Below, in pieces: positions 1-64,000 of a DNA stretch of 64,000 nt (the first letter of the stretch is position 1; every line of letters starts with the position of its first letter). A program made the translations under genes and the position numbers. This DNA is from an uncultured Collinsella sp. Its GTDB lineage: Bacteria; Actinomycetota; Coriobacteriia; Coriobacteriales; Coriobacteriaceae. The stretch lies in contig UQXC01000001.1 of NCBI GenBank assembly GCA_900544995.1, positions 15,752 to 79,751 of the forward strand, written 5' to 3'. A model generated the notes under the pieces. The model had not been told where the DNA came from. It worked only from the letters and a program-made list of their open reading frames with translations, and did no database searches.

Positions 1-198
1 ATTGTTGTGCACAGGGGCGTGTCCGTATGGACGCGCCCTTTTTATTTCGACTTTGTAAACTAGAACCTCCAATCTCTTTACGTTCCCTTTACGATTGCCT
101 CCAGCGCAGCAGGTATCCTTTTAGAGAAGTATGACAGCCGTATAAACGCGGGCTGTAGCGGCGATGCCGCGGTACTTGTGTTATTAGGAGGCTTTAGT

Positions 199-999
199 AT
201 GGCAGCACGTGCGGACAAAGTTTCGCGTGTCGACCATGATGGAGTTACGTTGGTGGAGGGCGCGACATCCGATGTTCGCTTTGCCTTCACCGAGCGCGCC
301 GGTGGCGTTTCCGAAGATGCGTACTCCTCACTCAACTTGGGCTCGCATGTTGGCGATGACCCCTTTGCTGTTCAAGAAAATCGTTGTCGTGCGCTCGAGG
401 CTATGGGTGCCGCCGAGTGCGGGCACAACCTGCTCGTTCCCAATCAGGTCCATGGTGATCATATCGTTGCGGTGACCTCGAACGGCGCCGATGACCTTGA
501 GGACGTTCGCGAGCAGATTGCCGAGGGCTGTGATGCCATCGTCTGCACGGCGCATAACGTGCCCGTGCTGCTCTGCTTTGCCGACTGCGTTCCCGTGGTG
601 CTGGTGGCCCCCGGCGGATTTGCCGTGGTGCACTCCGGTTGGAAGGGCACGATTGCACGTATTTCCGCCAAGGCGTGCCAGGCGCTTTGCGATGCTGCCG
701 GTTGCGATGCGAGCGACGTTTCCGCCTATATCGGCCCCCATATCTTGGGTGACGAATATGAGGTATCCCAGGAACTCATGGATCGCTTTGCCGCCGAGTT
801 CTCTTGCATCGATGCGAATACCTCTCGCATGCTTGATCTTTCCGCTGCCATTCGCGAGGCGCTGGTAGATGTCGGTGTCGACGCGGATAATATCGTGGAT
901 ACCCAGCTTTCGACCGTGCGTCAGAACGACCGCTTTTATTCCTACCGTAACGAGGACGGCACCTGTGGGCGCCATGCTGCGATCGGCGTGATGCTATGA
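199..999 (+). CDS. pgeF: Peptidoglycan editing factor PgeF / YfiH (DUF152, laccase-domain purine nucleoside phosphorylase family).
   Basis: Translation matches the YfiH/DUF152 family over its length. ATG at 199 is preceded by AGGAGG (184-189); the GTG at 178 listed by the ORF track is less likely the start. Its stop overlaps the pstS start. Confidence 0.75.
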   Translation: MAARADKVSRVDHDGVTLVEGATSDVRFAFTERAGGVSEDAYSSLNLGSHVGDDPFAVQENRCRALEAMGAAECGHNLLVPNQVHGDHIVAVTSNGADDLEDVREQIAEGCDAIVCTAHNVPVLLCFADCVPVVLVAPGGFAVVHSGWKGTIARISAKACQALCDAAGCDASDVSAYIGPHILGDEYEVSQELMDRFAAEFSCIDANTSRMLDLSAAIREALVDVGVDADNIVDTQLSTVRQNDRFYSYRNEDGTCGRHAAIGVML

Positions 1000-1832
1000 G
1001 AAAGATCGTATCGGTCCTGAGCGCCGCTGTGCTTACGCTTACGCTGTGCGCCTGTTCTTCGGGATCTTCTACCTCTTCCATTACCGTGGCCGGCTCCACG
1101 ACCTGCCTTCCTATCGCCGAGATTGCGGCCGAGGGCTTTAAGGAGGAGACCGGCATCGACGTGCTCGTTTCCGGTTTGGGTTCTTCCGCTGGGATCGAGG
1201 CCGTCAGCGCCGGCACGGCCGATATCGCCAGCTCCTCCCGTGGACTCAATGCCGACGAACAGGATCTGGGCCTGACTCCCATCGTCATTGCCCACGACGG
1301 TATTGCGGTCATCGTGAACGACGACAACCCCGTCGATAACCTCTCGACCGAGCAGCTCCGCGATATCTACGCCGGCAAGATTACCAATTGGAAAGAGGTC
1401 GGTGGCGAGGACCTGAGGATTCAGGTCATCAACCGAGACGAGGCGTCCGGTACGCGCGAGGCCTTCCGTACCATCGTGATGGATGGCACGCCGTTCGATC
1501 GCCGCTCGGCTGTTCTTTCGGGTACGGGCCAGGTGCGCGACGTGGTATCTCGTTCGCGTGGGGCCATCGGCTACATTTCGCTGGGCTTCGTCGATAGCCT
1601 CAACGCCAAGACCTCGGTCAAGGCTGTCTCGGTCAATCATGTTGAGGCGTCCGAGAAGACGGTCGCGAGTGGCGGCTATCCCATCTCGCGCGACCTTTAC
1701 TTCTTTGTGAAGGGTGCGCCTTCGCAGCAGGCGCAGGATTACATCGACTACGTGACGTCCGAAAAGATGGACAAGCAGATTCGCGAGGCGGGCTTTATTC
1801 CCGTCACCAACGACGAGAAGGGGAGTGAGTAG
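996..1832 (+). CDS. pstS: Phosphate ABC transporter substrate-binding lipoprotein PstS.
   Basis: Signal peptide with lipobox (LTLCACSS) and a PstS/PBP-type fold. It is first in a pstS-C-A-B-phoU gene order. Its ATG overlaps the pgeF stop (ATGA). Confidence 0.85.
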   Translation: MRKIVSVLSAAVLTLTLCACSSGSSTSSITVAGSTTCLPIAEIAAEGFKEETGIDVLVSGLGSSAGIEAVSAGTADIASSSRGLNADEQDLGLTPIVIAHDGIAVIVNDDNPVDNLSTEQLRDIYAGKITNWKEVGGEDLRIQVINRDEASGTREAFRTIVMDGTPFDRRSAVLSGTGQVRDVVSRSRGAIGYISLGFVDSLNAKTSVKAVSVNHVEASEKTVASGGYPISRDLYFFVKGAPSQQAQDYIDYVTSEKMDKQIREAGFIPVTNDEKGSE

Positions 1833-1833
1833 C

Positions 1834-2760
1834 ATGGAAGCACAGGAAAACTCCCAGACTGAGCAGAATGCTCAGGCACCCAAGAAGCGCGAGCTGGCGC
1901 TCGTATCGCGCAGTACCTATATCAAGGAGAAGGCGCTGCAGTGGATCTTCTTTGCCTGCGCGTTTTTGGCGGTCGTTACCGTCATCCTGATTTTTGTCTT
2001 TACCACGTACTCGGCGCTGCCCGTCTTTACCGACATCGGTCTGGCGGACTTCTTTAGCTTTACGTGGGCGCCCTCTGAGGGCCACTACGGCATCATGTCG
2101 CTGCTTGCCGGCTCAGGTCTGGTGACCGTCGGTGCGCTCGCCATGGGCGTGCCGCTGGGCGTGGGTACGGCCGTTTACCTGGTCGAGATTGCCAGCAAGC
2201 GCGTGCGCAAGCTCATCAGCCCCGCCGTTGACCTGCTGGCGGGCATACCCTCCATCATCTACGGCTTTTTCGGCATGATCATCATCCGCCCGTTTATCGC
2301 ACAACTGACCGGCGGCCTTGGTTTTGGTGCGCTGACGGCGTGGTTTGTGCTCGCCATCATGATCGTCCCTACCATCACCACGCTCACCATCGATGCCCTC
2401 AATTCCATTCCCATGGGCATTCGCGAGGCATCGTATGCCATGGGTGCTACTAAGTGGCAGACCATCTATAAGGTCGTGCTACCTGCCGCTAAGCTGGGTA
2501 TCGTGGATGCCATCGTGCTGGGTATGGGCCGTGCCATCGGAGAGACCATGGCCGTGCTCATGGTCGTGGGTAACGCCCCGGTTATTCCCGACAGCATTGC
2601 GAGCCCTATCTCGACGCTCACGAGCCAGATCGCGCTCGACATGAGCTATTCCTCGGGTCTGCATCGCTCGGCGCTGTTCGGCATGGGCGTGGTCCTGTTT
2701 ATCATCTCCGCCACGCTGGTGGGCATCGTCCGTCTGATTTCCAAGAAGAAGAGGGGGTAG
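1834..2760 (+). CDS. pstC: Phosphate ABC transporter permease PstC.
   Basis: Multi-TM permease containing the EAA-like loop. Its position after pstS fits the operon order. ATG at 1834 follows an AAGGGGAG SD; the track's 1825 start is a GTG. Confidence 0.85.
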   Translation: MEAQENSQTEQNAQAPKKRELALVSRSTYIKEKALQWIFFACAFLAVVTVILIFVFTTYSALPVFTDIGLADFFSFTWAPSEGHYGIMSLLAGSGLVTVGALAMGVPLGVGTAVYLVEIASKRVRKLISPAVDLLAGIPSIIYGFFGMIIIRPFIAQLTGGLGFGALTAWFVLAIMIVPTITTLTIDALNSIPMGIREASYAMGATKWQTIYKVVLPAAKLGIVDAIVLGMGRAIGETMAVLMVVGNAPVIPDSIASPISTLTSQIALDMSYSSGLHRSALFGMGVVLFIISATLVGIVRLISKKKRG

Positions 2761-2763
2761 GCT

Positions 2764-3669
2764 ATGTCCGATTCCGTTGACACGACGGTCGATACGACCT
2801 CGTCGCGCGAGCGCATCAAGCGTGCCCTTTCCCACGGCAAGAAGGGCCGCATCAACAAGGACCTGTCCAACAAGATCATGCTTGGCGTGTTTCGTGCCGC
2901 TGCCTACATCACCACGCTGGTGCTGGTCGCTATCATCGCCTACGTGGTCATCAACGGCCTGCCACACATCTCGCTCGACTTTATCTTCGGTTGGCCCCAG
3001 GGCGTCAACGCCGAGGGCGGAATTTGGCCCACGATCGTCTCGACCGTCTACGTGACGGCGCTCGCCATGCTTATCTGCACGCCGATCGCTGTGCTGGCAG
3101 CCGTCTATCTGGCCGAGTACGCCAAGCAGGGCAAGGTCGTCGAGCTCATTCGCTACGCTGCTGACGCTTTGGCCTCGGTGCCCTCCATCGTTATGGGCCT
3201 GTTTGGCTACGCCTTGTTTGTCGAGGCCATGGGCCTGGGCCTTTCGATGGTCTCGGCCGCCCTGGCACTCGCGCTCTTGATGCTTCCCATCGTCATGCGT
3301 ACCACCGAAGAGGCCATTCGCGCCGTTCCGCGCTATATCCGCTGGGGCGCATATGGCCTGGGCGCCACCAAGTGGCAGGTTGTCTCCAAGATCGTGCTTC
3401 CTTCTGCCTTTGGCCGTATTGCCACGGGCATCGTTCTCGCCATCGGCCGTGCCATTGGCGAGACCGCGGTGGTGCTCTATACCATGGGGCAGGCCATCAA
3501 TCTACCTATTTCGCCGCTCGATTCCGGCCGCCCCATGACGGTTCACCTGTATCTGCTTGCCAATGACGGCATCAACATGAACGCAGCCTACGGCACCGCG
3601 CTCTTGCTGATGGTGATCATTCTGGCCTTCAACCTGTTTGCGCGCTTCCTGTCGCGCAAGCGCCGCTAG
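2764..3669 (+). CDS. pstA: Phosphate ABC transporter permease PstA.
   Basis: Second permease of the pst operon with a typical PstA C-terminal membrane domain. An SD (GAGGGGG) lies upstream of the ATG. Confidence 0.85.
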   Translation: MSDSVDTTVDTTSSRERIKRALSHGKKGRINKDLSNKIMLGVFRAAAYITTLVLVAIIAYVVINGLPHISLDFIFGWPQGVNAEGGIWPTIVSTVYVTALAMLICTPIAVLAAVYLAEYAKQGKVVELIRYAADALASVPSIVMGLFGYALFVEAMGLGLSMVSAALALALLMLPIVMRTTEEAIRAVPRYIRWGAYGLGATKWQVVSKIVLPSAFGRIATGIVLAIGRAIGETAVVLYTMGQAINLPISPLDSGRPMTVHLYLLANDGINMNAAYGTALLLMVIILAFNLFARFLSRKRR

Positions 3670-3681
3670 TTAAGGAGTCCC

Positions 3682-4485
<804 letters not shown>

Positions 4486-4577
4486 TCGGCGCGACTAGTC
4501 CCAAGCCGATCGGACCTGGTCCGGTGCGTATTCACTGTGCGGGCGGCATGACCGCACCCAACTGATTGGAGTGAACC

Positions 4578-5435
4578 ATGCGCAAACTGTTTTCCCGTCA
4601 GCTCATCGAGGCCCGCCACGAGATGCTGAGCATCTACGAGGCCGTCGATCTGGCCCTCCACGATGCCGTGAAGGCCTATGTGACCGACGACCGCAAGCTC
4701 GCCACCAAGACCAAGAAGCGCACGCTTTCGCTTGACGCGCGCTGCGCTAACTTGGAGGCCGTGTGCTACAACCTGATCGCCACGCAGTCGCCGGTCGCCT
4801 CCGACTTCCGCTTGCTGCAGACGATCATCTACGTCGACTTTAACCTGCAGCGCATGACCGATAAGGTTCGCCAGATCTGCCGCGCCACGCGTCATATGAT
4901 CAAGGCCGACATCTCGCTGCCCAAGGAGCTTGTCGGCACGGTCGAGGCCGAGGCCGAAGCTGTCTACCAGGTGCTGGGCTCGTCGCTTTCTGCGCTCGTC
5001 ACCAACGACATGTCCATCATCTGCAACCTGGCCGTCGAGGACGAGCCGGTGCATGCGGCGTACGAGAAGTTCTTCCGTACCTTCAACCGCATGGACGCGG
5101 GCGAGTTTATGGATGACGATAGCAACTATGACGACCTGCGCCGCGCCATCATGGTTTCGCGCTACCTCGATCGCATCGCCTCGATTTCCATCGATGCCGC
5201 CTGCCGTCTGACGTTCCTTTTGACCGGCCAGCGCATGACTGCCGGCGATATCGCCCGCACTGATGAGGATGAGCTCGAGAGCATGCGCGTGCCTTCGGGC
5301 GAGGGTGTTATCATGAGGCCCGCCGTCGATGCACGCTACGTTGCCAAGGTGCCCGCTAACGAGGTCAGCGAGGGTCTTCGCTACCTGCTCGATCATCTTG
5401 AGGATGAGGACGATGGCGAGGACGACGAGGAGTAA
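4578..5435 (+). CDS. phoU: Phosphate signalling regulator PhoU with an acidic C-terminal tail.
   Basis: Tandem PhoU-type helical repeats and a position immediately after pstB. The C-terminus is acidic (EDEDDGEDDEE). Confidence 0.8.
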   Translation: MRKLFSRQLIEARHEMLSIYEAVDLALHDAVKAYVTDDRKLATKTKKRTLSLDARCANLEAVCYNLIATQSPVASDFRLLQTIIYVDFNLQRMTDKVRQICRATRHMIKADISLPKELVGTVEAEAEAVYQVLGSSLSALVTNDMSIICNLAVEDEPVHAAYEKFFRTFNRMDAGEFMDDDSNYDDLRRAIMVSRYLDRIASISIDAACRLTFLLTGQRMTAGDIARTDEDELESMRVPSGEGVIMRPAVDARYVAKVPANEVSEGLRYLLDHLEDEDDGEDDEE

Positions 5436-5472
5436 GTAACCCCGTTCGTCGAAAGATTGTAAATACCTAAGT

Positions 5473-5504
5473 GAGCGCGGCCTTGCACATGCGGGGCCGC
5501 GCTC
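5473..5504 (+). terminator. GC-rich hairpin after phoU (gagcgcggcc...ggccgcgctc).
   Basis: A 10-bp perfect stem followed by TTGCGTT, located 38 nt after the phoU stop. Confidence 0.5.
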
Positions 5505-5554
5505 TTGCGTTAGCATGGGACTACTTGTTTGGCTGTCAGCGGAGGCGATTAGCA

Positions 5555-6292
5555 ATGGATAACTATTTGGACTTGATGCGCGCTCGCCGCGAGCAGATTC
5601 TGGAACGTTTTTATGCGTCGCTCGATCGCGCAGGCCGTCCCCACGACGCCGCGCGCCTCATTGCCGTGTCCAAGACCGTTGGTGTCGATGAGACCGTTGC
5701 CGCCATCCAGGCGGGGTATCGCCATTTTGCCGAGAACCGCCCGCAGGAGCTGGTTCGCAAGCTCACGGGTCTGGCGGAGCATCCGGAGCTGCCCGAGGTG
5801 CGCTTCGATATGATCGGCAACCTGCAGACCAATAAGATCAATGCGGTGCTGGGCTCAGCCGAGCTGATTCACTCGGTGGGTTCGCTGCATCTGGCGCAGG
5901 CGATCTCGAGCCGTGCTGTCCGCAAGATTGAGGCAGGCGAGCTCGCCGGCCCCCAGCGTGTGCTCATCGAGGTCAATGTGAGTGGTGAGGAGTCGAAGGG
6001 AGGCTTTTCGCCCGATGAGATTCGCGCCGCCGCGGGTGAGCTTGCGGAACTTGAGGGAATTTGCGTGCAGGGGCTTATGACTATGGCGCCCCGGGGGAAT
6101 AAGGATTTGGCACGCCGCACCTTTGCGGGGCTTCGTGAGCTGAGGGATGAGCTGGAGGCGGCGCATCCCGATTTGAACCTGCCTGAGCTTTCCTGCGGTA
6201 TGAGCGAGGACTTTGAGTCTGCCCTTGAGGAGGGCTCTACGCTCGTTCGCCTGGGCAGGGTAGTATTTAGCCCGGAGTTTGCAGTAAAATAA
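5555..6292 (+). CDS. yggS: YggS-family pyridoxal-phosphate homeostasis protein (alanine-racemase-fold PLP-binding barrel).
   Basis: The N-terminal lysine region (IAVSKTV..) and overall pattern are YggS-like. ATG at 5555 has a GGAGGCG SD; the ORF-track start at 5471 lacks an SD and overlaps the terminator. Its position before sepF is typical. Confidence 0.8.
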   Translation: MDNYLDLMRARREQILERFYASLDRAGRPHDAARLIAVSKTVGVDETVAAIQAGYRHFAENRPQELVRKLTGLAEHPELPEVRFDMIGNLQTNKINAVLGSAELIHSVGSLHLAQAISSRAVRKIEAGELAGPQRVLIEVNVSGEESKGGFSPDEIRAAAGELAELEGICVQGLMTMAPRGNKDLARRTFAGLRELRDELEAAHPDLNLPELSCGMSEDFESALEEGSTLVRLGRVVFSPEFAVK

Positions 6293-6352
6293 GGCTCTGA
6301 AGTGCGCACTGATTATCGGGGCGCCTGCACTAAACCGCGAGAGGACACAACC

Positions 6353-7075
6353 ATGGGCTTCCTTGACGAGATTAAAAATAAGATGCACCTGGGCGGCCAG
6401 CAGGGTTACGACCAGGGTTATGGCCAGGACGACGACTACGGCTACGATGACGGCTATGACGATAGTTATCAGGGCAACGGCTACAGCGGTGCTTCGGGCG
6501 AGGGCTTCTACACCCAAGACGAGCCGAGCAACGGCCTGCTTGGTCAGACGCGCCGCGGTGAAGCTGAGTCGGTTGCCGTGTATACGCGCTCCGGTCAGCT
6601 GGTCGGCGATGACTCCCGCCATGCCACGACGTATAATCCGCCTTCGCGCTCGCAGGACAGTGTTGCGAGCGGTTATCGTCCTGGTGCCTATGACACGCCG
6701 TCGAGCTACGCCGAGAACACCCGCGCCCGTGCCGCCGCTGCGCCCGCGCCTGCACCGAGCGATGCCTCGGCCTATGCGAGCAATATCATCAACGCCACAC
6801 CGCAGCTGCCGGCCTATGTCCTGCGCCCCGAGAGCTATGACGACGTGGAGACCGTGGTGCGCCGCGTTCGCACCAAGCAGCCTGTCGCACTGATTTTTGT
6901 GGGCGTACGCACCGAAGTTGCCAAGCGCGTCTTGGACTTCTCTTACGGCTTTGCCTGCGGTCTGGGTGCCACGGTCAAGGAGGTGGGCGACCGCGTGTTC
7001 ATGGTGCTGCCCGCCGGTTGCGAGGTCAAAGATTCCGATCTCAAGAAGCTTCGTGCGGACGGCTACCTTAAGTAA
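6353..7075 (+). CDS. sepF: Cell division protein SepF.
   Basis: The C-terminal SepF domain is well conserved (VLRPESYDDVETVVRRVRTKQPVALIF...). The N-terminal linker is low-complexity and Y/D/G-rich. It is followed by yggT and divIVA as in Gram-positive division clusters. Confidence 0.85.
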   Translation: MGFLDEIKNKMHLGGQQGYDQGYGQDDDYGYDDGYDDSYQGNGYSGASGEGFYTQDEPSNGLLGQTRRGEAESVAVYTRSGQLVGDDSRHATTYNPPSRSQDSVASGYRPGAYDTPSSYAENTRARAAAAPAPAPSDASAYASNIINATPQLPAYVLRPESYDDVETVVRRVRTKQPVALIFVGVRTEVAKRVLDFSYGFACGLGATVKEVGDRVFMVLPAGCEVKDSDLKKLRADGYLK

Positions 7076-7096
7076 AGACAAGACGAGGAGATTCCC

Positions 7097-7378
7097 ATCA
7101 ACATCTACGCTGTCGTCCAGCTGGTCAACACGCTGTTCAACTTCTATTCCACGCTCATTGTCGTCTACTGCTTTATGACGTGGATTCCCATGAAGCAGGG
7201 TGGTTTGCTTCAGGATATTGCCGCGGTGCTTGATAGCGTGTGCGGTCCGTGGCTCAACCTGTTCCGTCGTTTCATCCCGCCGATGGGCGGTATCGATTTT
7301 TCGCCGGTCGTTGCGATTATTGCGTTGCAGTTGGTGCAGAGGCTGGTTCTGCAGCTTCTTATAGGTATACTCGTGTAG
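7097..7378 (+). CDS. yggT: YggT-family small membrane protein (start uncertain).
   Basis: YggT-like sequence (…NTLFNFYSTLIVVYCFMTWIP…) continues in frame upstream of the first ATG (7175) back to the sepF stop. There is no in-frame ATG/GTG/TTG upstream; GAGGAG at 7085-7090 followed by ATC at 7097 suggests a non-canonical start. Confidence 0.6.
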   Translation: MNIYAVVQLVNTLFNFYSTLIVVYCFMTWIPMKQGGLLQDIAAVLDSVCGPWLNLFRRFIPPMGGIDFSPVVAIIALQLVQRLVLQLLIGILV

Positions 7379-7439
7379 AACTGACTTAGTAACTTACGTC
7401 GGGCGTGTAGCGCCGAGGCGATGAAAAAGGAGACTTGTT

Positions 7440-8114
7440 ATGGCTATTACCCCTGCAGACATCCAGGCTCAGACTTTCTCTGAGGCCAAGCGTGGCTACG
7501 ATCCCGCCGAGGTCGACGTCTTCTTGGAGACGCTGTCCTCCGAGGTTGACGCTATGCTCGCTAAGATCGTCGACCTTAAGGGTCGTCTGACTGCTACCGA
7601 GCAGCAGCTTGCCGATGCGCAGGCTCAGCTTGCCCAGGCTCAGGATGCCCCCGCCCAGGCCGTTCCTGCCGCCCCCGTGGCTGCTCCCGCCCCTGACTTC
7701 TCCGCTCAGGAGCGCCAGATTTCCGCTGCCCTGATCGCTGCCCAGCAGACCGCTGAGACCATCGTCAACGATGCCAACGAGAACGCTGAGCGTATCCGCA
7801 ACGAGGCTGACGCCAAGGCCCGCGAGGTTATCCGCCAGGCTCTGACCGAGAAGCAGGCCGAGCTCGAGGAGATCGATCGTCTCAAGGCTTCCCGTGAGGA
7901 GTTCAAGGCCGAGTACCTCAAGCTCATCCAGCACTTCATGGACGATGCCCAGAATTCCTTCCCGGCCGATCTGATGGCCTCCACGCCGGTCGGTTCCGCC
8001 GCTTCTCCTGCAGTGACTGTTCCTGCCGAGCCGCTGCCCGTCGCTGACCCGGTTGTCCCCGTGGCCGACCCCTTCGCCCCGATCGACAACTTCGCTGCCG
8101 ACGACCTGGACTAA
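7440..8114 (+). CDS. divIVA: DivIVA-domain cell-division/polar-growth protein.
   Basis: The N-terminal DivIVA motif is present (ITPADIQAQTFSEAKRGYDPAEVDVFLE), followed by coiled-coil A/Q-rich segments. It has a strong SD (AAAAAGGAGA). Confidence 0.85.
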   Translation: MAITPADIQAQTFSEAKRGYDPAEVDVFLETLSSEVDAMLAKIVDLKGRLTATEQQLADAQAQLAQAQDAPAQAVPAAPVAAPAPDFSAQERQISAALIAAQQTAETIVNDANENAERIRNEADAKAREVIRQALTEKQAELEEIDRLKASREEFKAEYLKLIQHFMDDAQNSFPADLMASTPVGSAASPAVTVPAEPLPVADPVVPVADPFAPIDNFAADDLD

Positions 8115-8143
8115 CATTCGGCCTACAATTTAGTGCCTAGAAA

Positions 8144-8170
8144 GGACCCGCAGCTTGCGGGTCCTTTTTT
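8144..8170 (+). terminator. Rho-independent terminator after divIVA.
   Basis: Hairpin ggacccgcagcttgcgggtcc followed by a TTTTTT run. Confidence 0.8.
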
Positions 8171-8281
8171 ATGACTGTGCAGGGGCGCGCAACATAAAAA
8201 ACCGAGCCCTGCACATTGTGGCGCAGAACTCGGCGAATGGGTGAGCGGTAAAAGGTAGGTTTTAGGGCATGTGCCAAAAAA

Positions 8282-8812
8282 CTACTTGAGGAGGAAGTTG
8301 GGGAGGGGAATGGTACGGGCCTCGCGATGCTCGGGGTCGGCGATGTGGTCGGCAGGATAGCCACAGACAAGCATGTGATAGGGATAAACGCCCTTGGGCA
8401 GATTGAACTGCTCCTGTGCCACCTCTGGCTTAAAATGGCATACCCAGCACGTTCCCAGGCCCTGCTCGGTGGCCTCCATCATCATCTGATCGCAAACGAT
8501 GGATGTATCGATTTCGCTGGAATTCATCTGATCATACGGGCGCACCCAAGCATCATCGGTAACGCTGCAAATAAGGAAGACAAGCGGAGCGCCAAAGATA
8601 GACCCATCACGAGCAAACCGAGGCTGACAAACAGCAGCCTTCTCCAGAAGCTCAGGCGTATCCAACACCATCACACGGGTTGGATGATTATTACAAGCAG
8701 AAGGAGCAATCCGCCCAGCCTCAACAATGGCATCCACCACAGCCTGCTCAACAGGACGGTCCTCAAACGAACGACAAGAATACCGACCACGAGCCAGATC
8801 CAAATAAGACAT
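8282..8812 (-). CDS. Nitroreductase-family protein.
   Basis: A 176-aa protein with a nitroreductase-fold pattern (RYSCRSF…, conserved C-terminal GYP). An SD (GGAGGG) precedes the start. Confidence 0.7.
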   Translation of the reverse strand: MSYLDLARGRYSCRSFEDRPVEQAVVDAIVEAGRIAPSACNNHPTRVMVLDTPELLEKAAVCQPRFARDGSIFGAPLVFLICSVTDDAWVRPYDQMNSSEIDTSIVCDQMMMEATEQGLGTCWVCHFKPEVAQEQFNLPKGVYPYHMLVCGYPADHIADPEHREARTIPLPNFLLK

Positions 8813-8990
8813 ACAAGCCCTCCAAAGCTAATAAAACAACCTAAAACTAAGCAAAAGGGTACCCAAAGCCCCATTCAGCCAAACGCCTACCGAATGCCAA
8901 AGTGTTCAATTGGGTACTAAAGGTCCCTTCAGCCAAACCCCCATTGCACTATAGCCATCAGCCAAAGTTCCCAATGGTGGTACATAAGGG

Positions 8991-9072
8991 AGCGGGCCCG
9001 ACCACTGATAACCTTTTGAACGACTCTGCTTGCAGCCGGAGTGAAAAAAGGTTATCAGTGGTCGGGCCCGCG
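8991..9072. repeat. Long perfect hairpin (about 25-bp stem, about 28-nt loop), 25 nt past the DUF47 gene stop.
   Basis: gcgggcccgaccactgataacctttt … aaaaggttatcagtggtcgggcccgc. The arms are perfect reverse complements. Confidence 0.6.
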
Positions 9073-9096
9073 ACCGGTGGGACATGTACCCCCCAA

Positions 9097-9720
9097 TTAA
9101 CTGTTCTTCATGACAATCGAATCCACGACATCGGCCACATTCTCGCAGCAGTCGGCGCAGTACTCCAGGAAGGCGTACACGTCACGCCAAGCGATGACCT
9201 CGAGCGGGTCCTTGCCGTTAACGTGCAGGTTGCGCATGGCGTTGATGTAGAGCTCGTCGGCCTCGGACTCGATGGTGTTGATCTGGATGACGAGCTCGCG
9301 CAGGGTCTTGGACTTGCGGTAGTTGGGCAGCTCGACCATCAGGTCCTTCATGGCGCGGCAGGCGTCGGTCACCTTGTGGGCGATGACGATGGCATCGGGG
9401 TGGATGCTCTGGATGTTGGTGAAGTAGACGCGCTGCACGACGCCCTCGATACGATCGAGCACGGTGTCGAGCGAGCAGCTCATCAGGTCTAGATCCTCGC
9501 GCTCAAGCGGGGTGATAAAGGCGGTGAGCAAGGCGTCTTCGAGCTCGTGGTGCTTCTTGTCTGCCGCATGCTCAATCGCATGCATCTTATTGAGCATGTC
9601 GTGGATCTGCGCGGGGTCAAAGTTCTCAAAAATCTTGGTGAGCAGCTCTGCGGCCTGGACGGCGAGGTCGGCGCAAGCGACGTAGTTGTCAAAGTAGAAC
9701 GAATCGGGTTTCTTTGCCAT
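9097..9720 (-). CDS. DUF47-family protein (PhoU-like Pit accessory protein, YkaA/PitR-type).
   Basis: A 207-aa helical protein with a DUF47 pattern, directly downstream of a Pit transporter on the same strand. Confidence 0.7.
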   Translation of the reverse strand: MAKKPDSFYFDNYVACADLAVQAAELLTKIFENFDPAQIHDMLNKMHAIEHAADKKHHELEDALLTAFITPLEREDLDLMSCSLDTVLDRIEGVVQRVYFTNIQSIHPDAIVIAHKVTDACRAMKDLMVELPNYRKSKTLRELVIQINTIESEADELYINAMRNLHVNGKDPLEVIAWRDVYAFLEYCADCCENVADVVDSIVMKNS

Positions 9721-9787
9721 GGGTGGGTCCTTTCGAGGTGAAGACGGGTGGGCGAAGTAATGCGGTCCGGATGGACGCTCGGTTTGA

Positions 9788-10837
9788 TTAGAGGAACATC
9801 ATGAACAGCTTGGCCATGACAAAGCTGATGAGTCCGCAGGCAGGGAAGGTGAAGAACCAGGTGAACATCATGTCCTTGACGACGCCGAAGTTGATGGCCG
9901 AGAGGCGCTTGACGGCACCGACGCCCATAATGGCGCAGGTCTTGATGTGCGTGGAGGACACGGGGATGCCGGTAAGGGTGGCAAGCAGCAGGTTCGCGGC
10001 GCCTGCGAGGTCGGCAGAGAAGCCCTGATACTTCTCGAGCTTAACCATGCTCTGGCCGACGGACTTGATGATGCGCTCGCCGCCCACGCTGGTGCCGATG
10101 CCCATGGTTGCCGAGCACAGCAGCATAATCCAGATGGGGATGCCGGCATCGCCGACGCTCGTCTGGCCGCTGGCGAAGGCCACGCCTAAAAAGAGCACGC
10201 CGATGAACTTCTGTCCATCCTGCGCGCCGTGCATAAAGCTCATGGCCGCGGCACTCGCGATCTGAGCGTATTTAAAGAAGACGTTGGCACGTCGCCTGTT
10301 GGCGGCGGCAAACAGAATCGAGACGAGTTTGCACAGGATCCAGCCCATGACAAAGCCCAGACCGATGGAGAGCGCCAGGCCGTAGATGACCTTCATCCAT
10401 TCGTGGACGTTGACGCTGCTCGCGCCGCCGAGGGCGATAGCGGCACCGGTCAGGCCGGCGATAAGGCTGTGGCTTTGCGAGGTGGGGATACCAAAACGCG
10501 ACGCTGTGGCGCCGTAGACGACGATGGAGAACAGTGCCGCGCAGAGGCACGCGAGCGCCATGGTGCTGTTTCCGCCAAAGTCGACGATATGTGAGATGGT
10601 GTTGGCGACGCTCGCGTTAAAGTGCGTCATGATGAGCACGCCGAGGAAGTTGAATGCGGCGCTCATGAGAATGGCGGCGCGGGCGGGCATGCAACGCGTA
10701 GTGACGCAGGTCGCGATGGCGTTGGGCGCGTCGGTCCATCCATTGACGAAGATGGCGCCCAACGCGAGGATCACGGTGACGGCAAGGACTGGGTTCGACA
10801 CAATTTGGCCGAGGAAGGTTGAGAACGTTACGTCCAT
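9788..10837 (-). CDS. pit: Inorganic phosphate transporter, PiT family.
   Basis: Polytopic membrane protein with duplicated PHO4 signature regions (GWTDAPNAIAT and GAQDGQKF-type). Confidence 0.85.
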   Translation of the reverse strand: MDVTFSTFLGQIVSNPVLAVTVILALGAIFVNGWTDAPNAIATCVTTRCMPARAAILMSAAFNFLGVLIMTHFNASVANTISHIVDFGGNSTMALACLCAALFSIVVYGATASRFGIPTSQSHSLIAGLTGAAIALGGASSVNVHEWMKVIYGLALSIGLGFVMGWILCKLVSILFAAANRRRANVFFKYAQIASAAAMSFMHGAQDGQKFIGVLFLGVAFASGQTSVGDAGIPIWIMLLCSATMGIGTSVGGERIIKSVGQSMVKLEKYQGFSADLAGAANLLLATLTGIPVSSTHIKTCAIMGVGAVKRLSAINFGVVKDMMFTWFFTFPACGLISFVMAKLFMMFL

Positions 10838-11087
10838 ATATGGGCTTTCTCGAAGTTTGCAGACACGTTACAAAAACATGATAAATCGTATCACCTCCTG
10901 TGGGTTTCTTTACCGAGTTCTGATGGGAGAAGTGAACTTTTTGGCACTAAAATTGAATATTAGCCCTGTTGACCGCGGGTGTTCTTTTTGCTAACACGCC
11001 ATGCGGACACGTGCGATTACTACGACACTCCAAAACCACAGTCTGTTCGCTTTACAACATGCAAACATGCGTTCGATAATAGGAGGC

Positions 11088-11426
11088 ATGGAATATCGAC
11101 AGACAGATGGCAAAACTCGGCGCGTGCACAAGCAGTATGTGGACGTCGTGGCTCGCATCCTCGCGGGCGGACAGGTCGTGCCGGTCACCGTCTGCTGGGT
11201 CGACGGTCGTTGCTTTACGATTGACGAGATTGTCTCGACCACTGGGTTTGGCCTGACGGTTCACGGCATCCGTACGGCGACCTATAAGGTGCGTTTTGGC
11301 GGGCACGCGACCGAGTTGTATCTGGAGGACCAGACGCGCGAACGACCAGATGGCTCGCAGGCCCATCTGATGCGTTGGTGGGTGTGGGCATTCGACCGTA
11401 CGCTCGAGGGCGAGCGCCGTGGGTAA
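11088..11426 (+). CDS. Hypothetical protein (112 aa).
   Basis: ORF preceded by a strong SD (TAGGAGGC). No recognisable family. Confidence 0.4.
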   Translation: MEYRQTDGKTRRVHKQYVDVVARILAGGQVVPVTVCWVDGRCFTIDEIVSTTGFGLTVHGIRTATYKVRFGGHATELYLEDQTRERPDGSQAHLMRWWVWAFDRTLEGERRG

Positions 11427-11510
11427 GGACGTGCGGCATTCGGGTACAATGACAGGAATCTTGTCAGCTACTGCGCCGTTATTTGTGGCGCTTTTTGAAA
11501 GGACGAACCT

Positions 11511-12206
11511 ATGAACGATATCCAGGGCTATCAGAACGGCCCCGTCGAGAGCGGCGCAAGCCGCGCCAAGGAGATGTCGCCGCGCGCGTACAATCTCGCC
11601 ATGTCTGCCCTGATCTTCTTGGGCTTTTGCGCCATGGGCGCCGGCGCCTACTTTACGAGCACCATGTCGTTTGCGCGCATGATGATGAGCGGCGCCGCCT
11701 TGCCGCTGGTCTTTGGCTCGTTTATTTTGACCATCGTCGGCATGGTCATGATGTCGGCCGCCGCCAGCAAGCAGTCCGTGGGCCTGTCCCTTGTGGGCTA
11801 CGTAATCTTTGCGAGTACCTTTGGCCTGACCGCGTCGTTTGGCCTTGCCAACTACGACCTGCCCACCATCAACACTGCCTTTATCGCCACGGCCGCCATC
11901 ACCTTTGTCTTTGGAGCCTTGGGCGTGACGTTCCCCAAGTTTTTCCAGCGCGTATATGGCATCGGTTTTGGCATTCTGCTCGCCACTATTCTGGTTGAGA
12001 TCGTGCTGATGTTCATGGGCGTCTCGCAGACCATCACCGATCTGATCGTGATCGTGGTGTTCGCCGGCTTTATTGGCTACGACACCTATGTTGCCACGAC
12101 GGTGCCGCCTACGCTGCCCAACGCCGTGCTTATGGCCTCTAACCTGTTCGTGGATATTATCAACGTGTTCCTGCGCATTTTGAACATCCTCGGCCGTCGC
12201 GATTAA
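11511..12206 (+). CDS. Bax-inhibitor-1/YccA-family membrane protein.
   Basis: About seven hydrophobic segments and a characteristic C-terminal motif (…FVDIINVFLRILNILG). The first half of the protein is M-, A- and G-rich. Confidence 0.7.
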   Translation: MNDIQGYQNGPVESGASRAKEMSPRAYNLAMSALIFLGFCAMGAGAYFTSTMSFARMMMSGAALPLVFGSFILTIVGMVMMSAAASKQSVGLSLVGYVIFASTFGLTASFGLANYDLPTINTAFIATAAITFVFGALGVTFPKFFQRVYGIGFGILLATILVEIVLMFMGVSQTITDLIVIVVFAGFIGYDTYVATTVPPTLPNAVLMASNLFVDIINVFLRILNILGRRD

Positions 12207-12347
12207 AACGCGGCATTGCGACGCTTCCTGCCGGACACGGTAAAACGATGCGAAAGGCGGTCCTTCGGGGCCGTCTTTTTTGTGCGCGGCGGGGTATCAT
12301 GGATGGGAAAAAGCCGATAGCGGCAGCGACAGGAAAGGTGGCCACGT

Positions 12348-13460
12348 ATGGCAGACGTCGACAACAGGAACCGTAACCGCAGGTCCAACCGAACGGGTCA
12401 GCCCAATCCCAAGCGCGAGGCGCGTGCCAAGGCCGCCGAGCGCCATGTGGCGGCTGTGTCCGAGGCCTGCGCCAAGGACATCGAGCGTTCGCTTGCCGGC
12501 GTGTGCGAGTTCGATGGTATGCCTGCCGGTTTTGTCGCGGCGATGAAGGCCAAGGCCCAGGTGGCTGCTGCTGCCGAGGAGCAGGTTGCCGAGGAGCCCG
12601 AGGCCGCCGAGGTCGAGGCTGCAGTCGATACCGAGGTGGCGCCCGAGCCCGTCGAGGAGGCCGCCGAAGCCGAGTCCGAGCCCGCCGAGGAGCCCGCTCC
12701 GGTCCTGCCCGAGGTCACCGTGCTTGACGCCTCTGCCACGCAGGCCATTCTGGATAACGGCCGAGGCTACGCGCAATTCTGCGACATGGCCGTACTCGCC
12801 TTTGCCTCGTTCACCAACCCGGGCGGCGGCTACATCCAGGGCTATCTGGGTCAGGAGGCCACGCTCTGTGCCGATTCGTACCTGTACAACGTGCTCGATA
12901 AACAGCGCAAATGGTACGGCGAGAACCGTCGCCGCAACATCAACTGCGAGCTTTACCGCAACCGTGCGCTGGTGGTGCCTGCGGTGCGCTTCGACCGCAA
13001 CCACGTGCATGCGTATGCCGACGTAATCGTCGCCGCTGCACCCAACGCCAAGCGTGCTCGCCAGGAGTACCGCGTGAGCGACGATGCCTTGCTGGACGCT
13101 CTGCGCGATCGCATCCGCTTTGTGCTTGCCATCTGCGACGAGCTGGGTCGCGAGAAGCTCGTGCTGGGCGCTTGGGGCTGCGACAACAACGGCTTTGACG
13201 CCGAGGCCGTGGCCGAGCTCTTCCGCAAGGAGCTCGCATCGGGCGACTTCAAGGTCAAGCAGGTCTTCTTTGCTGTGCCCTCTACGCGCTGGGACGAGGA
13301 CTTCGCCAAGTTCGAGCACGTGCTGGCAAACTTCCCCGAGCGCAACGAGGAGTCCTATGCTCAGGTTGCCGCCCGCGCTGCAGCAGCCCGTGCCGCCGAG
13401 CAGGCCCAGGCTGCTGCCGAGGACGACGAGGATGACGACGACTGGCGCAAGTACCTGTAA
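12348..13460 (+). CDS. Bacterial-type poly(ADP-ribose) glycohydrolase-like protein (TIGR02452/DUF2263 family) with a ~125-aa low-complexity N-terminal extension.
   Basis: PARG signature FTNPGGGYIQGYLGQEATLCADSYLYN (GGG-X7-QEx) and the LGAWGCDNNGFD motif. The N-terminus is basic (RNRNRRSNR) then acidic and A/E/P-rich. Confidence 0.65.
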   Translation: MADVDNRNRNRRSNRTGQPNPKREARAKAAERHVAAVSEACAKDIERSLAGVCEFDGMPAGFVAAMKAKAQVAAAAEEQVAEEPEAAEVEAAVDTEVAPEPVEEAAEAESEPAEEPAPVLPEVTVLDASATQAILDNGRGYAQFCDMAVLAFASFTNPGGGYIQGYLGQEATLCADSYLYNVLDKQRKWYGENRRRNINCELYRNRALVVPAVRFDRNHVHAYADVIVAAAPNAKRARQEYRVSDDALLDALRDRIRFVLAICDELGREKLVLGAWGCDNNGFDAEAVAELFRKELASGDFKVKQVFFAVPSTRWDEDFAKFEHVLANFPERNEESYAQVAARAAAARAAEQAQAAAEDDEDDDDWRKYL

Positions 13461-13538
13461 TCGGTACGCGCTGACGGATATGTCGTGCCGACGGGGGAGG
13501 TTGCTCCCGTCGGCTTTTTACCGAGCGAGGGGTTTACG

Positions 13539-14198
13539 ATGAAAAACGTTCTATGTTTTGGCGACAGCAACACCTATGGTTATGATCCGGCGGGCATGCG
13601 CGACGGCACCGCGGTGCGCTATGGGCAGGATGTGCGCTGGTGCGGCGTGGCCCAACGTGACTTAGGCGAGGGCTGGCATGTAATTGAAGAAGGCCTCAAC
13701 GGCCGCACGACGGTACGCGACGACATGTGCCATCTGGATACCAATCTTAACGGCATCCGCGCGTTGCCGATGCTGCTCGAGGCTCATAAGCCGCTGGATG
13801 CGATCGTGATTATGCTGGGCACCAACGACTGCAAGACGGTCTTTAGCGTGGGGGCTGCCGATATCGCTGACGGTGTCATGGCGCTGATTCGCACCGTCCG
13901 CGCGTTTCCCTGGACCGAAGCCGCGCCCTGCCCGCGTATTCTGCTGATGGCGCCTATCAAGATTAAACCGCAGATCGCCGATGTGTACATGACCGACTTT
14001 GACGAGCGCTCCGTCGAGGCCTCGGAGCATTTTGCCGAATACTATGCGTATGCTGCTAAACAGTTTGACTGCGACTTTTTGAATGCCGCCGAGTTTGCCG
14101 AGCCGGGCGATATCGACTATCTGCATATGATGCCCGAAAGCCACGAGAGCCTGGGTCACGCCGTGGCAGCCAAGCTCCAAGAGATGCTCGGAGAGTAG
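13539..14198 (+). CDS. SGNH/GDSL hydrolase-family protein (arylesterase/lipase-like).
   Basis: N-terminal GDSNTYG block containing the catalytic Ser, plus downstream GxND and DxxH-like blocks (DYLH). It is 219 aa. Confidence 0.75.
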   Translation: MKNVLCFGDSNTYGYDPAGMRDGTAVRYGQDVRWCGVAQRDLGEGWHVIEEGLNGRTTVRDDMCHLDTNLNGIRALPMLLEAHKPLDAIVIMLGTNDCKTVFSVGAADIADGVMALIRTVRAFPWTEAAPCPRILLMAPIKIKPQIADVYMTDFDERSVEASEHFAEYYAYAAKQFDCDFLNAAEFAEPGDIDYLHMMPESHESLGHAVAAKLQEMLGE

Positions 14199-14203
14199 CG
14201 CGA

Positions 14204-14250
14204 CCCCAAACCACCGCAAAGGGGGCGGGCGCCTTTGCGGTGGCTTGGGC
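14204..14250. terminator. Bidirectional GC-rich hairpin between the convergent SGNH hydrolase and thiD genes.
   Basis: ccaccgcaaaggggg…cctttgcggtgg with additional flanking complementarity. Confidence 0.65.
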
Positions 14251-14258
14251 TGCGAATC

Positions 14259-15089
14259 TTAATACTGCCACATGTGGTTGACAGGGCCGGAGCCTTTGCC
14301 CATGTTCAGGCCGGCGGCTAGAGCGCCTGTCAGGTATGCCTTGCCGGCGTTGACGGCGTCGGCAAGATCCATGCCCTGGGCCAGCGCGCAGGCGATGGCG
14401 GACGAGAGCGTGCAGCCGGTGCCGTGCGTGTTGTCGGTCTCAATACGCTTGTGGCGGAACCACGTGGTGAGCGGATCGCCTAGGTGGTTGCCCTCATCAT
14501 CGAGTGGTGCGGGTTCGGCCAGTACATCGTTGGCCTCGTTGACAAGATGCCCGCCCTTAACGAGGGATGCGCAACCAAAGCGGCGGGTAAGGAGCATGGC
14601 AGCATTTTGCTGCGTGCGCTCGGAATCGACCTCGTAATCGAGCAGCGCCATGGCCTCGGGAATATTGGGCGTGATAACCGTCGCTAGCGGGAACAGGCGG
14701 CGGGTGAGCGCCTCGGCGGCATCTTCGGCAATCAGCCGTGCGCCCGAGGTGGCTACCATGACGGGGTCGACGACCACGTTTGTTGCGTTCCAGGCGCTCA
14801 AGCGGTCGGCGATGACTTCGATAATCTCGACAGAAGAAACCATGCCGATCTTGACGGCGCTCGGGCGGATATCGTCAAAAACGGCGTCAATTTGCGCGGC
14901 TACGATATCTGGCGAGATATCCTGTACGGCGGTGACACCCAGAGTGTTTTGCGCTGTGATGGCGGTGATGGCCGTCTGGGCATACAGACGGTGCGCCGTG
15001 ATGGTCTTGATGTCGGCCTGAATGCCGGCGCCGCCGCTGGAATCGGATCCCGCGATGGACAGGACGGCAGGTACCTTACTACGATCCAT
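14259..15089 (-). CDS. thiD: Hydroxymethylpyrimidine/phosphomethylpyrimidine kinase ThiD.
   Basis: PfkB/ribokinase-like HMPP kinase pattern (VLSIAGSDSSGGAGIQAD…). It lies downstream of thiC on the same strand. Confidence 0.85.
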   Translation of the reverse strand: MDRSKVPAVLSIAGSDSSGGAGIQADIKTITAHRLYAQTAITAITAQNTLGVTAVQDISPDIVAAQIDAVFDDIRPSAVKIGMVSSVEIIEVIADRLSAWNATNVVVDPVMVATSGARLIAEDAAEALTRRLFPLATVITPNIPEAMALLDYEVDSERTQQNAAMLLTRRFGCASLVKGGHLVNEANDVLAEPAPLDDEGNHLGDPLTTWFRHKRIETDNTHGTGCTLSSAIACALAQGMDLADAVNAGKAYLTGALAAGLNMGKGSGPVNHMWQY

Positions 15090-15272
15090 GTTCGCTCCCT
15101 TGTTCGGTCGGAATCAAATGGGTCTTTAAGCCAGCATTATAAAGATGCCCGGGCCGGCGATATGCCGAACCCGGGCGCGAGATGTAATTTTTACGCAAAT
15201 GTAAGCAAATGTTCACACGTCAACAATTGGCGGGCGCCGACTCGATGATAAAAGGCGATTGCGGCGAAGAGA

Positions 15273-16607
15273 CTAGTCCTCCATACCGAGGTCGATCGTC
15301 GTGCCCTCAAACACTTTGTTGACGGTGCGGACGGCGCACATCTTGCCACACATGGTGCAAGTACCCTCGGTGGCGGCGGGGGATTCCTCGTAGCGCTTCT
15401 TACCGGTGACCGGGTCGAGAGCGCACTTCCACATGGCGTCCCAGTCGAGCTTGCGGCGTGCCTGGCCCATCTTGTCGTCCATGTCGCGGGCGTGCGGCAC
15501 CTTCTTGGCGATGTCGGCGGCGTGTGCGGCAATCTTGGTGGCCATGAGGCCGTCGAGCACATCCTGGGCGTTAGGCAGGCATAGGTGCTCGGCCGGCGTC
15601 ACGTAGCACAGGAAGTCGGCGCCGGAGCTGGCGGAGATAGCGCCGCCGATGGCTGCGGTGATGTGGTCGTAGCCCACGCCGATATCGGTCACCAGCGGCC
15701 CGAGCACATAGAACGGGGCGTTGTGGCACAGGCGCTTCTGCAGTTTCATGTTGGCGGCGATCTCGTCGAGCGCCATGTGACCCGGGCCCTCGACCATGAC
15801 CTGGACGCCGGCGGCCCAGGCGCGCTTGCACAACTTGCCGAGCTCAATCATCTCGGCGGTCTCGGTGGCGTCGTTGGAGTCGTAGAGGCAGCCCGGGCGG
15901 CAGGAGTCGCCGAGCGAAATCGTCACGTCGTACTCATGGCAGATTTCGAGCAGCTCGTCGTAGAACTCATAGAAGGGGTTCTCGTTGCCGGTGACCTCCA
16001 TCCAGCCAAACAGCAGCGAGCCGCCGCGGCTCACGATGTTCATGAGACGGCCGGTCTCCTTAAAGGTCTTGGTGACCGACTTGTTAATGCCGCAGTGGAT
16101 GGTCATAAAGTCCACGCCGTCCTCGGCGTGCGCGCGCACGACTTCGAACAGGTTGTCCTTGGTGAGCTTGACCAGCGGCTTTTCCATGTAGCCGATGGCG
16201 TCGTACATGGGGACGGTGCCTACCATGAGCGGCGTCTCGTCGATGAGCTGCTGGCGGAACTGGCGCGTCTTGCCCGAGTTGGAGAGGTCCATGATGGCGT
16301 CGGCGCCAAAGTCCTCAGCGATCTTGACCTTCTTCCATTCCTCGGCGGCATCGGCCTTGTCGCCCGAGATGCCCAGGTTGACGTTGACCTTGGTGGACAG
16401 GCCCTCGCCGACGCCAAAGGCGCGCATGCCCTTTTTGATGTGCACGATGTTGGCGGGAATGGCGATGCGGCCGTCTGCCACGCGCTCACGGATGTACTCG
16501 GGGTCGCGATGCTCGCGCTCGGCGACCTCCTTCATCTGCGGTGTGATCTGTCCGGCGCGGGCAAAGTCGATTTGCGTGACGAGCTTGGGCTCTGTCTGTG
16601 TGCTCAT
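15273..16607 (-). CDS. thiC: Phosphomethylpyrimidine synthase ThiC.
   Basis: Highly conserved ThiC sequence with a C-terminal CxxCxxxxC Fe-S motif. The start is placed at MSTQTEPK (16607) because the upstream Met (16631) lies inside the TPP riboswitch. Confidence 0.9.
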   Translation of the reverse strand: MSTQTEPKLVTQIDFARAGQITPQMKEVAEREHRDPEYIRERVADGRIAIPANIVHIKKGMRAFGVGEGLSTKVNVNLGISGDKADAAEEWKKVKIAEDFGADAIMDLSNSGKTRQFRQQLIDETPLMVGTVPMYDAIGYMEKPLVKLTKDNLFEVVRAHAEDGVDFMTIHCGINKSVTKTFKETGRLMNIVSRGGSLLFGWMEVTGNENPFYEFYDELLEICHEYDVTISLGDSCRPGCLYDSNDATETAEMIELGKLCKRAWAAGVQVMVEGPGHMALDEIAANMKLQKRLCHNAPFYVLGPLVTDIGVGYDHITAAIGGAISASSGADFLCYVTPAEHLCLPNAQDVLDGLMATKIAAHAADIAKKVPHARDMDDKMGQARRKLDWDAMWKCALDPVTGKKRYEESPAATEGTCTMCGKMCAVRTVNKVFEGTTIDLGMED

Positions 16608-16609
16608 TG

Positions 16610-16710
16610 GCACGGCTCCCTTCGTTGGCATTACCCATATCAGGTTTGCGGGTCAGGGCGGGCGCGCCCAGTCTCAGCCTGCCGTCTTGTCCTGCAAGCT
16701 CCCCGTTATG
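16610..16710 (-). promoter_or_regulatory. TPP (THI-box) riboswitch in the thiC leader.
   Basis: The minus-strand transcript contains CUGAGA (complement of tctcag at 16672-16677) and ACCUGAUAUGGGUAAUGCCAACGAAGGGAGC (complement of 16618-16646) directly upstream of the thiC ATG. Both are core THI-element motifs. Confidence 0.75.
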
Positions 16711-16777
16711 TCATGGGCTCAAGTATAGCCTGAATGGGTACGATTGGCCTAACAAGCGTGCCCGTGGGGAGGCGTAC

Positions 16778-17299
16778 ATGGAAGACAAGCATCTATATCG
16801 AGAGACACAATGGGACGTATCGGCCGAGGAGGGCCGTGCACACCATGGGTTGGTCGCGATTGGCTTTGCGGTGCTTGCCGTGCTGGTGATTGCCTTTTGT
16901 ATTTGGACGTTTGGCGGTCGCGGCGGCGCCGCCTGGGAGTTTGAGGCCGACGAGGGCCTGCCGATTATGACGGTGAGGAGTACTGGCGGTAATGCCAATA
17001 CGCTCGCCGTTCCGGGCGATTATTGGTACCCGTGCGATGAGTTTGTGCAGTTGCAGCTGAGTGGTGGGTCTATTCCTGGTGAGGAAATCGAACGCGTGAC
17101 GTATGATGCGACGTTCAAAACGTTGACGGTGAAGCTCAAAGATCAAGGGGATGTGCCCACGACGATGGATATCGCGCTGACGGAATGGCGCCTGGAGCCC
17201 CCGTCGGGTGTTGCGGTGTCCGAGGTCGAGCACGTCAAGATTGTCTATCAGGACGGTTCGACAAACGGGATTGCAAAGGCCGACGGTCTAGCTGAATAG
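16778..17299 (+). CDS. Hypothetical membrane-anchored protein.
   Basis: ATG at 16778 with a GGGGAGG SD. One N-terminal TM helix (LVAIGFAVLAVLVIAFCIW). No family recognised. Confidence 0.45.
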   Translation: MEDKHLYRETQWDVSAEEGRAHHGLVAIGFAVLAVLVIAFCIWTFGGRGGAAWEFEADEGLPIMTVRSTGGNANTLAVPGDYWYPCDEFVQLQLSGGSIPGEEIERVTYDATFKTLTVKLKDQGDVPTTMDIALTEWRLEPPSGVAVSEVEHVKIVYQDGSTNGIAKADGLAE

Positions 17300-17326
17300 G
17301 TGTCGAGCCTAGCAGCCAATTCATAA

Positions 17327-17393
17327 AAGTTGCGGTGGAATAGTTCCTGATTGTGCGAAAAAGGCTCAAATAGGAATTATTCCACCGCAAGTT
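17327..17393. repeat. MITE/REP-like palindromic repeat, copy R1 (family terminus AAGTTGCGGTG…CACCGCAAGTT).
   Basis: aagttgcggtggaatagttcctg…aggaattattccaccgcaagtt, a near-perfect long hairpin. Coordinates approximate. Confidence 0.7.
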
Positions 17394-17433
17394 ATATAGA
17401 GAAGGCTGAGCGGGTCAGTGTTGGGTGCCGGCT

Positions 17434-18243
17434 CTAGAGCATCTGTTCGTTGATGAACACGAGGGTGCCTAGGTATGAGAGCTCGGGGACGTGGCGATAG
17501 CCGATGTTGAATGCGGTAAGTTCGCTTGCATCCTCGAGCTTGTTTTCTGCCATCCACCGCACCATGGAGCCGCGCGCCTTTTTGCTGGCGGTCGACCGTT
17601 GGATGGGCTTCTCGTTGCGGATACCCTCGCCAAAGAGGCACGTGACGGCTGTGGCGTCGCCCGCGAGGTGGGGCAGAACGGCTTTGGCATACTCTACGCT
17701 GGCGAGGTTGACGATCGTGGTGTTTGAACCTGCCGGGGCGATAACCCGCGCGAGCTTGTCGCTCCAAAACGCGTAGAGGTCTCGGGCATCGTCAACGGCG
17801 AGCTTCGCACCCATCTCCAGCCGATACGGTTCGACGGCATGAAAGGGGCGTACGCATCCGTAAAGGCCCGAGAGGATCCACAGATGGTCTTGCAGCCATG
17901 CGAGCTGCGCGGCATCCATCACCTCGGGTGCCATGCTCTGGTATTGAATGCCGTGATAGGACATGACGGCGGGGGAGGTATTGCGGGCGATATCGGGATT
18001 GTCGAGGTCGCCGTTTTCCAAGATGGGCTCGAACTCATGCAGGGTGTTGAGGCAAGGCCCCAGCAGTTTGTCACTCACGTTCCATAGCGCCTGCAGGCCG
18101 CCGCTGCCTTCATTTCGCTCAATATCTAGCAACGCGCGATGCAGTCGAGCCGTCTCGCGCGCAAAGGGCGGAATGCCCAGGACTTCAAAAGCATCTTGGG
18201 CCGAGCGCATCTGCTTGGCGGGCGAAATGATGACCTGCAGCAT
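17434..18243 (-). CDS. yaaA: YaaA-family peroxide-stress protein (UPF0246/DUF328).
   Basis: N-terminal MLQVIISPAKQM is the family hallmark. An upstream ATG exists in frame but the real start is inferred at 18243. The gene is flanked by repeat copies R1 and R2. Confidence 0.8.
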   Translation of the reverse strand: MLQVIISPAKQMRSAQDAFEVLGIPPFARETARLHRALLDIERNEGSGGLQALWNVSDKLLGPCLNTLHEFEPILENGDLDNPDIARNTSPAVMSYHGIQYQSMAPEVMDAAQLAWLQDHLWILSGLYGCVRPFHAVEPYRLEMGAKLAVDDARDLYAFWSDKLARVIAPAGSNTTIVNLASVEYAKAVLPHLAGDATAVTCLFGEGIRNEKPIQRSTASKKARGSMVRWMAENKLEDASELTAFNIGYRHVPELSYLGTLVFINEQML

Positions 18244-18265
18244 GGACTCTCCTCTGTCAAAAAGG

Positions 18266-18334
18266 AAGTTGCGGTGGAATACGGTCTGTTTTGGCCGTTT
18301 ATAGGCCAGTTTAGTCCGTATTTCACCGCAAGTT
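18266..18334. repeat. MITE/REP-like palindromic repeat, copy R2.
   Basis: aagttgcggtggaatacggtctgtttt…agtttagtccgtatttcaccgcaagtt. Coordinates approximate. Confidence 0.7.
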
Positions 18335-18346
18335 ATGAAGGGCTGG

Positions 18347-19744
18347 TTAGGCGCGCTCGAGGAAGGCTTTGTAGCCGCGGTAGGCCTCGTAGATATCGGC
18401 CTTGTTGGCGACCTCCCACAGGGCGTGCATGGACAGGACGGCAACGCCGGAGTCGATGACGTTCATGCCATACTTGGCCATGATGTAGGCAATGGTGCCG
18501 CCACCGCCCGCGTTGACGCGACCGAGCTCACAGGTCTGGAAGTCCACGCCGGCCTCGTCCATGATGTCGCGGACGAGGGCCACGTACTCGGCATCGGCGT
18601 CGTTGGAACCGCCCTTGCCGCGGCTGCCCGTGTACTTGTTAAAGCACAGGCCACGACCCAAAAAGGCGGCGTTCTTCGTCTCGAACTTGCCGGCATAGCC
18701 CGGGTCGAAACCGGCGGACACGTCGGAGGAGAGCATGCGGCTGCGGGCGAGCGCGCGGCGCAGGGCCAGCGGGCTATCCTCGCCGGCGAGCGTCATGATC
18801 TCGGCGACGGTGTTCTCGAAGAAGCGGCTCGTCATACCGGTGGCACCCACGGAGCCGATCTCCTCCTTATCGACGATGAGCGTGATGCTCGTGCGCTCCA
18901 CGTTGGCGACGTCGATCTGGGCGAGCATGGAGGGGTAAGCGCAGACGCGGTCGTCGTGGCCATAACCCAGAATCATGGAGCGGTCGAGGCCCATGTCGCG
19001 GGCGGGGCCGGCGGGCACGACCTCGATCTCGGCGGAGAGGAAGTCCTCCTCCTCGACGTCGTACTGCTCCTTGAGGATGTCCAGGAACATCTGCTTGACG
19101 GGCTCCTTGGGGGCGTCCTTATCGTCCTCATCGAACTTGACGGGACGGCCGCCCACGATCACGTCGAGGATCTCGGCATCGACGGCGTCCTTGGCAGGCT
19201 TGGACATCTGCTCGCTCGAGAGGTGGATCAGCAGATCGGAGATGGTAAAGACCGGGTCGTCCGCCTTGTCGCCGATATTGATGTCGACGGTGGTACCGTC
19301 CTTTTTGCAGATGACGCCCACGAGTGCGAGCGGGGAGGCTACCCAGTGGTAGCTCTTGACGCCGCCGTAGTAGTGCGTGTCGAGGTAGGCCATGTCGCCG
19401 GCCTCGAAGGCGGGATTCTGCTTAAGGTCCAGGCGCGGCGAGTCCACGTGGGCGCCCAAGATGTTAAAGCCCTGCTCGAGCGGGGCGGTGCCCAGGTTGA
19501 CGAGCATAAGGTCCTTGCCGTGGTTAGCGGCATACACCTTGTCGCCTGCCTTGAGCTCGCGGCCCTCGGCGATCACGGTCTCCAGGTCGACGTATCCCGC
19601 CTCCTCGGCCATCTTGATGCCGGTCTTGACGCACAGGCGCTCGGTCTTGTTCTCGCTCAAAAACTGCTTATAGCCGCGGCAAAGCCCCTCGAGCTCCTCG
19701 ACTTGCTGTGGCGTGTACTTTTTCCATGCGCAGGGACGCTCCAT
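18347..19744 (-). CDS. M18-family aminopeptidase (aspartyl aminopeptidase-like).
   Basis: M18 pattern (…HVDSPRLDLK…, …GYGHDDRVC…, C-terminal SMHA motif). The start is placed at MERPCAW with an AAAGGAGC SD; the longer upstream extension has no SD. Confidence 0.75.
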   Translation of the reverse strand: MERPCAWKKYTPQQVEELEGLCRGYKQFLSENKTERLCVKTGIKMAEEAGYVDLETVIAEGRELKAGDKVYAANHGKDLMLVNLGTAPLEQGFNILGAHVDSPRLDLKQNPAFEAGDMAYLDTHYYGGVKSYHWVASPLALVGVICKKDGTTVDINIGDKADDPVFTISDLLIHLSSEQMSKPAKDAVDAEILDVIVGGRPVKFDEDDKDAPKEPVKQMFLDILKEQYDVEEEDFLSAEIEVVPAGPARDMGLDRSMILGYGHDDRVCAYPSMLAQIDVANVERTSITLIVDKEEIGSVGATGMTSRFFENTVAEIMTLAGEDSPLALRRALARSRMLSSDVSAGFDPGYAGKFETKNAAFLGRGLCFNKYTGSRGKGGSNDADAEYVALVRDIMDEAGVDFQTCELGRVNAGGGGTIAYIMAKYGMNVIDSGVAVLSMHALWEVANKADIYEAYRGYKAFLERA

Positions 19745-19910
19745 GACGCAGGCTCCTTTCGGATCGATCGTGCTGGTTGATGTACCGTGAGCCATCGTAT
19801 CACGCGCGGGCTCGCGGTGGCGGGGGAGCTTGATGTGCGGTGGCCGCGGGGCGGGGAGCGTGTAAACTGGAGTAAGCAAACCGTGCCCAGCCCAAAGCGA
19901 GGTATTTAAT

Positions 19911-22661
19911 ATGTCTGACAAGCGCCGCACTTTTGCCGTTATCGACGGCAACTCGCTCATGCACCGCGCCTTCCACGCCGTGCCGCCGACCATGAACGCG
20001 CCGGACGGTCGCCCCACCAACGCGATCTTTGGCTTTCTGAACATGTTTCTTAAGATGATCGATGCCTTTAACCCCGACGGTGTGGTCGTGGCGTTTGACA
20101 AGGGTAAGCCGCGCGTGCGCATGGAGATGCTGCCGCAGTATAAGGCGCAACGCCCGCCCATGGACCCCGATCTGCATGCGCAGTTCCCTATGATTAAGGA
20201 GCTGCTCACCGCGCTCAACGTGCCGATTCTGCAGTCCGAGGGCTGGGAAGGCGACGATATCCTGGGAACCATGGCGCGCCTGGGCGAGCAGGCCGGCTGC
20301 GACATGCTACTGGTGACCGGCGACCGCGACATGTATCAACTCGTGACCGAGCACGTCAACGTGGTCTCGACCCGCAAGGGCCTGTCTGACGTGGCGATCA
20401 TGACGCCCGAGAGCGTGGACGACCTGTATCACGGCATTACGCCGGCGCTCGTGCCCGATTTTTACGGTCTAAAGGGCGATACGTCCGACAACATCCCCGG
20501 TGTACCGGGCATCGGTCCCAAAAAGGCGAGTGCGCTCATTGGGAAGTACGGTAGCCTGGACGAAGTCATCGCGCATGCCGACGAGGTCAAGGGCAAGATG
20601 GGCGAGAACCTGCGTGCACACATCGATGACGCACTACTGAGCCGCAAGGTTGCGACAATTCGCACCGATGCGCCCGTTGAGCTCGATTTTGAGGCGACGT
20701 CCTTCCCGGCGTTTTCTGCCGACGAGGTTTCCGCGGCGCTGGGTACGCTTGGTATCACCGCCATGCAGAACCGTTTCTTGGCGCTGATTGGCGGCGAGGG
20801 CGGGGCTGCTGCTGCCTCCAGTGTGTTTGAGATACCTGCGATGGTTCGCGCAGCCGCCGACGATGCTGACGCGCTTGGTGCCGTTGCGGCTGAGGTCTCC
20901 CGCGCGATTGATGCCGGCGAGTGGGTCGCCGCCGTGGTGGACGACGACAAGGAAGAGGGCGCGCTCTTTGGGCTGACGCGCACGCTGTGGTTGGCGACGT
21001 CCAAGGGCCTGTTCGCGCTCGAGGAGGGGGACAGCTGTGCGGCGGCTGAGGTTGAGGGCTTCAACTTCGTCCACGGCGTGATTGCCGGCGTGCTCGCGCG
21101 TCTGTTTATGGAGGGTCGCGTGGCGAGCCCGGATATGAAGGCGCTGTTGCACGAGCTTTCGCCCATCGATTCTTCTGAACTCGAGCTCATGGATCCGCTC
21201 ACTACCGATTCCACGCGTATCTTCGATACCGTGGTCGCTGCCTATCTGCTGGATTCCGATCGCTCCGAGTTCGATGAGGCATATCTGGCCGATACGTATC
21301 TGCAGATGGCGCTGCCTGCGGCGCGCGGTGCAGAGGGTGCCGGTGAGGACGCTCCGGCGCCCACCGCTCGCACGGCGGCCTTGACGTTGGCGCTGGTCGC
21401 ACCGCTGCGCGACCGCATGGCCCGCGAGAACGCCGCCAACGTGTTCGATGGCATCGAAATGCCGCTCGTGCCGGTGCTTGCCAAGATGGAGCGCGCGGGC
21501 ATGCTCGTGGATCCCGACCGCCTGCGTAATCTGTCCGAGGGCCTGGCGACCCAGATCACCGAGGTCGAGCGCAGCATTCGCGACCTGGCGGGTGACGAGA
21601 CCTTTAATATTGGCAGTCCCATGCAGCTGTCGCATGTGCTCTTTGATGTGATGGGGCTTCCGACCAAGGGCCTCAAGAAGACTAAGCGCGGCTACTATTC
21701 GACCAACGCCAAGGTGTTGAGCGACCTTGCCCGCGACCACGAAATCGTGCGTCTGATCTTGGATTGGCGTGAGAAGTCTAAGATCAAGTCCACCTATCTG
21801 GACACGCTGGGCCCGCTGCGCCGTGGTGACGGTCGCGTGCACACCACGTACAACCAGACCATCACGGCAACGGGGCGTCTGTCCTCGAGTGATCCGAACC
21901 TACAGAACATCCCGACGCGCTCGGAGCTGGGCCGTACCGTCAAGACGGCGTTTTCGGCAGGCGAGGGAAGCGTCTTTTTGGCGGTGGACTACTCGCAGAT
22001 CGAGCTGCGTCTGCTGGCGCATCTCTCGGGCGACGAGCACTTGGTGCGCGCCTTTAACGAGGGCGAGGACTTCCATGCCGAGACGGCGGCGCGCGTGTTT
22101 GGTGTGCCGGTGTCCGAGGTAACGCCCGACCTGCGCAGTCGCGCCAAGGCCGTGAACTTTGGCATCGTGTATGGTCAGCAGGCCTACGGCCTGTCGCAGT
22201 CGCTGCATATCTCGATGGCCGAGGCGCGCGACATGATCGACCGCTACTACGAGGCCTACCCGGGCGTGCGTACGTTCCTCGACAACGTGGTGGCGCGCGC
22301 CAAGCAGACGGGCTACGCCGAGACCATGTACGGTCGCCGGCGCCATATTCCCGAGCTCAAGGCCAAAAATCCGCAGCTCCGCGGCTTTGGCGAGCGCACG
22401 GCCATGAACCACCCCATGCAGGGAACCGCCGCCGACATCATCAAGATCGCCATGGCTCGCGTAAGCCGCCGCCTGGAAGAAGAGGGCTTTGCCGCCCACA
22501 TGATCCTGCAAGTGCACGACGAACTGGACTTTGAGTGCCCCATCGACGAAGTCGAGCGCCTAACCACCATGGTCCGCGACGTCATGGAACACGTAGTAGA
22601 CCTCCGCGTCCCCCTAATCGCCGAAGCCAGCACCGGCATAACCTGGGCCGACGCTAAATAA
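19911..22661 (+). CDS. polA: DNA polymerase I.
   Basis: N-terminal 5'-3' exonuclease domain and C-terminal family-A polymerase motifs (…RRxxKxxNFGxxYG…, …QVHDEL…). It is 916 aa. Confidence 0.9.
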   Translation: MSDKRRTFAVIDGNSLMHRAFHAVPPTMNAPDGRPTNAIFGFLNMFLKMIDAFNPDGVVVAFDKGKPRVRMEMLPQYKAQRPPMDPDLHAQFPMIKELLTALNVPILQSEGWEGDDILGTMARLGEQAGCDMLLVTGDRDMYQLVTEHVNVVSTRKGLSDVAIMTPESVDDLYHGITPALVPDFYGLKGDTSDNIPGVPGIGPKKASALIGKYGSLDEVIAHADEVKGKMGENLRAHIDDALLSRKVATIRTDAPVELDFEATSFPAFSADEVSAALGTLGITAMQNRFLALIGGEGGAAAASSVFEIPAMVRAAADDADALGAVAAEVSRAIDAGEWVAAVVDDDKEEGALFGLTRTLWLATSKGLFALEEGDSCAAAEVEGFNFVHGVIAGVLARLFMEGRVASPDMKALLHELSPIDSSELELMDPLTTDSTRIFDTVVAAYLLDSDRSEFDEAYLADTYLQMALPAARGAEGAGEDAPAPTARTAALTLALVAPLRDRMARENAANVFDGIEMPLVPVLAKMERAGMLVDPDRLRNLSEGLATQITEVERSIRDLAGDETFNIGSPMQLSHVLFDVMGLPTKGLKKTKRGYYSTNAKVLSDLARDHEIVRLILDWREKSKIKSTYLDTLGPLRRGDGRVHTTYNQTITATGRLSSSDPNLQNIPTRSELGRTVKTAFSAGEGSVFLAVDYSQIELRLLAHLSGDEHLVRAFNEGEDFHAETAARVFGVPVSEVTPDLRSRAKAVNFGIVYGQQAYGLSQSLHISMAEARDMIDRYYEAYPGVRTFLDNVVARAKQTGYAETMYGRRRHIPELKAKNPQLRGFGERTAMNHPMQGTAADIIKIAMARVSRRLEEEGFAAHMILQVHDELDFECPIDEVERLTTMVRDVMEHVVDLRVPLIAEASTGITWADAK

Positions 22662-22695
22662 AGGCGTACCAACAACCCCAAAGTAACCAAAAGCA

Positions 22696-22729
22696 GAAGG
22701 GGGCTCCTTGCCAACAAGGAGCCCCCTTC
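22696..22729 (+). terminator. GC-rich hairpin after polA (gaagggggctcc…ggagcccccttc).
   Basis: 12-bp stem located 35 nt after the polA stop. It is followed by an A-run rather than a T-run, so its terminator efficiency is uncertain. Confidence 0.45.
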
Positions 22730-22798
22730 ATTCCAAAAAAAATCAGCCAAGTATCTAGACACTCAAGACACCATCTAGGCGGCAAGCAAGTAAACCTA

Positions 22799-22928
22799 GG
22801 ACCTGGTCGGGCGGCGCGGATTAGTTTTTCGTAGATTCCGCACGAGCCGGAAAGCACTTAATGTGCTTTCCGAGCGAGCCCAGGACCTGACCGAACGAAA
22901 AACTAATCCGCGCCGCCCGGCCAGGTCC
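22799..22928. repeat. Large nested inverted repeat (about 33-bp arms with one mismatch, plus an inner 9-bp palindrome).
   Basis: ggacctggtcgggcggcgcggattagtttttcg … cgaaaaactaatccgcgccgcccggccaggtcc. The spacer contains ggaaagcac-ttaa-tgtgctttcc. Confidence 0.65.
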
Positions 22929-22939
22929 GACGAGCCACG

Positions 22940-23767
22940 TTACCGAGCCGCCAGGATGGCGTCGATGAGCGTCAGTACGCCCCCGTCGTTGTTGCTCGGA
23001 ATGCGCCACTTGGCGTGCGCGTTCATGTGCTCTTCGGCATTGTCCACGATAAAGCTGTGACCGACGCGCTCCAGCATGGGGATGTCGTTGTAGGTATCAC
23101 CCACGGCGGCAGCGTCGGCAATATCGATGCCCAGGTGCTCGCACAGGTGCGCGACGCCGGCGCCCTTGTCGACGCCCAGGTTCATAAAGTCGATCCACTC
23201 GCGCCCGGCGTTGGTGACGTAGAGCTTGTCCGAGAACTCGGGGCTATAGGTCTCGCGGAAAGCGGGCTCGGCGTCGTAGCCAGGGAAGAAGACCGAAATC
23301 TTGTTAGACTCGAAATCAATGCCCTCAAAGCTGTCGACGTAGTTGATTGTGTTGTAGTAGACGCTGATCTCGTCGTGGTATTGATGGTCGCGGGCAAGCA
23401 CGTAGAACTCGTCGAAGCAGCACAGGACTGGGACAGCGCGAGGATCCTCCGAGGCACGGTTCAAGACCTGCTGATACAGCTCCACGTCAATATTGCTCTT
23501 ATAGATATAGCTGCCGCGATAGATCACGCACGCTCCGTTGTCGGGACAAAAGGCGAGGCGGTTCTTGATGCCCTCGAACATCTCCTCGAGCTTGGGTGCG
23601 GGACGTCCGCTGGCGGGGCAGAATACGATGCCGGCGTCGGCGAGCTTGTCCAGGCGCTCATCAAGACCCTGGGGCAGCACACGCTCGTCGGTCAGCAGCG
23701 TCTTGTCCATATCGACGGCGATGAGTTTAATGTCGCCGATGTTAGCGTCTGATTCATAAGTCTGCAT
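22940..23767 (-). CDS. Cof-type HAD-IIB hydrolase.
   Basis: An N-terminal DxD motif (VDMDKTLL) and C-terminal GDxxND (GDTYNDIPM) are typical of the Cof/HAD-IIB family. Confidence 0.75.
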   Translation of the reverse strand: MQTYESDANIGDIKLIAVDMDKTLLTDERVLPQGLDERLDKLADAGIVFCPASGRPAPKLEEMFEGIKNRLAFCPDNGACVIYRGSYIYKSNIDVELYQQVLNRASEDPRAVPVLCCFDEFYVLARDHQYHDEISVYYNTINYVDSFEGIDFESNKISVFFPGYDAEPAFRETYSPEFSDKLYVTNAGREWIDFMNLGVDKGAGVAHLCEHLGIDIADAAAVGDTYNDIPMLERVGHSFIVDNAEEHMNAHAKWRIPSNNDGGVLTLIDAILAAR

Positions 23768-24041
23768 AAATGCGCCTTTCCGTTTCCAGATTGTTTCGGG
23801 CGTAATGACCCTCTGCTATGTAATCGAGCGTATTTTCGCAGGATTGGCGCGTATTTGCATCACTATTCACAAACTAATGAAAAAACTTTTCAGAAATTTG
23901 AATTTGTCGCTTGTACAGCAGGCACTTTAGCGTAATATAGCGACCATCGAAAACGGAGACGGAAAAACAACCGCTTACCGAGGAAAAGGTACCGTTTACG
24001 ATATTAGAATTGCGCCCGGCGATAGGTGAAAGGAGAGGCAG

Positions 24042-24116
24042 ATGCAGTTCGTAAAGATCATCACTACTGCAGACAATGCCATCCGACGCCAGCGCGCAAT
24101 TTCCCGACGACGATAA
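24042..24116 (+). other. Candidate 24-codon leader ORF upstream of argG: MQFVKIITTADNAIRRQRAISRRR.
   Basis: A strong SD (AAAGGAGAGG) lies 4 nt before the ATG. Six of the last ten codons are Arg. The ORF ends about 205 nt before argG in an AT-rich leader that contains a stem-loop plus T-run. Coordinates ±1. Confidence 0.35.
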
Positions 24117-24321
24117 CAATCGTCTCTGTCCGCATGGGGCGAATTGCCTCACCAGAGTCATTTTGAGGTCGTTGGGTTTTAGCACGACATTGCTGCATGT
24201 TTCTAGGGCATGTATGTGCTGATTTTTGCTATTTAACCTGATATTGCACGGTATATGACCTTGAAGTGACTTGCAACTGACCGATGTTCTAACTAGCTAC
24301 CAAGGGCGAAAGGAAACAGCC

Positions 24322-25548
24322 ATGAGCAAGGAAAAAGTCGTTCTCGCATATTCCGGTGGTCTTGATACATCCGTATGTGTCAAGTGGCTCCAAGACGAGA
24401 AGAATCTCGATGTCGTTTGTGTCTGCGGCAACGTGGGCCAGGAGGAGACCGGCCTGGATGCCAAGAAGCAGAAGGCGCTCGACCTGGGCGTTCTCGATTG
24501 CCAGGTGCTCGACCTGCGCGATGAGTTCTCCGACGAGTTCCTGACTAAGGCCATCGCCGCCAACTCTATGTACGAGAACAAGTACCCGCTGCTCTCCGCC
24601 CTGTCTCGCCCGCTGCTTGCCAAGAAGCTTGTTGAGGTCGCCCACGAGTTTGGCGCGACCTACGTCGCCCACGGCTGCACCGGCAAGGGTAACGACCAGG
24701 TCCGTTTTGAGGCCGCCGTCAAGGCCCTCGACCCCGAGCTCAAGGTTATCGCCCCGGTTCGCGAGTGGGACCTGAAGTGCCGTCCCGACGAGGTCGCCTA
24801 TGCCCACGCTCACAACGTGCCGGTTCCCGAGGGTGCCAACGACAACCCCTACTCCATCGACGACAACCTGTGGGGTCGTGCCATTGAGTGCGGTCACCTG
24901 GAGGATCCCTGGAACGAGCCGCTCGACGACGCCTGGGTTATGACCAAGAATCCCGAGGACACGCCGGACACCCCGACCTACACCGAGATTGAGTTTGAGG
25001 CCGGCAAGCCCGTCGCCGTCGACGGCAAGAAGATGAAGCTCTCCGAGATCGTCATCGCCCTCAACAAGATTTCCGGCGACAATGGCTTTGGCCGTCTCGA
25101 TCTGGTCGAGGATCGCCTGGTGGGCCTTAAGAGCCGCGAGTGCTATGAGGTTCCCGGAGCCCTGACGCTCATCACCGCCCACAAGGCGCTTGAGGACATC
25201 TGCGTCGAGGGCGATTTGCTCAAGACCAAGATTAAGCTCGAGCAGGATTGGGCCACCGCCGTTTACAACGGCCAGTGGTACAGCCCGCTCAAAAACGCGC
25301 TCGATGCCTTTATGGCCGATACCCAGAAGTTCGTGACCGGCACTGTCCGTCTGAAGTTCTTTAAGGGCAACTGCCATGTCGTCGGCCGCAAGAGCCCCTT
25401 CAGCCTCTACGACTACGGTCTGGCTACCTACGACCGCGACACCACGTTTGACGAGAAGGCCAGCGCCGGTTTTATCGAGATCGATACGCTGTCGCTCAAG
25501 ACGTGGGCAAAGGTCCAGGGCCCCAGCTCTGCTGCCGCCCAGGCCTAG
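24322..25548 (+). CDS. argG: Argininosuccinate synthase.
   Basis: N-terminal PP-loop AYSGGLDTS and a conserved pattern throughout. It is 408 aa. Confidence 0.9.
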   Translation: MSKEKVVLAYSGGLDTSVCVKWLQDEKNLDVVCVCGNVGQEETGLDAKKQKALDLGVLDCQVLDLRDEFSDEFLTKAIAANSMYENKYPLLSALSRPLLAKKLVEVAHEFGATYVAHGCTGKGNDQVRFEAAVKALDPELKVIAPVREWDLKCRPDEVAYAHAHNVPVPEGANDNPYSIDDNLWGRAIECGHLEDPWNEPLDDAWVMTKNPEDTPDTPTYTEIEFEAGKPVAVDGKKMKLSEIVIALNKISGDNGFGRLDLVEDRLVGLKSRECYEVPGALTLITAHKALEDICVEGDLLKTKIKLEQDWATAVYNGQWYSPLKNALDAFMADTQKFVTGTVRLKFFKGNCHVVGRKSPFSLYDYGLATYDRDTTFDEKASAGFIEIDTLSLKTWAKVQGPSSAAAQA

Positions 25549-26070
25549 CGCCTCCTCCCCTTGGTATCCGCGCGGCCCATCCGCGTGATACATAACGGGC
25601 GCACGGGGTCCCTACCTTTCGTTATGCTTGCTGACACTTCTTAACATCGGTGGCCCCTACGTTCCGCCCGCATATATGATGCCGCGTCTGCGGCTGAGTC
25701 CGAGCCCCGCCGGGGTTGTCCGGCGGGGCTTCTTCTATCAATTTGGCGGCTCTGCGCCTATATATATGAGGAGTATCCATTATGTTCAATGCTATCGCGC
25801 ATGCTTTACTTGCCCTCGCGCCCGAGTTCGATGCTGCAAGGGTCGAGGACGTCCCTATGAGCCTGAAGGCCTGGATCGATGGTTCGCAGGGCAACATCCG
25901 GAGGGAGACGTTGGGCGCCAAGTGCATGGCGCGTCACTTCTTTGCAAATTAGCTACATGGCTCCGCACACGGTGGGGAATGTGTAAAACTAGCGGTTGAA
26001 AAATCGCTTTAGCGATATGGCGCATTGCTTTGGGCGCTTGTTTTGGTATTTGGAGAAAGGGGACGGTTCC

Positions 26071-27501
26071 ATGGCTCTTTGGGGCGGTCGTTTTGAGGCA
26101 GGCGTGGCCGAGGTCACGCAGGAGTTTGGCGCGTCGCTGCCGGTCGACAAACATCTCTATAAGCAGGATATCGCCGGCTCTAAGGCGCATGCCAAAATGC
26201 TGGCGGCCCAGGGCATCATCAGTGCCGAGGACGAGCAGGCGATTGCCAAGGGCCTGACCGGAATCGAGCAGGATATCGATGCCGGCAACTTCACATTCGA
26301 CATCAACGACGAAGACATTCATATGTCCATCGAGAGCGAGCTGACGCGTCGCATCGGCGAGGCCGGTAAGCGCTTGCATACCGGACGTTCGCGCAACGAC
26401 CAGGTGGCGACCGACACGCGCCTGGGCGTCAAGGCGCTGGCCAAGGAGCTCATGGAGGCCAATCTTGAGCTGCGCCATGTGCTGGTGGATGCGGCTAAGA
26501 AGTACGACAAGGTGATTCTGCCGGGCTACACGCACATGCAGCACGCTCAGCCCGTGCTGCTCTCGCATCATCTGCTGGCGTATTCCTGGATGTTCGCGCG
26601 CGACTTTACACGCCTGAAGGCAGCCTTTGATGCCGCCGACAACTGTCCGCTGGGCGCTGCCGCGCTTGCCGGCACGAGCTATCCGCTCGATCGTCAGATG
26701 ACGGCTGCCGAACTTGGCTTTGCGGGCGTGATTCCCAACTCGCTCGATGCGGTTTCCGACCGTGATTTCCTCCTCGACCTGCATTACGCCGGCTCCGTCA
26801 TGGCGATGCACCTGTCGCGTCTTTCCGAGGAGATCGTGCTGTGGTCGAGCTCCGAATTTGGCTTTATCACGCTTTCCGACTCTTACTCCACTGGCTCGTC
26901 CATCATGCCGCAGAAGAAGAATCCCGACTTTGCCGAGCTTATCCGCGGCAAGAGCGGCCGTGTGTATGGCAACCTGGTGCAGCTGCTCGTGACCATGAAG
27001 GGCCTGCCGCTTGCTTATAACAAGGACTTGCAGGAGGACAAGGAGGGTGCGCTCGATACCGCCCATACGCTCATGCAGTGCCTGTCGGTTATGGCCGGTA
27101 TGATTTCGACTTGGACCGTCAACGAGGATGCCATGGCGCGCGAGTGCGGCGTGGGACACCTTGCCGCCACCGATGTTGCCGATTACCTGGCTAAGCGTGG
27201 TCTGCCGTTCCGCGAGGCACATGCCGTGGTGGGCCATCTGGTCCTGATGTGCGAGAAGCGCGGCTGCAATCTTGAGGACCTGCCGTTTGAGGTGTTTCAG
27301 GAGGCAAGCTCGCTCTTTGAGCGCGACATTACCGAGGCGCTCGACATCCCGTCGATTGTCGCTGCGCGCACGACCGAGGGCGGTACCGCCCCTGCCGCCG
27401 TTGCCGTGCAGCTGCAGCGTGCCGAGGCACAGCTCGTGGCCGACGAAGGCGTGTTTGGATCGCTGACCAAGGTCGTCGAGATGGGCCACGGGGCAAAGTA
27501 G
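26071..27501 (+). CDS. argH: Argininosuccinate lyase.
   Basis: N-terminal MALWGGRFE and the fumarate-lyase signature GSSIMPQKKNPD. An SD (GAGAAAGGGGA) precedes the ATG. Confidence 0.9.
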   Translation: MALWGGRFEAGVAEVTQEFGASLPVDKHLYKQDIAGSKAHAKMLAAQGIISAEDEQAIAKGLTGIEQDIDAGNFTFDINDEDIHMSIESELTRRIGEAGKRLHTGRSRNDQVATDTRLGVKALAKELMEANLELRHVLVDAAKKYDKVILPGYTHMQHAQPVLLSHHLLAYSWMFARDFTRLKAAFDAADNCPLGAAALAGTSYPLDRQMTAAELGFAGVIPNSLDAVSDRDFLLDLHYAGSVMAMHLSRLSEEIVLWSSSEFGFITLSDSYSTGSSIMPQKKNPDFAELIRGKSGRVYGNLVQLLVTMKGLPLAYNKDLQEDKEGALDTAHTLMQCLSVMAGMISTWTVNEDAMARECGVGHLAATDVADYLAKRGLPFREAHAVVGHLVLMCEKRGCNLEDLPFEVFQEASSLFERDITEALDIPSIVAARTTEGGTAPAAVAVQLQRAEAQLVADEGVFGSLTKVVEMGHGAK

Positions 27502-27885
27502 GGATTTGACTGAAGCGGCTTTGGCCATTTATCGATAAATCGTTTTTGCTTTACGGGCGTCTGCTGATGTGGGCGTCCGTATTTTGTTGCTATGGGGGAG
27601 GGGCTTGTCGAGAAGTTCTGTAGGACCTTTGGGCAGGTTGTGAAGGGGGTACGTTCGCGGGCGGCAACCGACCGTCTGCTCTGCTCGATGCGGTTGATGG
27701 GCAGTCGGATGGTACTCTAATCGAGCTTCGAAACAGAAGTGACACATATGGAACGCTTCAATAAATTGCAACGTTTCAATAAACAGCTTTTTGTTTAACT
27801 GCAGCTAAAACTCTGTTACGATGCAGTCCAGGCGGGTGCCGGAATGGGACTTGGGCACGCGCGAACCTACTTGAAAGGCTACCTT

Positions 27886-28290
27886 ATGGCTATCGAGAAG
27901 ACCTTCATCATGATTAAGCCCGACGCGGTGCGCGATCGCAAAATCGGCGAGATTGTTGCTCGCATTGAGCGCAGCGGCCTTGTCATCGAGCGCATGGAGA
28001 TGACCACGCTCGAGCGCGCTACCGTCGAGGAGCACTACGCCCATCTGGCCGACAAGCCCTTCTTTGGCGGTCTCTGCGACTTTATGACGAGCGGTCCGGT
28101 CGTCAAGATGGTCGTTTCCGGTCTTTCCGCTGTTGCTAAGATGCGCACCCTCATGGGCGCTACTAATCCGCTTGACGCTGCTCCTGGTACCATCCGCGGC
28201 GACTTTGCCGTCGATGTCAACGCCAACGTGATCCACGGCTCCGACTGCCTGGAGAACGCCGAGATCGAGATCAAGCGCTTCTTTGGCTAA
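27886..28290 (+). CDS. ndk: Nucleoside diphosphate kinase.
   Basis: ERTFIMIKPDAV-like N-terminus and the NxxHGSD active-site motif (NVIHGSD). Confidence 0.9.
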   Translation: MAIEKTFIMIKPDAVRDRKIGEIVARIERSGLVIERMEMTTLERATVEEHYAHLADKPFFGGLCDFMTSGPVVKMVVSGLSAVAKMRTLMGATNPLDAAPGTIRGDFAVDVNANVIHGSDCLENAEIEIKRFFG

Positions 28291-28328
28291 ACCAGCTTTG
28301 ACTCCTTAAAGCTGTTAGCGTGTGGCTT

Positions 28329-28358
28329 GGGCGCCGCGGAACTCCATCCGCGGCGCCC
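28329..28358 (+). terminator. Terminator hairpin after ndk.
   Basis: gggcgccgcgg-aactccatc-cgcggcgccc followed by TATTATT. Confidence 0.6.
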
Positions 28359-28379
28359 TATTATTCCAAAATCTATGAA

Positions 28380-28414
28380 GGGGCCCGTTCGGTCATGAGT
28401 TCCGAGCGGGCCCC
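28380..28414 (-). terminator. Terminator hairpin after rpiB (minus strand).
   Basis: ggggcccgttcgg…ccgagcgggcccc. On the minus strand it is followed by a T-rich tract. Confidence 0.6.
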
Positions 28415-28441
28415 TGCTGTTAGCTCGTGGCACTGAGATGT

Positions 28442-28909
28442 TTAGGCCTCGTCGACGACCTTGAGGCCGCGCGTGTGGTCGATCTCGTTGAGGAGGTTAA
28501 CGCGACGCTCGTGACGACCACCCTCAAACTCGGCGTCGAGCCACTCGTCGACAATCATCTTGGCGAGCTCGGAGCCCACGACGCGGGCGCCAAAGGCGAG
28601 CACGTTGGTGTTGTTGTGCATGCGGGAGAGCTTGGCGCTGAAGGGCTCGGAGCACACGACGGCGCGTACGCCCTCGACCTTGTTAGCAGCCAGGCTAATC
28701 CCGACGCCGGTGCCGCAGATCAGGATGCCTAGGTCGACGTCGCCGTTGGCAACGGCCTTACCCACCTTGTAGCCGGCGATGGGGTAGTCAAAGCTCTCGG
28801 AGGTGTCGGTGCCAAAGTTCACGACCTCGCAGCCGCGCTCCTTCAGGTGCTCGGAAATGATGTTCTTGAGCTCGACGGCGGCGTGGTCGTTACCGATACC
28901 GATCTTCAT
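28442..28909 (-). CDS. rpiB: Ribose-5-phosphate isomerase B (RpiB/LacAB family).
   Basis: MKIGIGNDHAAVELK… is a typical RpiB sequence. The start is at 28909 with a GAGAGGAA SD; the ORF-track 5' extension is rejected. Confidence 0.85.
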   Translation of the reverse strand: MKIGIGNDHAAVELKNIISEHLKERGCEVVNFGTDTSESFDYPIAGYKVGKAVANGDVDLGILICGTGVGISLAANKVEGVRAVVCSEPFSAKLSRMHNNTNVLAFGARVVGSELAKMIVDEWLDAEFEGGRHERRVNLLNEIDHTRGLKVVDEA

Positions 28910-29180
28910 GGATGGTTCCTCTCTGGTCTGTGCGGCGCAAATGCTAAAGGTGTTTACCGCGTTCGACTGCATGATAGCGCGACTTTTGCGTAAACGCTCG
29001 AGCGTTTTTTGGTCAAACGCTTTAGCAGGCAACAAGACTGGCTTCTCGTGAATGAATGTCGTCAGTTTGCGCTTGAGCGCCGTCCGCCGGAACCATGGTT
29101 GCGGTTTTTGATGCATTGTTATCAAATAAAGGAGCTAACTTTTTTGAGAGCCCAGCCCGTTATGCAAGCAGGAGATACCT

Positions 29181-30500
29181 ATGCCTACCGATTCCATCCG
29201 TAATGCCGCGTTTTGCGATGTTTTGAACCGCGAGCTTGTCTGCGCGCTCGGCTGTACCGAGCCCATTGCCGTTGCCTATGCAGCAGCGCTGGCGAGCCAG
29301 ACGCTCGGTTGCGAGCCCGATCATATGGATGTTGCCTGCTCGGGCAACATCATCAAGAACGTCAAGAGCGTGACCGTGCCCAACTCGGGCGGTATGCACG
29401 GTATTGAGGCCGCGGCCGTGCTGGGTGCCGTGGGCGGCGACGCTAAGAGCGCGCTCGAGGTGCTCGAGAGCGTTGACGATGAAGACCGTGCTCGCGTGGC
29501 CGAGCTCCTCGCCGACGCCGACTACTGCGATGTGTCGCTTGTCGAGGGTGTGCCCAACCTCTACATCAAGGTGACTGCGACGGCCGGGGGCCATACCGCG
29601 GTCGTCGAGATTACCGATCACCACACCAATGTCACGTGCCATACCCTCGACGGTATTCCGGTGTGCGGCAAGTCGGCGGGGGAGTGTGCCGCCTGCGCCG
29701 AGCGCGTCGTGGCCGAGCGGGCGGCAGATAACGCCGATACGCACATGTCGATTGAGACCATCATCGACTTTATCGAGGACGGTGACATTGAGGACGCCCG
29801 CGCTGCCGTTGAGCGTCAGATTGAGCTGAATGCCGCAATCAGTGCCGAGGGCCTTGCGCACGCTTGGGGCGCCGAGGTGGGTCGTACGCTGCTGGGTGCT
29901 CGTGCCGATGACGTCGCCTGCCGTGCCCGTGCCCGTGCGGCCGCCGGATCCGACGCTCGCATGAACGGCTGCGCGCTGCCGGTCGCCATTGTGTGTGGCT
30001 CGGGCAATCAGGGAATTACCTGCGCATTGCCCGTCATGGAGTATGCTGAGTTCCTGCGCTGCGACCACGAGCACCTGGTGCGCGCCGTGATGCTGTCCGA
30101 TCTTATCGCCGTGCATATCAAGAGCTATATTGGTGCGCTCTCGGCGTTTTGCGGTGCTATTTGCGCCGCGTGCGGCGCCGGCGCCGCGATTACCTGGCTG
30201 TGCGGTGGCACGCGCGAGCAGATTGGCGCGACGGTCTCGAATACGCTCGGTAACGTGGGCGGCATCGTGTGCGACGGTGCCAAGGCGAGCTGTGCCGCCA
30301 AGATCTCGGCTGCCGTCGATGCGGCGATCCTGGGCCATGATATGGCCATGCAGGGCCGCGGCTTCCGCGCCGGCGAGGGCCTGATCCAGGATACCGTTGA
30401 GCAGACAATCGCCAGCATGGGCTACGTGGGCCGCGTAGGCATGAAGGACACCGACATCGAGATCCTCAACATCATGATCGGTAAAACCCAGGTCTGCTAG
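29181..30500 (+). CDS. UPF0597/serine-dehydratase-like family protein (YhaM/CyuA L-cysteine desulfidase type).
   Basis: N-terminal motif LVCALGCTEPIAVAYAA and a Gly/Cys-rich C-terminal half, as in the L-serine dehydratase alpha-like/UPF0597 family. Confidence 0.65.
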   Translation: MPTDSIRNAAFCDVLNRELVCALGCTEPIAVAYAAALASQTLGCEPDHMDVACSGNIIKNVKSVTVPNSGGMHGIEAAAVLGAVGGDAKSALEVLESVDDEDRARVAELLADADYCDVSLVEGVPNLYIKVTATAGGHTAVVEITDHHTNVTCHTLDGIPVCGKSAGECAACAERVVAERAADNADTHMSIETIIDFIEDGDIEDARAAVERQIELNAAISAEGLAHAWGAEVGRTLLGARADDVACRARARAAAGSDARMNGCALPVAIVCGSGNQGITCALPVMEYAEFLRCDHEHLVRAVMLSDLIAVHIKSYIGALSAFCGAICAACGAGAAITWLCGGTREQIGATVSNTLGNVGGIVCDGAKASCAAKISAAVDAAILGHDMAMQGRGFRAGEGLIQDTVEQTIASMGYVGRVGMKDTDIEILNIMIGKTQVC

Positions 30501-30505
30501 ATATT

Positions 30506-30573
30506 AAGTTGCGGTGAGATAGTTCCTAAAATTACCCGGGTGAGGGGCAAACAGGAACTATCTCACCGCAACT
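30506..30573. repeat. MITE/REP-like palindromic repeat, copy R3.
   Basis: aagttgcggtgagatagttcctaaaattacccgggtgaggggcaaacaggaactatctcaccgcaact. Coordinates approximate. Confidence 0.7.
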
Positions 30574-30592
30574 GCGCTAGATGTTCTGGCGC

Positions 30593-31351
30593 CTACGATA
30601 GTTCGTCGGCTATTTGGTGCTCGTAGAAGGCCTCGATTACGGCGTTAAAGTCGCGGGCGAAGTCTTCCATGGTTCCGCGCCAGGTGGCTCGGCTGGGCTT
30701 GCCTTGGCCCACAAAGGCGGTTTGGATGCCGCAATCGGGGGACGGGAAGTCGCGTTTGGGATCGTTGCCCACCATAAGGACCTCGTGCGGTTCGAGCCCC
30801 ATCACCTGAAGCTGCTCTAGATAGTAGGTGGCATCGGGCTTGCAGCGGGTGGTGTTTCCCATGTGCGTGACGAGCTCAAAGGGAGCGTCGGCCAGGTCGC
30901 CCCAACCCATGCGGCACTCGATGGCCCCCTGGGGAAAGCTGGGGTTGGTAAAGAGCGCGCAACGCAGCCCTGCGTCCTGTACGGCCTGGAGCGCGGCGTG
31001 TGCGCCCGGCATGGCGTGGGCGTTAATGACATCGTCGTTCTTGTACGGAAGAACTTCGCGGTCATAGTAGGTAAACGCCTCGTAGATGAGGGGATCGGAG
31101 AGGCGGATCCCGCATCGGCGCTCGACCTCTTCTTGGTAAAACTCAAGATTGGTTCGGTTGTCCGTGCCGCTGCGGCGATTGGCGTTGAGGTCGACCAGGA
31201 TGGTGCCGAGGCGTGCCATCGTGCCACCGCGGCTGCGGCGCCCGATATCCGCGAGCATCGAAGAGACATCCTTAAAATAGCGAAGGATGAACGCGTTGAG
31301 GTTGATGCTGAGAAGCGTCTCGTCCATATCGAAAACGACTGCTTTGAGCAC
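30593..31351 (-). CDS. HAD-superfamily hydrolase.
   Basis: N-terminal DxD motif (VVFDMDETLL) and conserved downstream motifs (…GNDPKRDF…). Confidence 0.7.
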   Translation of the reverse strand: MLKAVVFDMDETLLSINLNAFILRYFKDVSSMLADIGRRSRGGTMARLGTILVDLNANRRSGTDNRTNLEFYQEEVERRCGIRLSDPLIYEAFTYYDREVLPYKNDDVINAHAMPGAHAALQAVQDAGLRCALFTNPSFPQGAIECRMGWGDLADAPFELVTHMGNTTRCKPDATYYLEQLQVMGLEPHEVLMVGNDPKRDFPSPDCGIQTAFVGQGKPSRATWRGTMEDFARDFNAVIEAFYEHQIADELS

Positions 31352-31666
31352 GCGGGCACCTTTCTCGAAAAATCGATCTAGAATCGTTGGCTCCGGATAC
31401 TTTACCCCAAAGCCGAATGCCTAGCCGGTTATCGTCAAGTTGCGGAGACGTGTGTTCATAAGATTACGAAAAAGTCTCCACACGAGTAAAAAATCGCAGT
31501 TCACGCTTGAAATCGAACTCATTTCCCCGTAACCTATACGAACGTGATTGCATAAGCGTCACATTAGTATCTGTCGGCTCCCGAGTGTTCCTAAACGTTG
31601 TGTGCTTGTCGCACCCTTCTGTAGGTCCTAGCAATCGGGGCCCCGTAGTTCGAAAGGGGTCCACCT

Positions 31667-32833
31667 TTGAGTGAGATTCAGAACTCGTCCATTTTCTCTC
31701 TTGACGATGTCAATGAGGAGGAGATGAACAACCTCATCGACGGTACGATTACCGACTTTGATGAGGGCGATCTCGTTAACGGCACTGTCGTTAAGATCGA
31801 GCATGACGAGGTGCTCGTTGACATCGGATTCAAGTCCGAGGGCGTTATCCCGGTCCGCGAGCTGTCCATCCGCAAGGACGCTAACCCTGCAGACATCGTT
31901 GCACTCGGTGATCCCATCGAGGCTCTGGTTCTCCAGAAGGAGGACAAGGACGGTCGTCTGGTCCTGTCCAAGAAGCGTGCCGAGTACGAGCGTGCTTGGA
32001 ACCGCATCGAGGAGAAGTTCAACTCCGGCGAGAACGTCGAGGGCGAGGTTATCGAGGTTGTCAAGGGCGGCCTGATCCTCGACATCGGCCTGCGTGGCTT
32101 CCTGCCTGCTTCCCTCGTCGACCTCCGTCGCGTCAAGGACCTCACCTCTTACATGGGCACCCGCATCGAGGCCCGCGTCATCGAGATGGACCGCAACCGC
32201 AACAACGTTGTCCTCTCCCGTCGCGTCGTGCTCGAGGAGTCCCGTAAGGCCGAGCGCTCCGAGATCCTGTCCAAGCTCAAGTCTGGCATGCGTCTCCAGG
32301 GCACCGTTTCCTCCATCGTCGACTTCGGCGCCTTCGTCGACCTCGGCGGTATCGACGGCCTCATCCACATCTCCGAGCTCTCTTGGAACCACGTCAACCA
32401 TCCTTCCGAGGTTGTCAAGGTCGGCCAGGAGGTCGAGGTCGAGGTTCTCGACGTCGATCTCAACCGCGAGCGCATCTCCCTGGGTCTCAAGCAGACCACC
32501 GAGGATCCGTGGCGCGCACTGGTCAAGAAGTACCCCGTCGGCGCTATTGTCGAGGGCACTGTGACCAAGCTTGTCCCGTTCGGCGCTTTCGTCGATCTGG
32601 GCGAGGGCATCGAGGGCCTGGTGCACATCTCCGAGATGGCCAACAAGCACGTCGATCAGCCTTCTCAGGTCACCCACGTGGGCGACAAGGTTCAGGTCAA
32701 GGTCATGGAGATCGACCTCGACCGTCGTCGTATCTCCCTGTCCATGAAGTCCGCTGCTGAGACTCTGGGCGTCGAGATCGAGGTCACCCCGCTGCCTTCC
32801 GAGAAGAAGGACGAGGAGACCGATGCCGAGTAA
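31667..32833 (+). CDS. rpsA: 30S ribosomal protein S1 (four S1 domains, short form).
   Basis: Repeated S1 domains (GxVxG…FGAFVDLGGIDGLIHISE). A TTG start is preceded by an AAAGGGG SD. Confidence 0.85.
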   Translation: MSEIQNSSIFSLDDVNEEEMNNLIDGTITDFDEGDLVNGTVVKIEHDEVLVDIGFKSEGVIPVRELSIRKDANPADIVALGDPIEALVLQKEDKDGRLVLSKKRAEYERAWNRIEEKFNSGENVEGEVIEVVKGGLILDIGLRGFLPASLVDLRRVKDLTSYMGTRIEARVIEMDRNRNNVVLSRRVVLEESRKAERSEILSKLKSGMRLQGTVSSIVDFGAFVDLGGIDGLIHISELSWNHVNHPSEVVKVGQEVEVEVLDVDLNRERISLGLKQTTEDPWRALVKKYPVGAIVEGTVTKLVPFGAFVDLGEGIEGLVHISEMANKHVDQPSQVTHVGDKVQVKVMEIDLDRRRISLSMKSAAETLGVEIEVTPLPSEKKDEETDAE

Positions 32834-32859
32834 ATCGGTTTGACGATCACTTGTTTTAA

Positions 32860-32891
32860 GGGATCCGTCCGCAATGGACGGATCCCTTTTT
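32860..32891 (+). terminator. Rho-independent terminator after rpsA.
   Basis: gggatccgtccgcaatggacggatccc followed by TTTTT. Confidence 0.85.
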
Positions 32892-33141
32892 GCATTTGAC
32901 GCCGAGATGCGCGATGCTGCCGGGCTGTCCACAGGCTATTGGATTGTCGGTGCATGAAAAAATGCCGACATCCCGCCTCGGGGAGGAGGCGGGAACGCAC
33001 CGAGTAGACGGAGGGGTGCGGAGCGCGGTCGCGTCTCGACTGACGACGTTGCCCATCGACAGGACCATTGTAACGCATGGCGGTTCTTGGTTTATCGTGT
33101 CGAGCGTTTGCGTTGTGCCATTGCCTGCGGCAACGGTGTGT

Positions 33142-33524
33142 TACACTCTTGCACTGCTGAGTGGGCCAGACGGTCGCGCGATGTGCTGCTTGCAGCACGC
33201 GTGAGGAAAGTCCGGGCTCCAGAGGGCGGGATGCCGGCTAACGGCCGGGCGGAGTGATCCGACGGAAAGCGCCGCAGAAAAGAAGACTCCCACCTGCGCC
33301 GCAAGGCGTAAAGGGAAAAGCTGAAACGGTGGTGTAAGAGACCACCAGCGTCGTGGCAACACGGCGGCTTGGCAAGCCCCATCCGGAGCAAGCGCGAATA
33401 GGAACGCTATGGGCCGGCCCGGTCCGCGTTCGGGTAGCGTGCGTGGAGCTGCATGGTAACGTGCAGACAAGATAAATGACCGTTCACGACAGAACCCGGC
33501 TTATCGGCCCACTCGGCACTTTGT
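33142..33524 (+). ncRNA. rnpB: RNase P RNA (bacterial type A).
   Basis: Universal motifs are present: GGAAAGUCCGGGCUCCAGAGGGCGGGAUGCCGGCUAACGGCC, GUAAGAGACCACCAGCG and CACGACAGAACCCGGCUUAUCGGCC. A P1 helix pairs cactgctgagtgggcc with ggcccactcggcact. A -35/-10 promoter (ttgcgt…tacact) lies just upstream. Confidence 0.9.
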
Positions 33525-33533
33525 TGACGCTGC

Positions 33534-33631
33534 GACGGCGTCAGCTGGCCGATTTGGCGCTCATTCGTCGGTCGCCGCCATAAGGCGTGCTCCCTCCTCT
33601 TTCGGGCCAAATCGACTCAGCTGACGCCGTC
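33534..33631. repeat. Long imperfect inverted repeat immediately downstream of rnpB.
   Basis: gacggcgtcagctggccgatttggc … gccaaatcgactcagctgacgccgtc, with 14+9 bp of pairing around a ~45-nt loop containing CCUCCUC. Confidence 0.55.
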
Positions 33632-33745
33632 TCGCTGTCTTTGCCTGATCATCGGCGTCGCCGTTCTATTTATCGGGGTTATCGGTACGGCCTTTGCCGT
33701 ATTATTGAGGCTGTTTGTTGCCGCGCTTAGTTTTGTTAAGGGGCT

Positions 33746-34384
33746 TTGTTGGACAGCTATTTTACTCTGCAATCGAATAATGAGGCTACGGGCGAGTTTG
33801 TGGACCGCAAGAGCCGGTTTATTGCCCAGCTGGTCCATATTGAGTCCGAGGATGAGGCGAATGCCTTTATCGAGATGGTTCGCAAGCGTCATTACGACGC
33901 TCGACACAATGTTCCCGCGTGGATTTTGGTCGATGGACGCGAGCGCCAGAGCGATGATGGTGAGCCGAGCCGCACGAGCGGTATGCCGACGCTCGAGGTG
34001 TTGCGCGGTGCGGAGCTCAAAAATGTTTGCTGCGTAGTGACGCGCTATTTTGGCGGCACGCTGTTGGGGCCGGGCGGCCTGGTTCGCGCCTATACTGCGG
34101 CGACGCAAGCGGCGGTGGCCGCGGCTCAGGAGGCCGGGCGGATCGTCGAGATGACGAGTGTCGTGCCTGTTGACGTGCATGTGGCCTATCCGCAGTATGA
34201 GCAGGTGCTTCGCTTGGCCCAGGATTCCGGTGCCAAGGTTTCGGATACCGAGTACGCGGATGCCGTGACACTTCATTTGGTGTTTAAGGCGGGGGAGCAG
34301 GAGTCGTTTTGCGCTAAGATGCGCGAGCTTATGGCGGGGCGCGAAGAGATTGAGGTCAGCACTCCCGAATTTGCCGAGTTCTAA
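33746..34384 (+). CDS. YigZ/IMPACT-family protein (UPF0029).
   Basis: N-terminal IMPACT-domain pattern (…FVDRKSRFIAQLVHIESEDEA…HNVPAW…) and a C-terminal DUF1949-like segment. The start is a TTG with an AAGGGG SD. Confidence 0.7.
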   Translation: MLDSYFTLQSNNEATGEFVDRKSRFIAQLVHIESEDEANAFIEMVRKRHYDARHNVPAWILVDGRERQSDDGEPSRTSGMPTLEVLRGAELKNVCCVVTRYFGGTLLGPGGLVRAYTAATQAAVAAAQEAGRIVEMTSVVPVDVHVAYPQYEQVLRLAQDSGAKVSDTEYADAVTLHLVFKAGEQESFCAKMRELMAGREEIEVSTPEFAEF

Positions 34385-34451
34385 CGGCGACGGCCGGCGT
34401 GCTTTTGGACGGATCCCAAGCACACCGACCGTCGTTTTATGTCGCTGCCGT

Positions 34452-34898
34452 TTACTCGGCGAGCTGCTTTAGTACATCACAGGCGATTTCGACGGCATCG
34501 TCGATGCAACCGGGACAGCTGCGGAGCGGACCCTTGTCCGATCCGATGCCCTTGAGCGTGCCGCAGACGGTCGTCGTGTTCTTCTCGCCAAAGCGCTTGG
34601 CAATCTCGCGCGACAGCTTGTAGGTCTGGCCCTTGGTCTTCGGGTTTTCCATGCCATCGCTCATTACAAAGCCCATGATGGCCACGGCGCCCGAGATGGC
34701 GCCGCAGGTCTCGGTCATACCGCCCATGCCGGCGCCAAAGCCCTCGGTGAGGGTAAAGGCGACCTGGGGGTCGAGCCCGACAGCGGGCGCGAGCGTGCAG
34801 GCGACGGCCTGGGCGCAGTTAAAGCCACGGGCGTGGTATTCGGCAGCCTGAGCCTGACAGGCGGTGATGTCGAGCTGGGCCGTATCGATTTGCTTCAT
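34452..34898 (-). CDS. C_GCAxxG_C_C-family putative redox-active protein.
   Basis: Motifs GFNCAQAV… and …TCGAISGA… plus C-terminal CPGC. The start is at 34898 with a GGAGACAAC SD. Confidence 0.65.
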   Translation of the reverse strand: MKQIDTAQLDITACQAQAAEYHARGFNCAQAVACTLAPAVGLDPQVAFTLTEGFGAGMGGMTETCGAISGAVAIMGFVMSDGMENPKTKGQTYKLSREIAKRFGEKNTTTVCGTLKGIGSDKGPLRSCPGCIDDAVEIACDVLKQLAE

Positions 34899-35128
34899 CG
34901 TTGTCTCCTTGGTTACGGTGTACCCGCCTATGGTACCCGTGACGGGGCATGTAATCATCGAGAGCTTCATGTATGCCTCGTTTTTATCTATCGAGCAAAT
35001 GCCCAAGGCTTGAGATAAATACCTCTGATCAATTTGTCCCTTAACCTACCTTGGGGATGGGTTGAGAGGGGTGCAGGGTAGCGGTATCGTGAACCGAATA
35101 AAATGTAACCCAGGCAAGGGAGCTAGAT

Positions 35129-36412
35129 ATGAGCGAGCAGACCATCGGAACTACATGTGTTCAGGGCGGCTATCACCCGGGAGATGCGGAGCCGCGCCAG
35201 GTGCCCATCTACCAGTCCACCACGTGGAAGTACGACACGTCCGAGCACATGGGTAAGCTGTTTGACCTAGAGGAGTCGGGCTACTTCTACAGCCGTTTGC
35301 AGAACCCCACGTGCGATCTCGTTGCCGCCAAGATCTGCGAGATGGAGGGCGGCACCGCTGCGATGCTCACGAGCTCGGGCATGGCTGCGAATTTCCTCGC
35401 GATCTTTAACGTGGTCGGTGCCGGCGATCATGTGGTCGCGAGCTCTGCCATTTACGGCGGTACGTATAACCTGCTCGCCCACACCATGGGCCGCATGGGC
35501 GTGACCTGCACGTTCGTTGCCCCCGACTGCACCGACGAGGAGCTCGAGGCGGCATTTGAGCCCAATACCAAGCTCGTCTTTGGCGAGACGATCGCCAACC
35601 CCGCCCTTGCTGTGCTCGATATTGAGCGCTTTGCCAAGGCCGCACATGACCACGGCGTGCCGCTGATGGTCGACAACACCTTCCCGACGCCCGTGATGTG
35701 CCGTCCCTTTGAGTGGGGCGCCGACATCGTTACGCACTCCACCACCAAGTACATGGATGGACATGCTGCCTACCTGGGTGGCGTGATTGTCGACCACGGC
35801 CAGTTTGACTGGATGGCCCATGCAGACAAGTTCCCGGGTCTCACCACGCCCGACGAGAGCTACCACGGCGTGACGTATGCCGAGAAGTTCGGTCGCGAGG
35901 GTGCCTTCATTACCAAGGCAACCGCTCAGCTCATGCGCGACCTCGGCCCCATGCAGAACCCGCAGGCGGCGTTCTTCTTGAACAGCTCGCTCGAGAGCCT
36001 GCATGTGCGCATGCCGCGTCATTGCGAGAACGGCCTGGCCGTTGCCAAGTTCCTGCAGAGCCATCCCAAGGTGCGCTTCGTGAGCTATCCGGGCCTGGAG
36101 GGCGACAAGTACTATGACCTCGCTCAGAAGTACATGCCAAACGGTACCTGCGGCGTTGTGAGCTTTGGCTTTAATGCTGGTCGCGCGGCGGCCGAGACCT
36201 TTATGAAGAGCCTCAAGCTCGCCCAGATCGCCACGCATGTGGCCGACGCCCGCACCTGCTGCCTGCATCCCGCTAATGCCACGCATCGTCAGATGAACGA
36301 TGAGGAGCTCATCGCCTGTGGCATCTCCGCCGACATGGTGCGCCTGTCGTGCGGCCTCGAGGATACGGCCGATCTGATTGCCGACCTTGAGCAGGCGCTC
36401 GAGCAGTGCTAG
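35129..36412 (+). CDS. metY: O-acetylhomoserine aminocarboxypropyltransferase / methionine gamma-lyase family PLP enzyme.
   Basis: Cys/Met-metabolism PLP-dependent family. The PLP-binding lysine lies in the region HSTTKYMDGH. It is 427 aa. Confidence 0.8.
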   Translation: MSEQTIGTTCVQGGYHPGDAEPRQVPIYQSTTWKYDTSEHMGKLFDLEESGYFYSRLQNPTCDLVAAKICEMEGGTAAMLTSSGMAANFLAIFNVVGAGDHVVASSAIYGGTYNLLAHTMGRMGVTCTFVAPDCTDEELEAAFEPNTKLVFGETIANPALAVLDIERFAKAAHDHGVPLMVDNTFPTPVMCRPFEWGADIVTHSTTKYMDGHAAYLGGVIVDHGQFDWMAHADKFPGLTTPDESYHGVTYAEKFGREGAFITKATAQLMRDLGPMQNPQAAFFLNSSLESLHVRMPRHCENGLAVAKFLQSHPKVRFVSYPGLEGDKYYDLAQKYMPNGTCGVVSFGFNAGRAAAETFMKSLKLAQIATHVADARTCCLHPANATHRQMNDEELIACGISADMVRLSCGLEDTADLIADLEQALEQC

Positions 36413-36553
36413 GCTAGCGTTCGCACAAGGCGCCGATGCTGGCAGAAAGCTTCGGTGGCCTTTCGTTCCGATTCCGTAGGCGGGACCCCAATTGCGACTG
36501 TTTACAGGCGATTGGGGCCCCGTTTTTGCGTTGCGCCACTCGAAAGGATGGAT

Positions 36554-37858
36554 ATGGAGAAAACTGCAGAGCAGCTGCGCCGCGAGCATATTGCCCTAGA
36601 GGGCGACACCCATGGCAAGAACAAATGGGCGATTCTATTTACCGTGCTCATCATGACGTTTATGGTGTGTTTGGATTCGACCGTCGTGACCGTGGCGCTG
36701 CCCGTGATGCAAAAGGAGCTGGGCGTGGGCCTCGATCGCATTCAGCTGGTGAGCTCGGTGTACCTGCTTGCGACATGCGTGGCTATGTTGCCGTTTGGCC
36801 GTCTGGGCGACGTGCGCGGCAAGGTGAATGTGTTCCAGCTGGGCGTCTTCGTCTTTTCGGTCGGTTCGCTGCTGTGCGGCCTTTCGTCCTCGCTCGAGGT
36901 TCTTATCCTGGCACGCATTGTTCAGGGTGTCGGTTGCGCGGCGGCCATGGCCAACAACATGGGTATCATCACCGAGTCGTTTCCGGCGCGCGAACGAGGC
37001 CGTGCCATGGGTATTCTCGCGACCTTCGTGGCCCTCGGCATGATGTGTGGCCCCGTGCTCGGTGGCATGCTGGTGGCAAGCTTTCCCTGGGAGAGCATCT
37101 TCCTCATCAACCTGCCCATTGGCGTCATCTCGTTTATCGTGGGGCTCTACACGTTGCCGCATGTTAAGCCGGAGGCCGGCGACCGTCCCATGTCCCTTGC
37201 CGAGGCCGCTCGTCGCTGCTTTGCAAATTCGGCCTTTACCATCAACCTTGCCTGCATGCTCATCGTGTTCGTTGGTATTGGCGCATCCGAGTTTATCCTG
37301 CCGTTCTATTTTCAGGACGCCCACGGCTTTGGTTCCGACATTTCCGGATTGCTGTTTTTGGCGCTGCCGATGGTGAATGCCTTTATCGGCCCGCTTTCGG
37401 GAACGGTTTCGGACCGTGTTGGCTGCGAGGGTCCTACGGCGGTTGGCCTGGGCGTGTACGTGTGCGGTCTCTTTGCGGTAAGCACGCTCGACGAGCACTC
37501 TTCTATCCCTGTGATCGTGTGCTGCGTCGCATTTATGTCGTGCGGTACGTCGATTTTCCAGAGCCCTAACAATTCGTTGTATATGGGCTCGGCTCCGCGC
37601 GAAGCACTCGGCTTCGCGGGCAGCCTGGGTAGCCTGGCGCGCTATGCGGGTATGGCACTCGGCATTACGGTGGCGTCGAATATCCTGTATGGGCAGATGA
37701 GCGTGGCGATGGGCGAGGCCGTGACTAGTTTTGTTGCAGGCCGTCCGGATGTATTCCTATTCGGCTTTCGCTCGGTGTTCTACGTGCTCATGGCTGTGGC
37801 CGCTGTGGGCTTTGCGCTCGCCATGGTGCGTTTGGTGAGGATGCGCGCCCGCCATTAG
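36554..37858 (+). CDS. MFS transporter (DHA2/EmrB-like, ~14 TMS).
   Basis: MFS motifs (LGRLGDVRGK) and many TM segments. The start is chosen at MEKTAEQ. Confidence 0.75.
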   Translation: MEKTAEQLRREHIALEGDTHGKNKWAILFTVLIMTFMVCLDSTVVTVALPVMQKELGVGLDRIQLVSSVYLLATCVAMLPFGRLGDVRGKVNVFQLGVFVFSVGSLLCGLSSSLEVLILARIVQGVGCAAAMANNMGIITESFPARERGRAMGILATFVALGMMCGPVLGGMLVASFPWESIFLINLPIGVISFIVGLYTLPHVKPEAGDRPMSLAEAARRCFANSAFTINLACMLIVFVGIGASEFILPFYFQDAHGFGSDISGLLFLALPMVNAFIGPLSGTVSDRVGCEGPTAVGLGVYVCGLFAVSTLDEHSSIPVIVCCVAFMSCGTSIFQSPNNSLYMGSAPREALGFAGSLGSLARYAGMALGITVASNILYGQMSVAMGEAVTSFVAGRPDVFLFGFRSVFYVLMAVAAVGFALAMVRLVRMRARH

Positions 37859-38015
37859 TGCGTTGGGAGGCTGTCTGCCACGATTTGCGTTGTCCCAAAA
37901 AGACTGGTTTGTGGTGCGATGCGGCTTGTGGGGCGGGCGGGGGTCGGTCCGTGGTAGACTATCGTACAACGTTTATTAATCGCGCGGTATCGTTGCCGCG
38001 AGAAGGGGTTGCGCC

Positions 38016-38594
38016 ATGCAGGAGCTTGAGGATCGTATTCGCCATGACGGCATCGTAAAGGCCGGTAACGTCCTTAAGGTTGATGCCTTCCTCAACCACC
38101 AGTGCGACGTTGAGCTGTTCGACCACATGGGTGCCGAGTGGGCCCGTCTGTTCGAGGGTGTCGAGATCAACAAGATCCTGACGATTGAGGCTTCGGGCAT
38201 TGGCATGGCCTGCATCGCAGCTCAGCATTTTGGCGGCGTGCCGGTGGTCTTTGCCAAGAAGGCGCAGTCCATCAACCTCGATGGCGAGCAGTATGCCACG
38301 ACCATCTACTCCTTCACCAAGCAGAAGGAGTACCCGGTCATTGTAGGTAAGCGCTTCCTGTCCGAGGGTGACAAGGTCCTGATCATCGACGACTTCTTGG
38401 CCAACGGCTGCGCGCTCGAGGGTCTTATCAAGATCTGCGAGGCTGCGGGCGCCGAAGTTGCCGGCATTGGCATCGCCGTTGAGAAGGGCTTCCAGGGCGG
38501 TGGCGATAAGCTCCGCGAGCGCGGCTTCCGCGTTGAGAGCCTCGCCCGTATCGCCGATATGGACTGCGATACTGGCGAGATCACCTTCGCCTAA
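38016..38594 (+). CDS. xpt: Xanthine phosphoribosyltransferase.
   Basis: N-terminal [29 protein letters not shown] and the PRPP-binding [11 protein letters not shown] motif. Confidence 0.8.
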
Positions 38595-38622
38595 GCGCGC
38601 AACACAAGCGATTGGTATGCGA

Positions 38623-38657
38623 TGTGACAAAGGGACTGTCCCTTTGTCACATTTTTT
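38623..38657 (+). terminator. Terminator after xpt with the conserved core caaagggactgtccctttg.
   Basis: tgtgacaaaggga-ctg-tccctttgtcaca (13-bp stem) followed by TTTTTT. Confidence 0.8.
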
Positions 38658-38675
38658 ATGAGGGGAGGTGTTGAT

Positions 38676-39056
38676 ATGGATGAGAACAAGATGGGATGGC
38701 GCGAGTATGCGCGCTATGCCGAGATGTCGGTCGAGGAGTTGGCGCGCGATTGCGAGGTGCAGGTGTTTCGCGCGACAGGTCCGGGCGGACAGGGCGTGAA
38801 CACGACGGACTCGGCGGTGCGCATGAAACATATCCCTTCGGGGATTGTCGTGACGGCGCGTGAGAGCCGCAGCCAGTTTCAGAATCGCGCGAGCTGTCTG
38901 CGTAAGTTGCGCGCTGAGCTTGAGCGTCGCGGGCGTCCACCGCGCCGACGCGTAAAGACCAAGGTGCCTCAGCGCTCTCGCCAGCGCAGGCTCAACGACA
39001 AGCACTTCAATGCGATTAAAAAGGCCAACCGTCGCAAGCTGGGCGGGGAGGAATGA
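38676..39056 (+). CDS. arfB: Peptidyl-tRNA hydrolase ArfB-like (RF-1 GGQ-domain protein with a basic C-terminal tail).
   Basis: GGQ motif ([16 protein letters not shown]) and a Lys/Arg-rich C-terminus. It is about 127 aa. Confidence 0.75.
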
Positions 39057-39066
39057 TCTTCTCAAT

Positions 39067-39135
39067 AAGTTGCGGTGAAATAGGGACTGTTTTGCGGTTT
39101 TAACTGCATAAACAGTCCCTATTTCACCGCAACTT
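39067..39135. repeat. MITE/REP-like palindromic repeat, copy R4.
   Basis: aagttgcggtgaaatagggactgttttgcggttttaactgcataaacagtccctatttcaccgcaactt. Confidence 0.75.
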
Positions 39136-39143
39136 AGGTGGGG

Positions 39144-40106
39144 CTAGCGGGTGGGGTGCCAGACGTGGAGGGCGCCGGCGAGGATGTCGACCTCGATGCG
39201 CGAGGCGACAACGGGCTCGCCGTCGGCCTGAATGGGGTAGTCGGGCTCCTCAAAGGTGAGCTCGGCATGGCGACAGCGGCGCATGCGAACCGGCGGCAAC
39301 TTGGTATGGTGGCCGTCCTTGGCCGAAAGGAACATAGGCAGGGCAACCGCGCGCGGAACGGGGCCGCAGGCGTAGCAAACGTCGAGGATGCCGTCGCACG
39401 GGTCGGCGTCGGGACAGATGCGATAGCCCGAACCATAGGTGGGCCCCAGCTGGATGGCCATGATAATCGCGCGCACGCGCTCGGCTGGCGCGCCATCAAA
39501 GCTGATGGTCATGGGGTAGTTGCGGTAGCGCAGGCCAAACTGCTCAAGTCCCGATAGGGTGTAGAGCGGAGCGCCAGCGAGGCCCGTCTTTTTGCGCAGC
39601 TCGGTGGTGCCCAGGCCGATGGCGGCGTCAATACCGACGGAGAGCGTCTGGTCGTAATACTCAACGGTAGCCTCGCCGCTGCCGCTCGCAGGGCTCCACG
39701 AGCGAATGCGCCCGATGTCCTGACGCTGCAGCTCGCAGGTGAGCAGCGCGCCAAAATCCTTACCGGAGAAATCATCGATACCGAGCGTCTGGGCAAAATC
39801 GTTGCCGGAGCCCACGGGCAGGACGGCAAGGGCGGGCCGGACCGCCTCTTCTTGCGCCATCAAGCCGTTGACGACCTCGTGGATCACGCCGTCGCCGCCG
39901 AGTGCGATAACGGTACGATAGCCCTGAGCCTGTGCGGCAAGCTCCTTGGCGTGTCCCGTGTGCTCGGTTAGCACCAGATCAAACTGGGATGCGCGCGCGG
40001 TCATGTCCAAAAAGCGCTGCAGGCGCTCAGCGACCTCGCGTGCCGCACCCGACTGGGCGGCTGGGTTGGCGATGATGAGCGTGCGACCAAAATCAGTTCC
40101 GTGCAT
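39144..40106 (-). CDS. Diacylglycerol/lipid kinase family protein (DAGK_cat, YegS/DagK-like).
   Basis: GGDG motif (IALGGDGVIHEVVNG) and overall fold pattern. The start is at MHGTDFG. Confidence 0.75.
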   Translation of the reverse strand: MHGTDFGRTLIIANPAAQSGAAREVAERLQRFLDMTARASQFDLVLTEHTGHAKELAAQAQGYRTVIALGGDGVIHEVVNGLMAQEEAVRPALAVLPVGSGNDFAQTLGIDDFSGKDFGALLTCELQRQDIGRIRSWSPASGSGEATVEYYDQTLSVGIDAAIGLGTTELRKKTGLAGAPLYTLSGLEQFGLRYRNYPMTISFDGAPAERVRAIIMAIQLGPTYGSGYRICPDADPCDGILDVCYACGPVPRAVALPMFLSAKDGHHTKLPPVRMRRCRHAELTFEEPDYPIQADGEPVVASRIEVDILAGALHVWHPTR

Positions 40107-40193
40107 GGGGTGACTCCCGGCGTATGACGTGACGGTGCGGTCTCGCTCGGGTCGAATTGCCCCCGATTGTGGCTGCACGGCGAATACTAACGT

Positions 40194-41615
40194 CTACTCT
40201 ATCAGGTCGTTGTGGCGCTCGATAGCCTCTGCCACCGTGCCGCCCTCGTCCACAATAAGCGAGCGGCGCTTGGGTGAGATGATGCGCTGGGCGGGGTACA
40301 CGCCGCGGTGGCCGCCGGCGAGATAGCTGATAAACGCCACGATCACGAAGAAGCCGGCGGCCGTGCCGTGGAACAGGTCGATGGCCATCATACAGGTGGT
40401 GATGGGCACGTTAAGGCCGGCGCAGAACACGCCGAGCATGCCGAGAGCCGCCAGAAAGCTGGGGTCGATTCCGACGAGGCAGCCGATCCAGCCGCCGAGC
40501 GCCGCACCGATGCCAAACAGAGGCGTGACCTCGCCGCCTTGGAAGCCGGCGCCCAGGGTGAGCGCTGTGACGACCAACTTGATGGCTGCGTCGGCAAGGG
40601 TCGTGTTACCGGCGAACCCGGCGCCCGAGAGCCAGGTGGCAAGGCCGGCATACTTCCAGGCGTCGAGCATCGCGTATGCCGCGAGCACCACGAGCGCGCC
40701 CACGAGTGCGCGAACAAGGTAATTGGTGATAAAGCGACCGTACAGGCTCTTGACGGTTCGAACCGACCAGGCAAAGAGACGTGCCGTCAGACCGAAGATG
40801 ATGGCGCTGATAACAACGATGACAACCGTCCGTGGTGTCATGGCGGGAACGCTGGCGATAACATTCGCCTCGTACTCGGTTCCCAAGGCAAGCGACGTAA
40901 AGTAGCCGGTAAACGAGGCAACCAGACAGTAGATGCCCGCGGTGTAGTCGATCTTGCCGATAAAGCACATTTCCATGCCAAAGAACGCGCCGGCAAGGGG
41001 CGAACCGAATACGGCGCCAAAGGCCGACGAGATACCGGCGAGCATGAGGTCGTGGTGGTCATGCTTTTTGAGGTGGGCGAGGCTCGAGATGTTGCTGGCG
41101 ATGGTGCCGCCAATCTGCACCGCAGCTCCCTCGCGACCGGCCGATCCGCCCGTGAGGTGCGTGAGCGTGGAGCAGACGAAGGTGAGGACGGCCATGCGCA
41201 TATGGATGAGACGTGTGCCCAGAGCGGAGTCGATGACCAGGTTGTTACCTCGTTTGGCGGCAAGGCCGTGGTTCTTGTAGACCCACGCGGTGGCCATGCC
41301 CACAACGGGAAGCAGCGCGTAGATCCACGCATGGTGCTCGCGATAATCGGTCGCGATATTCAGCGAGGCCAAAAACGCCCAAGCGGCAACGCCCATGGCG
41401 AGCGAGACGATGACGACGAGTGCGAGCAACTTGGCGCTCGCGAGTAGGTTGCGGACGTTGCGGCGCGTGTCGGCAGCTAAGAGATGCTCGGAGCGGGTGA
41501 TCTGATGCCTGCCGGCCATGATGACGTCGTTCAGGGAGAAAAAGCCGCCGTCGTCGAGCGGCTGGGAATAATCTTGCGCCTCGTGTGCGCTTTCGGGTTT
41601 GTCGTTATGAGCCAT
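40194..41615 (-). CDS. ClC-family voltage-gated chloride channel/transporter.
   Basis: ClC selectivity motifs GSAGREG, GxFxP-like and GEVTPLFGIGA. The start is at MAHNDKP with an AAGAGGAA SD. Confidence 0.8.
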   Translation of the reverse strand: MAHNDKPESAHEAQDYSQPLDDGGFFSLNDVIMAGRHQITRSEHLLAADTRRNVRNLLASAKLLALVVIVSLAMGVAAWAFLASLNIATDYREHHAWIYALLPVVGMATAWVYKNHGLAAKRGNNLVIDSALGTRLIHMRMAVLTFVCSTLTHLTGGSAGREGAAVQIGGTIASNISSLAHLKKHDHHDLMLAGISSAFGAVFGSPLAGAFFGMEMCFIGKIDYTAGIYCLVASFTGYFTSLALGTEYEANVIASVPAMTPRTVVIVVISAIIFGLTARLFAWSVRTVKSLYGRFITNYLVRALVGALVVLAAYAMLDAWKYAGLATWLSGAGFAGNTTLADAAIKLVVTALTLGAGFQGGEVTPLFGIGAALGGWIGCLVGIDPSFLAALGMLGVFCAGLNVPITTCMMAIDLFHGTAAGFFVIVAFISYLAGGHRGVYPAQRIISPKRRSLIVDEGGTVAEAIERHNDLIE

Positions 41616-41825
41616 ACGTTCCTCTTTTAGGTTGCAACGCAAGCATTATAAAACGCGGTAAACGCGACGAGCCGGTGGGTTGGTTTCCATTCTGTTTCGC
41701 AGCCTGCAGCCGACAGGTGTATTTGCGGGTACAGGCCAAGTCACGGTCACGCGTCGGGGGATTATACTGAGACAAGCATAAAGAATCGGCGCTTCTGTTG
41801 TGCGCCGTGGCATTAAGAGGTACAT

Positions 41826-43088
41826 ATGGCAGAGAAGCTCATTCCGCTGGAGGACGCGCAGTCGATTGTTTTGTCGCATGTTGCTCCGACCGATCTCGTC
41901 GAGATTCCCGTGTGGCAGGCCGCCGGCCTTCCCTTGGCCGAGGACGCGGTGGCCGATATCGACATCTCGCCGTTTGCCAACAGCGCTATGGACGGATATG
42001 CCGTGCGCTCGGCGGACTTGGTGCAGGCGTCTGGTGAGGCGCCGGTGACGCTCGACGTTATCGGACACGAGGCCGCGGGCCATGTGTTTGAGGGCGTAAT
42101 CGGCGCGGGCGAGACGGTTCGCATCATGACGGGCGCGCCGGTACCAGAAGGTGCCGATGCTGTGGTGAAATACGAGATCGTCGAGGTGCTTGACGGCGAT
42201 GGCAACGAGGGCTCACACGTGAGCTTCTCGACGCCTGCCAAGGTGGGGGAGAACGTTCGCTCTGCCGCCGAGGAGGCCCATGCCGGCGATATCGTGATGC
42301 GCGCCGGCGAGGTCGTGGCTCCGGCGGGCGCCGGCCTGCTGGCGAGCGCCGGGTATGCGAGTGTGAAGGTGCATGCCGCGCCGCGTGTGGGCATTATCTC
42401 GCTGGGCACGGAACTGGTCGCGCCGAGTGAGCTGCCGGCGCGCGGGCAGATTCGCGACTCCAACTCATCGGCGTTGATGGCCGAGGCACTCGATGCCGGC
42501 GCCGAGCCCGTGTTCTACAGCATCGCGCCCGACGATGAGCAGGCGATTGCCGAGCTGGTGCATCGTGCCGTGCAGGAGTGCGACTTTGTCATTACGAGCG
42601 GTGGCGCCTCGGCGGGCGATTACGACTACGTGACGGCGCTCGTTCGGCGCGAGGGCGAGGTGCTGTTTGACCGCATCTCGATGCGTCCGGGCAAGGCCAT
42701 CACGTTTGGCTTGCTCGGGGGTAAGCCGTATTTGGGGCTTTCGGGCAATCCCGCGGCGGCGTATGTGGGCTTTGAGATGCTCGCCCGCCCGGCGATTCGC
42801 AAGATGCGCGGCTTTGCCGAGGGTACGCGTCCCGTGCAGCAGGCGATATTGACGCACGGCGTGAAGAAGCGCCAGGACCGACGCTTCTTCGATCGCGCCA
42901 CGGTTTTGCGCGACCCCGAGACCGGTGAGCTGTTGGTGACCGAGGCCAAGACGCAGAATTCGGCGCTGCTCGGCACGATGCAGCGGGCCAACTGCCTGCT
43001 GCGTATTGACGAAGGGCCGTGCGAGCTCAAGGCGGGAGATGTCGTGGACGTCGTGCGCGTCGACCTGCCTGAGGGCACGGTGCTATAG
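41826..43088 (+). CDS. moeA: Molybdopterin molybdotransferase MoeA.
   Basis: MoeA N-terminal, MoCF-binding (SGGASAGDYD) and C-terminal domains. Confidence 0.85.
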   Translation: MAEKLIPLEDAQSIVLSHVAPTDLVEIPVWQAAGLPLAEDAVADIDISPFANSAMDGYAVRSADLVQASGEAPVTLDVIGHEAAGHVFEGVIGAGETVRIMTGAPVPEGADAVVKYEIVEVLDGDGNEGSHVSFSTPAKVGENVRSAAEEAHAGDIVMRAGEVVAPAGAGLLASAGYASVKVHAAPRVGIISLGTELVAPSELPARGQIRDSNSSALMAEALDAGAEPVFYSIAPDDEQAIAELVHRAVQECDFVITSGGASAGDYDYVTALVRREGEVLFDRISMRPGKAITFGLLGGKPYLGLSGNPAAAYVGFEMLARPAIRKMRGFAEGTRPVQQAILTHGVKKRQDRRFFDRATVLRDPETGELLVTEAKTQNSALLGTMQRANCLLRIDEGPCELKAGDVVDVVRVDLPEGTVL

Positions 43089-43098
43089 GAGGAATGCC

Positions 43099-43578
43099 AT
43101 GGAGTTGAAGATTTCGATTGTGACGTGCTCGGATACGCGCGACCTTGCCCAGGACGAGGCTGGAGCCGCACTCGAGGAACTTATCGTGGCGCAGGGCTGG
43201 ACGGTCGCCTCGCATGTGGTCGTGCGCGACGACGTTAGCGAAATCGGTGATGCCATTGTGGAAGCCGCCGATGCGTGCCACGCCAATGTCGTGCTCACCT
43301 GTGGCGGCACGGGGCTTTCGATGCGCGACGTGACACCCGAGGCGACGCGTGCCGTCTGCGACCGCGATGTGCCGGGTATTGCAGAGACAATCCGTGCGTA
43401 CTCCATGACCAAGACGCGCCGCGCCATGCTCTCGCGCGCCGTGTGTATGCAGCGTGGGCATACGCTTGTCATCAACTTTCCGGGATCTACGAAAGCGGCC
43501 CGCGAAAGCTGGGAGGCTGTGAGCGACCAGCTGGAGCATGCGGCCCAAATGACGGCGGGCGGCGGGCACGCCAAATAA
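43099..43578 (+). CDS. Molybdenum cofactor biosynthesis protein, MoaB/MogA family.
   Basis: A ~160-aa MoCF-biosynthesis domain (…VVLTCGGTGLSMRDVTPEAT…). The start is at MELKIS with a TAGGAGG SD. Confidence 0.8.
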   Translation: MELKISIVTCSDTRDLAQDEAGAALEELIVAQGWTVASHVVVRDDVSEIGDAIVEAADACHANVVLTCGGTGLSMRDVTPEATRAVCDRDVPGIAETIRAYSMTKTRRAMLSRAVCMQRGHTLVINFPGSTKAARESWEAVSDQLEHAAQMTAGGGHAK

Positions 43579-43591
43579 GCGCGCTACCTGC

Positions 43592-43627
43592 GGCGGAGCG
43601 ATCTTGCGAGTCGCTCCGCCCTTTTTA
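43592..43627 (+). terminator. Rho-independent terminator after moaB/mogA.
   Basis: ggcggagcgatcttgcgagtcgctccgcc followed by CTTTTTAT. Confidence 0.8.
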
Positions 43628-43783
43628 TGCAGCGGCAGTGTGGGACGTCTCGTGGTTGTCGGTAAAAGAAAATTATCAGGCGAGAGATATTTATCATAAA
43701 CATTATTCGCGCCGAAGTATAATCCTATTACAGAATAAAGCCTGCGGTGAGGTGCCCGGGCATAGCGTTCGAAAGGGTTGAAC

Positions 43784-44656
43784 ATGTTCGATATGGTTTC
43801 TCGCCGCGGATTCGTCTCGCTTTCTGCTGTCGCCGCTGCCGGCCTTGGTCTTGCCGGTTGCTCGGGCAACAAGACGTCCGAGCTGGCCGGATCCGATGCC
43901 GGTTCTGCCAAGGCATCTTCCAAGAAAGCTGTCGAGCTGCAAGTCTTTGCCGCCAACTCGCTCGAGAAGGCCCTGCCCGAGGTTCAGGAGTTCTACACCG
44001 AGCAGACCGGCACCACGTTTGCCGACACGCAGTTTAAGGCGTCTGGCGACCTCGTCGAGCAGATGCGCGCCGGTGCTGCCGTCGACGTGCTCATCACGGC
44101 CTCCAAGGGCACCATGGACGACGCCGAGACCGCCGAGCTCATCGACGCCGATACGCGTGAGGACATGTTTGTCAACGACCTTGTGGTCATTCGCGCCGAG
44201 GACTCCGACACCAAGGTCGAGGCTATCGCCGACGTCGCGAATCTGGACGGCAAGATCGCCGTTGGCGACGCCAAGACCGTTCCCGCTGGCAAGTATGCCA
44301 ACCAGGCCCTGGCCTCCGTGGGCCTCTACACCGGCACCGAGGGTGACGACGGCGAGTATGCTCCCGAGATCGCCGACAAGGTGGCCCTGGCCGATAAGGT
44401 CGGCACCGCTGCGTCTTACGTCTCTACAGGCGACTGCGTGGCCGGTTTTGTCTACAGCTCCGATATCTTCCGCTACGACGGCATCGAGGAAGCCTTCGTG
44501 TGCCCCGAGGATTCGCACAAACCCATCGTGTACCCGGGTGCCGTTGCCGAGAGCTCCGAGCACGCCGACGAGGCCAAGGCGTTCATCGACTTCTGTCTGA
44601 CTAACAAGAAGGCTCAGAAGATTTGGGCTAAGTACGGCTTCGAGCTTTCCGAGTAG
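43784..44656 (+). CDS. modA: Molybdate ABC transporter substrate-binding protein ModA (Tat/lipoprotein signal).
   Basis: SRRGFVSLSAVAAAGLGLAGCSG leader and the ModA family pattern. Confidence 0.8.
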   Translation: MFDMVSRRGFVSLSAVAAAGLGLAGCSGNKTSELAGSDAGSAKASSKKAVELQVFAANSLEKALPEVQEFYTEQTGTTFADTQFKASGDLVEQMRAGAAVDVLITASKGTMDDAETAELIDADTREDMFVNDLVVIRAEDSDTKVEAIADVANLDGKIAVGDAKTVPAGKYANQALASVGLYTGTEGDDGEYAPEIADKVALADKVGTAASYVSTGDCVAGFVYSSDIFRYDGIEEAFVCPEDSHKPIVYPGAVAESSEHADEAKAFIDFCLTNKKAQKIWAKYGFELSE

Positions 44657-44741
44657 TGCGGCTTGGCGCGATAATTCCATCGTTTTGTGTTTCACTCCGT
44701 CCTGTGTTCGCTTGGAGCTTTTCGTGCTTAATAGATTCCGC

Positions 44742-46166
44742 ATGCTTGTCGCCTGTGCTTTGACCTTCGCGCTTTGCTGGGTGCCGGGATTTGCGTTTGC
44801 TGGGGACGCCGAGGACGGGGCCCAGGTTGCTGCGACCGCTCATGGGCTTTCCTATGGAATCGAGGGTTTTGAGCGGTTGGCGAAGGGGACCGCTCGTGCC
44901 ATGGAGGGCCAGCCTGAGGGCTACCGGTTTCCCGTTGACGAGGACGTGGACCTTGTAGTGGCGCCTGCTGCCGATCGCGTTGTGGCGTGGATATCGCCCA
45001 AGGCGGTCGAGAAGTATGGATTGGATCCGCAGGACAACGAGTGCGTATCGGGTCTCAAGGCCCTCGTCTGTGACCTCGACAGCGCAAACTGCATGGGAGG
45101 TGCGCGGCTGGGGGACGTGGATCTTCCTTGGTATGTCACGGCGGAAACAACGTTTGATGCCGGCGGGTATACCTATGGCTTTGATGAGCGCGGTGCGGAT
45201 GGGGACCGCTATGTGGTGATTGCGTCAGCCTCGGGTGATGCCAAGGGCGGAGCGCGTTGGCTTGATAGCGCTCAAATGGTAGAAGCATCGTCTGTCGTGA
45301 TGCGGGATGAGCAGGGGCCCTTGACCTCTCTGGCTTCCTTTTTGGGCGACATCGACTATCGCCCGTTTTGGGTGTCCATTAAAACGTGCGGCCTTGCCCT
45401 GCTGATCTCCTTTGCGCTGGGCCTGTTCGCCGCGTGGAAGACTATGGGTACCTCGAGTCGCATCAAGGGCCTGCTCGATTCGGTCTTTACGATTCCTATG
45501 GTGCTGCCGCCCACGGTCTGCGGCTTTTTGCTCCTCATGCTGTTTGGCCGCTCGACTGGGGTGGGCCGGTGGCTCATCGCGCACGGCATCTCGATCGTCT
45601 TTACCTGGCCCGCGGCGGTCATTTCGGCCGTCGTTGTGTCGTTTCCGCTGGTCTACCGCACGGCGCTCGGAGCCTTCGAGAGCCTCGACACGCAGATGCT
45701 CGATGCGGCGCGAACCCTGGGATGGTCCGAACGTCGCATCTTTGCCAAGCTTATGATGCCGCTCGGCTGGCCCTCGATTGCCGCCGGCACGGTGCTTGCC
45801 TTTGCCCGCGCGATGGGCGAGTTTGGCTGCACCCTGTTCTTTGCGGGCAACTACGCTGGTATTACGCAGACCATTCCCATCGCCATCTACTTTGAGTGGA
45901 TGGGCAGCAACACGTCCGTGGCCCTCTTTTGGGTCGTCGTCGTAATCGCCTTTAGCTTCTTGGTCATCCTGTTTATCAACATGTACACCGCTCATTCGCA
46001 AAAGTATCGCGAGCGGGGCCTTTCCCGTGCGGAGCGTAAACAGGCCAAAGATCTCGCCGGACAGGCCGATTCGCTCGACCCGGCGGGCGGCGATGCCCTG
46101 CGTATCGATCGCGAGGCGCTGGCCGAGCTCATGCGCGATGATGCCGCTTTGCAGGGAGGTCGATAG
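44742..46166 (+). CDS. modB: Molybdate ABC transporter permease ModB fused to a ~200-aa N-terminal secreted domain of unknown function.
   Basis: The C-terminal ~270 aa are typical ModB (…FWVSIKTCGLALLISFALGLFAAW…, EAA-loop region). The N-terminus has a signal peptide (MLVACALTFALCWVPGFAFA) and a Cys-containing soluble domain. An alternative GTG start at 44724 has a GGAG SD. Confidence 0.7.
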   Translation: MLVACALTFALCWVPGFAFAGDAEDGAQVAATAHGLSYGIEGFERLAKGTARAMEGQPEGYRFPVDEDVDLVVAPAADRVVAWISPKAVEKYGLDPQDNECVSGLKALVCDLDSANCMGGARLGDVDLPWYVTAETTFDAGGYTYGFDERGADGDRYVVIASASGDAKGGARWLDSAQMVEASSVVMRDEQGPLTSLASFLGDIDYRPFWVSIKTCGLALLISFALGLFAAWKTMGTSSRIKGLLDSVFTIPMVLPPTVCGFLLLMLFGRSTGVGRWLIAHGISIVFTWPAAVISAVVVSFPLVYRTALGAFESLDTQMLDAARTLGWSERRIFAKLMMPLGWPSIAAGTVLAFARAMGEFGCTLFFAGNYAGITQTIPIAIYFEWMGSNTSVALFWVVVVIAFSFLVILFINMYTAHSQKYRERGLSRAERKQAKDLAGQADSLDPAGGDALRIDREALAELMRDDAALQGGR

Positions 46167-46169
46167 GCC

Positions 46170-47240
46170 ATGTCGCTCGTTCTGGATATCAAAAAGCGCT
46201 ATCCCGGGTTTATGCTCGACATGCAGCTTGAGGCCGGCGAGGAGCGTGTGGCGCTGCTGGGCGCCTCGGGTTGCGGCAAGAGCTGTACGCTGCGCTGCAT
46301 TGCCGGTGTGGAGGCGCCCGACGAGGGCAAGATCGTCGTCAACGGCGTGACCTTTTTTGACTCGGCGGCGGGCATTAACCTGTCGCCTCAGGAGCGAAAA
46401 TGCGCCCTGTTGTTCCAAAACTATCAGTTGTTTCCCAACATGACGGTGGCCGATAACGTATGTGCCGGTGTAAAGGGCGCGGGCGACGCCGCGGCGCGCA
46501 AAAGGCTGGCCGAGCGCTATCTGGGCATTTTCGGTCTGGCTGATTTCGCCGACCGCTATCCCGCGCGCCTCTCGGGCGGCCAGCAGCAGCGCGTGGCGCT
46601 CGCGCGCATGGTGGCGGCGCACCCGGGCATCTTTATGTTCGACGAGCCCATGAGCGCACTCGATTCCTATCTTAAGAGCGCGCTCGAACAGAACATGCTC
46701 GACCTGTTCGATGTATGCAACCGCACCGTGCTCTACGTGAGTCACGATATCGACGAGGCGTGCCGTCTGTGCGAGCGCATCTGCGTGATGCACAACGGGC
46801 ATGTGGAGGAGATCGGCTCCGTCGAGGACGTGGTCCGCCGGCCGCAAACCTTGGCCGCGCTGCGCTTGACGGGCTGCAAGAACACGAGCCGGGCGCGCAA
46901 GATCGGCGACGAAGAAGTTGAAGCCCTCGACTGGGGCATGACCTTTAACGTGGGTCGCGAGGTTCCCGATAATGTGGAGTACCTGGGCATTCGCGCAAGC
47001 TACTTCCATGTTGACAATCGCGCTGAGCGGGGTCGCAACAGCTACGACCTGCACGTGGCGCGCGTGAGCGACTCGCGTTTTGAGCGCCTGGTGCTGTTGG
47101 ATGCGCCGCGGGCCGATGCGCCCACCCGTCTTCAGTGGAAGGTCAACAAGGTGAGCATGCCTGTCGACGAGCTGCCGCAAGCAGGCGAGACGCTGCGCAT
47201 GCATTTTGATGCCAGCAGGATCCATTTGGTTTGTCGATAG
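46170..47240 (+). CDS. modC: Molybdate import ATP-binding protein ModC with a C-terminal TOBE domain.
   Basis: Walker A (GASGCGKS), ABC signature (LSGGQQQR) and a ~120-aa C-terminal extension. Confidence 0.85.
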   Translation: MSLVLDIKKRYPGFMLDMQLEAGEERVALLGASGCGKSCTLRCIAGVEAPDEGKIVVNGVTFFDSAAGINLSPQERKCALLFQNYQLFPNMTVADNVCAGVKGAGDAAARKRLAERYLGIFGLADFADRYPARLSGGQQQRVALARMVAAHPGIFMFDEPMSALDSYLKSALEQNMLDLFDVCNRTVLYVSHDIDEACRLCERICVMHNGHVEEIGSVEDVVRRPQTLAALRLTGCKNTSRARKIGDEEVEALDWGMTFNVGREVPDNVEYLGIRASYFHVDNRAERGRNSYDLHVARVSDSRFERLVLLDAPRADAPTRLQWKVNKVSMPVDELPQAGETLRMHFDASRIHLVCR

Positions 47241-47667
47241 CGCTGGGTAATGCCGTCGGGGTATAAGCCTCGGCGGTTTTGTTTGCCGTTCGCTGAATGA
47301 GAGATGACAAACTCTTATTAATCAAGATAATAATTTATTAAACGACGGCACACGACGCTGTCGTACGAATGTCAACGGTGTTCGCATAGTCGAAGACCGT
47401 TGATATAGTTGACATCAACTTGTAAAGGAGGGTGCGCACATGCCGCAGACGACATACATTTGCCGCGTTGCCGCGCGTGCCCTATATATTGCTCGGAGCC
47501 GCATATGAGCAGGTATGTTCACGGCTCCGGGAGAGACGACGCACAACTAAATAATCGACCGCAAAGCAGGTTCCCTAAAATTCCGGGTTTGAGCACGGTC
47601 GGGCAATCGCCGTCCGTCGTGCATCGATACCGTTGTTATCCGATTTTGGTTCGAGAGGGGAACCGTT

Positions 47668-48951
47668 ATGGCTGATGAATTTGATTTCCATCCGATGTGG
47701 GAGAGCCTCGGCATGAATCTTGCCGACCACGATATGCTGCTGGGCGCCGTGGGCCAGATGTATGGGGACATGTTCCTGTCGCAGAATAACCGTCCCAAGT
47801 CCACGTCCTACCTGGACTTTGTGGCCACCAACATCCATAGCGGCCGCATTAAGGAGATGCTCGACAAGAAGGAGGCCGGCGAGGCCACCAAGATCGTGGG
47901 CTCGTTCTGCGTCTACGTGCCCGAGGAGATCGTACTTGCCTGTGACGGCATCCCCGTGGGCCTGTGCTCGGGTGCCGATTGGGCAACCGATAAGGTCGAG
48001 GAGCACCTGCCGCGCAACACCTGTCCGCTTATCAAGAGCTTTGCCGGCTTTAAGCTGGGCGAGGTCTGCCCCTACATTGAGTCGAGTGACCTGGTGGTGG
48101 GCGAGAACACCTGCGATGGCAAGAAGAAGGCTTATGAGTTTTTTGCCACGCAAAAGAACATGTACGTCATGGATATTCCCAACGTGCACGACGAGTCGAC
48201 GCTCGTGACTTGGAAGGCCGAGGTCAAGAAACTCGCCGCCAAGATCGAGGAAGAGTGCGGCGTCACGATTACGTCTGAGCGTCTGAAGGCCGCCATCCAC
48301 GCCGTCAATGAGAAGCGTCGCGCCCTGCAGCGCCTCGCTGCCACGCGCGCTGCCGACCCTGCACCTATTAGCGGTCTCGACAGCCTGCTGACCGTTCAGG
48401 CCGCCTTTATGGACGACACGCCGCGTCTGACCGGAGCCATCAACGATATGGCGGCTGAGTGCGAGCAGCGTGTCGAGGCCGGCGAGGGCGTGGCGCCCAA
48501 GGGGACCAAGCGCATCCTGTACACCGGCACGCCCATGGCCGTGCCCAACTGGAAGCTGTTCAACCTCATCGAGAAGGCCGGCGGCGTCGTGGTGGGCGAG
48601 GAGTCCTGCACGGGCTCGCGCTACTACAAGGACCTGGTCGATGAGTCCGGCGAGACGGTCGACGAGATGCTTGACGCCATCGCCGAGCGCTACTTTAAGA
48701 TCAACTGCGCCGTCTTTACGCCCAACGACCAGCGCATGAAGGACATCGTCCAGATGACCAAGGACCTGCATGCTGACGGCATCGTCGACGTGGCCCTGCA
48801 GTTCTGCACGCTCTATGAGATGGAGTCGTTTGCCGTGGAGAAGGCCGCCGAGGAGGCAGGCATTCCGTTTATGCACATCACGACCGACTACGCCGGCGAG
48901 GACGCCGGTCAGCTCCAGACCCGCATCGAGGCCTTCCTCGAGACGATTTAG
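47668..48951 (+). CDS. 2-hydroxyacyl-CoA dehydratase (HgdB/BcrB-like) family protein, double-cubane-cluster-protein-like; paralog 1.
   Basis: Cys motifs typical of the HGD-D family (…CVYVPEE…ACDG…, NTCPLIKSF, ENTCDGKKK, …CTGSR…, QFCTLYE). It is 427 aa and standalone, not an HgdA/HgdB pair. Confidence 0.7.
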   Translation: MADEFDFHPMWESLGMNLADHDMLLGAVGQMYGDMFLSQNNRPKSTSYLDFVATNIHSGRIKEMLDKKEAGEATKIVGSFCVYVPEEIVLACDGIPVGLCSGADWATDKVEEHLPRNTCPLIKSFAGFKLGEVCPYIESSDLVVGENTCDGKKKAYEFFATQKNMYVMDIPNVHDESTLVTWKAEVKKLAAKIEEECGVTITSERLKAAIHAVNEKRRALQRLAATRAADPAPISGLDSLLTVQAAFMDDTPRLTGAINDMAAECEQRVEAGEGVAPKGTKRILYTGTPMAVPNWKLFNLIEKAGGVVVGEESCTGSRYYKDLVDESGETVDEMLDAIAERYFKINCAVFTPNDQRMKDIVQMTKDLHADGIVDVALQFCTLYEMESFAVEKAAEEAGIPFMHITTDYAGEDAGQLQTRIEAFLETI

Positions 48952-49135
48952 CCGCACCTGCGCCAAGCTGTGCCGCCGGGTGTTCCTATCTACGCGATAG
49001 GGATTTCTCTGTTGCCACGCCGGCCGGTGTCCGGATGCACCGCAGGGCGCCGATCGGCTTCGCATAGTTGCCGGGGCGGGGATTTCCGCCGTCCCGGCAG
49101 ATTCTATCCGTTTGTTCAGACACGAAAGGAACTCA

Positions 49136-50746
49136 ATGAACAACGACCTTTTCAAGGCGGGCGTTTCCCGTCGCGGTTTTCTGACCGGCTTCGCTGCCCT
49201 GTGCGCCATGGCGGGCCTCGGCCTCGCCGGCTGCGGCGGTTCGGGCGCCGAGAGCGGTAGCGCCGCTGCCTCCGGCCAGGATGTGGAGTATCGCGACGAG
49301 CTGCAGATTGCGTTACCGGCGAGCCCGGACGGTCTCGATCCGCACACCACGTCGTCGCTTGTGACCATGGACATCATCTGCAACGTCGTCGAGCCGCTTT
49401 TTGGCCTCGATAGCGACTACGAGCCCCAGCCCGTGCTGGCTAAGGGCTATGAGGTCTCCGACGACGGCCTGACCTACACCATCAAGCTGCGCGAGGGCGT
49501 CACCTTCCACAACGGCAAGGAGTTTGGCTCCGAGGACGTCGTGGCCTCGATGAACCACTGGCTCGCCGTCAACGACCGCGCCACGAGCCTGCTGCCCGGC
49601 GCCACCTTCGCCGCCTCGGGCGACCACGAGGTCACCTGCACGCTGACCGAGCCCGCCATCGACTTTCTGATCATCCTGGGCAACCACTCCCAGTATCCGG
49701 GTATCTTCCCCTCCGAGGTCATCGAGGCCGCGGGCGATACCGGCGTGACCGAGTACGTGGGTACCGGTGCCTACAAGTTTGTGGAGTGGAAGCAGGACCA
49801 GTACGTCCATCTTACCCGCTACGAGGACTATGTCGCCGCCCACGGCAAGGCTTCGGGCTACACCGGCAAGGTCTCCGCGCCCACCAAGGACATCTACTAT
49901 CAGTTTGTGACCGAGGCCTCCACGCGCGTGAGCGGGTTTGAGACCGGCGAGTACGATGTCGCTGGCGAGATCCCCACCGAGAACTACCACGACTTCGACG
50001 GCAACGACGACGTTAAGCTCTACACCCATAACGCCGGCGTTCTGACCGCCTTCCTCAACATGAACGAGGGCGTCTTCGCCGACGAGGAGATCCGCAAGTG
50101 CGCACTCATGGCTATCGACTGCGAGGCGGCCGCTCTTGCCGCCTATGGCGAGAAGGAGCTCTTCAACATCGATCCCAACCTTGGCAACCCCGAGAACACT
50201 CAGTGGGCGACCGACGCGGGCAAGAAGTACTTTAACCAGGCCGACGCCAAGGCCGCCAAGAAGGCCCTGGCCGAGACCTCCTATGCCGGTGAGACGGTCA
50301 AGCTGCTGACCACCCCCGACTACAAGGATATGTACAACGCCACCGTCGCGCTGCAGGAGCAGCTCGAGAAGGCCGGCTTCACCGCCGAGGTCGACAGCTA
50401 CGAGTTCGCGACCTTTATGGACATCCGCTCCAGCAAGCCCGAGCAGTGGGACCTCTTCGTGGCCTCCACCAACTACAAGCCCATCCCGGCCCAGTCCCTC
50501 TCGGTCTCCAAGGCCTTCTATGGCCTGTCCGACGAGAAGGCGCTCAAGCTCGTTGCCGAGACCCGCACCGCCAAGGACACCGACGCCGCGGCCAAGAAGT
50601 GGGCCGAGGCTCAGGAGCGTCTCTATGAGATCGCCGTCATCGAGCCGCTTTGCCACTACGCTTCCATCACGGGCACCCAGGCAGACGTCGAGGACGTCGA
50701 GGTGCTCGACGGCGCCATCATCTGGAACGCCAAGCGTCCGGAGTAA
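49136..50746 (+). CDS. ABC transporter substrate-binding protein, family 5 (Opp/Dpp/Nik-type), Tat-lipoprotein.
   Basis: SRRGFLTGFAALCAMAGLGLAGCGG leader. SBP_bac_5 pattern of about 540 aa. Confidence 0.75.
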   Translation: MNNDLFKAGVSRRGFLTGFAALCAMAGLGLAGCGGSGAESGSAAASGQDVEYRDELQIALPASPDGLDPHTTSSLVTMDIICNVVEPLFGLDSDYEPQPVLAKGYEVSDDGLTYTIKLREGVTFHNGKEFGSEDVVASMNHWLAVNDRATSLLPGATFAASGDHEVTCTLTEPAIDFLIILGNHSQYPGIFPSEVIEAAGDTGVTEYVGTGAYKFVEWKQDQYVHLTRYEDYVAAHGKASGYTGKVSAPTKDIYYQFVTEASTRVSGFETGEYDVAGEIPTENYHDFDGNDDVKLYTHNAGVLTAFLNMNEGVFADEEIRKCALMAIDCEAAALAAYGEKELFNIDPNLGNPENTQWATDAGKKYFNQADAKAAKKALAETSYAGETVKLLTTPDYKDMYNATVALQEQLEKAGFTAEVDSYEFATFMDIRSSKPEQWDLFVASTNYKPIPAQSLSVSKAFYGLSDEKALKLVAETRTAKDTDAAAKKWAEAQERLYEIAVIEPLCHYASITGTQADVEDVEVLDGAIIWNAKRPE

Positions 50747-50834
50747 TGCAATAGATGGCGTGGCGGCTGGAGGGGTCTGGTCCCCTGTGGCCGCCACGCC
50801 CTGTCCACGTTCAGAGGGGAAATAGACGCCTCGC

Positions 50835-51788
50835 ATGTTGAAGTACACGCTCAAACGTATAGGCGCGATGGTTCCGGTGATGCTCATCATCTCGGTCGTC
50901 GTGTTTTTGATTATCTATCTCACACCGGGTGACCCGGCCTCTTCGATGCTCGGCATGGAGGCTTCGGCCGACCAGATCGAGCGCGTCAACGATAGCCTGG
51001 GACTCAACGAGCCGCTGCCGCAGCGCTACGTTGATTGGATGGGCGGCGTGCTTACCGGCGACCTGGGCGATTCGTATTTTATGCGCCAGCCCGTCACGCA
51101 GGCGATTGCAGAGCACTTTGGCCCCACGCTATCGCTCGCGCTTCTGGCACAGCTCATCGCGCTGTTGATTGCACTGCCCTGTGGCGTCGTCGCTGCCCTC
51201 AAACATGGGTCGCGCACCGACGCGGTCTTGCGTGTCGTTGCTCTTTTGGGCGTGGCGATACCCGGCTTTTTGATGGCGCTCATGCTTATGTGGCTGTTTG
51301 CCGTCACGTTGCGTGTGTTCCCGGTGGCCGGCTATGCGCCGCTATCGAAGGGTTGGTTCAGCCATTTGCGCTATCTTGCGTTGCCGGCCATATCGCTTGG
51401 ATGCGTGCAGGCGGCCCTGCTCATGCGCATGACCCGTTCGAGCGTTATCGAGGCCATGCAGCTTGACTGCGTCAAGACGGCGCGTGCAAAGGGCGTCTCC
51501 GAGGTTCGCGTGGTGCTGGCCCATGCCCTGCGCAACGCAGCACTGCCGATTCTCACCTCGGTCGGCTATTCTTTTGGCGCCCTGATTACGGGCGCCGTGG
51601 TGACTGAGGCCATTTTTAACATCCCTGGTTTGGGCCAGCTGGTCACGAGCTCTATCGAGCGTCGCGACTATCCGGTGATTCAGGGCGTGCTGCTGGTCAT
51701 CGCCTTGTTGAATTCGGTGATCAATCTGGTCGTCGACCTTGCCTACGGCGCTTTTGACCCGCGCGCTCGCAAATGGGGCGATGCATGA
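50835..51788 (+). CDS. ABC transporter permease (OppB/DppB/NikB-like).
   Basis: BPD-transporter permease with N-terminal TM segments and a C-terminal EAA-like region. Confidence 0.8.
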   Translation: MLKYTLKRIGAMVPVMLIISVVVFLIIYLTPGDPASSMLGMEASADQIERVNDSLGLNEPLPQRYVDWMGGVLTGDLGDSYFMRQPVTQAIAEHFGPTLSLALLAQLIALLIALPCGVVAALKHGSRTDAVLRVVALLGVAIPGFLMALMLMWLFAVTLRVFPVAGYAPLSKGWFSHLRYLALPAISLGCVQAALLMRMTRSSVIEAMQLDCVKTARAKGVSEVRVVLAHALRNAALPILTSVGYSFGALITGAVVTEAIFNIPGLGQLVTSSIERRDYPVIQGVLLVIALLNSVINLVVDLAYGAFDPRARKWGDA

Positions 51789-52615
51789 TGACAAACGTTA
51801 AGAAGGCTCTTGCCAACAAGGGGTTTGTGGTCGGCGGCTGCATTTTCCTGGCGATTGCGCTGATCGCGCTCGTCGGTCCGCTGGTGTGGACGGTTGATCC
51901 CAATGCGCAGGAAATGGCGTTGCGACTTTCGGCGCCTTCGCCTGCGCATCCCTTTGGCTGCGATGACTTTGGCCGCGACCTGCTTGCCCGCGTCATCGCG
52001 GGCGCGCGCGTGTCGCTTGGCGTTGGCATTGCCGTCACGCTCGCGACGAGTGCGCTCGGCCTGGTGATCGGCGCCTATGCGTGCTACAACGAGAGGCTCG
52101 ATCATATTCTCATGCGCATCTGCGACGGCCTTATGTCCATTCCGGGCGTGCTTTTGGCTATCGCACTCATGGCCATGATGGGCGCCTCGGTCTGGAACGT
52201 CATCATCGCGCTCTCCATCGTCTATACGCCCAGCATGGCGCGCATCGTGCGCTCGCGTGCGATGGTGGTCAAGGAGGAGCCCTTTGTGGAGGCCCTGCGC
52301 GTGCAGGGCGCCTCGACCGCACGCATCGTGTGGCTGCATATCGTGCCCAACGTTATGGCGCCCTTCCTGGTGCAGGCGACCTTCGTCTTTGCCGAGGCCG
52401 TGCTCTCGGAGGCCGCCCTCTCGTTTCTGGGCCTGGGTATCAAGGCGCCCGACGCCAGCTGGGGAAACATCCTGCAGGCGGGTAAGAACGTGATGCGCAA
52501 AGCCTGGTGGATGATCTTCTTCCCGGCTATCGCCATCATCGCGAGCGTGCTTTCGCTGAACCTCGCCGGCGACGGCCTGCGCGACGCCCTCGACCCCAAG
52601 ACTAAGGAGGACTAG
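51785..52615 (+). CDS. ABC transporter permease (OppC/DppC/NikC-like).
   Basis: Second permease. Its start overlaps the previous stop (ATGA-type coupling); the alternative upstream ATG is at 51773. Confidence 0.8.
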   Translation: MMTNVKKALANKGFVVGGCIFLAIALIALVGPLVWTVDPNAQEMALRLSAPSPAHPFGCDDFGRDLLARVIAGARVSLGVGIAVTLATSALGLVIGAYACYNERLDHILMRICDGLMSIPGVLLAIALMAMMGASVWNVIIALSIVYTPSMARIVRSRAMVVKEEPFVEALRVQGASTARIVWLHIVPNVMAPFLVQATFVFAEAVLSEAALSFLGLGIKAPDASWGNILQAGKNVMRKAWWMIFFPAIAIIASVLSLNLAGDGLRDALDPKTKED

Positions 52616-52618
52616 CCC

Positions 52619-53603
<985 letters not shown>

Positions 53604-53614
<11 letters not shown>

Positions 53615-54389
53615 TAGCGAAGCCCTGCTTAGGGTCTCACATCTGACTAAAACGTATCCCATGCCGGGCTCAGGTTTTAAGCGTCAGGCCTTTACCGCCG
53701 TGGACGATCTGTCGTTTGAGATCGCACCGGGCGAGGTCTATGGCCTGGTTGGCGAATCCGGATCGGGCAAGTCGACGACTGGACGCCTGATCTGTGGTCT
53801 CGAGCGTGCGGATTCCGGCTCGATTGTCTATCGCGGGCACGACCTCGCCACGATGTCGGAGCGCGAACGCAAGCCGTTTCGCCGCGAGATCCAGCTGGTA
53901 TTCCAGGATAGCTCTACGGCTTTTGACCCACGTAACCGTGTCGGCCGCATTTTGGAGGAGCCGCTGATTATCGCCGGCGTGCGCGATGCGGATGAGCGCC
54001 ATGAGCGCGCGCTCTCGGCCTTGGCCTCGGTCGGTCTTCTGGCAGAGCATTATGACCGCTATCCGCACGACCTTTCGGGGGGACAGCGTCAGCGACTCAA
54101 TCTGGCACGGGCGCTTATTTGCGAGCCGCGCCTTGTGGTATGCGACGAGCCGGTCTCGGCGCTTGACGTGTCCGTTCAGGCCCAAGTGCTCAACTTGCTT
54201 CGCGACCTGCAGCGCACGACGGGCGTGGCGCTGCTGTTTATCACGCATGATATGCGTGTGGTTCGGCATATGTCCGACCGGATTGGCGTGCTCTACCACG
54301 GTCGTCTTGTCGAGGAAGGCGCGGCCGAGGACGTGATCGCGCACCCGAGCGATCCGTATACGCAGGAGCTTATCGACGCCATTCCCTAG
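53604..54389 (+). CDS. ABC transporter ATP-binding protein (OppF/DppF-like).
   Basis: Walker A (GESGSGKS) and signature (LSGGQRQR). The start is at MAVDSEA with a GAGAAAGGGGAG SD, overlapping the previous gene. Confidence 0.85.
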
Positions 54390-54465
54390 AGGATGCTTCC
54401 TTTTGGGTATGGCGTGGGTTTGTTGTTGAATTGTCGGTATATCGGTGCAAGAGAGGGGAACTACT

Positions 54466-55629
54466 ATGGCCGATATCGAGGAACAGCCGTTGCCGCGCAC
54501 GTTTGAGGAGTTCAACGAGCAGCGCAAGGCGGCGTTTATTCGCGTCAAGGATTACAAGCAGGCCGGTAATCGCCTGATCGGTTTTCTGTGCAGCTACACG
54601 CCGCTCGAGATTATCGATGCCGCGGGGGCTGCGAGCGTGGCACTGTGCGGCACGTCCGACGAGGTGATTCCCGAGGCCGAGAAGGTGCTGCCGGCAAACC
54701 TCTGCCCGCTCATCAAGTCGACGTACGGCTTTGCCTACTCGCAAAAGTGCCCGTTTACGTACTTTAGCGACATGATCATCGGTGAGACCACCTGCGACGG
54801 CAAGAAGAAGATGTACGAGTTGCTCAACGAGCTCAAGCGCACGCACATTCTGCATCTTCCGCAGGGTCGCGATCGCGCCTACGAGCGTGAGGGCTGGTAC
54901 GAGGAGTGCCGCCTGCTCAAGGAGGAGCTCGAGGGTTTCTACGGCATCACGATTACCGACGATGACCTGCGCGCTGCCGTCCGTCGTCGCAACCGCTTGC
55001 GTGCGGCCCAGCTCGACATGTTTGCGCTGCAGGCCAACCAGCCGGCGGCCATGAGCGGCGTCGACCTGATGAGCACCATGTTTGCCGGTACGTTTAGCTT
55101 TGATATCGAGGCCTATACGCAGCAGCTGGAGCAAAAGGTTGCCAAGCTGCGTGAGGCCTACGAAGCGGGCGAGCGCCCGGTTGCGGCGGACGCCAAGCGC
55201 ATTCTGATCACCGGTTGCCCGGTGGGCGGCGTGATCAACAAAATCGGTCGCACCATCGAGTCCAACGGCGGCGTGGTTGTGTGCATGGACGACTGCTCGG
55301 GCGAGCGCACGGCGGCCATGATGATCGATCCGGAGGCCCCCGACATCCTGCGCGCTATCGCCGACCGCTACCTGGATATCAACTGCTCGGTCATGACGCC
55401 CAACGACGGCCGTATGGAAAACACGCTGGCCATGTGCGAGAAGTATCACGTCGATGGCGTAGTGGAGAGCGTGCTACAGGCCTGCCACACCTTTAACGTG
55501 GAGAGTGCACGCATGCAGGAGGCTGTCGAGGGTGCGGGTATTCCGTACATGAAGATCGAGACCGACTACAGCAACGGTGACATGGGCCAGATCGAGACCC
55601 GCATCGCCGCCTTCATCGAAACCCTGTAG
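54466..55629 (+). CDS. 2-hydroxyacyl-CoA dehydratase (HgdB/BcrB-like) family protein, double-cubane-cluster-protein-like; paralog 2.
   Basis: Same Cys-motif pattern as paralog 1 (LCSYTPLE…, [35 protein letters not shown]). The start is at MADIEEQ with an AGAGAGGGGA SD. Confidence 0.7.
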
Positions 55630-55638
55630 GTGACGGTA

Positions 55639-55667
55639 TGCAACAAAGGGACTGTCCCTTTGTTGCA
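55639..55667 (+). repeat. Conserved hairpin tgcaacaaaggga-ctg-tccctttgttgca, second copy of the caaagggactgtccctttg element.
   Basis: Near-identical to the xpt terminator hairpin at 38623-38651. It lies 10 nt after the stop of paralog 2 and has no T-run. Confidence 0.7.
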
Positions 55668-55733
55668 TGTGAGGGAGGATGCCAAGGCGCCTGAACGCGC
55701 CGCTACCTTTGATGTTTAGATTGGGAGAGAGCC

Positions 55734-56498
55734 ATGATAGGGATCGGGATCGATATCGGGTCTACGGCGGTTAAGGCCGCTGTGGTCGATGAGGAGGGTT
55801 CGGTGGCGTGGACGTGCGTGCAGCCAACCGGGTTCTCCTCGGTCGATGCGGCCGAGCGTCTGCGCGAGGCACTGGCAGCGGCTGGCTATGACGTGGCTGC
55901 CGACGACGTGCGCGCGATCGCGACCGGCTACGGTCGTGTCGCCGTGCCCTATGCGCACAAGGTCGTGACCGAGATCACCTGCCACGGCACCGGTGCCGTG
56001 CGCCTGTTTGGTGACCATGGCACCGTGATCGATGTGGGCGGTCAGGATACCAAGGTCATCCAACTCAAGGGCGGCCGCGTGGCCAAGTTTGCCATGAACG
56101 ACAAGTGCGCCGCCGGCACGGGGCGCTTTTTGGAGATCATGGCCGACCGTCTAGGCATTTCCCAGCAGCAGATGGCCGACCTGGCGCGTTCCGGCGAGCC
56201 CACCAAGATCAGCAGCATGTGTACGGTGTTTGCCGAAAGCGAGGTTATCAGCCTGATCGGTCGCGGTGAGCCGCGCGAGAACATAGCCCGTGGCGTGATC
56301 GACAGCGTGGTCTCGCGCGTGGCGACCATGGCCGGGCAGGCTGCGGGCGCCCCGTACTACCTGACCGGTGGCCTGTGCGAGAACGCCTACGTTGTGGAGC
56401 GGTTGGGCGAGCTACTGGGGTCGCCAGTGACCACCTCGCCCCAGGCTCGCTTTGCCGGAGCGATCGGCGCGGCTGTCCGCGCCGCCGCCTTGGCCTAG
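55734..56498 (+). CDS. Acyl-CoA dehydratase/reductase activase ATPase (BadF/BadG/BcrA/BcrD/HgdC family).
   Basis: ASKHA-fold activase pattern (MIGIGIDIGSTAVKAAVVDEEG…, conserved Cys pair region CAAGTGRFLE). It is 254 aa. Confidence 0.8.
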   Translation: MIGIGIDIGSTAVKAAVVDEEGSVAWTCVQPTGFSSVDAAERLREALAAAGYDVAADDVRAIATGYGRVAVPYAHKVVTEITCHGTGAVRLFGDHGTVIDVGGQDTKVIQLKGGRVAKFAMNDKCAAGTGRFLEIMADRLGISQQQMADLARSGEPTKISSMCTVFAESEVISLIGRGEPRENIARGVIDSVVSRVATMAGQAAGAPYYLTGGLCENAYVVERLGELLGSPVTTSPQARFAGAIGAAVRAAALA

Positions 56499-56512
56499 GG
56501 GTGTACCGCGAC

Positions 56513-57730
56513 ATGCGCATCCTCAATATCTCGGCACAAAAACCAGATAGCACGGGCAGCGGCACCTACCTTGCCGCGCTCGTGCGTGAGCAGATCGAGA
56601 CGGGGCATCGCGCCGCCGTGCTTTGCGGCGCGGCACCGGGTGATACCCAGGGCGAGCTGGACCGGCGTGCTGCCGTGTTTGCCGTACCGTTCGAGTCGCC
56701 CGAGCTGCCGTTTCCCATCTGCGGTATGTCCGATATCATGCCCTATCCCTCCACACGCTATCGTGACCTGACGCCTTCGATGCTCAAGGCATTTGAGCGG
56801 GCATTTGCTGCTGCAATCGATCGGGCGGTGGCTGAGTTTCGGCCCGATCTGGTGCTCTGCCATCACCTGTATCTGGTGACCGCATTGGCGCGCGAGTGCG
56901 TCCGGGGCGTGCCGGTTGTTGCCGTGTGCCATTCGACCGACCTGCGCCAGCTGCGTTCGCATGCGCTCGAGCGCGATCGCATCGTACGTGCGGTTCGTCG
57001 GCTCGATGCCGTCTTTGCGCTCCATGCTGAGCAGGCTGAGCAGATTGGCCTGGTGTGCGGCGTCAATGCCGATCGCATCCACGTGATTGGGACGGGCTAC
57101 GACCATCGCGTTTTCTGCCGCGACGCAAGCGTGGCGAGGCAGCCGGGATCGCTTGTGTACGTGGGCAAGATTTGCTTTAAAAAGGGCGTCGAGTCGCTGG
57201 TTCGAGCCGTGTCATTGCCGATTGACGATGGCGTCCGCCCATCTGGCTTGGTGCTTGTGGGCGGCCGCGGGGACGATGCCGAGTACGCGCGTGTCGAGCG
57301 TTTGGCCGCGGCCTCGGATGTGCCGGTGACGCTGGCGGGGCGCCTGGATAGCGATGGGCTCGTGCGCGCCTACCGCAGTTCCGACGTCTTTGTGCTGCCT
57401 TCGTTTTACGAGGGTCTGCCGCTCGTGACGATCGAGGCCCTCGCGTGCGGCTGCAAAGTTGTGGCGACCGATTTGCCCGGCGTTCGTCCTTGGATGGAGG
57501 CGATGCTTCCCGGCGCTCCCGTGACGTGGGTGGCGTCGCCGCGTATGACGGATGTCGACACGCCTGTGGCGGCCGAGCTTCCGTTGTTTGAGCGCGCACT
57601 GGCAGATGCTATCGCGCTGGCGCTTGCGGCTCCGCCTTCGACGTTCGAGCCGTCGGCGGTCTCTTGGGAAGCGTGCCTGGGGCGTATACTTAAAGTCGTT
57701 GATTTGTTGGAAGGGGGTTCGTATGGCTGA
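56513..57730 (+). CDS. GT-B glycosyltransferase (GT4-like); candidate selenosugar synthase (senB-like) by its translational coupling to selD.
   Basis: GT4-type pattern (…FVLPSFYEGLPLVTIEALACG…). The stop (TGA at 57728-57730) overlaps the selD ATG at 57723 (ATGGCTGA). The senB analogy is inference. Confidence 0.65.
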   Translation: MRILNISAQKPDSTGSGTYLAALVREQIETGHRAAVLCGAAPGDTQGELDRRAAVFAVPFESPELPFPICGMSDIMPYPSTRYRDLTPSMLKAFERAFAAAIDRAVAEFRPDLVLCHHLYLVTALARECVRGVPVVAVCHSTDLRQLRSHALERDRIVRAVRRLDAVFALHAEQAEQIGLVCGVNADRIHVIGTGYDHRVFCRDASVARQPGSLVYVGKICFKKGVESLVRAVSLPIDDGVRPSGLVLVGGRGDDAEYARVERLAAASDVPVTLAGRLDSDGLVRAYRSSDVFVLPSFYEGLPLVTIEALACGCKVVATDLPGVRPWMEAMLPGAPVTWVASPRMTDVDTPVAAELPLFERALADAIALALAAPPSTFEPSAVSWEACLGRILKVVDLLEGGSYG

Positions 57731-58772
57731 CGATCAGATTAAGCTCACGTCTATGACTGCCGCGAGCGGTTGAGCCGCTAAGTTGGCTCCCGGAGCCCTC
57801 GCCCAGGTCCTGGGCGATTTACCCAATGTGCATAACGACAACCTGCTCGTAGGGTTCGATACCTCCGACGATGCGAGCGTCTTCCGCGTAGGGGAGAACC
57901 TGGGGCTCGTGCAGTCCATCGACTTCTTCCCACCGATGGTCGACGACCCGTTCCTCTTTGGCCAGATCGCCGCGGCCAACTCGCTGTCGGATATCTACGC
58001 CATGGGCGGGCGGCCGAGCCATGCCATGAACTTGCTGTGCATCCCGAGCTGCCTGGGCATCGAGGTCGCCGGCCAGATTCTGGCGGGCGGCGCCGACAAG
58101 TGCGTCGAGGCGGGTTGCTCCATCGCGGGCGGCCATACCATCAACGACGACGAGCCCAAGTACGGCCTGTCCGTGAGTGGTTTTGTCGCGCTCGACCGCA
58201 TGCTCGCCAACAGCGGCGCACGCGTGGGCGATGTTCTGCTGCTGACCAAGGCGATCGGCTCGGGCATTATCACCACGGCCATTAAGGGCGAGCTCATCGA
58301 GCAGGACGAGGCCGCAGCCATGTTTGACTCGATGCGCACCCTCAACGAGGCTCCGATTCGTCTGGCCGAGGGACTTGAGCTTCACGGCTGCACCGACATT
58401 ACGGGCTTTGGTCTGATCGGGCATGCGTGCGAGATGGCCGAGGGCTCGGGCGTGCAAATCGAGCTCGCGTCGGGGGCGGTGCCGCTCTTTGACCAGGTGC
58501 TCGACATGGCGCGTCTGGGCATTATCCCCGCGGGCTCCTACCGCAACCAGGACTTCTTTGGCCCGCGTGTAGCTGCCGACGATGACCTGGAGCCGGGCAT
58601 GCTGGATGCGCTGTACGATCCGCAGACTTCGGGCGGTTTGCTTATTGCGGCGCCCGCGGCGGATGCGGATGAGCTTGCGCGTCGTTTACATGCCGAGGGG
58701 CGCGTTGCCGCTACGATCGGCCGCGTGTGCGAGCCGGTGCCGGGCGGTCCTGCCGTTCGCGTTGCGCATTAA
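57723..58772 (+). CDS. selD: Selenide, water dikinase SelD, selenocysteine-containing (in-frame UGA at 57771-57773).
   Basis: N-terminus MADDQIKLTSMTAASG-U-AAKLAPGALAQVLGD aligns with the E. coli [25 protein letters not shown], with Sec at the catalytic Cys position. The frame is continuous with the SelD ORF called from TTG 57783. Confidence 0.8.
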
Positions 58773-58831
58773 GGAAAACCGTTTATGCGACCGCCTACTG
58801 TTCTGGGCGGTCCCTTTTGAAAGGAAAAACT

Positions 58832-59458
58832 ATGTCTACCAAAATTGAAGTCAATGCCATGGGCGATGCCTGCCCGCTGCCCGTCGTCAAGACGCTCAAA
58901 GCCCTGAAGCAGCTCGATGGCGAGGGCACAGTCGTGACCTCGGTCGACAACGAGACCGCCGTCAAGAACATCTCCAAGATGGCGCAGGAGAAGGGCTGCA
59001 CGGCCTCAGTCGAGAAGGTTTCTGACGCTGAGTGGCACGTGACCGTCGCGACCGTCGGTGCCGTGGCCGTTGCGGACCCCGAGCAGGACGGCGCTGCTTT
59101 CTGCGACGCCAGCGCCGGCAAGGGCAAACTTGTCATTTCCGTCTATACCGATTGCATGGGCCGTGGCGACGACGAGCTGGGCCACAAGCTCATGAAGGCG
59201 TTTGTCTTTGCCGTGACGCAGCAGGAGGAGCTGCCCGCGACTATGCTTTTCTACAACGGCGGTGCCAAGCTCACCGTCGAGGGCTCGCCGGTGCTCGATG
59301 ACCTGAAGGGCTTGGCGGAGCAGGGTGTCGAGATTCTCACCTGCGGTACCTGCCTCGACCACTATGGCATTAAAGACCAGCTTGCGGTGGGCGAGGTCAC
59401 CAACATGTACGTGATCGTGGAGAAGATGGAGCAGGCCGCGCGCGTCGTGCGCCCGTAG
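58832..59458 (+). CDS. yedF: YedF-type selenium-metabolism protein (TusA-like CPxP domain plus DsrE-like domain).
   Basis: N-terminal NAMGDACPLPVVKTLKAL (TusA CPxP motif) and a C-terminal DsrE/F-like fold (…LTCGTCLDHYG…). SD GAAAGGAAAAAC. Confidence 0.7.
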   Translation: MSTKIEVNAMGDACPLPVVKTLKALKQLDGEGTVVTSVDNETAVKNISKMAQEKGCTASVEKVSDAEWHVTVATVGAVAVADPEQDGAAFCDASAGKGKLVISVYTDCMGRGDDELGHKLMKAFVFAVTQQEELPATMLFYNGGAKLTVEGSPVLDDLKGLAEQGVEILTCGTCLDHYGIKDQLAVGEVTNMYVIVEKMEQAARVVRP

Positions 59459-59477
59459 CGTATTGGTTGGAGTTGCC

Positions 59478-59729
59478 ATGAGGGAGAAGCGCCCGGCGCT
59501 TGTCATCACGTTTCCCACCACGGCGGCCGCCATGGGTTGCGAGTCCCTGTGCATCGAGCGCGGTCTTCCCGGGCGGACGATTCCCGTGCCCGGGGAGGTC
59601 GCTGCCGGCTGCGGTTTGGCGTGGAAGGCGTTGCCTGCCGATGAGGAGCTGCTGCGCGGCGAACTCGCCGCGGCGGGCGTTCCCACCGAGGGCTTTACGG
59701 TGATCGACATGTGGGAGGTCGTGCGATGA
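59478..59729 (+). CDS. DUF3343-domain small protein (commonly paired with YedF/SelD).
   Basis: An ~83-aa protein (MREKRPALVITFPTTAAAMGCESLCIERGLPGRTIPVP…). Its stop overlaps the next gene's start (ATGA). Confidence 0.55.
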   Translation: MREKRPALVITFPTTAAAMGCESLCIERGLPGRTIPVPGEVAAGCGLAWKALPADEELLRGELAAAGVPTEGFTVIDMWEVVR

Positions 59730-60865
59730 TCTACCTGGATAACGCGGCGACGACCATGCACAAGCCGCAGGCGGTCATCGACGCCGTGACGCAAGCGATG
59801 TGCTCGCTCGGCAATGCTGGGCGCGGTGCCACCTCGGGTGCGCTCGATGCGGCACGTACCATCCACGGCTGCCGCGCCAAGCTTGCGCGCTTGCTGGGCT
59901 GCCCGCGTGCTGACCATGTTTGTTTTACGCCCAACTCCACCGCGGCGCTCAACACCGTTATCAATGGCGTGGTGCGCCCCGGCGACCGCGTGGTCACGAC
60001 GGTGCTTGAGCACAACTCGGTGCTACGTCCGCTCAACCGCTTGGCGGCAGAGCAGGGCGTGACCGTTGAGCATGCGGGCTGCGACGCGAACGGTGTGCTC
60101 GACTACGACGAGCTCGAGCGGTTGGTCACGCCGGGCACGCGTGCCGTGGTGGTGACGCACGCCTCCAATGTGACCGGCAACGCGGTCGACATTGCGCGCG
60201 TGGCTGCCATCGCGCATGCGGCCGGCGCGCTGGTGATCGTCGACGCCTCGCAGTCTGCCGGCACGGCGCATATCGATATGCAGGCCATGGGGCTCGACGT
60301 CGTGTGCTTTACCGGCCACAAAGGGCTGATGGGTCCGCAGGGCACTGGCGGCCTGGCCGTGGCGGAGGGCGTCGACGTGGCGCCCTGGGCCATGGGCGGC
60401 ACCGGTGTACACAGCTTCGATGAGCTGCAGCCACTGGAGTGGCCCACGCGCCTGGAGGCCGGTACGCTCAACGGCCACGGTATCGCTGGCCTTTCTGCTG
60501 GCCTCGACTTTATCGAGGCCCAGGGTGGGGTCGAGGCGATTGCTGCCCACGAGCGTGCGCTCGCCGATCGCCTCCTTGCCGGCGTGCGCGAGATTCCGGG
60601 GATTAAGCTCTACGGTGCCTTTGACCAGCCGACGCGCTCTGCGATTGTGTCGCTCAACGTGGGCGATATCGATTCTGCCGAGATCTCGGATGCGCTCATG
60701 CAAGGGTGGGGGATTGCGACGCGCCCCGGCGCCCATTGCGCCCCGCTCATGCACCGTGCGCTGGGAACCGAGCGCCAGGGCGTCGTCCGCTTCTCATTTG
60801 GGTATTTCAACACGACCGAAGAAGTCGACACGGCTATCGATGCTCTGTGCGATTTAGCCTGCTAA
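59726..60865 (+). CDS. Class-V aminotransferase-fold cysteine desulfurase / selenocysteine lyase-like protein.
   Basis: IYLDNAATT N-terminus; the PLP-lysine region FTGHKGLMGPQGTGGL; C-terminal ATRPGAHCAP active-site Cys loop. Confidence 0.75.
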   Translation: MIYLDNAATTMHKPQAVIDAVTQAMCSLGNAGRGATSGALDAARTIHGCRAKLARLLGCPRADHVCFTPNSTAALNTVINGVVRPGDRVVTTVLEHNSVLRPLNRLAAEQGVTVEHAGCDANGVLDYDELERLVTPGTRAVVVTHASNVTGNAVDIARVAAIAHAAGALVIVDASQSAGTAHIDMQAMGLDVVCFTGHKGLMGPQGTGGLAVAEGVDVAPWAMGGTGVHSFDELQPLEWPTRLEAGTLNGHGIAGLSAGLDFIEAQGGVEAIAAHERALADRLLAGVREIPGIKLYGAFDQPTRSAIVSLNVGDIDSAEISDALMQGWGIATRPGAHCAPLMHRALGTERQGVVRFSFGYFNTTEEVDTAIDALCDLAC

Positions 60866-60943
60866 AGCTGCTAGAGCGTATATACTTGCGGGACGGGTGT
60901 TTTTGCCCGTCCCATTTTTTGTTTCAACCTGAAAGGTGGACCC

Positions 60944-62302
60944 ATGGCTTCATCCGCCCCGCGCGGTCTGCGCTCCGACCATGTCGTCACCGTCGGCATC
61001 GCCCTGTTCTCGATGCTCTTTGGCGCCGGCAACCTCATTATTCCGCCACTGCTGGCGCTGCAGGCAGGTTCTGCCACGCCGGTCGCTATGCTTGGCTTTC
61101 TCATCGCCGCCATCGGCCTGCCCGTCATGGGCTTTATCGCCGTGGCGCTTGCCGGCACGGCGCGTGAGCTTGCCGGCCGCGTGCATCCCAAGTTTGGCGA
61201 GTTCTTTGTCGCGGCAGTATATCTGGCCATCGGCCCGTGCCTTGCCATTCCGCGTACGAGCTCCACGGCCTTTGAGATGCTGGTACCGTTGCTGCCCGAG
61301 GGCGTTTCGCTCGGCACGGCACGTCTGGTGTTTGCCATCGGGTTCTTCGTAGTCGCGTTTGTGCTCACGCTGCGCCCCGGCGTCATCACGCGCGTGCTCG
61401 GTCGCATTACGGGCCCTGCGCTCATTGCGCTTATCGTGCTCGTTGTCGGCGCCGCCGTGATCTCGCCGCTGGGACCGGCTGCTGCCCCGCAAGCTCCCTA
61501 TGATGCCGGCGCTGCGGTCCAAGGCTTCTTGACCGGCTACCAGACCATGGACCTGCTTGCGTCGCTCGCCTTTGGCATCATCATCGCCGAGACCATTCAC
61601 GAGCTGGGCGTGACCGACGACAAGCGCGTCGCTTTTGAAATTTCGCGCTCCGGTGTGATCGCCGGCGTGCTCATGGCCGTCATCTACTGCGGCTTAGCCC
61701 TTGCCGGTATGCAGCTCGGCACCGTGATGCCCGACGCCACCAACGGCGCTGCCATCCTTGCTCGCTCGGCCTCCATGCATTTTGGGCTTGCCGGCACGGT
61801 CGTGGTCTTTGCGATCTTTTTCCTTGCCTGCATGAACGTGTGCATCGGTCTTATTAGCTGCTGCTCGCGTTACTTCTGCGAGACGTACGTGGTTGAAGGG
61901 GGAGTGGAGGCCTCCGAGGAGGCCATGCGCCGTCCCTTTGCGGTTCTCGCCTTTGTGTTCGCAGCGTTTTCGTGCGTGCTCTCTAACGTGGGCCTCGACG
62001 TGATCCTTATGTTCTCGGTGCCCATGCTTAACGCCTTGTATCCCGTCGCTATCGTGCTGGTACTGATGGGCCTGGTGCATGGCTTTTGCGACGCTCATCC
62101 GCAGGTGTGGGTCTGGGTCGGCGGCGTGGTCGCCGTGCAGAGCGTGATCACCTCGGTCCGCGATGCGTTCGTTGCGGGCGCGTGGCTGCCGTTTGATGCG
62201 CTACCCCTGGCAGACATCGGTGCCGCGTGGGCGCCGGTTGCCGTGGTTGCCTTTGTGATCGGTCTGCTCCATAGTCGTTTTGTCGCACATTCGAGGAGCT
62301 AA
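60944..62302 (+). CDS. brnQ: Branched-chain amino acid transport system II carrier protein (LIVCS/BrnQ family).
   Basis: 12-TM pattern and N-terminal FGAGNLIIPPLLA, typical of BrnQ. Confidence 0.8.
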   Translation: MASSAPRGLRSDHVVTVGIALFSMLFGAGNLIIPPLLALQAGSATPVAMLGFLIAAIGLPVMGFIAVALAGTARELAGRVHPKFGEFFVAAVYLAIGPCLAIPRTSSTAFEMLVPLLPEGVSLGTARLVFAIGFFVVAFVLTLRPGVITRVLGRITGPALIALIVLVVGAAVISPLGPAAAPQAPYDAGAAVQGFLTGYQTMDLLASLAFGIIIAETIHELGVTDDKRVAFEISRSGVIAGVLMAVIYCGLALAGMQLGTVMPDATNGAAILARSASMHFGLAGTVVVFAIFFLACMNVCIGLISCCSRYFCETYVVEGGVEASEEAMRRPFAVLAFVFAAFSCVLSNVGLDVILMFSVPMLNALYPVAIVLVLMGLVHGFCDAHPQVWVWVGGVVAVQSVITSVRDAFVAGAWLPFDALPLADIGAAWAPVAVVAFVIGLLHSRFVAHSRS

Positions 62303-62392
62303 GGCATCAATGCTTGCACAGGCGGGGAGTCTCCCCTATAATTTCCTTCGCTTTGGGACACGCAAGGTTTAGACCTTAGCTGCTCAACACCT

Positions 62393-62469
62393 TCGGGACG
62401 TGGCGCAGTTTGGTAGCGCGCCTGCTTTGGGAGCAGGATGTCGCAGGTTCAAATCCTGTCGTCCCGACC
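62393..62469 (+). tRNA. tRNA-Pro (anticodon TGG).
   Basis: Cloverleaf with acceptor cgggacg/cgtcccg, anticodon loop cuUUGGgag and T-loop GGTTCAAATCC. A 3' CCA is encoded. Confidence 0.85.
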
Positions 62470-62475
62470 ATATCT

Positions 62476-62549
62476 TGCGGGCGTAGTTCAATGGTAGAAC
62501 CCCAGCCTTCCAAGCTGATGACGCGGGTTCGATTCCCGTCGCCCGCTCC
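62476..62549 (+). tRNA. tRNA-Gly (anticodon TCC).
   Basis: Acceptor gcgggcg/cgcccgc, anticodon loop cuUCCaa and T-loop GGTTCGATTCC. A 3' CCA is encoded. Confidence 0.8.
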
Positions 62550-62560
62550 ATAAGATAGAT

Positions 62561-62596
62561 GAATGGCTCTGATTCCTTTAGGAACCAGAGCCATTT
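62561..62596 (+). terminator. Rho-independent terminator after the tRNA pair.
   Basis: aatggctctgattcc-ttta-ggaaccagagccatt followed by TTTT. Confidence 0.8.
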
Positions 62597-62628
62597 TCAT
62601 ATACATGCCGGGACCCCACATCCCCTCC

Positions 62629-62696
62629 TAAGTTGCGGTGAAATACGGACTGTTTTTCGGCTTTTATGGCCCATGTAGTCCGTATTTCACCGCAAC
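62629..62696. repeat. MITE/REP-like palindromic repeat, copy R5.
   Basis: aagttgcggtgaaatacggactgtttttcgg…gtagtccgtatttcaccgcaact. The outer flank ccccacatcccctcct mirrors the flank of R6. Confidence 0.75.
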
Positions 62697-62861
62697 TATT
62701 TGTAAGGTTGTTTTTTGATGCCGTTGGGAGGGTCGTGGCGACCGTCTACCGAGAGTGGAAATATTTTTTGAAGCTCTGACCTGCGGCGTCAAGCTTTTGG
62801 TCAGCTTTTGGCAAGGCCTGCGGACGGAAGCATGCGATAGCGTAATGATATTCTCTCCGCC

Positions 62862-63884
62862 GTGATGGTTATGGGGTTGGCCATGCTCGATAAAGGCAAA
62901 CATTTTCCGCAGTCATATGCAAGGATGCTATTCTCGGCCGTTGGAATTCATCAAGATGGACAGCTGCTTATAACAATTGATCCTTGGGATGAACGCCGTG
63001 CGCGTGAGCTTATGCAGGAAGAGCTCATGCTTCGTCTTTACAATCACGTGTATGCTGATCCGGTCTATTGGAATAATCTTGGGGTTGAAGATCGCATCTT
63101 TCAGCTGGCATCCGCTATTGCGGTCGTTGAACCGGATGCTGTGTTTTGCGGATCGACAGCAGCGCTGCTCTACGGCATCGGCTCGGCGTATACGCTTCTG
63201 GATAAAGTGCAAGTACTGCTGCCACGGTCTACAAGGCGTGATACGTATGAGTTCGTTGAATACAAGCGCTGGCGGGCGGGCGAAGTGTGGCGGCTAGGTC
63301 TGTTTACACTGACGGATCCGTGTCGAACGGTTGTTGATATCGCCCGAACGAGCGCCTTTCGCTATGCGCTGGGCTATGTCGATGGCTTGGCCCGTGAGTA
63401 CGATGTCGAACGCGAAGAGCTGCGAGCATATGCGCAGGCAAATTGTCGAGGGTTGCATGGCATCGCGCGTGCTTGTGACGTTTTTGATTATATGGATGGC
63501 AGGTCAGACAATGGCGGCGAGTCTGAGGCGAGAGCAGCGATGATTCTCGCTGGGGTTGCCGCGCCCGAGCTTCAAGTTGAGATAACGCGACCGGGAAACG
63601 CTGGCTATTATCTAGCAGATTATGGCTGGCAGATGCCAGACGGCTCATGGACGCTGGCAGAGCTGCATGGGCTAGGCAAGTTTGAAGACGAGGCTCAAAA
63701 TGATCCAGAGTGGGCGGCGGCAAAAACGTATCGAGCGGCCCTCATGCGCGACGCGAACCTTCGCGCCATGGGCCACAACGTCATTCATTTCAAACTCTCG
63801 GACACCTACGACGTGGAATCGTTCGGTGCCATGATGCGCGGCTACGGCATTCCGACAACAAAACCCTACGCTGACTCCCGATAG
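62862..63884 (+). CDS. Hypothetical protein (340 aa), possibly AbiEi-like; in a lower-GC cassette bracketed by repeats R5 and R6.
   Basis: ORF in a region of locally reduced GC. Motif CGSTAALLYGIG is reminiscent of the S..SAL.LHGL motif of AbiEi-type antitoxin domains (weak). No confident family. Confidence 0.4.
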   Translation: MMVMGLAMLDKGKHFPQSYARMLFSAVGIHQDGQLLITIDPWDERRARELMQEELMLRLYNHVYADPVYWNNLGVEDRIFQLASAIAVVEPDAVFCGSTAALLYGIGSAYTLLDKVQVLLPRSTRRDTYEFVEYKRWRAGEVWRLGLFTLTDPCRTVVDIARTSAFRYALGYVDGLAREYDVEREELRAYAQANCRGLHGIARACDVFDYMDGRSDNGGESEARAAMILAGVAAPELQVEITRPGNAGYYLADYGWQMPDGSWTLAELHGLGKFEDEAQNDPEWAAAKTYRAALMRDANLRAMGHNVIHFKLSDTYDVESFGAMMRGYGIPTTKPYADSR

Positions 63885-63911
63885 CGAAATCGTTCGCAGC
63901 CAACCTTCAAT

Positions 63912-63980
63912 AAGTTGCGGTGAAATACGGACTGTTGAGGCCTTTAAAGGCATGAAACAGTCCGTATTTCACCGCAACTT
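63912..63980. repeat. MITE/REP-like palindromic repeat, copy R6.
   Basis: aagttgcggtgaaatacggactgttgaggcctttaaaggcatgaaacagtccgtatttcaccgcaactt, followed by aggagggggtgggg, the reverse complement of the R5 upstream flank. Confidence 0.75.
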
Positions 63981-64000
63981 AGGAGGGGGTGGGGTTAGCT

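Follow-up and report, generated by a model that had tools for sequence, protein, structure and literature searches.

The window analysed here is a 64,000-nt stretch of DNA from a Collinsella of the aerofaciens group. Its forward strand carries an operon in the order GT-selD-yedF-DUF3343-csd, in which GT encodes a glycosyltransferase and csd a class V desulfurase (Table 1). The genes, the overlapping junctions and the in-frame UGA in selD that were described in the original prediction are all present on this strand. The tight coupling claimed for GT and selD is borne out by an 8-nt overlap between the GT stop and the selD start at 57723-57730 (ATGGCTGA), and DUF3343 and the desulfurase gene meet in an ATGA junction, where stop and start overlap. 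An intrinsic terminator closes the operon, and the stretch 56498-60865 yielded no comparable site. Synteny in relatives, proposed as a check of the original prediction, held as well: in 80 genome loci of Collinsella, GT, selD, yedF, DUF3343 and csd keep this order wherever the contig is long enough.

Table 1. Features of the GT-selD locus and its upstream genes (positions are those of the window)
Feature	Position	Strand	Basis or remarks
DCCP, double-cubane-cluster anaerobic reductase	54445..55629	+	NF040772 495 bits (cutoff 350), PF06050
ATP-dependent activase for DCCP (BcrAD/BadFG family)	55734..56498	+	TIGR00241 231.8 bits, PF01869
GT, soluble GT4-type glycosyltransferase, uncharacterised subfamily	56513..57730	+	405 aa
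selD, selenophosphate synthetase	57723..58772	+	TIGR00476, 361 bits (cutoff 125)
Candidate SECIS, two hairpins 12-45 nt 3' of the selD UGA	57785..57817	+	Inferred from folding
Long-form yedF (TusA + DsrE-like domains), selenium metabolism protein	58832..59458	+	
DUF3343 (Se_S_carrier), putative Se/S carrier	59478..59729	+	PF11823, 66.4 bits
csd, class V PLP cysteine desulfurase/selenocysteine-lyase-like, EF2568 family	59726..60865	+	
Intrinsic terminator	60890..60923	+	10-pair stem (7 G-C), then ATTTTTTGTT

The activase gene ends 14 nt upstream of GT, and the DCCP gene at 54445..55629 is probably the first gene of a transcription unit shared with GT and selD. A second NF040772 protein is encoded at 47668..48951 (492 bits; cutoff 350). 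When GT neighbourhoods were compared over 70 non-redundant lineages (collapsed at 80% identity), DCCP and its activase adjoined GT in five of them. A genome-level co-occurrence of DCCP and SelD has already been reported (Haft, bioRxiv 10.1101/2022.07.06.499078). The present locus matches that association, with two NF040772 proteins and an activase encoded immediately 5' of GT and selD; the published work, however, covers genome co-occurrence and SAO locus links, and a glycosyltransferase is unmentioned in it.

The selenocysteine of SelD is codon 17, read from the in-frame TGA at 57771-57773 (…TAASG-U-AAKL…), and its surroundings (SG-U-AAK) agree with the N-terminal G-[UC]-x-x-K loop of SelD proteins. 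This UGA is kept in three genera, namely Collinsella, Thermophilibacter and Arabiibacter. The hairpins 3' of it fold at -28.5 kcal/mol (z = -2.55 against shuffles); because they matched no Rfam family, the SECIS is a candidate only. YedF scores 213.6 bits with TIGR03527 (cutoff 110) and contains both PF01206 and PF02635. The desulfurase falls in the EF2568 family (TIGR01977, 417.5 bits; cutoff 377), and its assignment as SclA was rejected (NF040779, 352 bits, under the 525 cutoff).

The association of selD, yedF, DUF3343 and a Sec-lyase-like gene has been described before (PMC5322559; bioRxiv 10.1101/2022.04.13.486033), so the novelty claimed for this set cannot be upheld. Likewise, the label "orphan" does not fit, since selD is the ordinary Sec-containing gene of a Sec-decoding organism and Collinsella aerofaciens has been assigned a selenium-cofactor (molybdenum hydroxylase) trait (PMC2432076). 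The four genes are the known selenium-activation module and no orphan sen-like cassette. In this module the desulfurase, the DUF3343 carrier and YedF pass reduced selenium to SelD, itself a selenoprotein, whose selenophosphate serves selenocysteine synthesis and, in this genus, selenium-dependent molybdenum enzymes. The same four families as in the published module with SclA/EF2568 (Lin et al. 2015, PMC5322559; Zhang et al. 2008, PMC2432076) follow GT in one operon, but a glycosyltransferase component is absent from the published descriptions. The sole published trace of a link between GT and selenium is one row of a STRING table from 2015: Shel_25140 of Slackia heliotrinireducens, labelled a glycosyltransferase, is a STRING partner of YedE at rank 6.

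GT itself consists of two Rossmann-like domains in a GT-B fold and is a cytosolic, acidic protein. It matches PF13439 Glyco_transf_4 (67.6 bits), PF00534 Glycos_transf_1 (63.1 bits) and PF13692 Glyco_trans_1_4 (73.8 bits), and bears the motifs AQKPDSTGSG (8-17), GMSDIMPY (71-78), CHH (116-118) and HSTDLRQ (140-146). The EX7E element is E300…E308 (PSFYEGLPLVTIEALAC). E308 is invariant; E300 is invariant in two family alignments and is Asp in three sampled members (L107, L132 and L097). With both domains, the EX7E element and the fold, GT has the features of CAZy GT4-type retaining GT-B enzymes; GT4 enzymes are retaining. Its subfamily is recognised by an N-terminal QKPxxTGSG, GMSDxMPY and EX7E, counts no fewer than 664 clusters when grouped at 50% identity, and is annotated with a generic glycosyltransferase family 4 label and nothing functional beyond it. 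Throughout Coriobacteriia, identity to GT exceeds 50%.

The best sequence and structure matches of GT are BshA, GlgM, sucrose-phosphate synthase (SPS) and MshA, all of which transfer sugar from a nucleotide-sugar to small acceptors, most of them anionic or phosphorylated. Like them it is cytosolic and acidic and has the EX7E element, a motif of the HxTD type and an N-terminal loop rich in Gly, and phosphatase genes are often near, as in SPS/SPP or MshA/MshA2. Unlike these enzymes, GT has the private motifs QKPxxTGSG and GMSDxMPY, is without thiol-pathway partners and is set among selenium genes. Against curated glycosyltransferase models it reached at most 57 bits, with cutoffs of about 260-460; identification as BshA (TIGR03999, 33 bits; cutoff 273.7) or MshA (TIGR03449, 43.7 bits; cutoff 462.5) was thus rejected. 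Judged by its sequence, GT is a member of a large uncharacterised subfamily of soluble retaining-type GT4 enzymes.

The selenosugar synthase SenB (TIGR04348; PDB 8FBX), which joins selenophosphate with a UDP-sugar and is the partner of SenC/SelD in the biosynthesis of selenoneine and of ovoselenol, is to our knowledge the only enzyme family that forms a C-Se glycosidic bond, and by our reading its reaction inverts the anomeric configuration. The original prediction had regarded GT as senB-like. The profile comparison contradicts this at the homology level: GT scores 20.3 bits with TIGR04348 (E = 2.3e-4; cutoff 300), and the match spans residues 205-324 only (profile 131-247), that is, the C-terminal domain alone. 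Nor is SenB the closest solved structure, as BshA, GlgM and SPS are closer and SenB, of the same fold, is more distant. GT is also longer (405 aa versus about 305-310 aa), carries EX7E, the GT4 signature of the retaining type, and is partnered by yedF/DUF3343/csd or selA/selB, whereas SenB has an EgtB-/OvoA-like partner. On this homology evidence, the GT at the operon head is not SenB. The two nevertheless resemble each other in more than the GT-B fold. GT likewise lies near SPS and BshA, the closest structures of SenB (6KIH and 6N1X; PMC10891094). In SenB, phosphate is bound by the N-terminal domain, and K158, N20, T23 and E231 serve in catalysis and donor selection (PMC10891094). GT, too, could plausibly accept a phosphate-bearing selenium nucleophile. 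The overlap with selD, moreover, is the very feature through which SenB was discovered (bioRxiv 10.1101/2022.04.13.486033). Overlap and fold would suit a true SenB/SenC pair in a selenoneine- or ovoselenol-like pathway lacking SenA, but this is very improbable given the profile score, the nature of SelD (the housekeeping enzyme with Sec, its gene having yedF, DUF3343 and csd beside it) and the search for a SenA/EgtB-like or OvsA-like partner, which found none among the ORFs annotated in 41.8-63.9 kb of the window.

The GT subfamily recurs in selenium loci elsewhere. A dedicated selenium gene lies within 6 kb of GT in 13 of the 70 lineages, a diverse sample; by chance about 1-2% would be expected, a rough estimate that supposes a few selenium loci in each genome of 2-4 Mb and is not a computed control. 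Thermophilibacter has selD-selA-selB-yedF-DUF3343-GT-csd, Arabiibacter has selBA <> GT-csd-yedF-DUF3343 <selD, and Slackia has selBA <> GT. In an Eggerthellaceae-like lineage (yedE-DUF3343-GT-csd-yedF) GT overlaps both neighbours, and in Senegalimassilia it is also found within a selenium locus. Lachnospiraceae show csd-yedF-DUF3343-GT, and L132 (42% GC) shows ABC-csd-yedF-DUF3343-GT-selD, with a LysR regulator of the selenium-associated kind coming next. Desulfomicrobium has selD-GT with YedE (459 bits) nearby. Unbiased neighbour clustering gave SelD, YedF and Csd as the top specific neighbours of GT, and the selenium-linked members are dispersed across the family tree. The subfamily is repeatedly placed in selenium loci of Actinomycetota, Bacillota and Desulfobacterota. 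The original prediction would have counted GT as a coincidental neighbour had it not co-occurred with selD elsewhere; its presence in the selenium loci of three phyla speaks against coincidence, and the link between GT and selenium genes is real.

The link has limits. In about three quarters of the GT lineages with adequate flanks, such as Olsenella-type genomes and a Limosilactobacillus clade, selenium genes are absent within 6 kb of GT. In the Olsenella-type selenium island L171, no GT was found within 10 kb, and GT is hence dispensable for SelD function. Core residues of GT do not differ between members with and without selenium linkage, which argues for one family-wide chemistry in which selenium need not take part.

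If GT were a housekeeping glycosyltransferase, with its proximity to selenium genes due to inherited synteny or co-regulation in anaerobes, the unlinked lineages, the GT-free L171 island and the high conservation over Coriobacteriia would all be in keeping. We consider such a lack of functional link unlikely, because gene order around GT is shuffled in nearly all selenium-linked lineages, start and stop codons of GT often overlap those of selenium genes, and inherited synteny cannot account for recurrence in Lachnospiraceae and Desulfomicrobium, where GT is just 35-45% identical. A functional role close to the selenium relay could consist in glycosylation of DUF3343, YedF, the desulfurase or SelD, which would modulate selenium transfer. 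The direct neighbour of GT is indeed most often DUF3343 or csd, but the nearest relatives of GT use small molecules and its many members without selenium neighbours would have no substrate, making this quite improbable.

It is possible, if doubtful, that GT makes an ordinary selenium-free glycoside by attaching sugar to a metabolite that bears a phosphate or carboxyl group, with a phosphatase acting thereafter. Such a product might be, for instance, the precursor of a low-molecular-weight thiol or a solute with a protective function; it would help the cell to reduce or traffic selenium, or be required in the same circumstances, which would account for the frequent recruitment of GT into selenium operons. 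The relatives GlgM, SPS, MshA and BshA, the phosphatase genes (PHP, PP2C_2 and HAD) that recur beside GT, and glgC/glgD beside GT in one Firmicutes lineage are consistent with it, as are the constant core residues and the many unlinked lineages. However, no deacetylase or cysteine ligase, which a thiol pathway needs, was seen near GT, and a generic metabolite poorly explains why GT should be translationally coupled to DUF3343, csd or selD across three phyla.

The reading that we favour, at a probability of roughly one in three, is that GT either builds or splits a selenium (chalcogen) glycoside, SenB-like in action and of independent origin. GT would then handle a carbon-selenium, or more generally carbon-chalcogen, glycosidic bond, and would form a selenosugar with a selenium nucleophile supplied by the neighbouring gene products. 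Candidate nucleophiles are selenophosphate from SelD, as in the original prediction, selenide, and carrier-bound R-S-Se- from the desulfurase or DUF3343; the neighbouring phosphatases could hydrolyse a glycosyl-(seleno)phosphate. Alternatively, GT might work in reverse and free selenium from an imported selenosugar. The selenium-glycoside reading is weakened by the retaining chemistry of GT4 enzymes compared with inversion by SenB, by the oxygen nucleophiles of the closest characterised homologues, and by the preponderance of selenium-unlinked lineages together with the GT-free L171 island. More tentative still is the extension to the whole subfamily, in which QKPxxTGSG/GMSDxMPY enzymes would be a second, independently evolved selenium (chalcogen) glycosyltransferase family, widespread among gut and sediment anaerobes. 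Their selenosugar would carry or store selenium; or they might cleave imported, for instance host-derived, selenosugars and feed SelD, possibly together with double-cubane reductases and an ABC importer.

The selenium-activation gene set is already known; the glycosyltransferase that heads it is uncharacterised and not SenB, yet lies within selenium gene clusters of three phyla, and it might therefore stand for a step of selenium metabolism that is so far undescribed. Double-cubane reductases and selenium are linked in a way that is still unexplained, and GT joins them as a third partner. The placement of GT is also the first functional lead for a large enzyme family. Even if the link were merely regulatory, it would be a useful result that the cluster is not sen-type. 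We know of no enzyme by which animals and their microbiota build or degrade selenosugars. If the proposed chemistry is true, this second glycosyltransferase family would represent an undescribed branch of bacterial selenium metabolism and possibly a second route, besides SenB, to or from C-Se glycosidic bonds. It would then offer a testable handle on selenium storage, scavenging and competition in the microbiota, where abundant human gut bacteria, among them Collinsella, Eggerthellaceae and Lachnospiraceae, are concerned.

The five genes of the selenium operon were found exactly where the original prediction had placed them, all on the plus strand, and both overlapping junctions were recovered as well. 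The stop of the 405-aa GT4-type glycosyltransferase (GT) gene and the start of selD share 8 nt (ATGGCTGA), and the stop of the DUF3343 gene overlaps the start of the class V desulfurase gene (csd) in ATGA. No terminator was detected within the gene array, and a strong intrinsic terminator lies 3' of csd (60890-60923). The in-frame UGA of selD is kept in Collinsella, Thermophilibacter and Arabiibacter. Hairpins 3' of this codon showed a stability above that of shuffled controls (z = -2.55), and no SECIS family was matched when 54-64 kb of the window was searched with Rfam. The operon core is already known: the four genes downstream of GT are an established set that delivers and activates selenium, and publications had linked selD to yedF, DUF3343 and a Sec-lyase-family gene before (PMC5322559; bioRxiv 10.1101/2022.04.13.486033).

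Operon genes and upstream features in the window
Feature	Position	Strand	Remark
moeA	41826..43088		5' of operon
modABC	43778..47240		5' of operon
First double-cubane reductase	47668..48951		NF040772, 492 bits
Nik/Opp-type ABC transporter	49112..54389		flanked by both double-cubane reductases
Second double-cubane reductase	54445..55629		NF040772, 495 bits
Activase of second double-cubane reductase	55734..56498		directly 5' of GT-selD operon
GT4 glycosyltransferase	56513..57730	+	
selD	57723..58772	+	in-frame TGA 57771-57773
yedF, long form	58832..59458	+	
DUF3343 (Se_S_carrier)	59478..59729	+	
Class V desulfurase	59726..60865	+	

The best 80 genome matches to GT all belonged to Collinsella (aerofaciens group, 97-98% identity). 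The order double-cubane-cluster reductase (DCCP)-activase-GT-selD-yedF-DUF3343-csd-brnQ was kept in each of these loci reaching far enough. In the window, selA and selB are absent. Collinsella aerofaciens has a recorded selenium-cofactor (molybdenum hydroxylase) trait, with selD adjoining a SirA-like gene (PMC2432076), and a selenium-dependent purine pathway (bioRxiv 10.1101/2025.04.24.650524). Given these traits and the window context, selD is therefore the general selenophosphate synthetase of the organism, neither a sen-type copy nor an orphan. Just 5' of the DCCP and selenium genes, moeA and modABC (molybdenum insertion and molybdate uptake, 41826..47240) mark a molybdenum-plus-selenium trace-element neighbourhood, in agreement with the selenium-dependent molybdenum hydroxylase trait of C. 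aerofaciens. At 62394..63884, on the 3' side of brnQ, tRNA-Pro(TGG) and tRNA-Gly(TCC) are followed by a 340-aa ORF (62862..63884) that gave no NCBIfam match.

In some assemblies, activase and GT are united in products of 602-669 aa (GT-family proteins P0005-P0009 and P0013). As the activase TAG stop lies 14 nt 5' of the GT start and the frames differ in the window and in almost every one of the 80 Collinsella loci, fusion as a general feature was ruled out; TTG replaces this TAG in one Collinsella locus (window equivalent 56496..56513). The joined products are probably strain variants or artefacts of assembly or gene calling.

Both GT4 Pfam domains are present in GT, and every curated NCBIfam model scored far under its cutoff, the top one being GlgM-type at 57 bits. 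The original prediction had likened GT to SenB, the selenosugar synthase of the selenoneine pathway. Against the SenB model TIGR04348, GT reached 20.3 bits (cutoff 300), with the C-terminal domain alone matched. The predicted structure was confident (pLDDT 91), and its top Foldseek matches in the PDB were sucrose-phosphate synthases (SPS), ManT, GlgM, MshA and BshA; a sequence profile search of PDB chains placed GlgM, an SPS and MshA at the top. On HMM score and structure, GT was thus rejected as a member of SenB, and that label is wrong. The nearest structures of SenB are the same SPS and BshA entries, and the N-terminal domain of SenB is a phosphate-binding one (PMC10891094). GT and SenB are thus cousins that share one fold class and belong to separate families. 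GT is a soluble GT4-type enzyme; its acidic pI and zero transmembrane segments fit a cytosolic location and a soluble acceptor.

The genome-contig scan with GT gave Collinsella alone, and diversity was taken from homologue-encoding contigs and a metagenome scan. The latter, from a Firmicutes-like seed, yielded 80 further loci (33-56% identity to the query), which were searched by tblastn with selenium proteins. Since the crude ORF caller errs in high-GC loci, gene content there is based on tblastn and the called genes of homologue-encoding contigs. When GTs were collapsed at 80% identity, a dedicated selenium gene was found within 6 kb in 13 of 70 lineages, and linkage was 12/49 among those flanked by 8 kb or more; we roughly estimate a chance expectation of about 1-2%. 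In an unbiased clustering of all GT neighbours, SelD, YedF and the desulfurase ranked just after generic ABC ATPases, and the selenium-linked GTs were dispersed across the family tree. Together, these results argue that the neighbourhood is not coincidental; the original prediction had named a lack of co-occurrence elsewhere as evidence against itself. In several phyla, GT runs in the same direction as selenium genes and is coupled to them at the translational level.

Selenium genes beside GT homologues in other lineages
Lineage	Gene order	Basis
Thermophilibacter	selD-selA-selB-yedF-DUF3343-GT-csd, then ABC importer	called genes
Arabiibacter	selB-selA <> GT-csd-yedF-DUF3343, then selD on opposite strand	called genes
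Two Slackia-type lineages	selB-selA <> GT	called genes
Abundant Eggerthellaceae-like lineage	yedE-DUF3343-GT-csd-yedF; GT overlaps both neighbours	tblastn
Senegalimassilia	GT adjoining selenium genes	tblastn
Lachnospiraceae lineage	csd-yedF-DUF3343-GT	tblastn
42%-GC lineage (locus L132)	ABC-csd-yedF-DUF3343-GT-selD, then selenium-associated LysR regulator	tblastn
Desulfomicrobium	selD-GT flanked by YedE (459 bits) and double-cubane genes	tblastn

In the literature, the only hint of such a link that we found is a STRING table row listing 'Shel_25140 (glycosyltransferase)', with no comment, as YedE partner number 6 in Slackia heliotrinireducens (PMC5322559). The Kayrouz 2022 supplement contains no mention of GT4 or Collinsella. 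Earlier descriptions of this GT4 subfamily as a recurrent part of selenium loci appear to be lacking.

Several other genes recur beside GT. In eight lineages at 31-60% identity (L081, 10420-14111; L132, 3655-7576; L085, L086, L142, L145, L150 and L161), GT has near it an ABC importer of PhnS2/PhnU2/PhnT2-like type, made up of a binding protein, a fused double permease and an ATPase, all under curated cutoffs; in two of these lineages the importer shares an array with selenium genes. A PHP phosphatase lies beside GT in seven loci (L101, L104, L108, L114, L118, L135, L149), a PP2C_2 phosphatase in five (L088, L156, L157, L160, L163) and a HAD phosphatase in one (L085, 9190-9909). As three unrelated phosphatase families recur directly beside GT, a phosphorylated intermediate or product is suggested. 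DCCP and its activase occur near GT in five lineages (L102, L111, L123, L124, L163), including Senegalimassilia-type and Desulfomicrobium. Double-cubane proteins are associated with SelD at genome level (955/970; bioRxiv 10.1101/2022.07.06.499078), and the two double-cubane reductases and activase by GT-selD in the window fit this published, unexplained co-occurrence. A TetR-family regulator and a DUF3841 protein were seen a few genes 3' of GT in Thermophilibacter (L081, 14236-17239) and Lachnospiraceae (L107, 11495-13015). In one Firmicutes lineage (L095, L096, L099, L100, L103), GT lies between thyA-folA and divergent glgC/glgD (ADP-glucose pyrophosphorylase); with GlgM as the top sequence match, ADP-glucose could be the donor.

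The family comprises at least 664 representatives of 50%-identity clusters (E below 1e-30). Residues Q9, T14-G-S-G17, G71-M-S-D74, P77-Y78, H118, H140, R145-Q146, K219, K224 and E308 are invariant down to about 31% identity, and E300, the first Glu of EX7E, is Asp in three sampled members. No residues private to selenium-linked GTs were found. Since the core residues are alike in linked and unlinked members, the chemistry is probably the same across the family. Some members are fused to DUF6873 (P0188, P0202), a gamma-glutamylcyclotransferase-like domain (P0221, GGACT+GT) or a GFO/IDH/MocA oxidoreductase (P0267), which could hint at the acceptor or downstream chemistry.

The majority of GT lineages have no selenium gene nearby. 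In Olsenella-type genomes, the neighbours of GT are a HAD phosphatase and a PhnS2T2U2-like ABC importer; an importer of this kind also adjoins a distant GT clade in Limosilactobacillus. Some Olsenella possess selD, and we found no relevant literature on selD in GT-bearing Olsenella or Limosilactobacillus genomes. One Olsenella-type selenium island (L171, 4974-12876) contains yedE, a short TusA, two DUF3343 genes, two class V desulfurases, selD, yedF, a C_GCAxxG protein and a SLAC1/TehA-like transporter, with no GT within 10 kb. Two more distant GT members, one among unrelated genes and one fused to DUF6873 and adjoining a PP2C_2 gene, showed no selenium gene nearby. Such loci would suit GT and the selenium genes having no functional link, a reading that the linkage in other lineages renders unlikely.

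We tentatively propose, with a probability of about 0.35, that the glycosidic bond on which GT acts is a carbon-selenium or carbon-chalcogen one. GT might move a sugar onto selenophosphate, selenide or a carrier-bound selenopersulfide, and a neighbouring phosphatase could then strip phosphate from the product; alternatively, GT might run in reverse and free selenium from imported selenosugars. The main rival, only slightly less probable, sees in GT an ordinary synthase of glycoside phosphates, comparable to SPS, MshA and GlgM, whose product supports selenium handling; it draws on these structural matches and would still have to account for the coupling to selenium genes. Glycosylation of a protein seems quite improbable. 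Least credible of all is a true SenB/SenC pair of GT and SelD, which the common fold class recalls and the model score contradicts. Its recurrence in selenium loci makes this GT4 subfamily a concrete candidate, open to testing, for a second type of glycosyltransferase linked to selenium.
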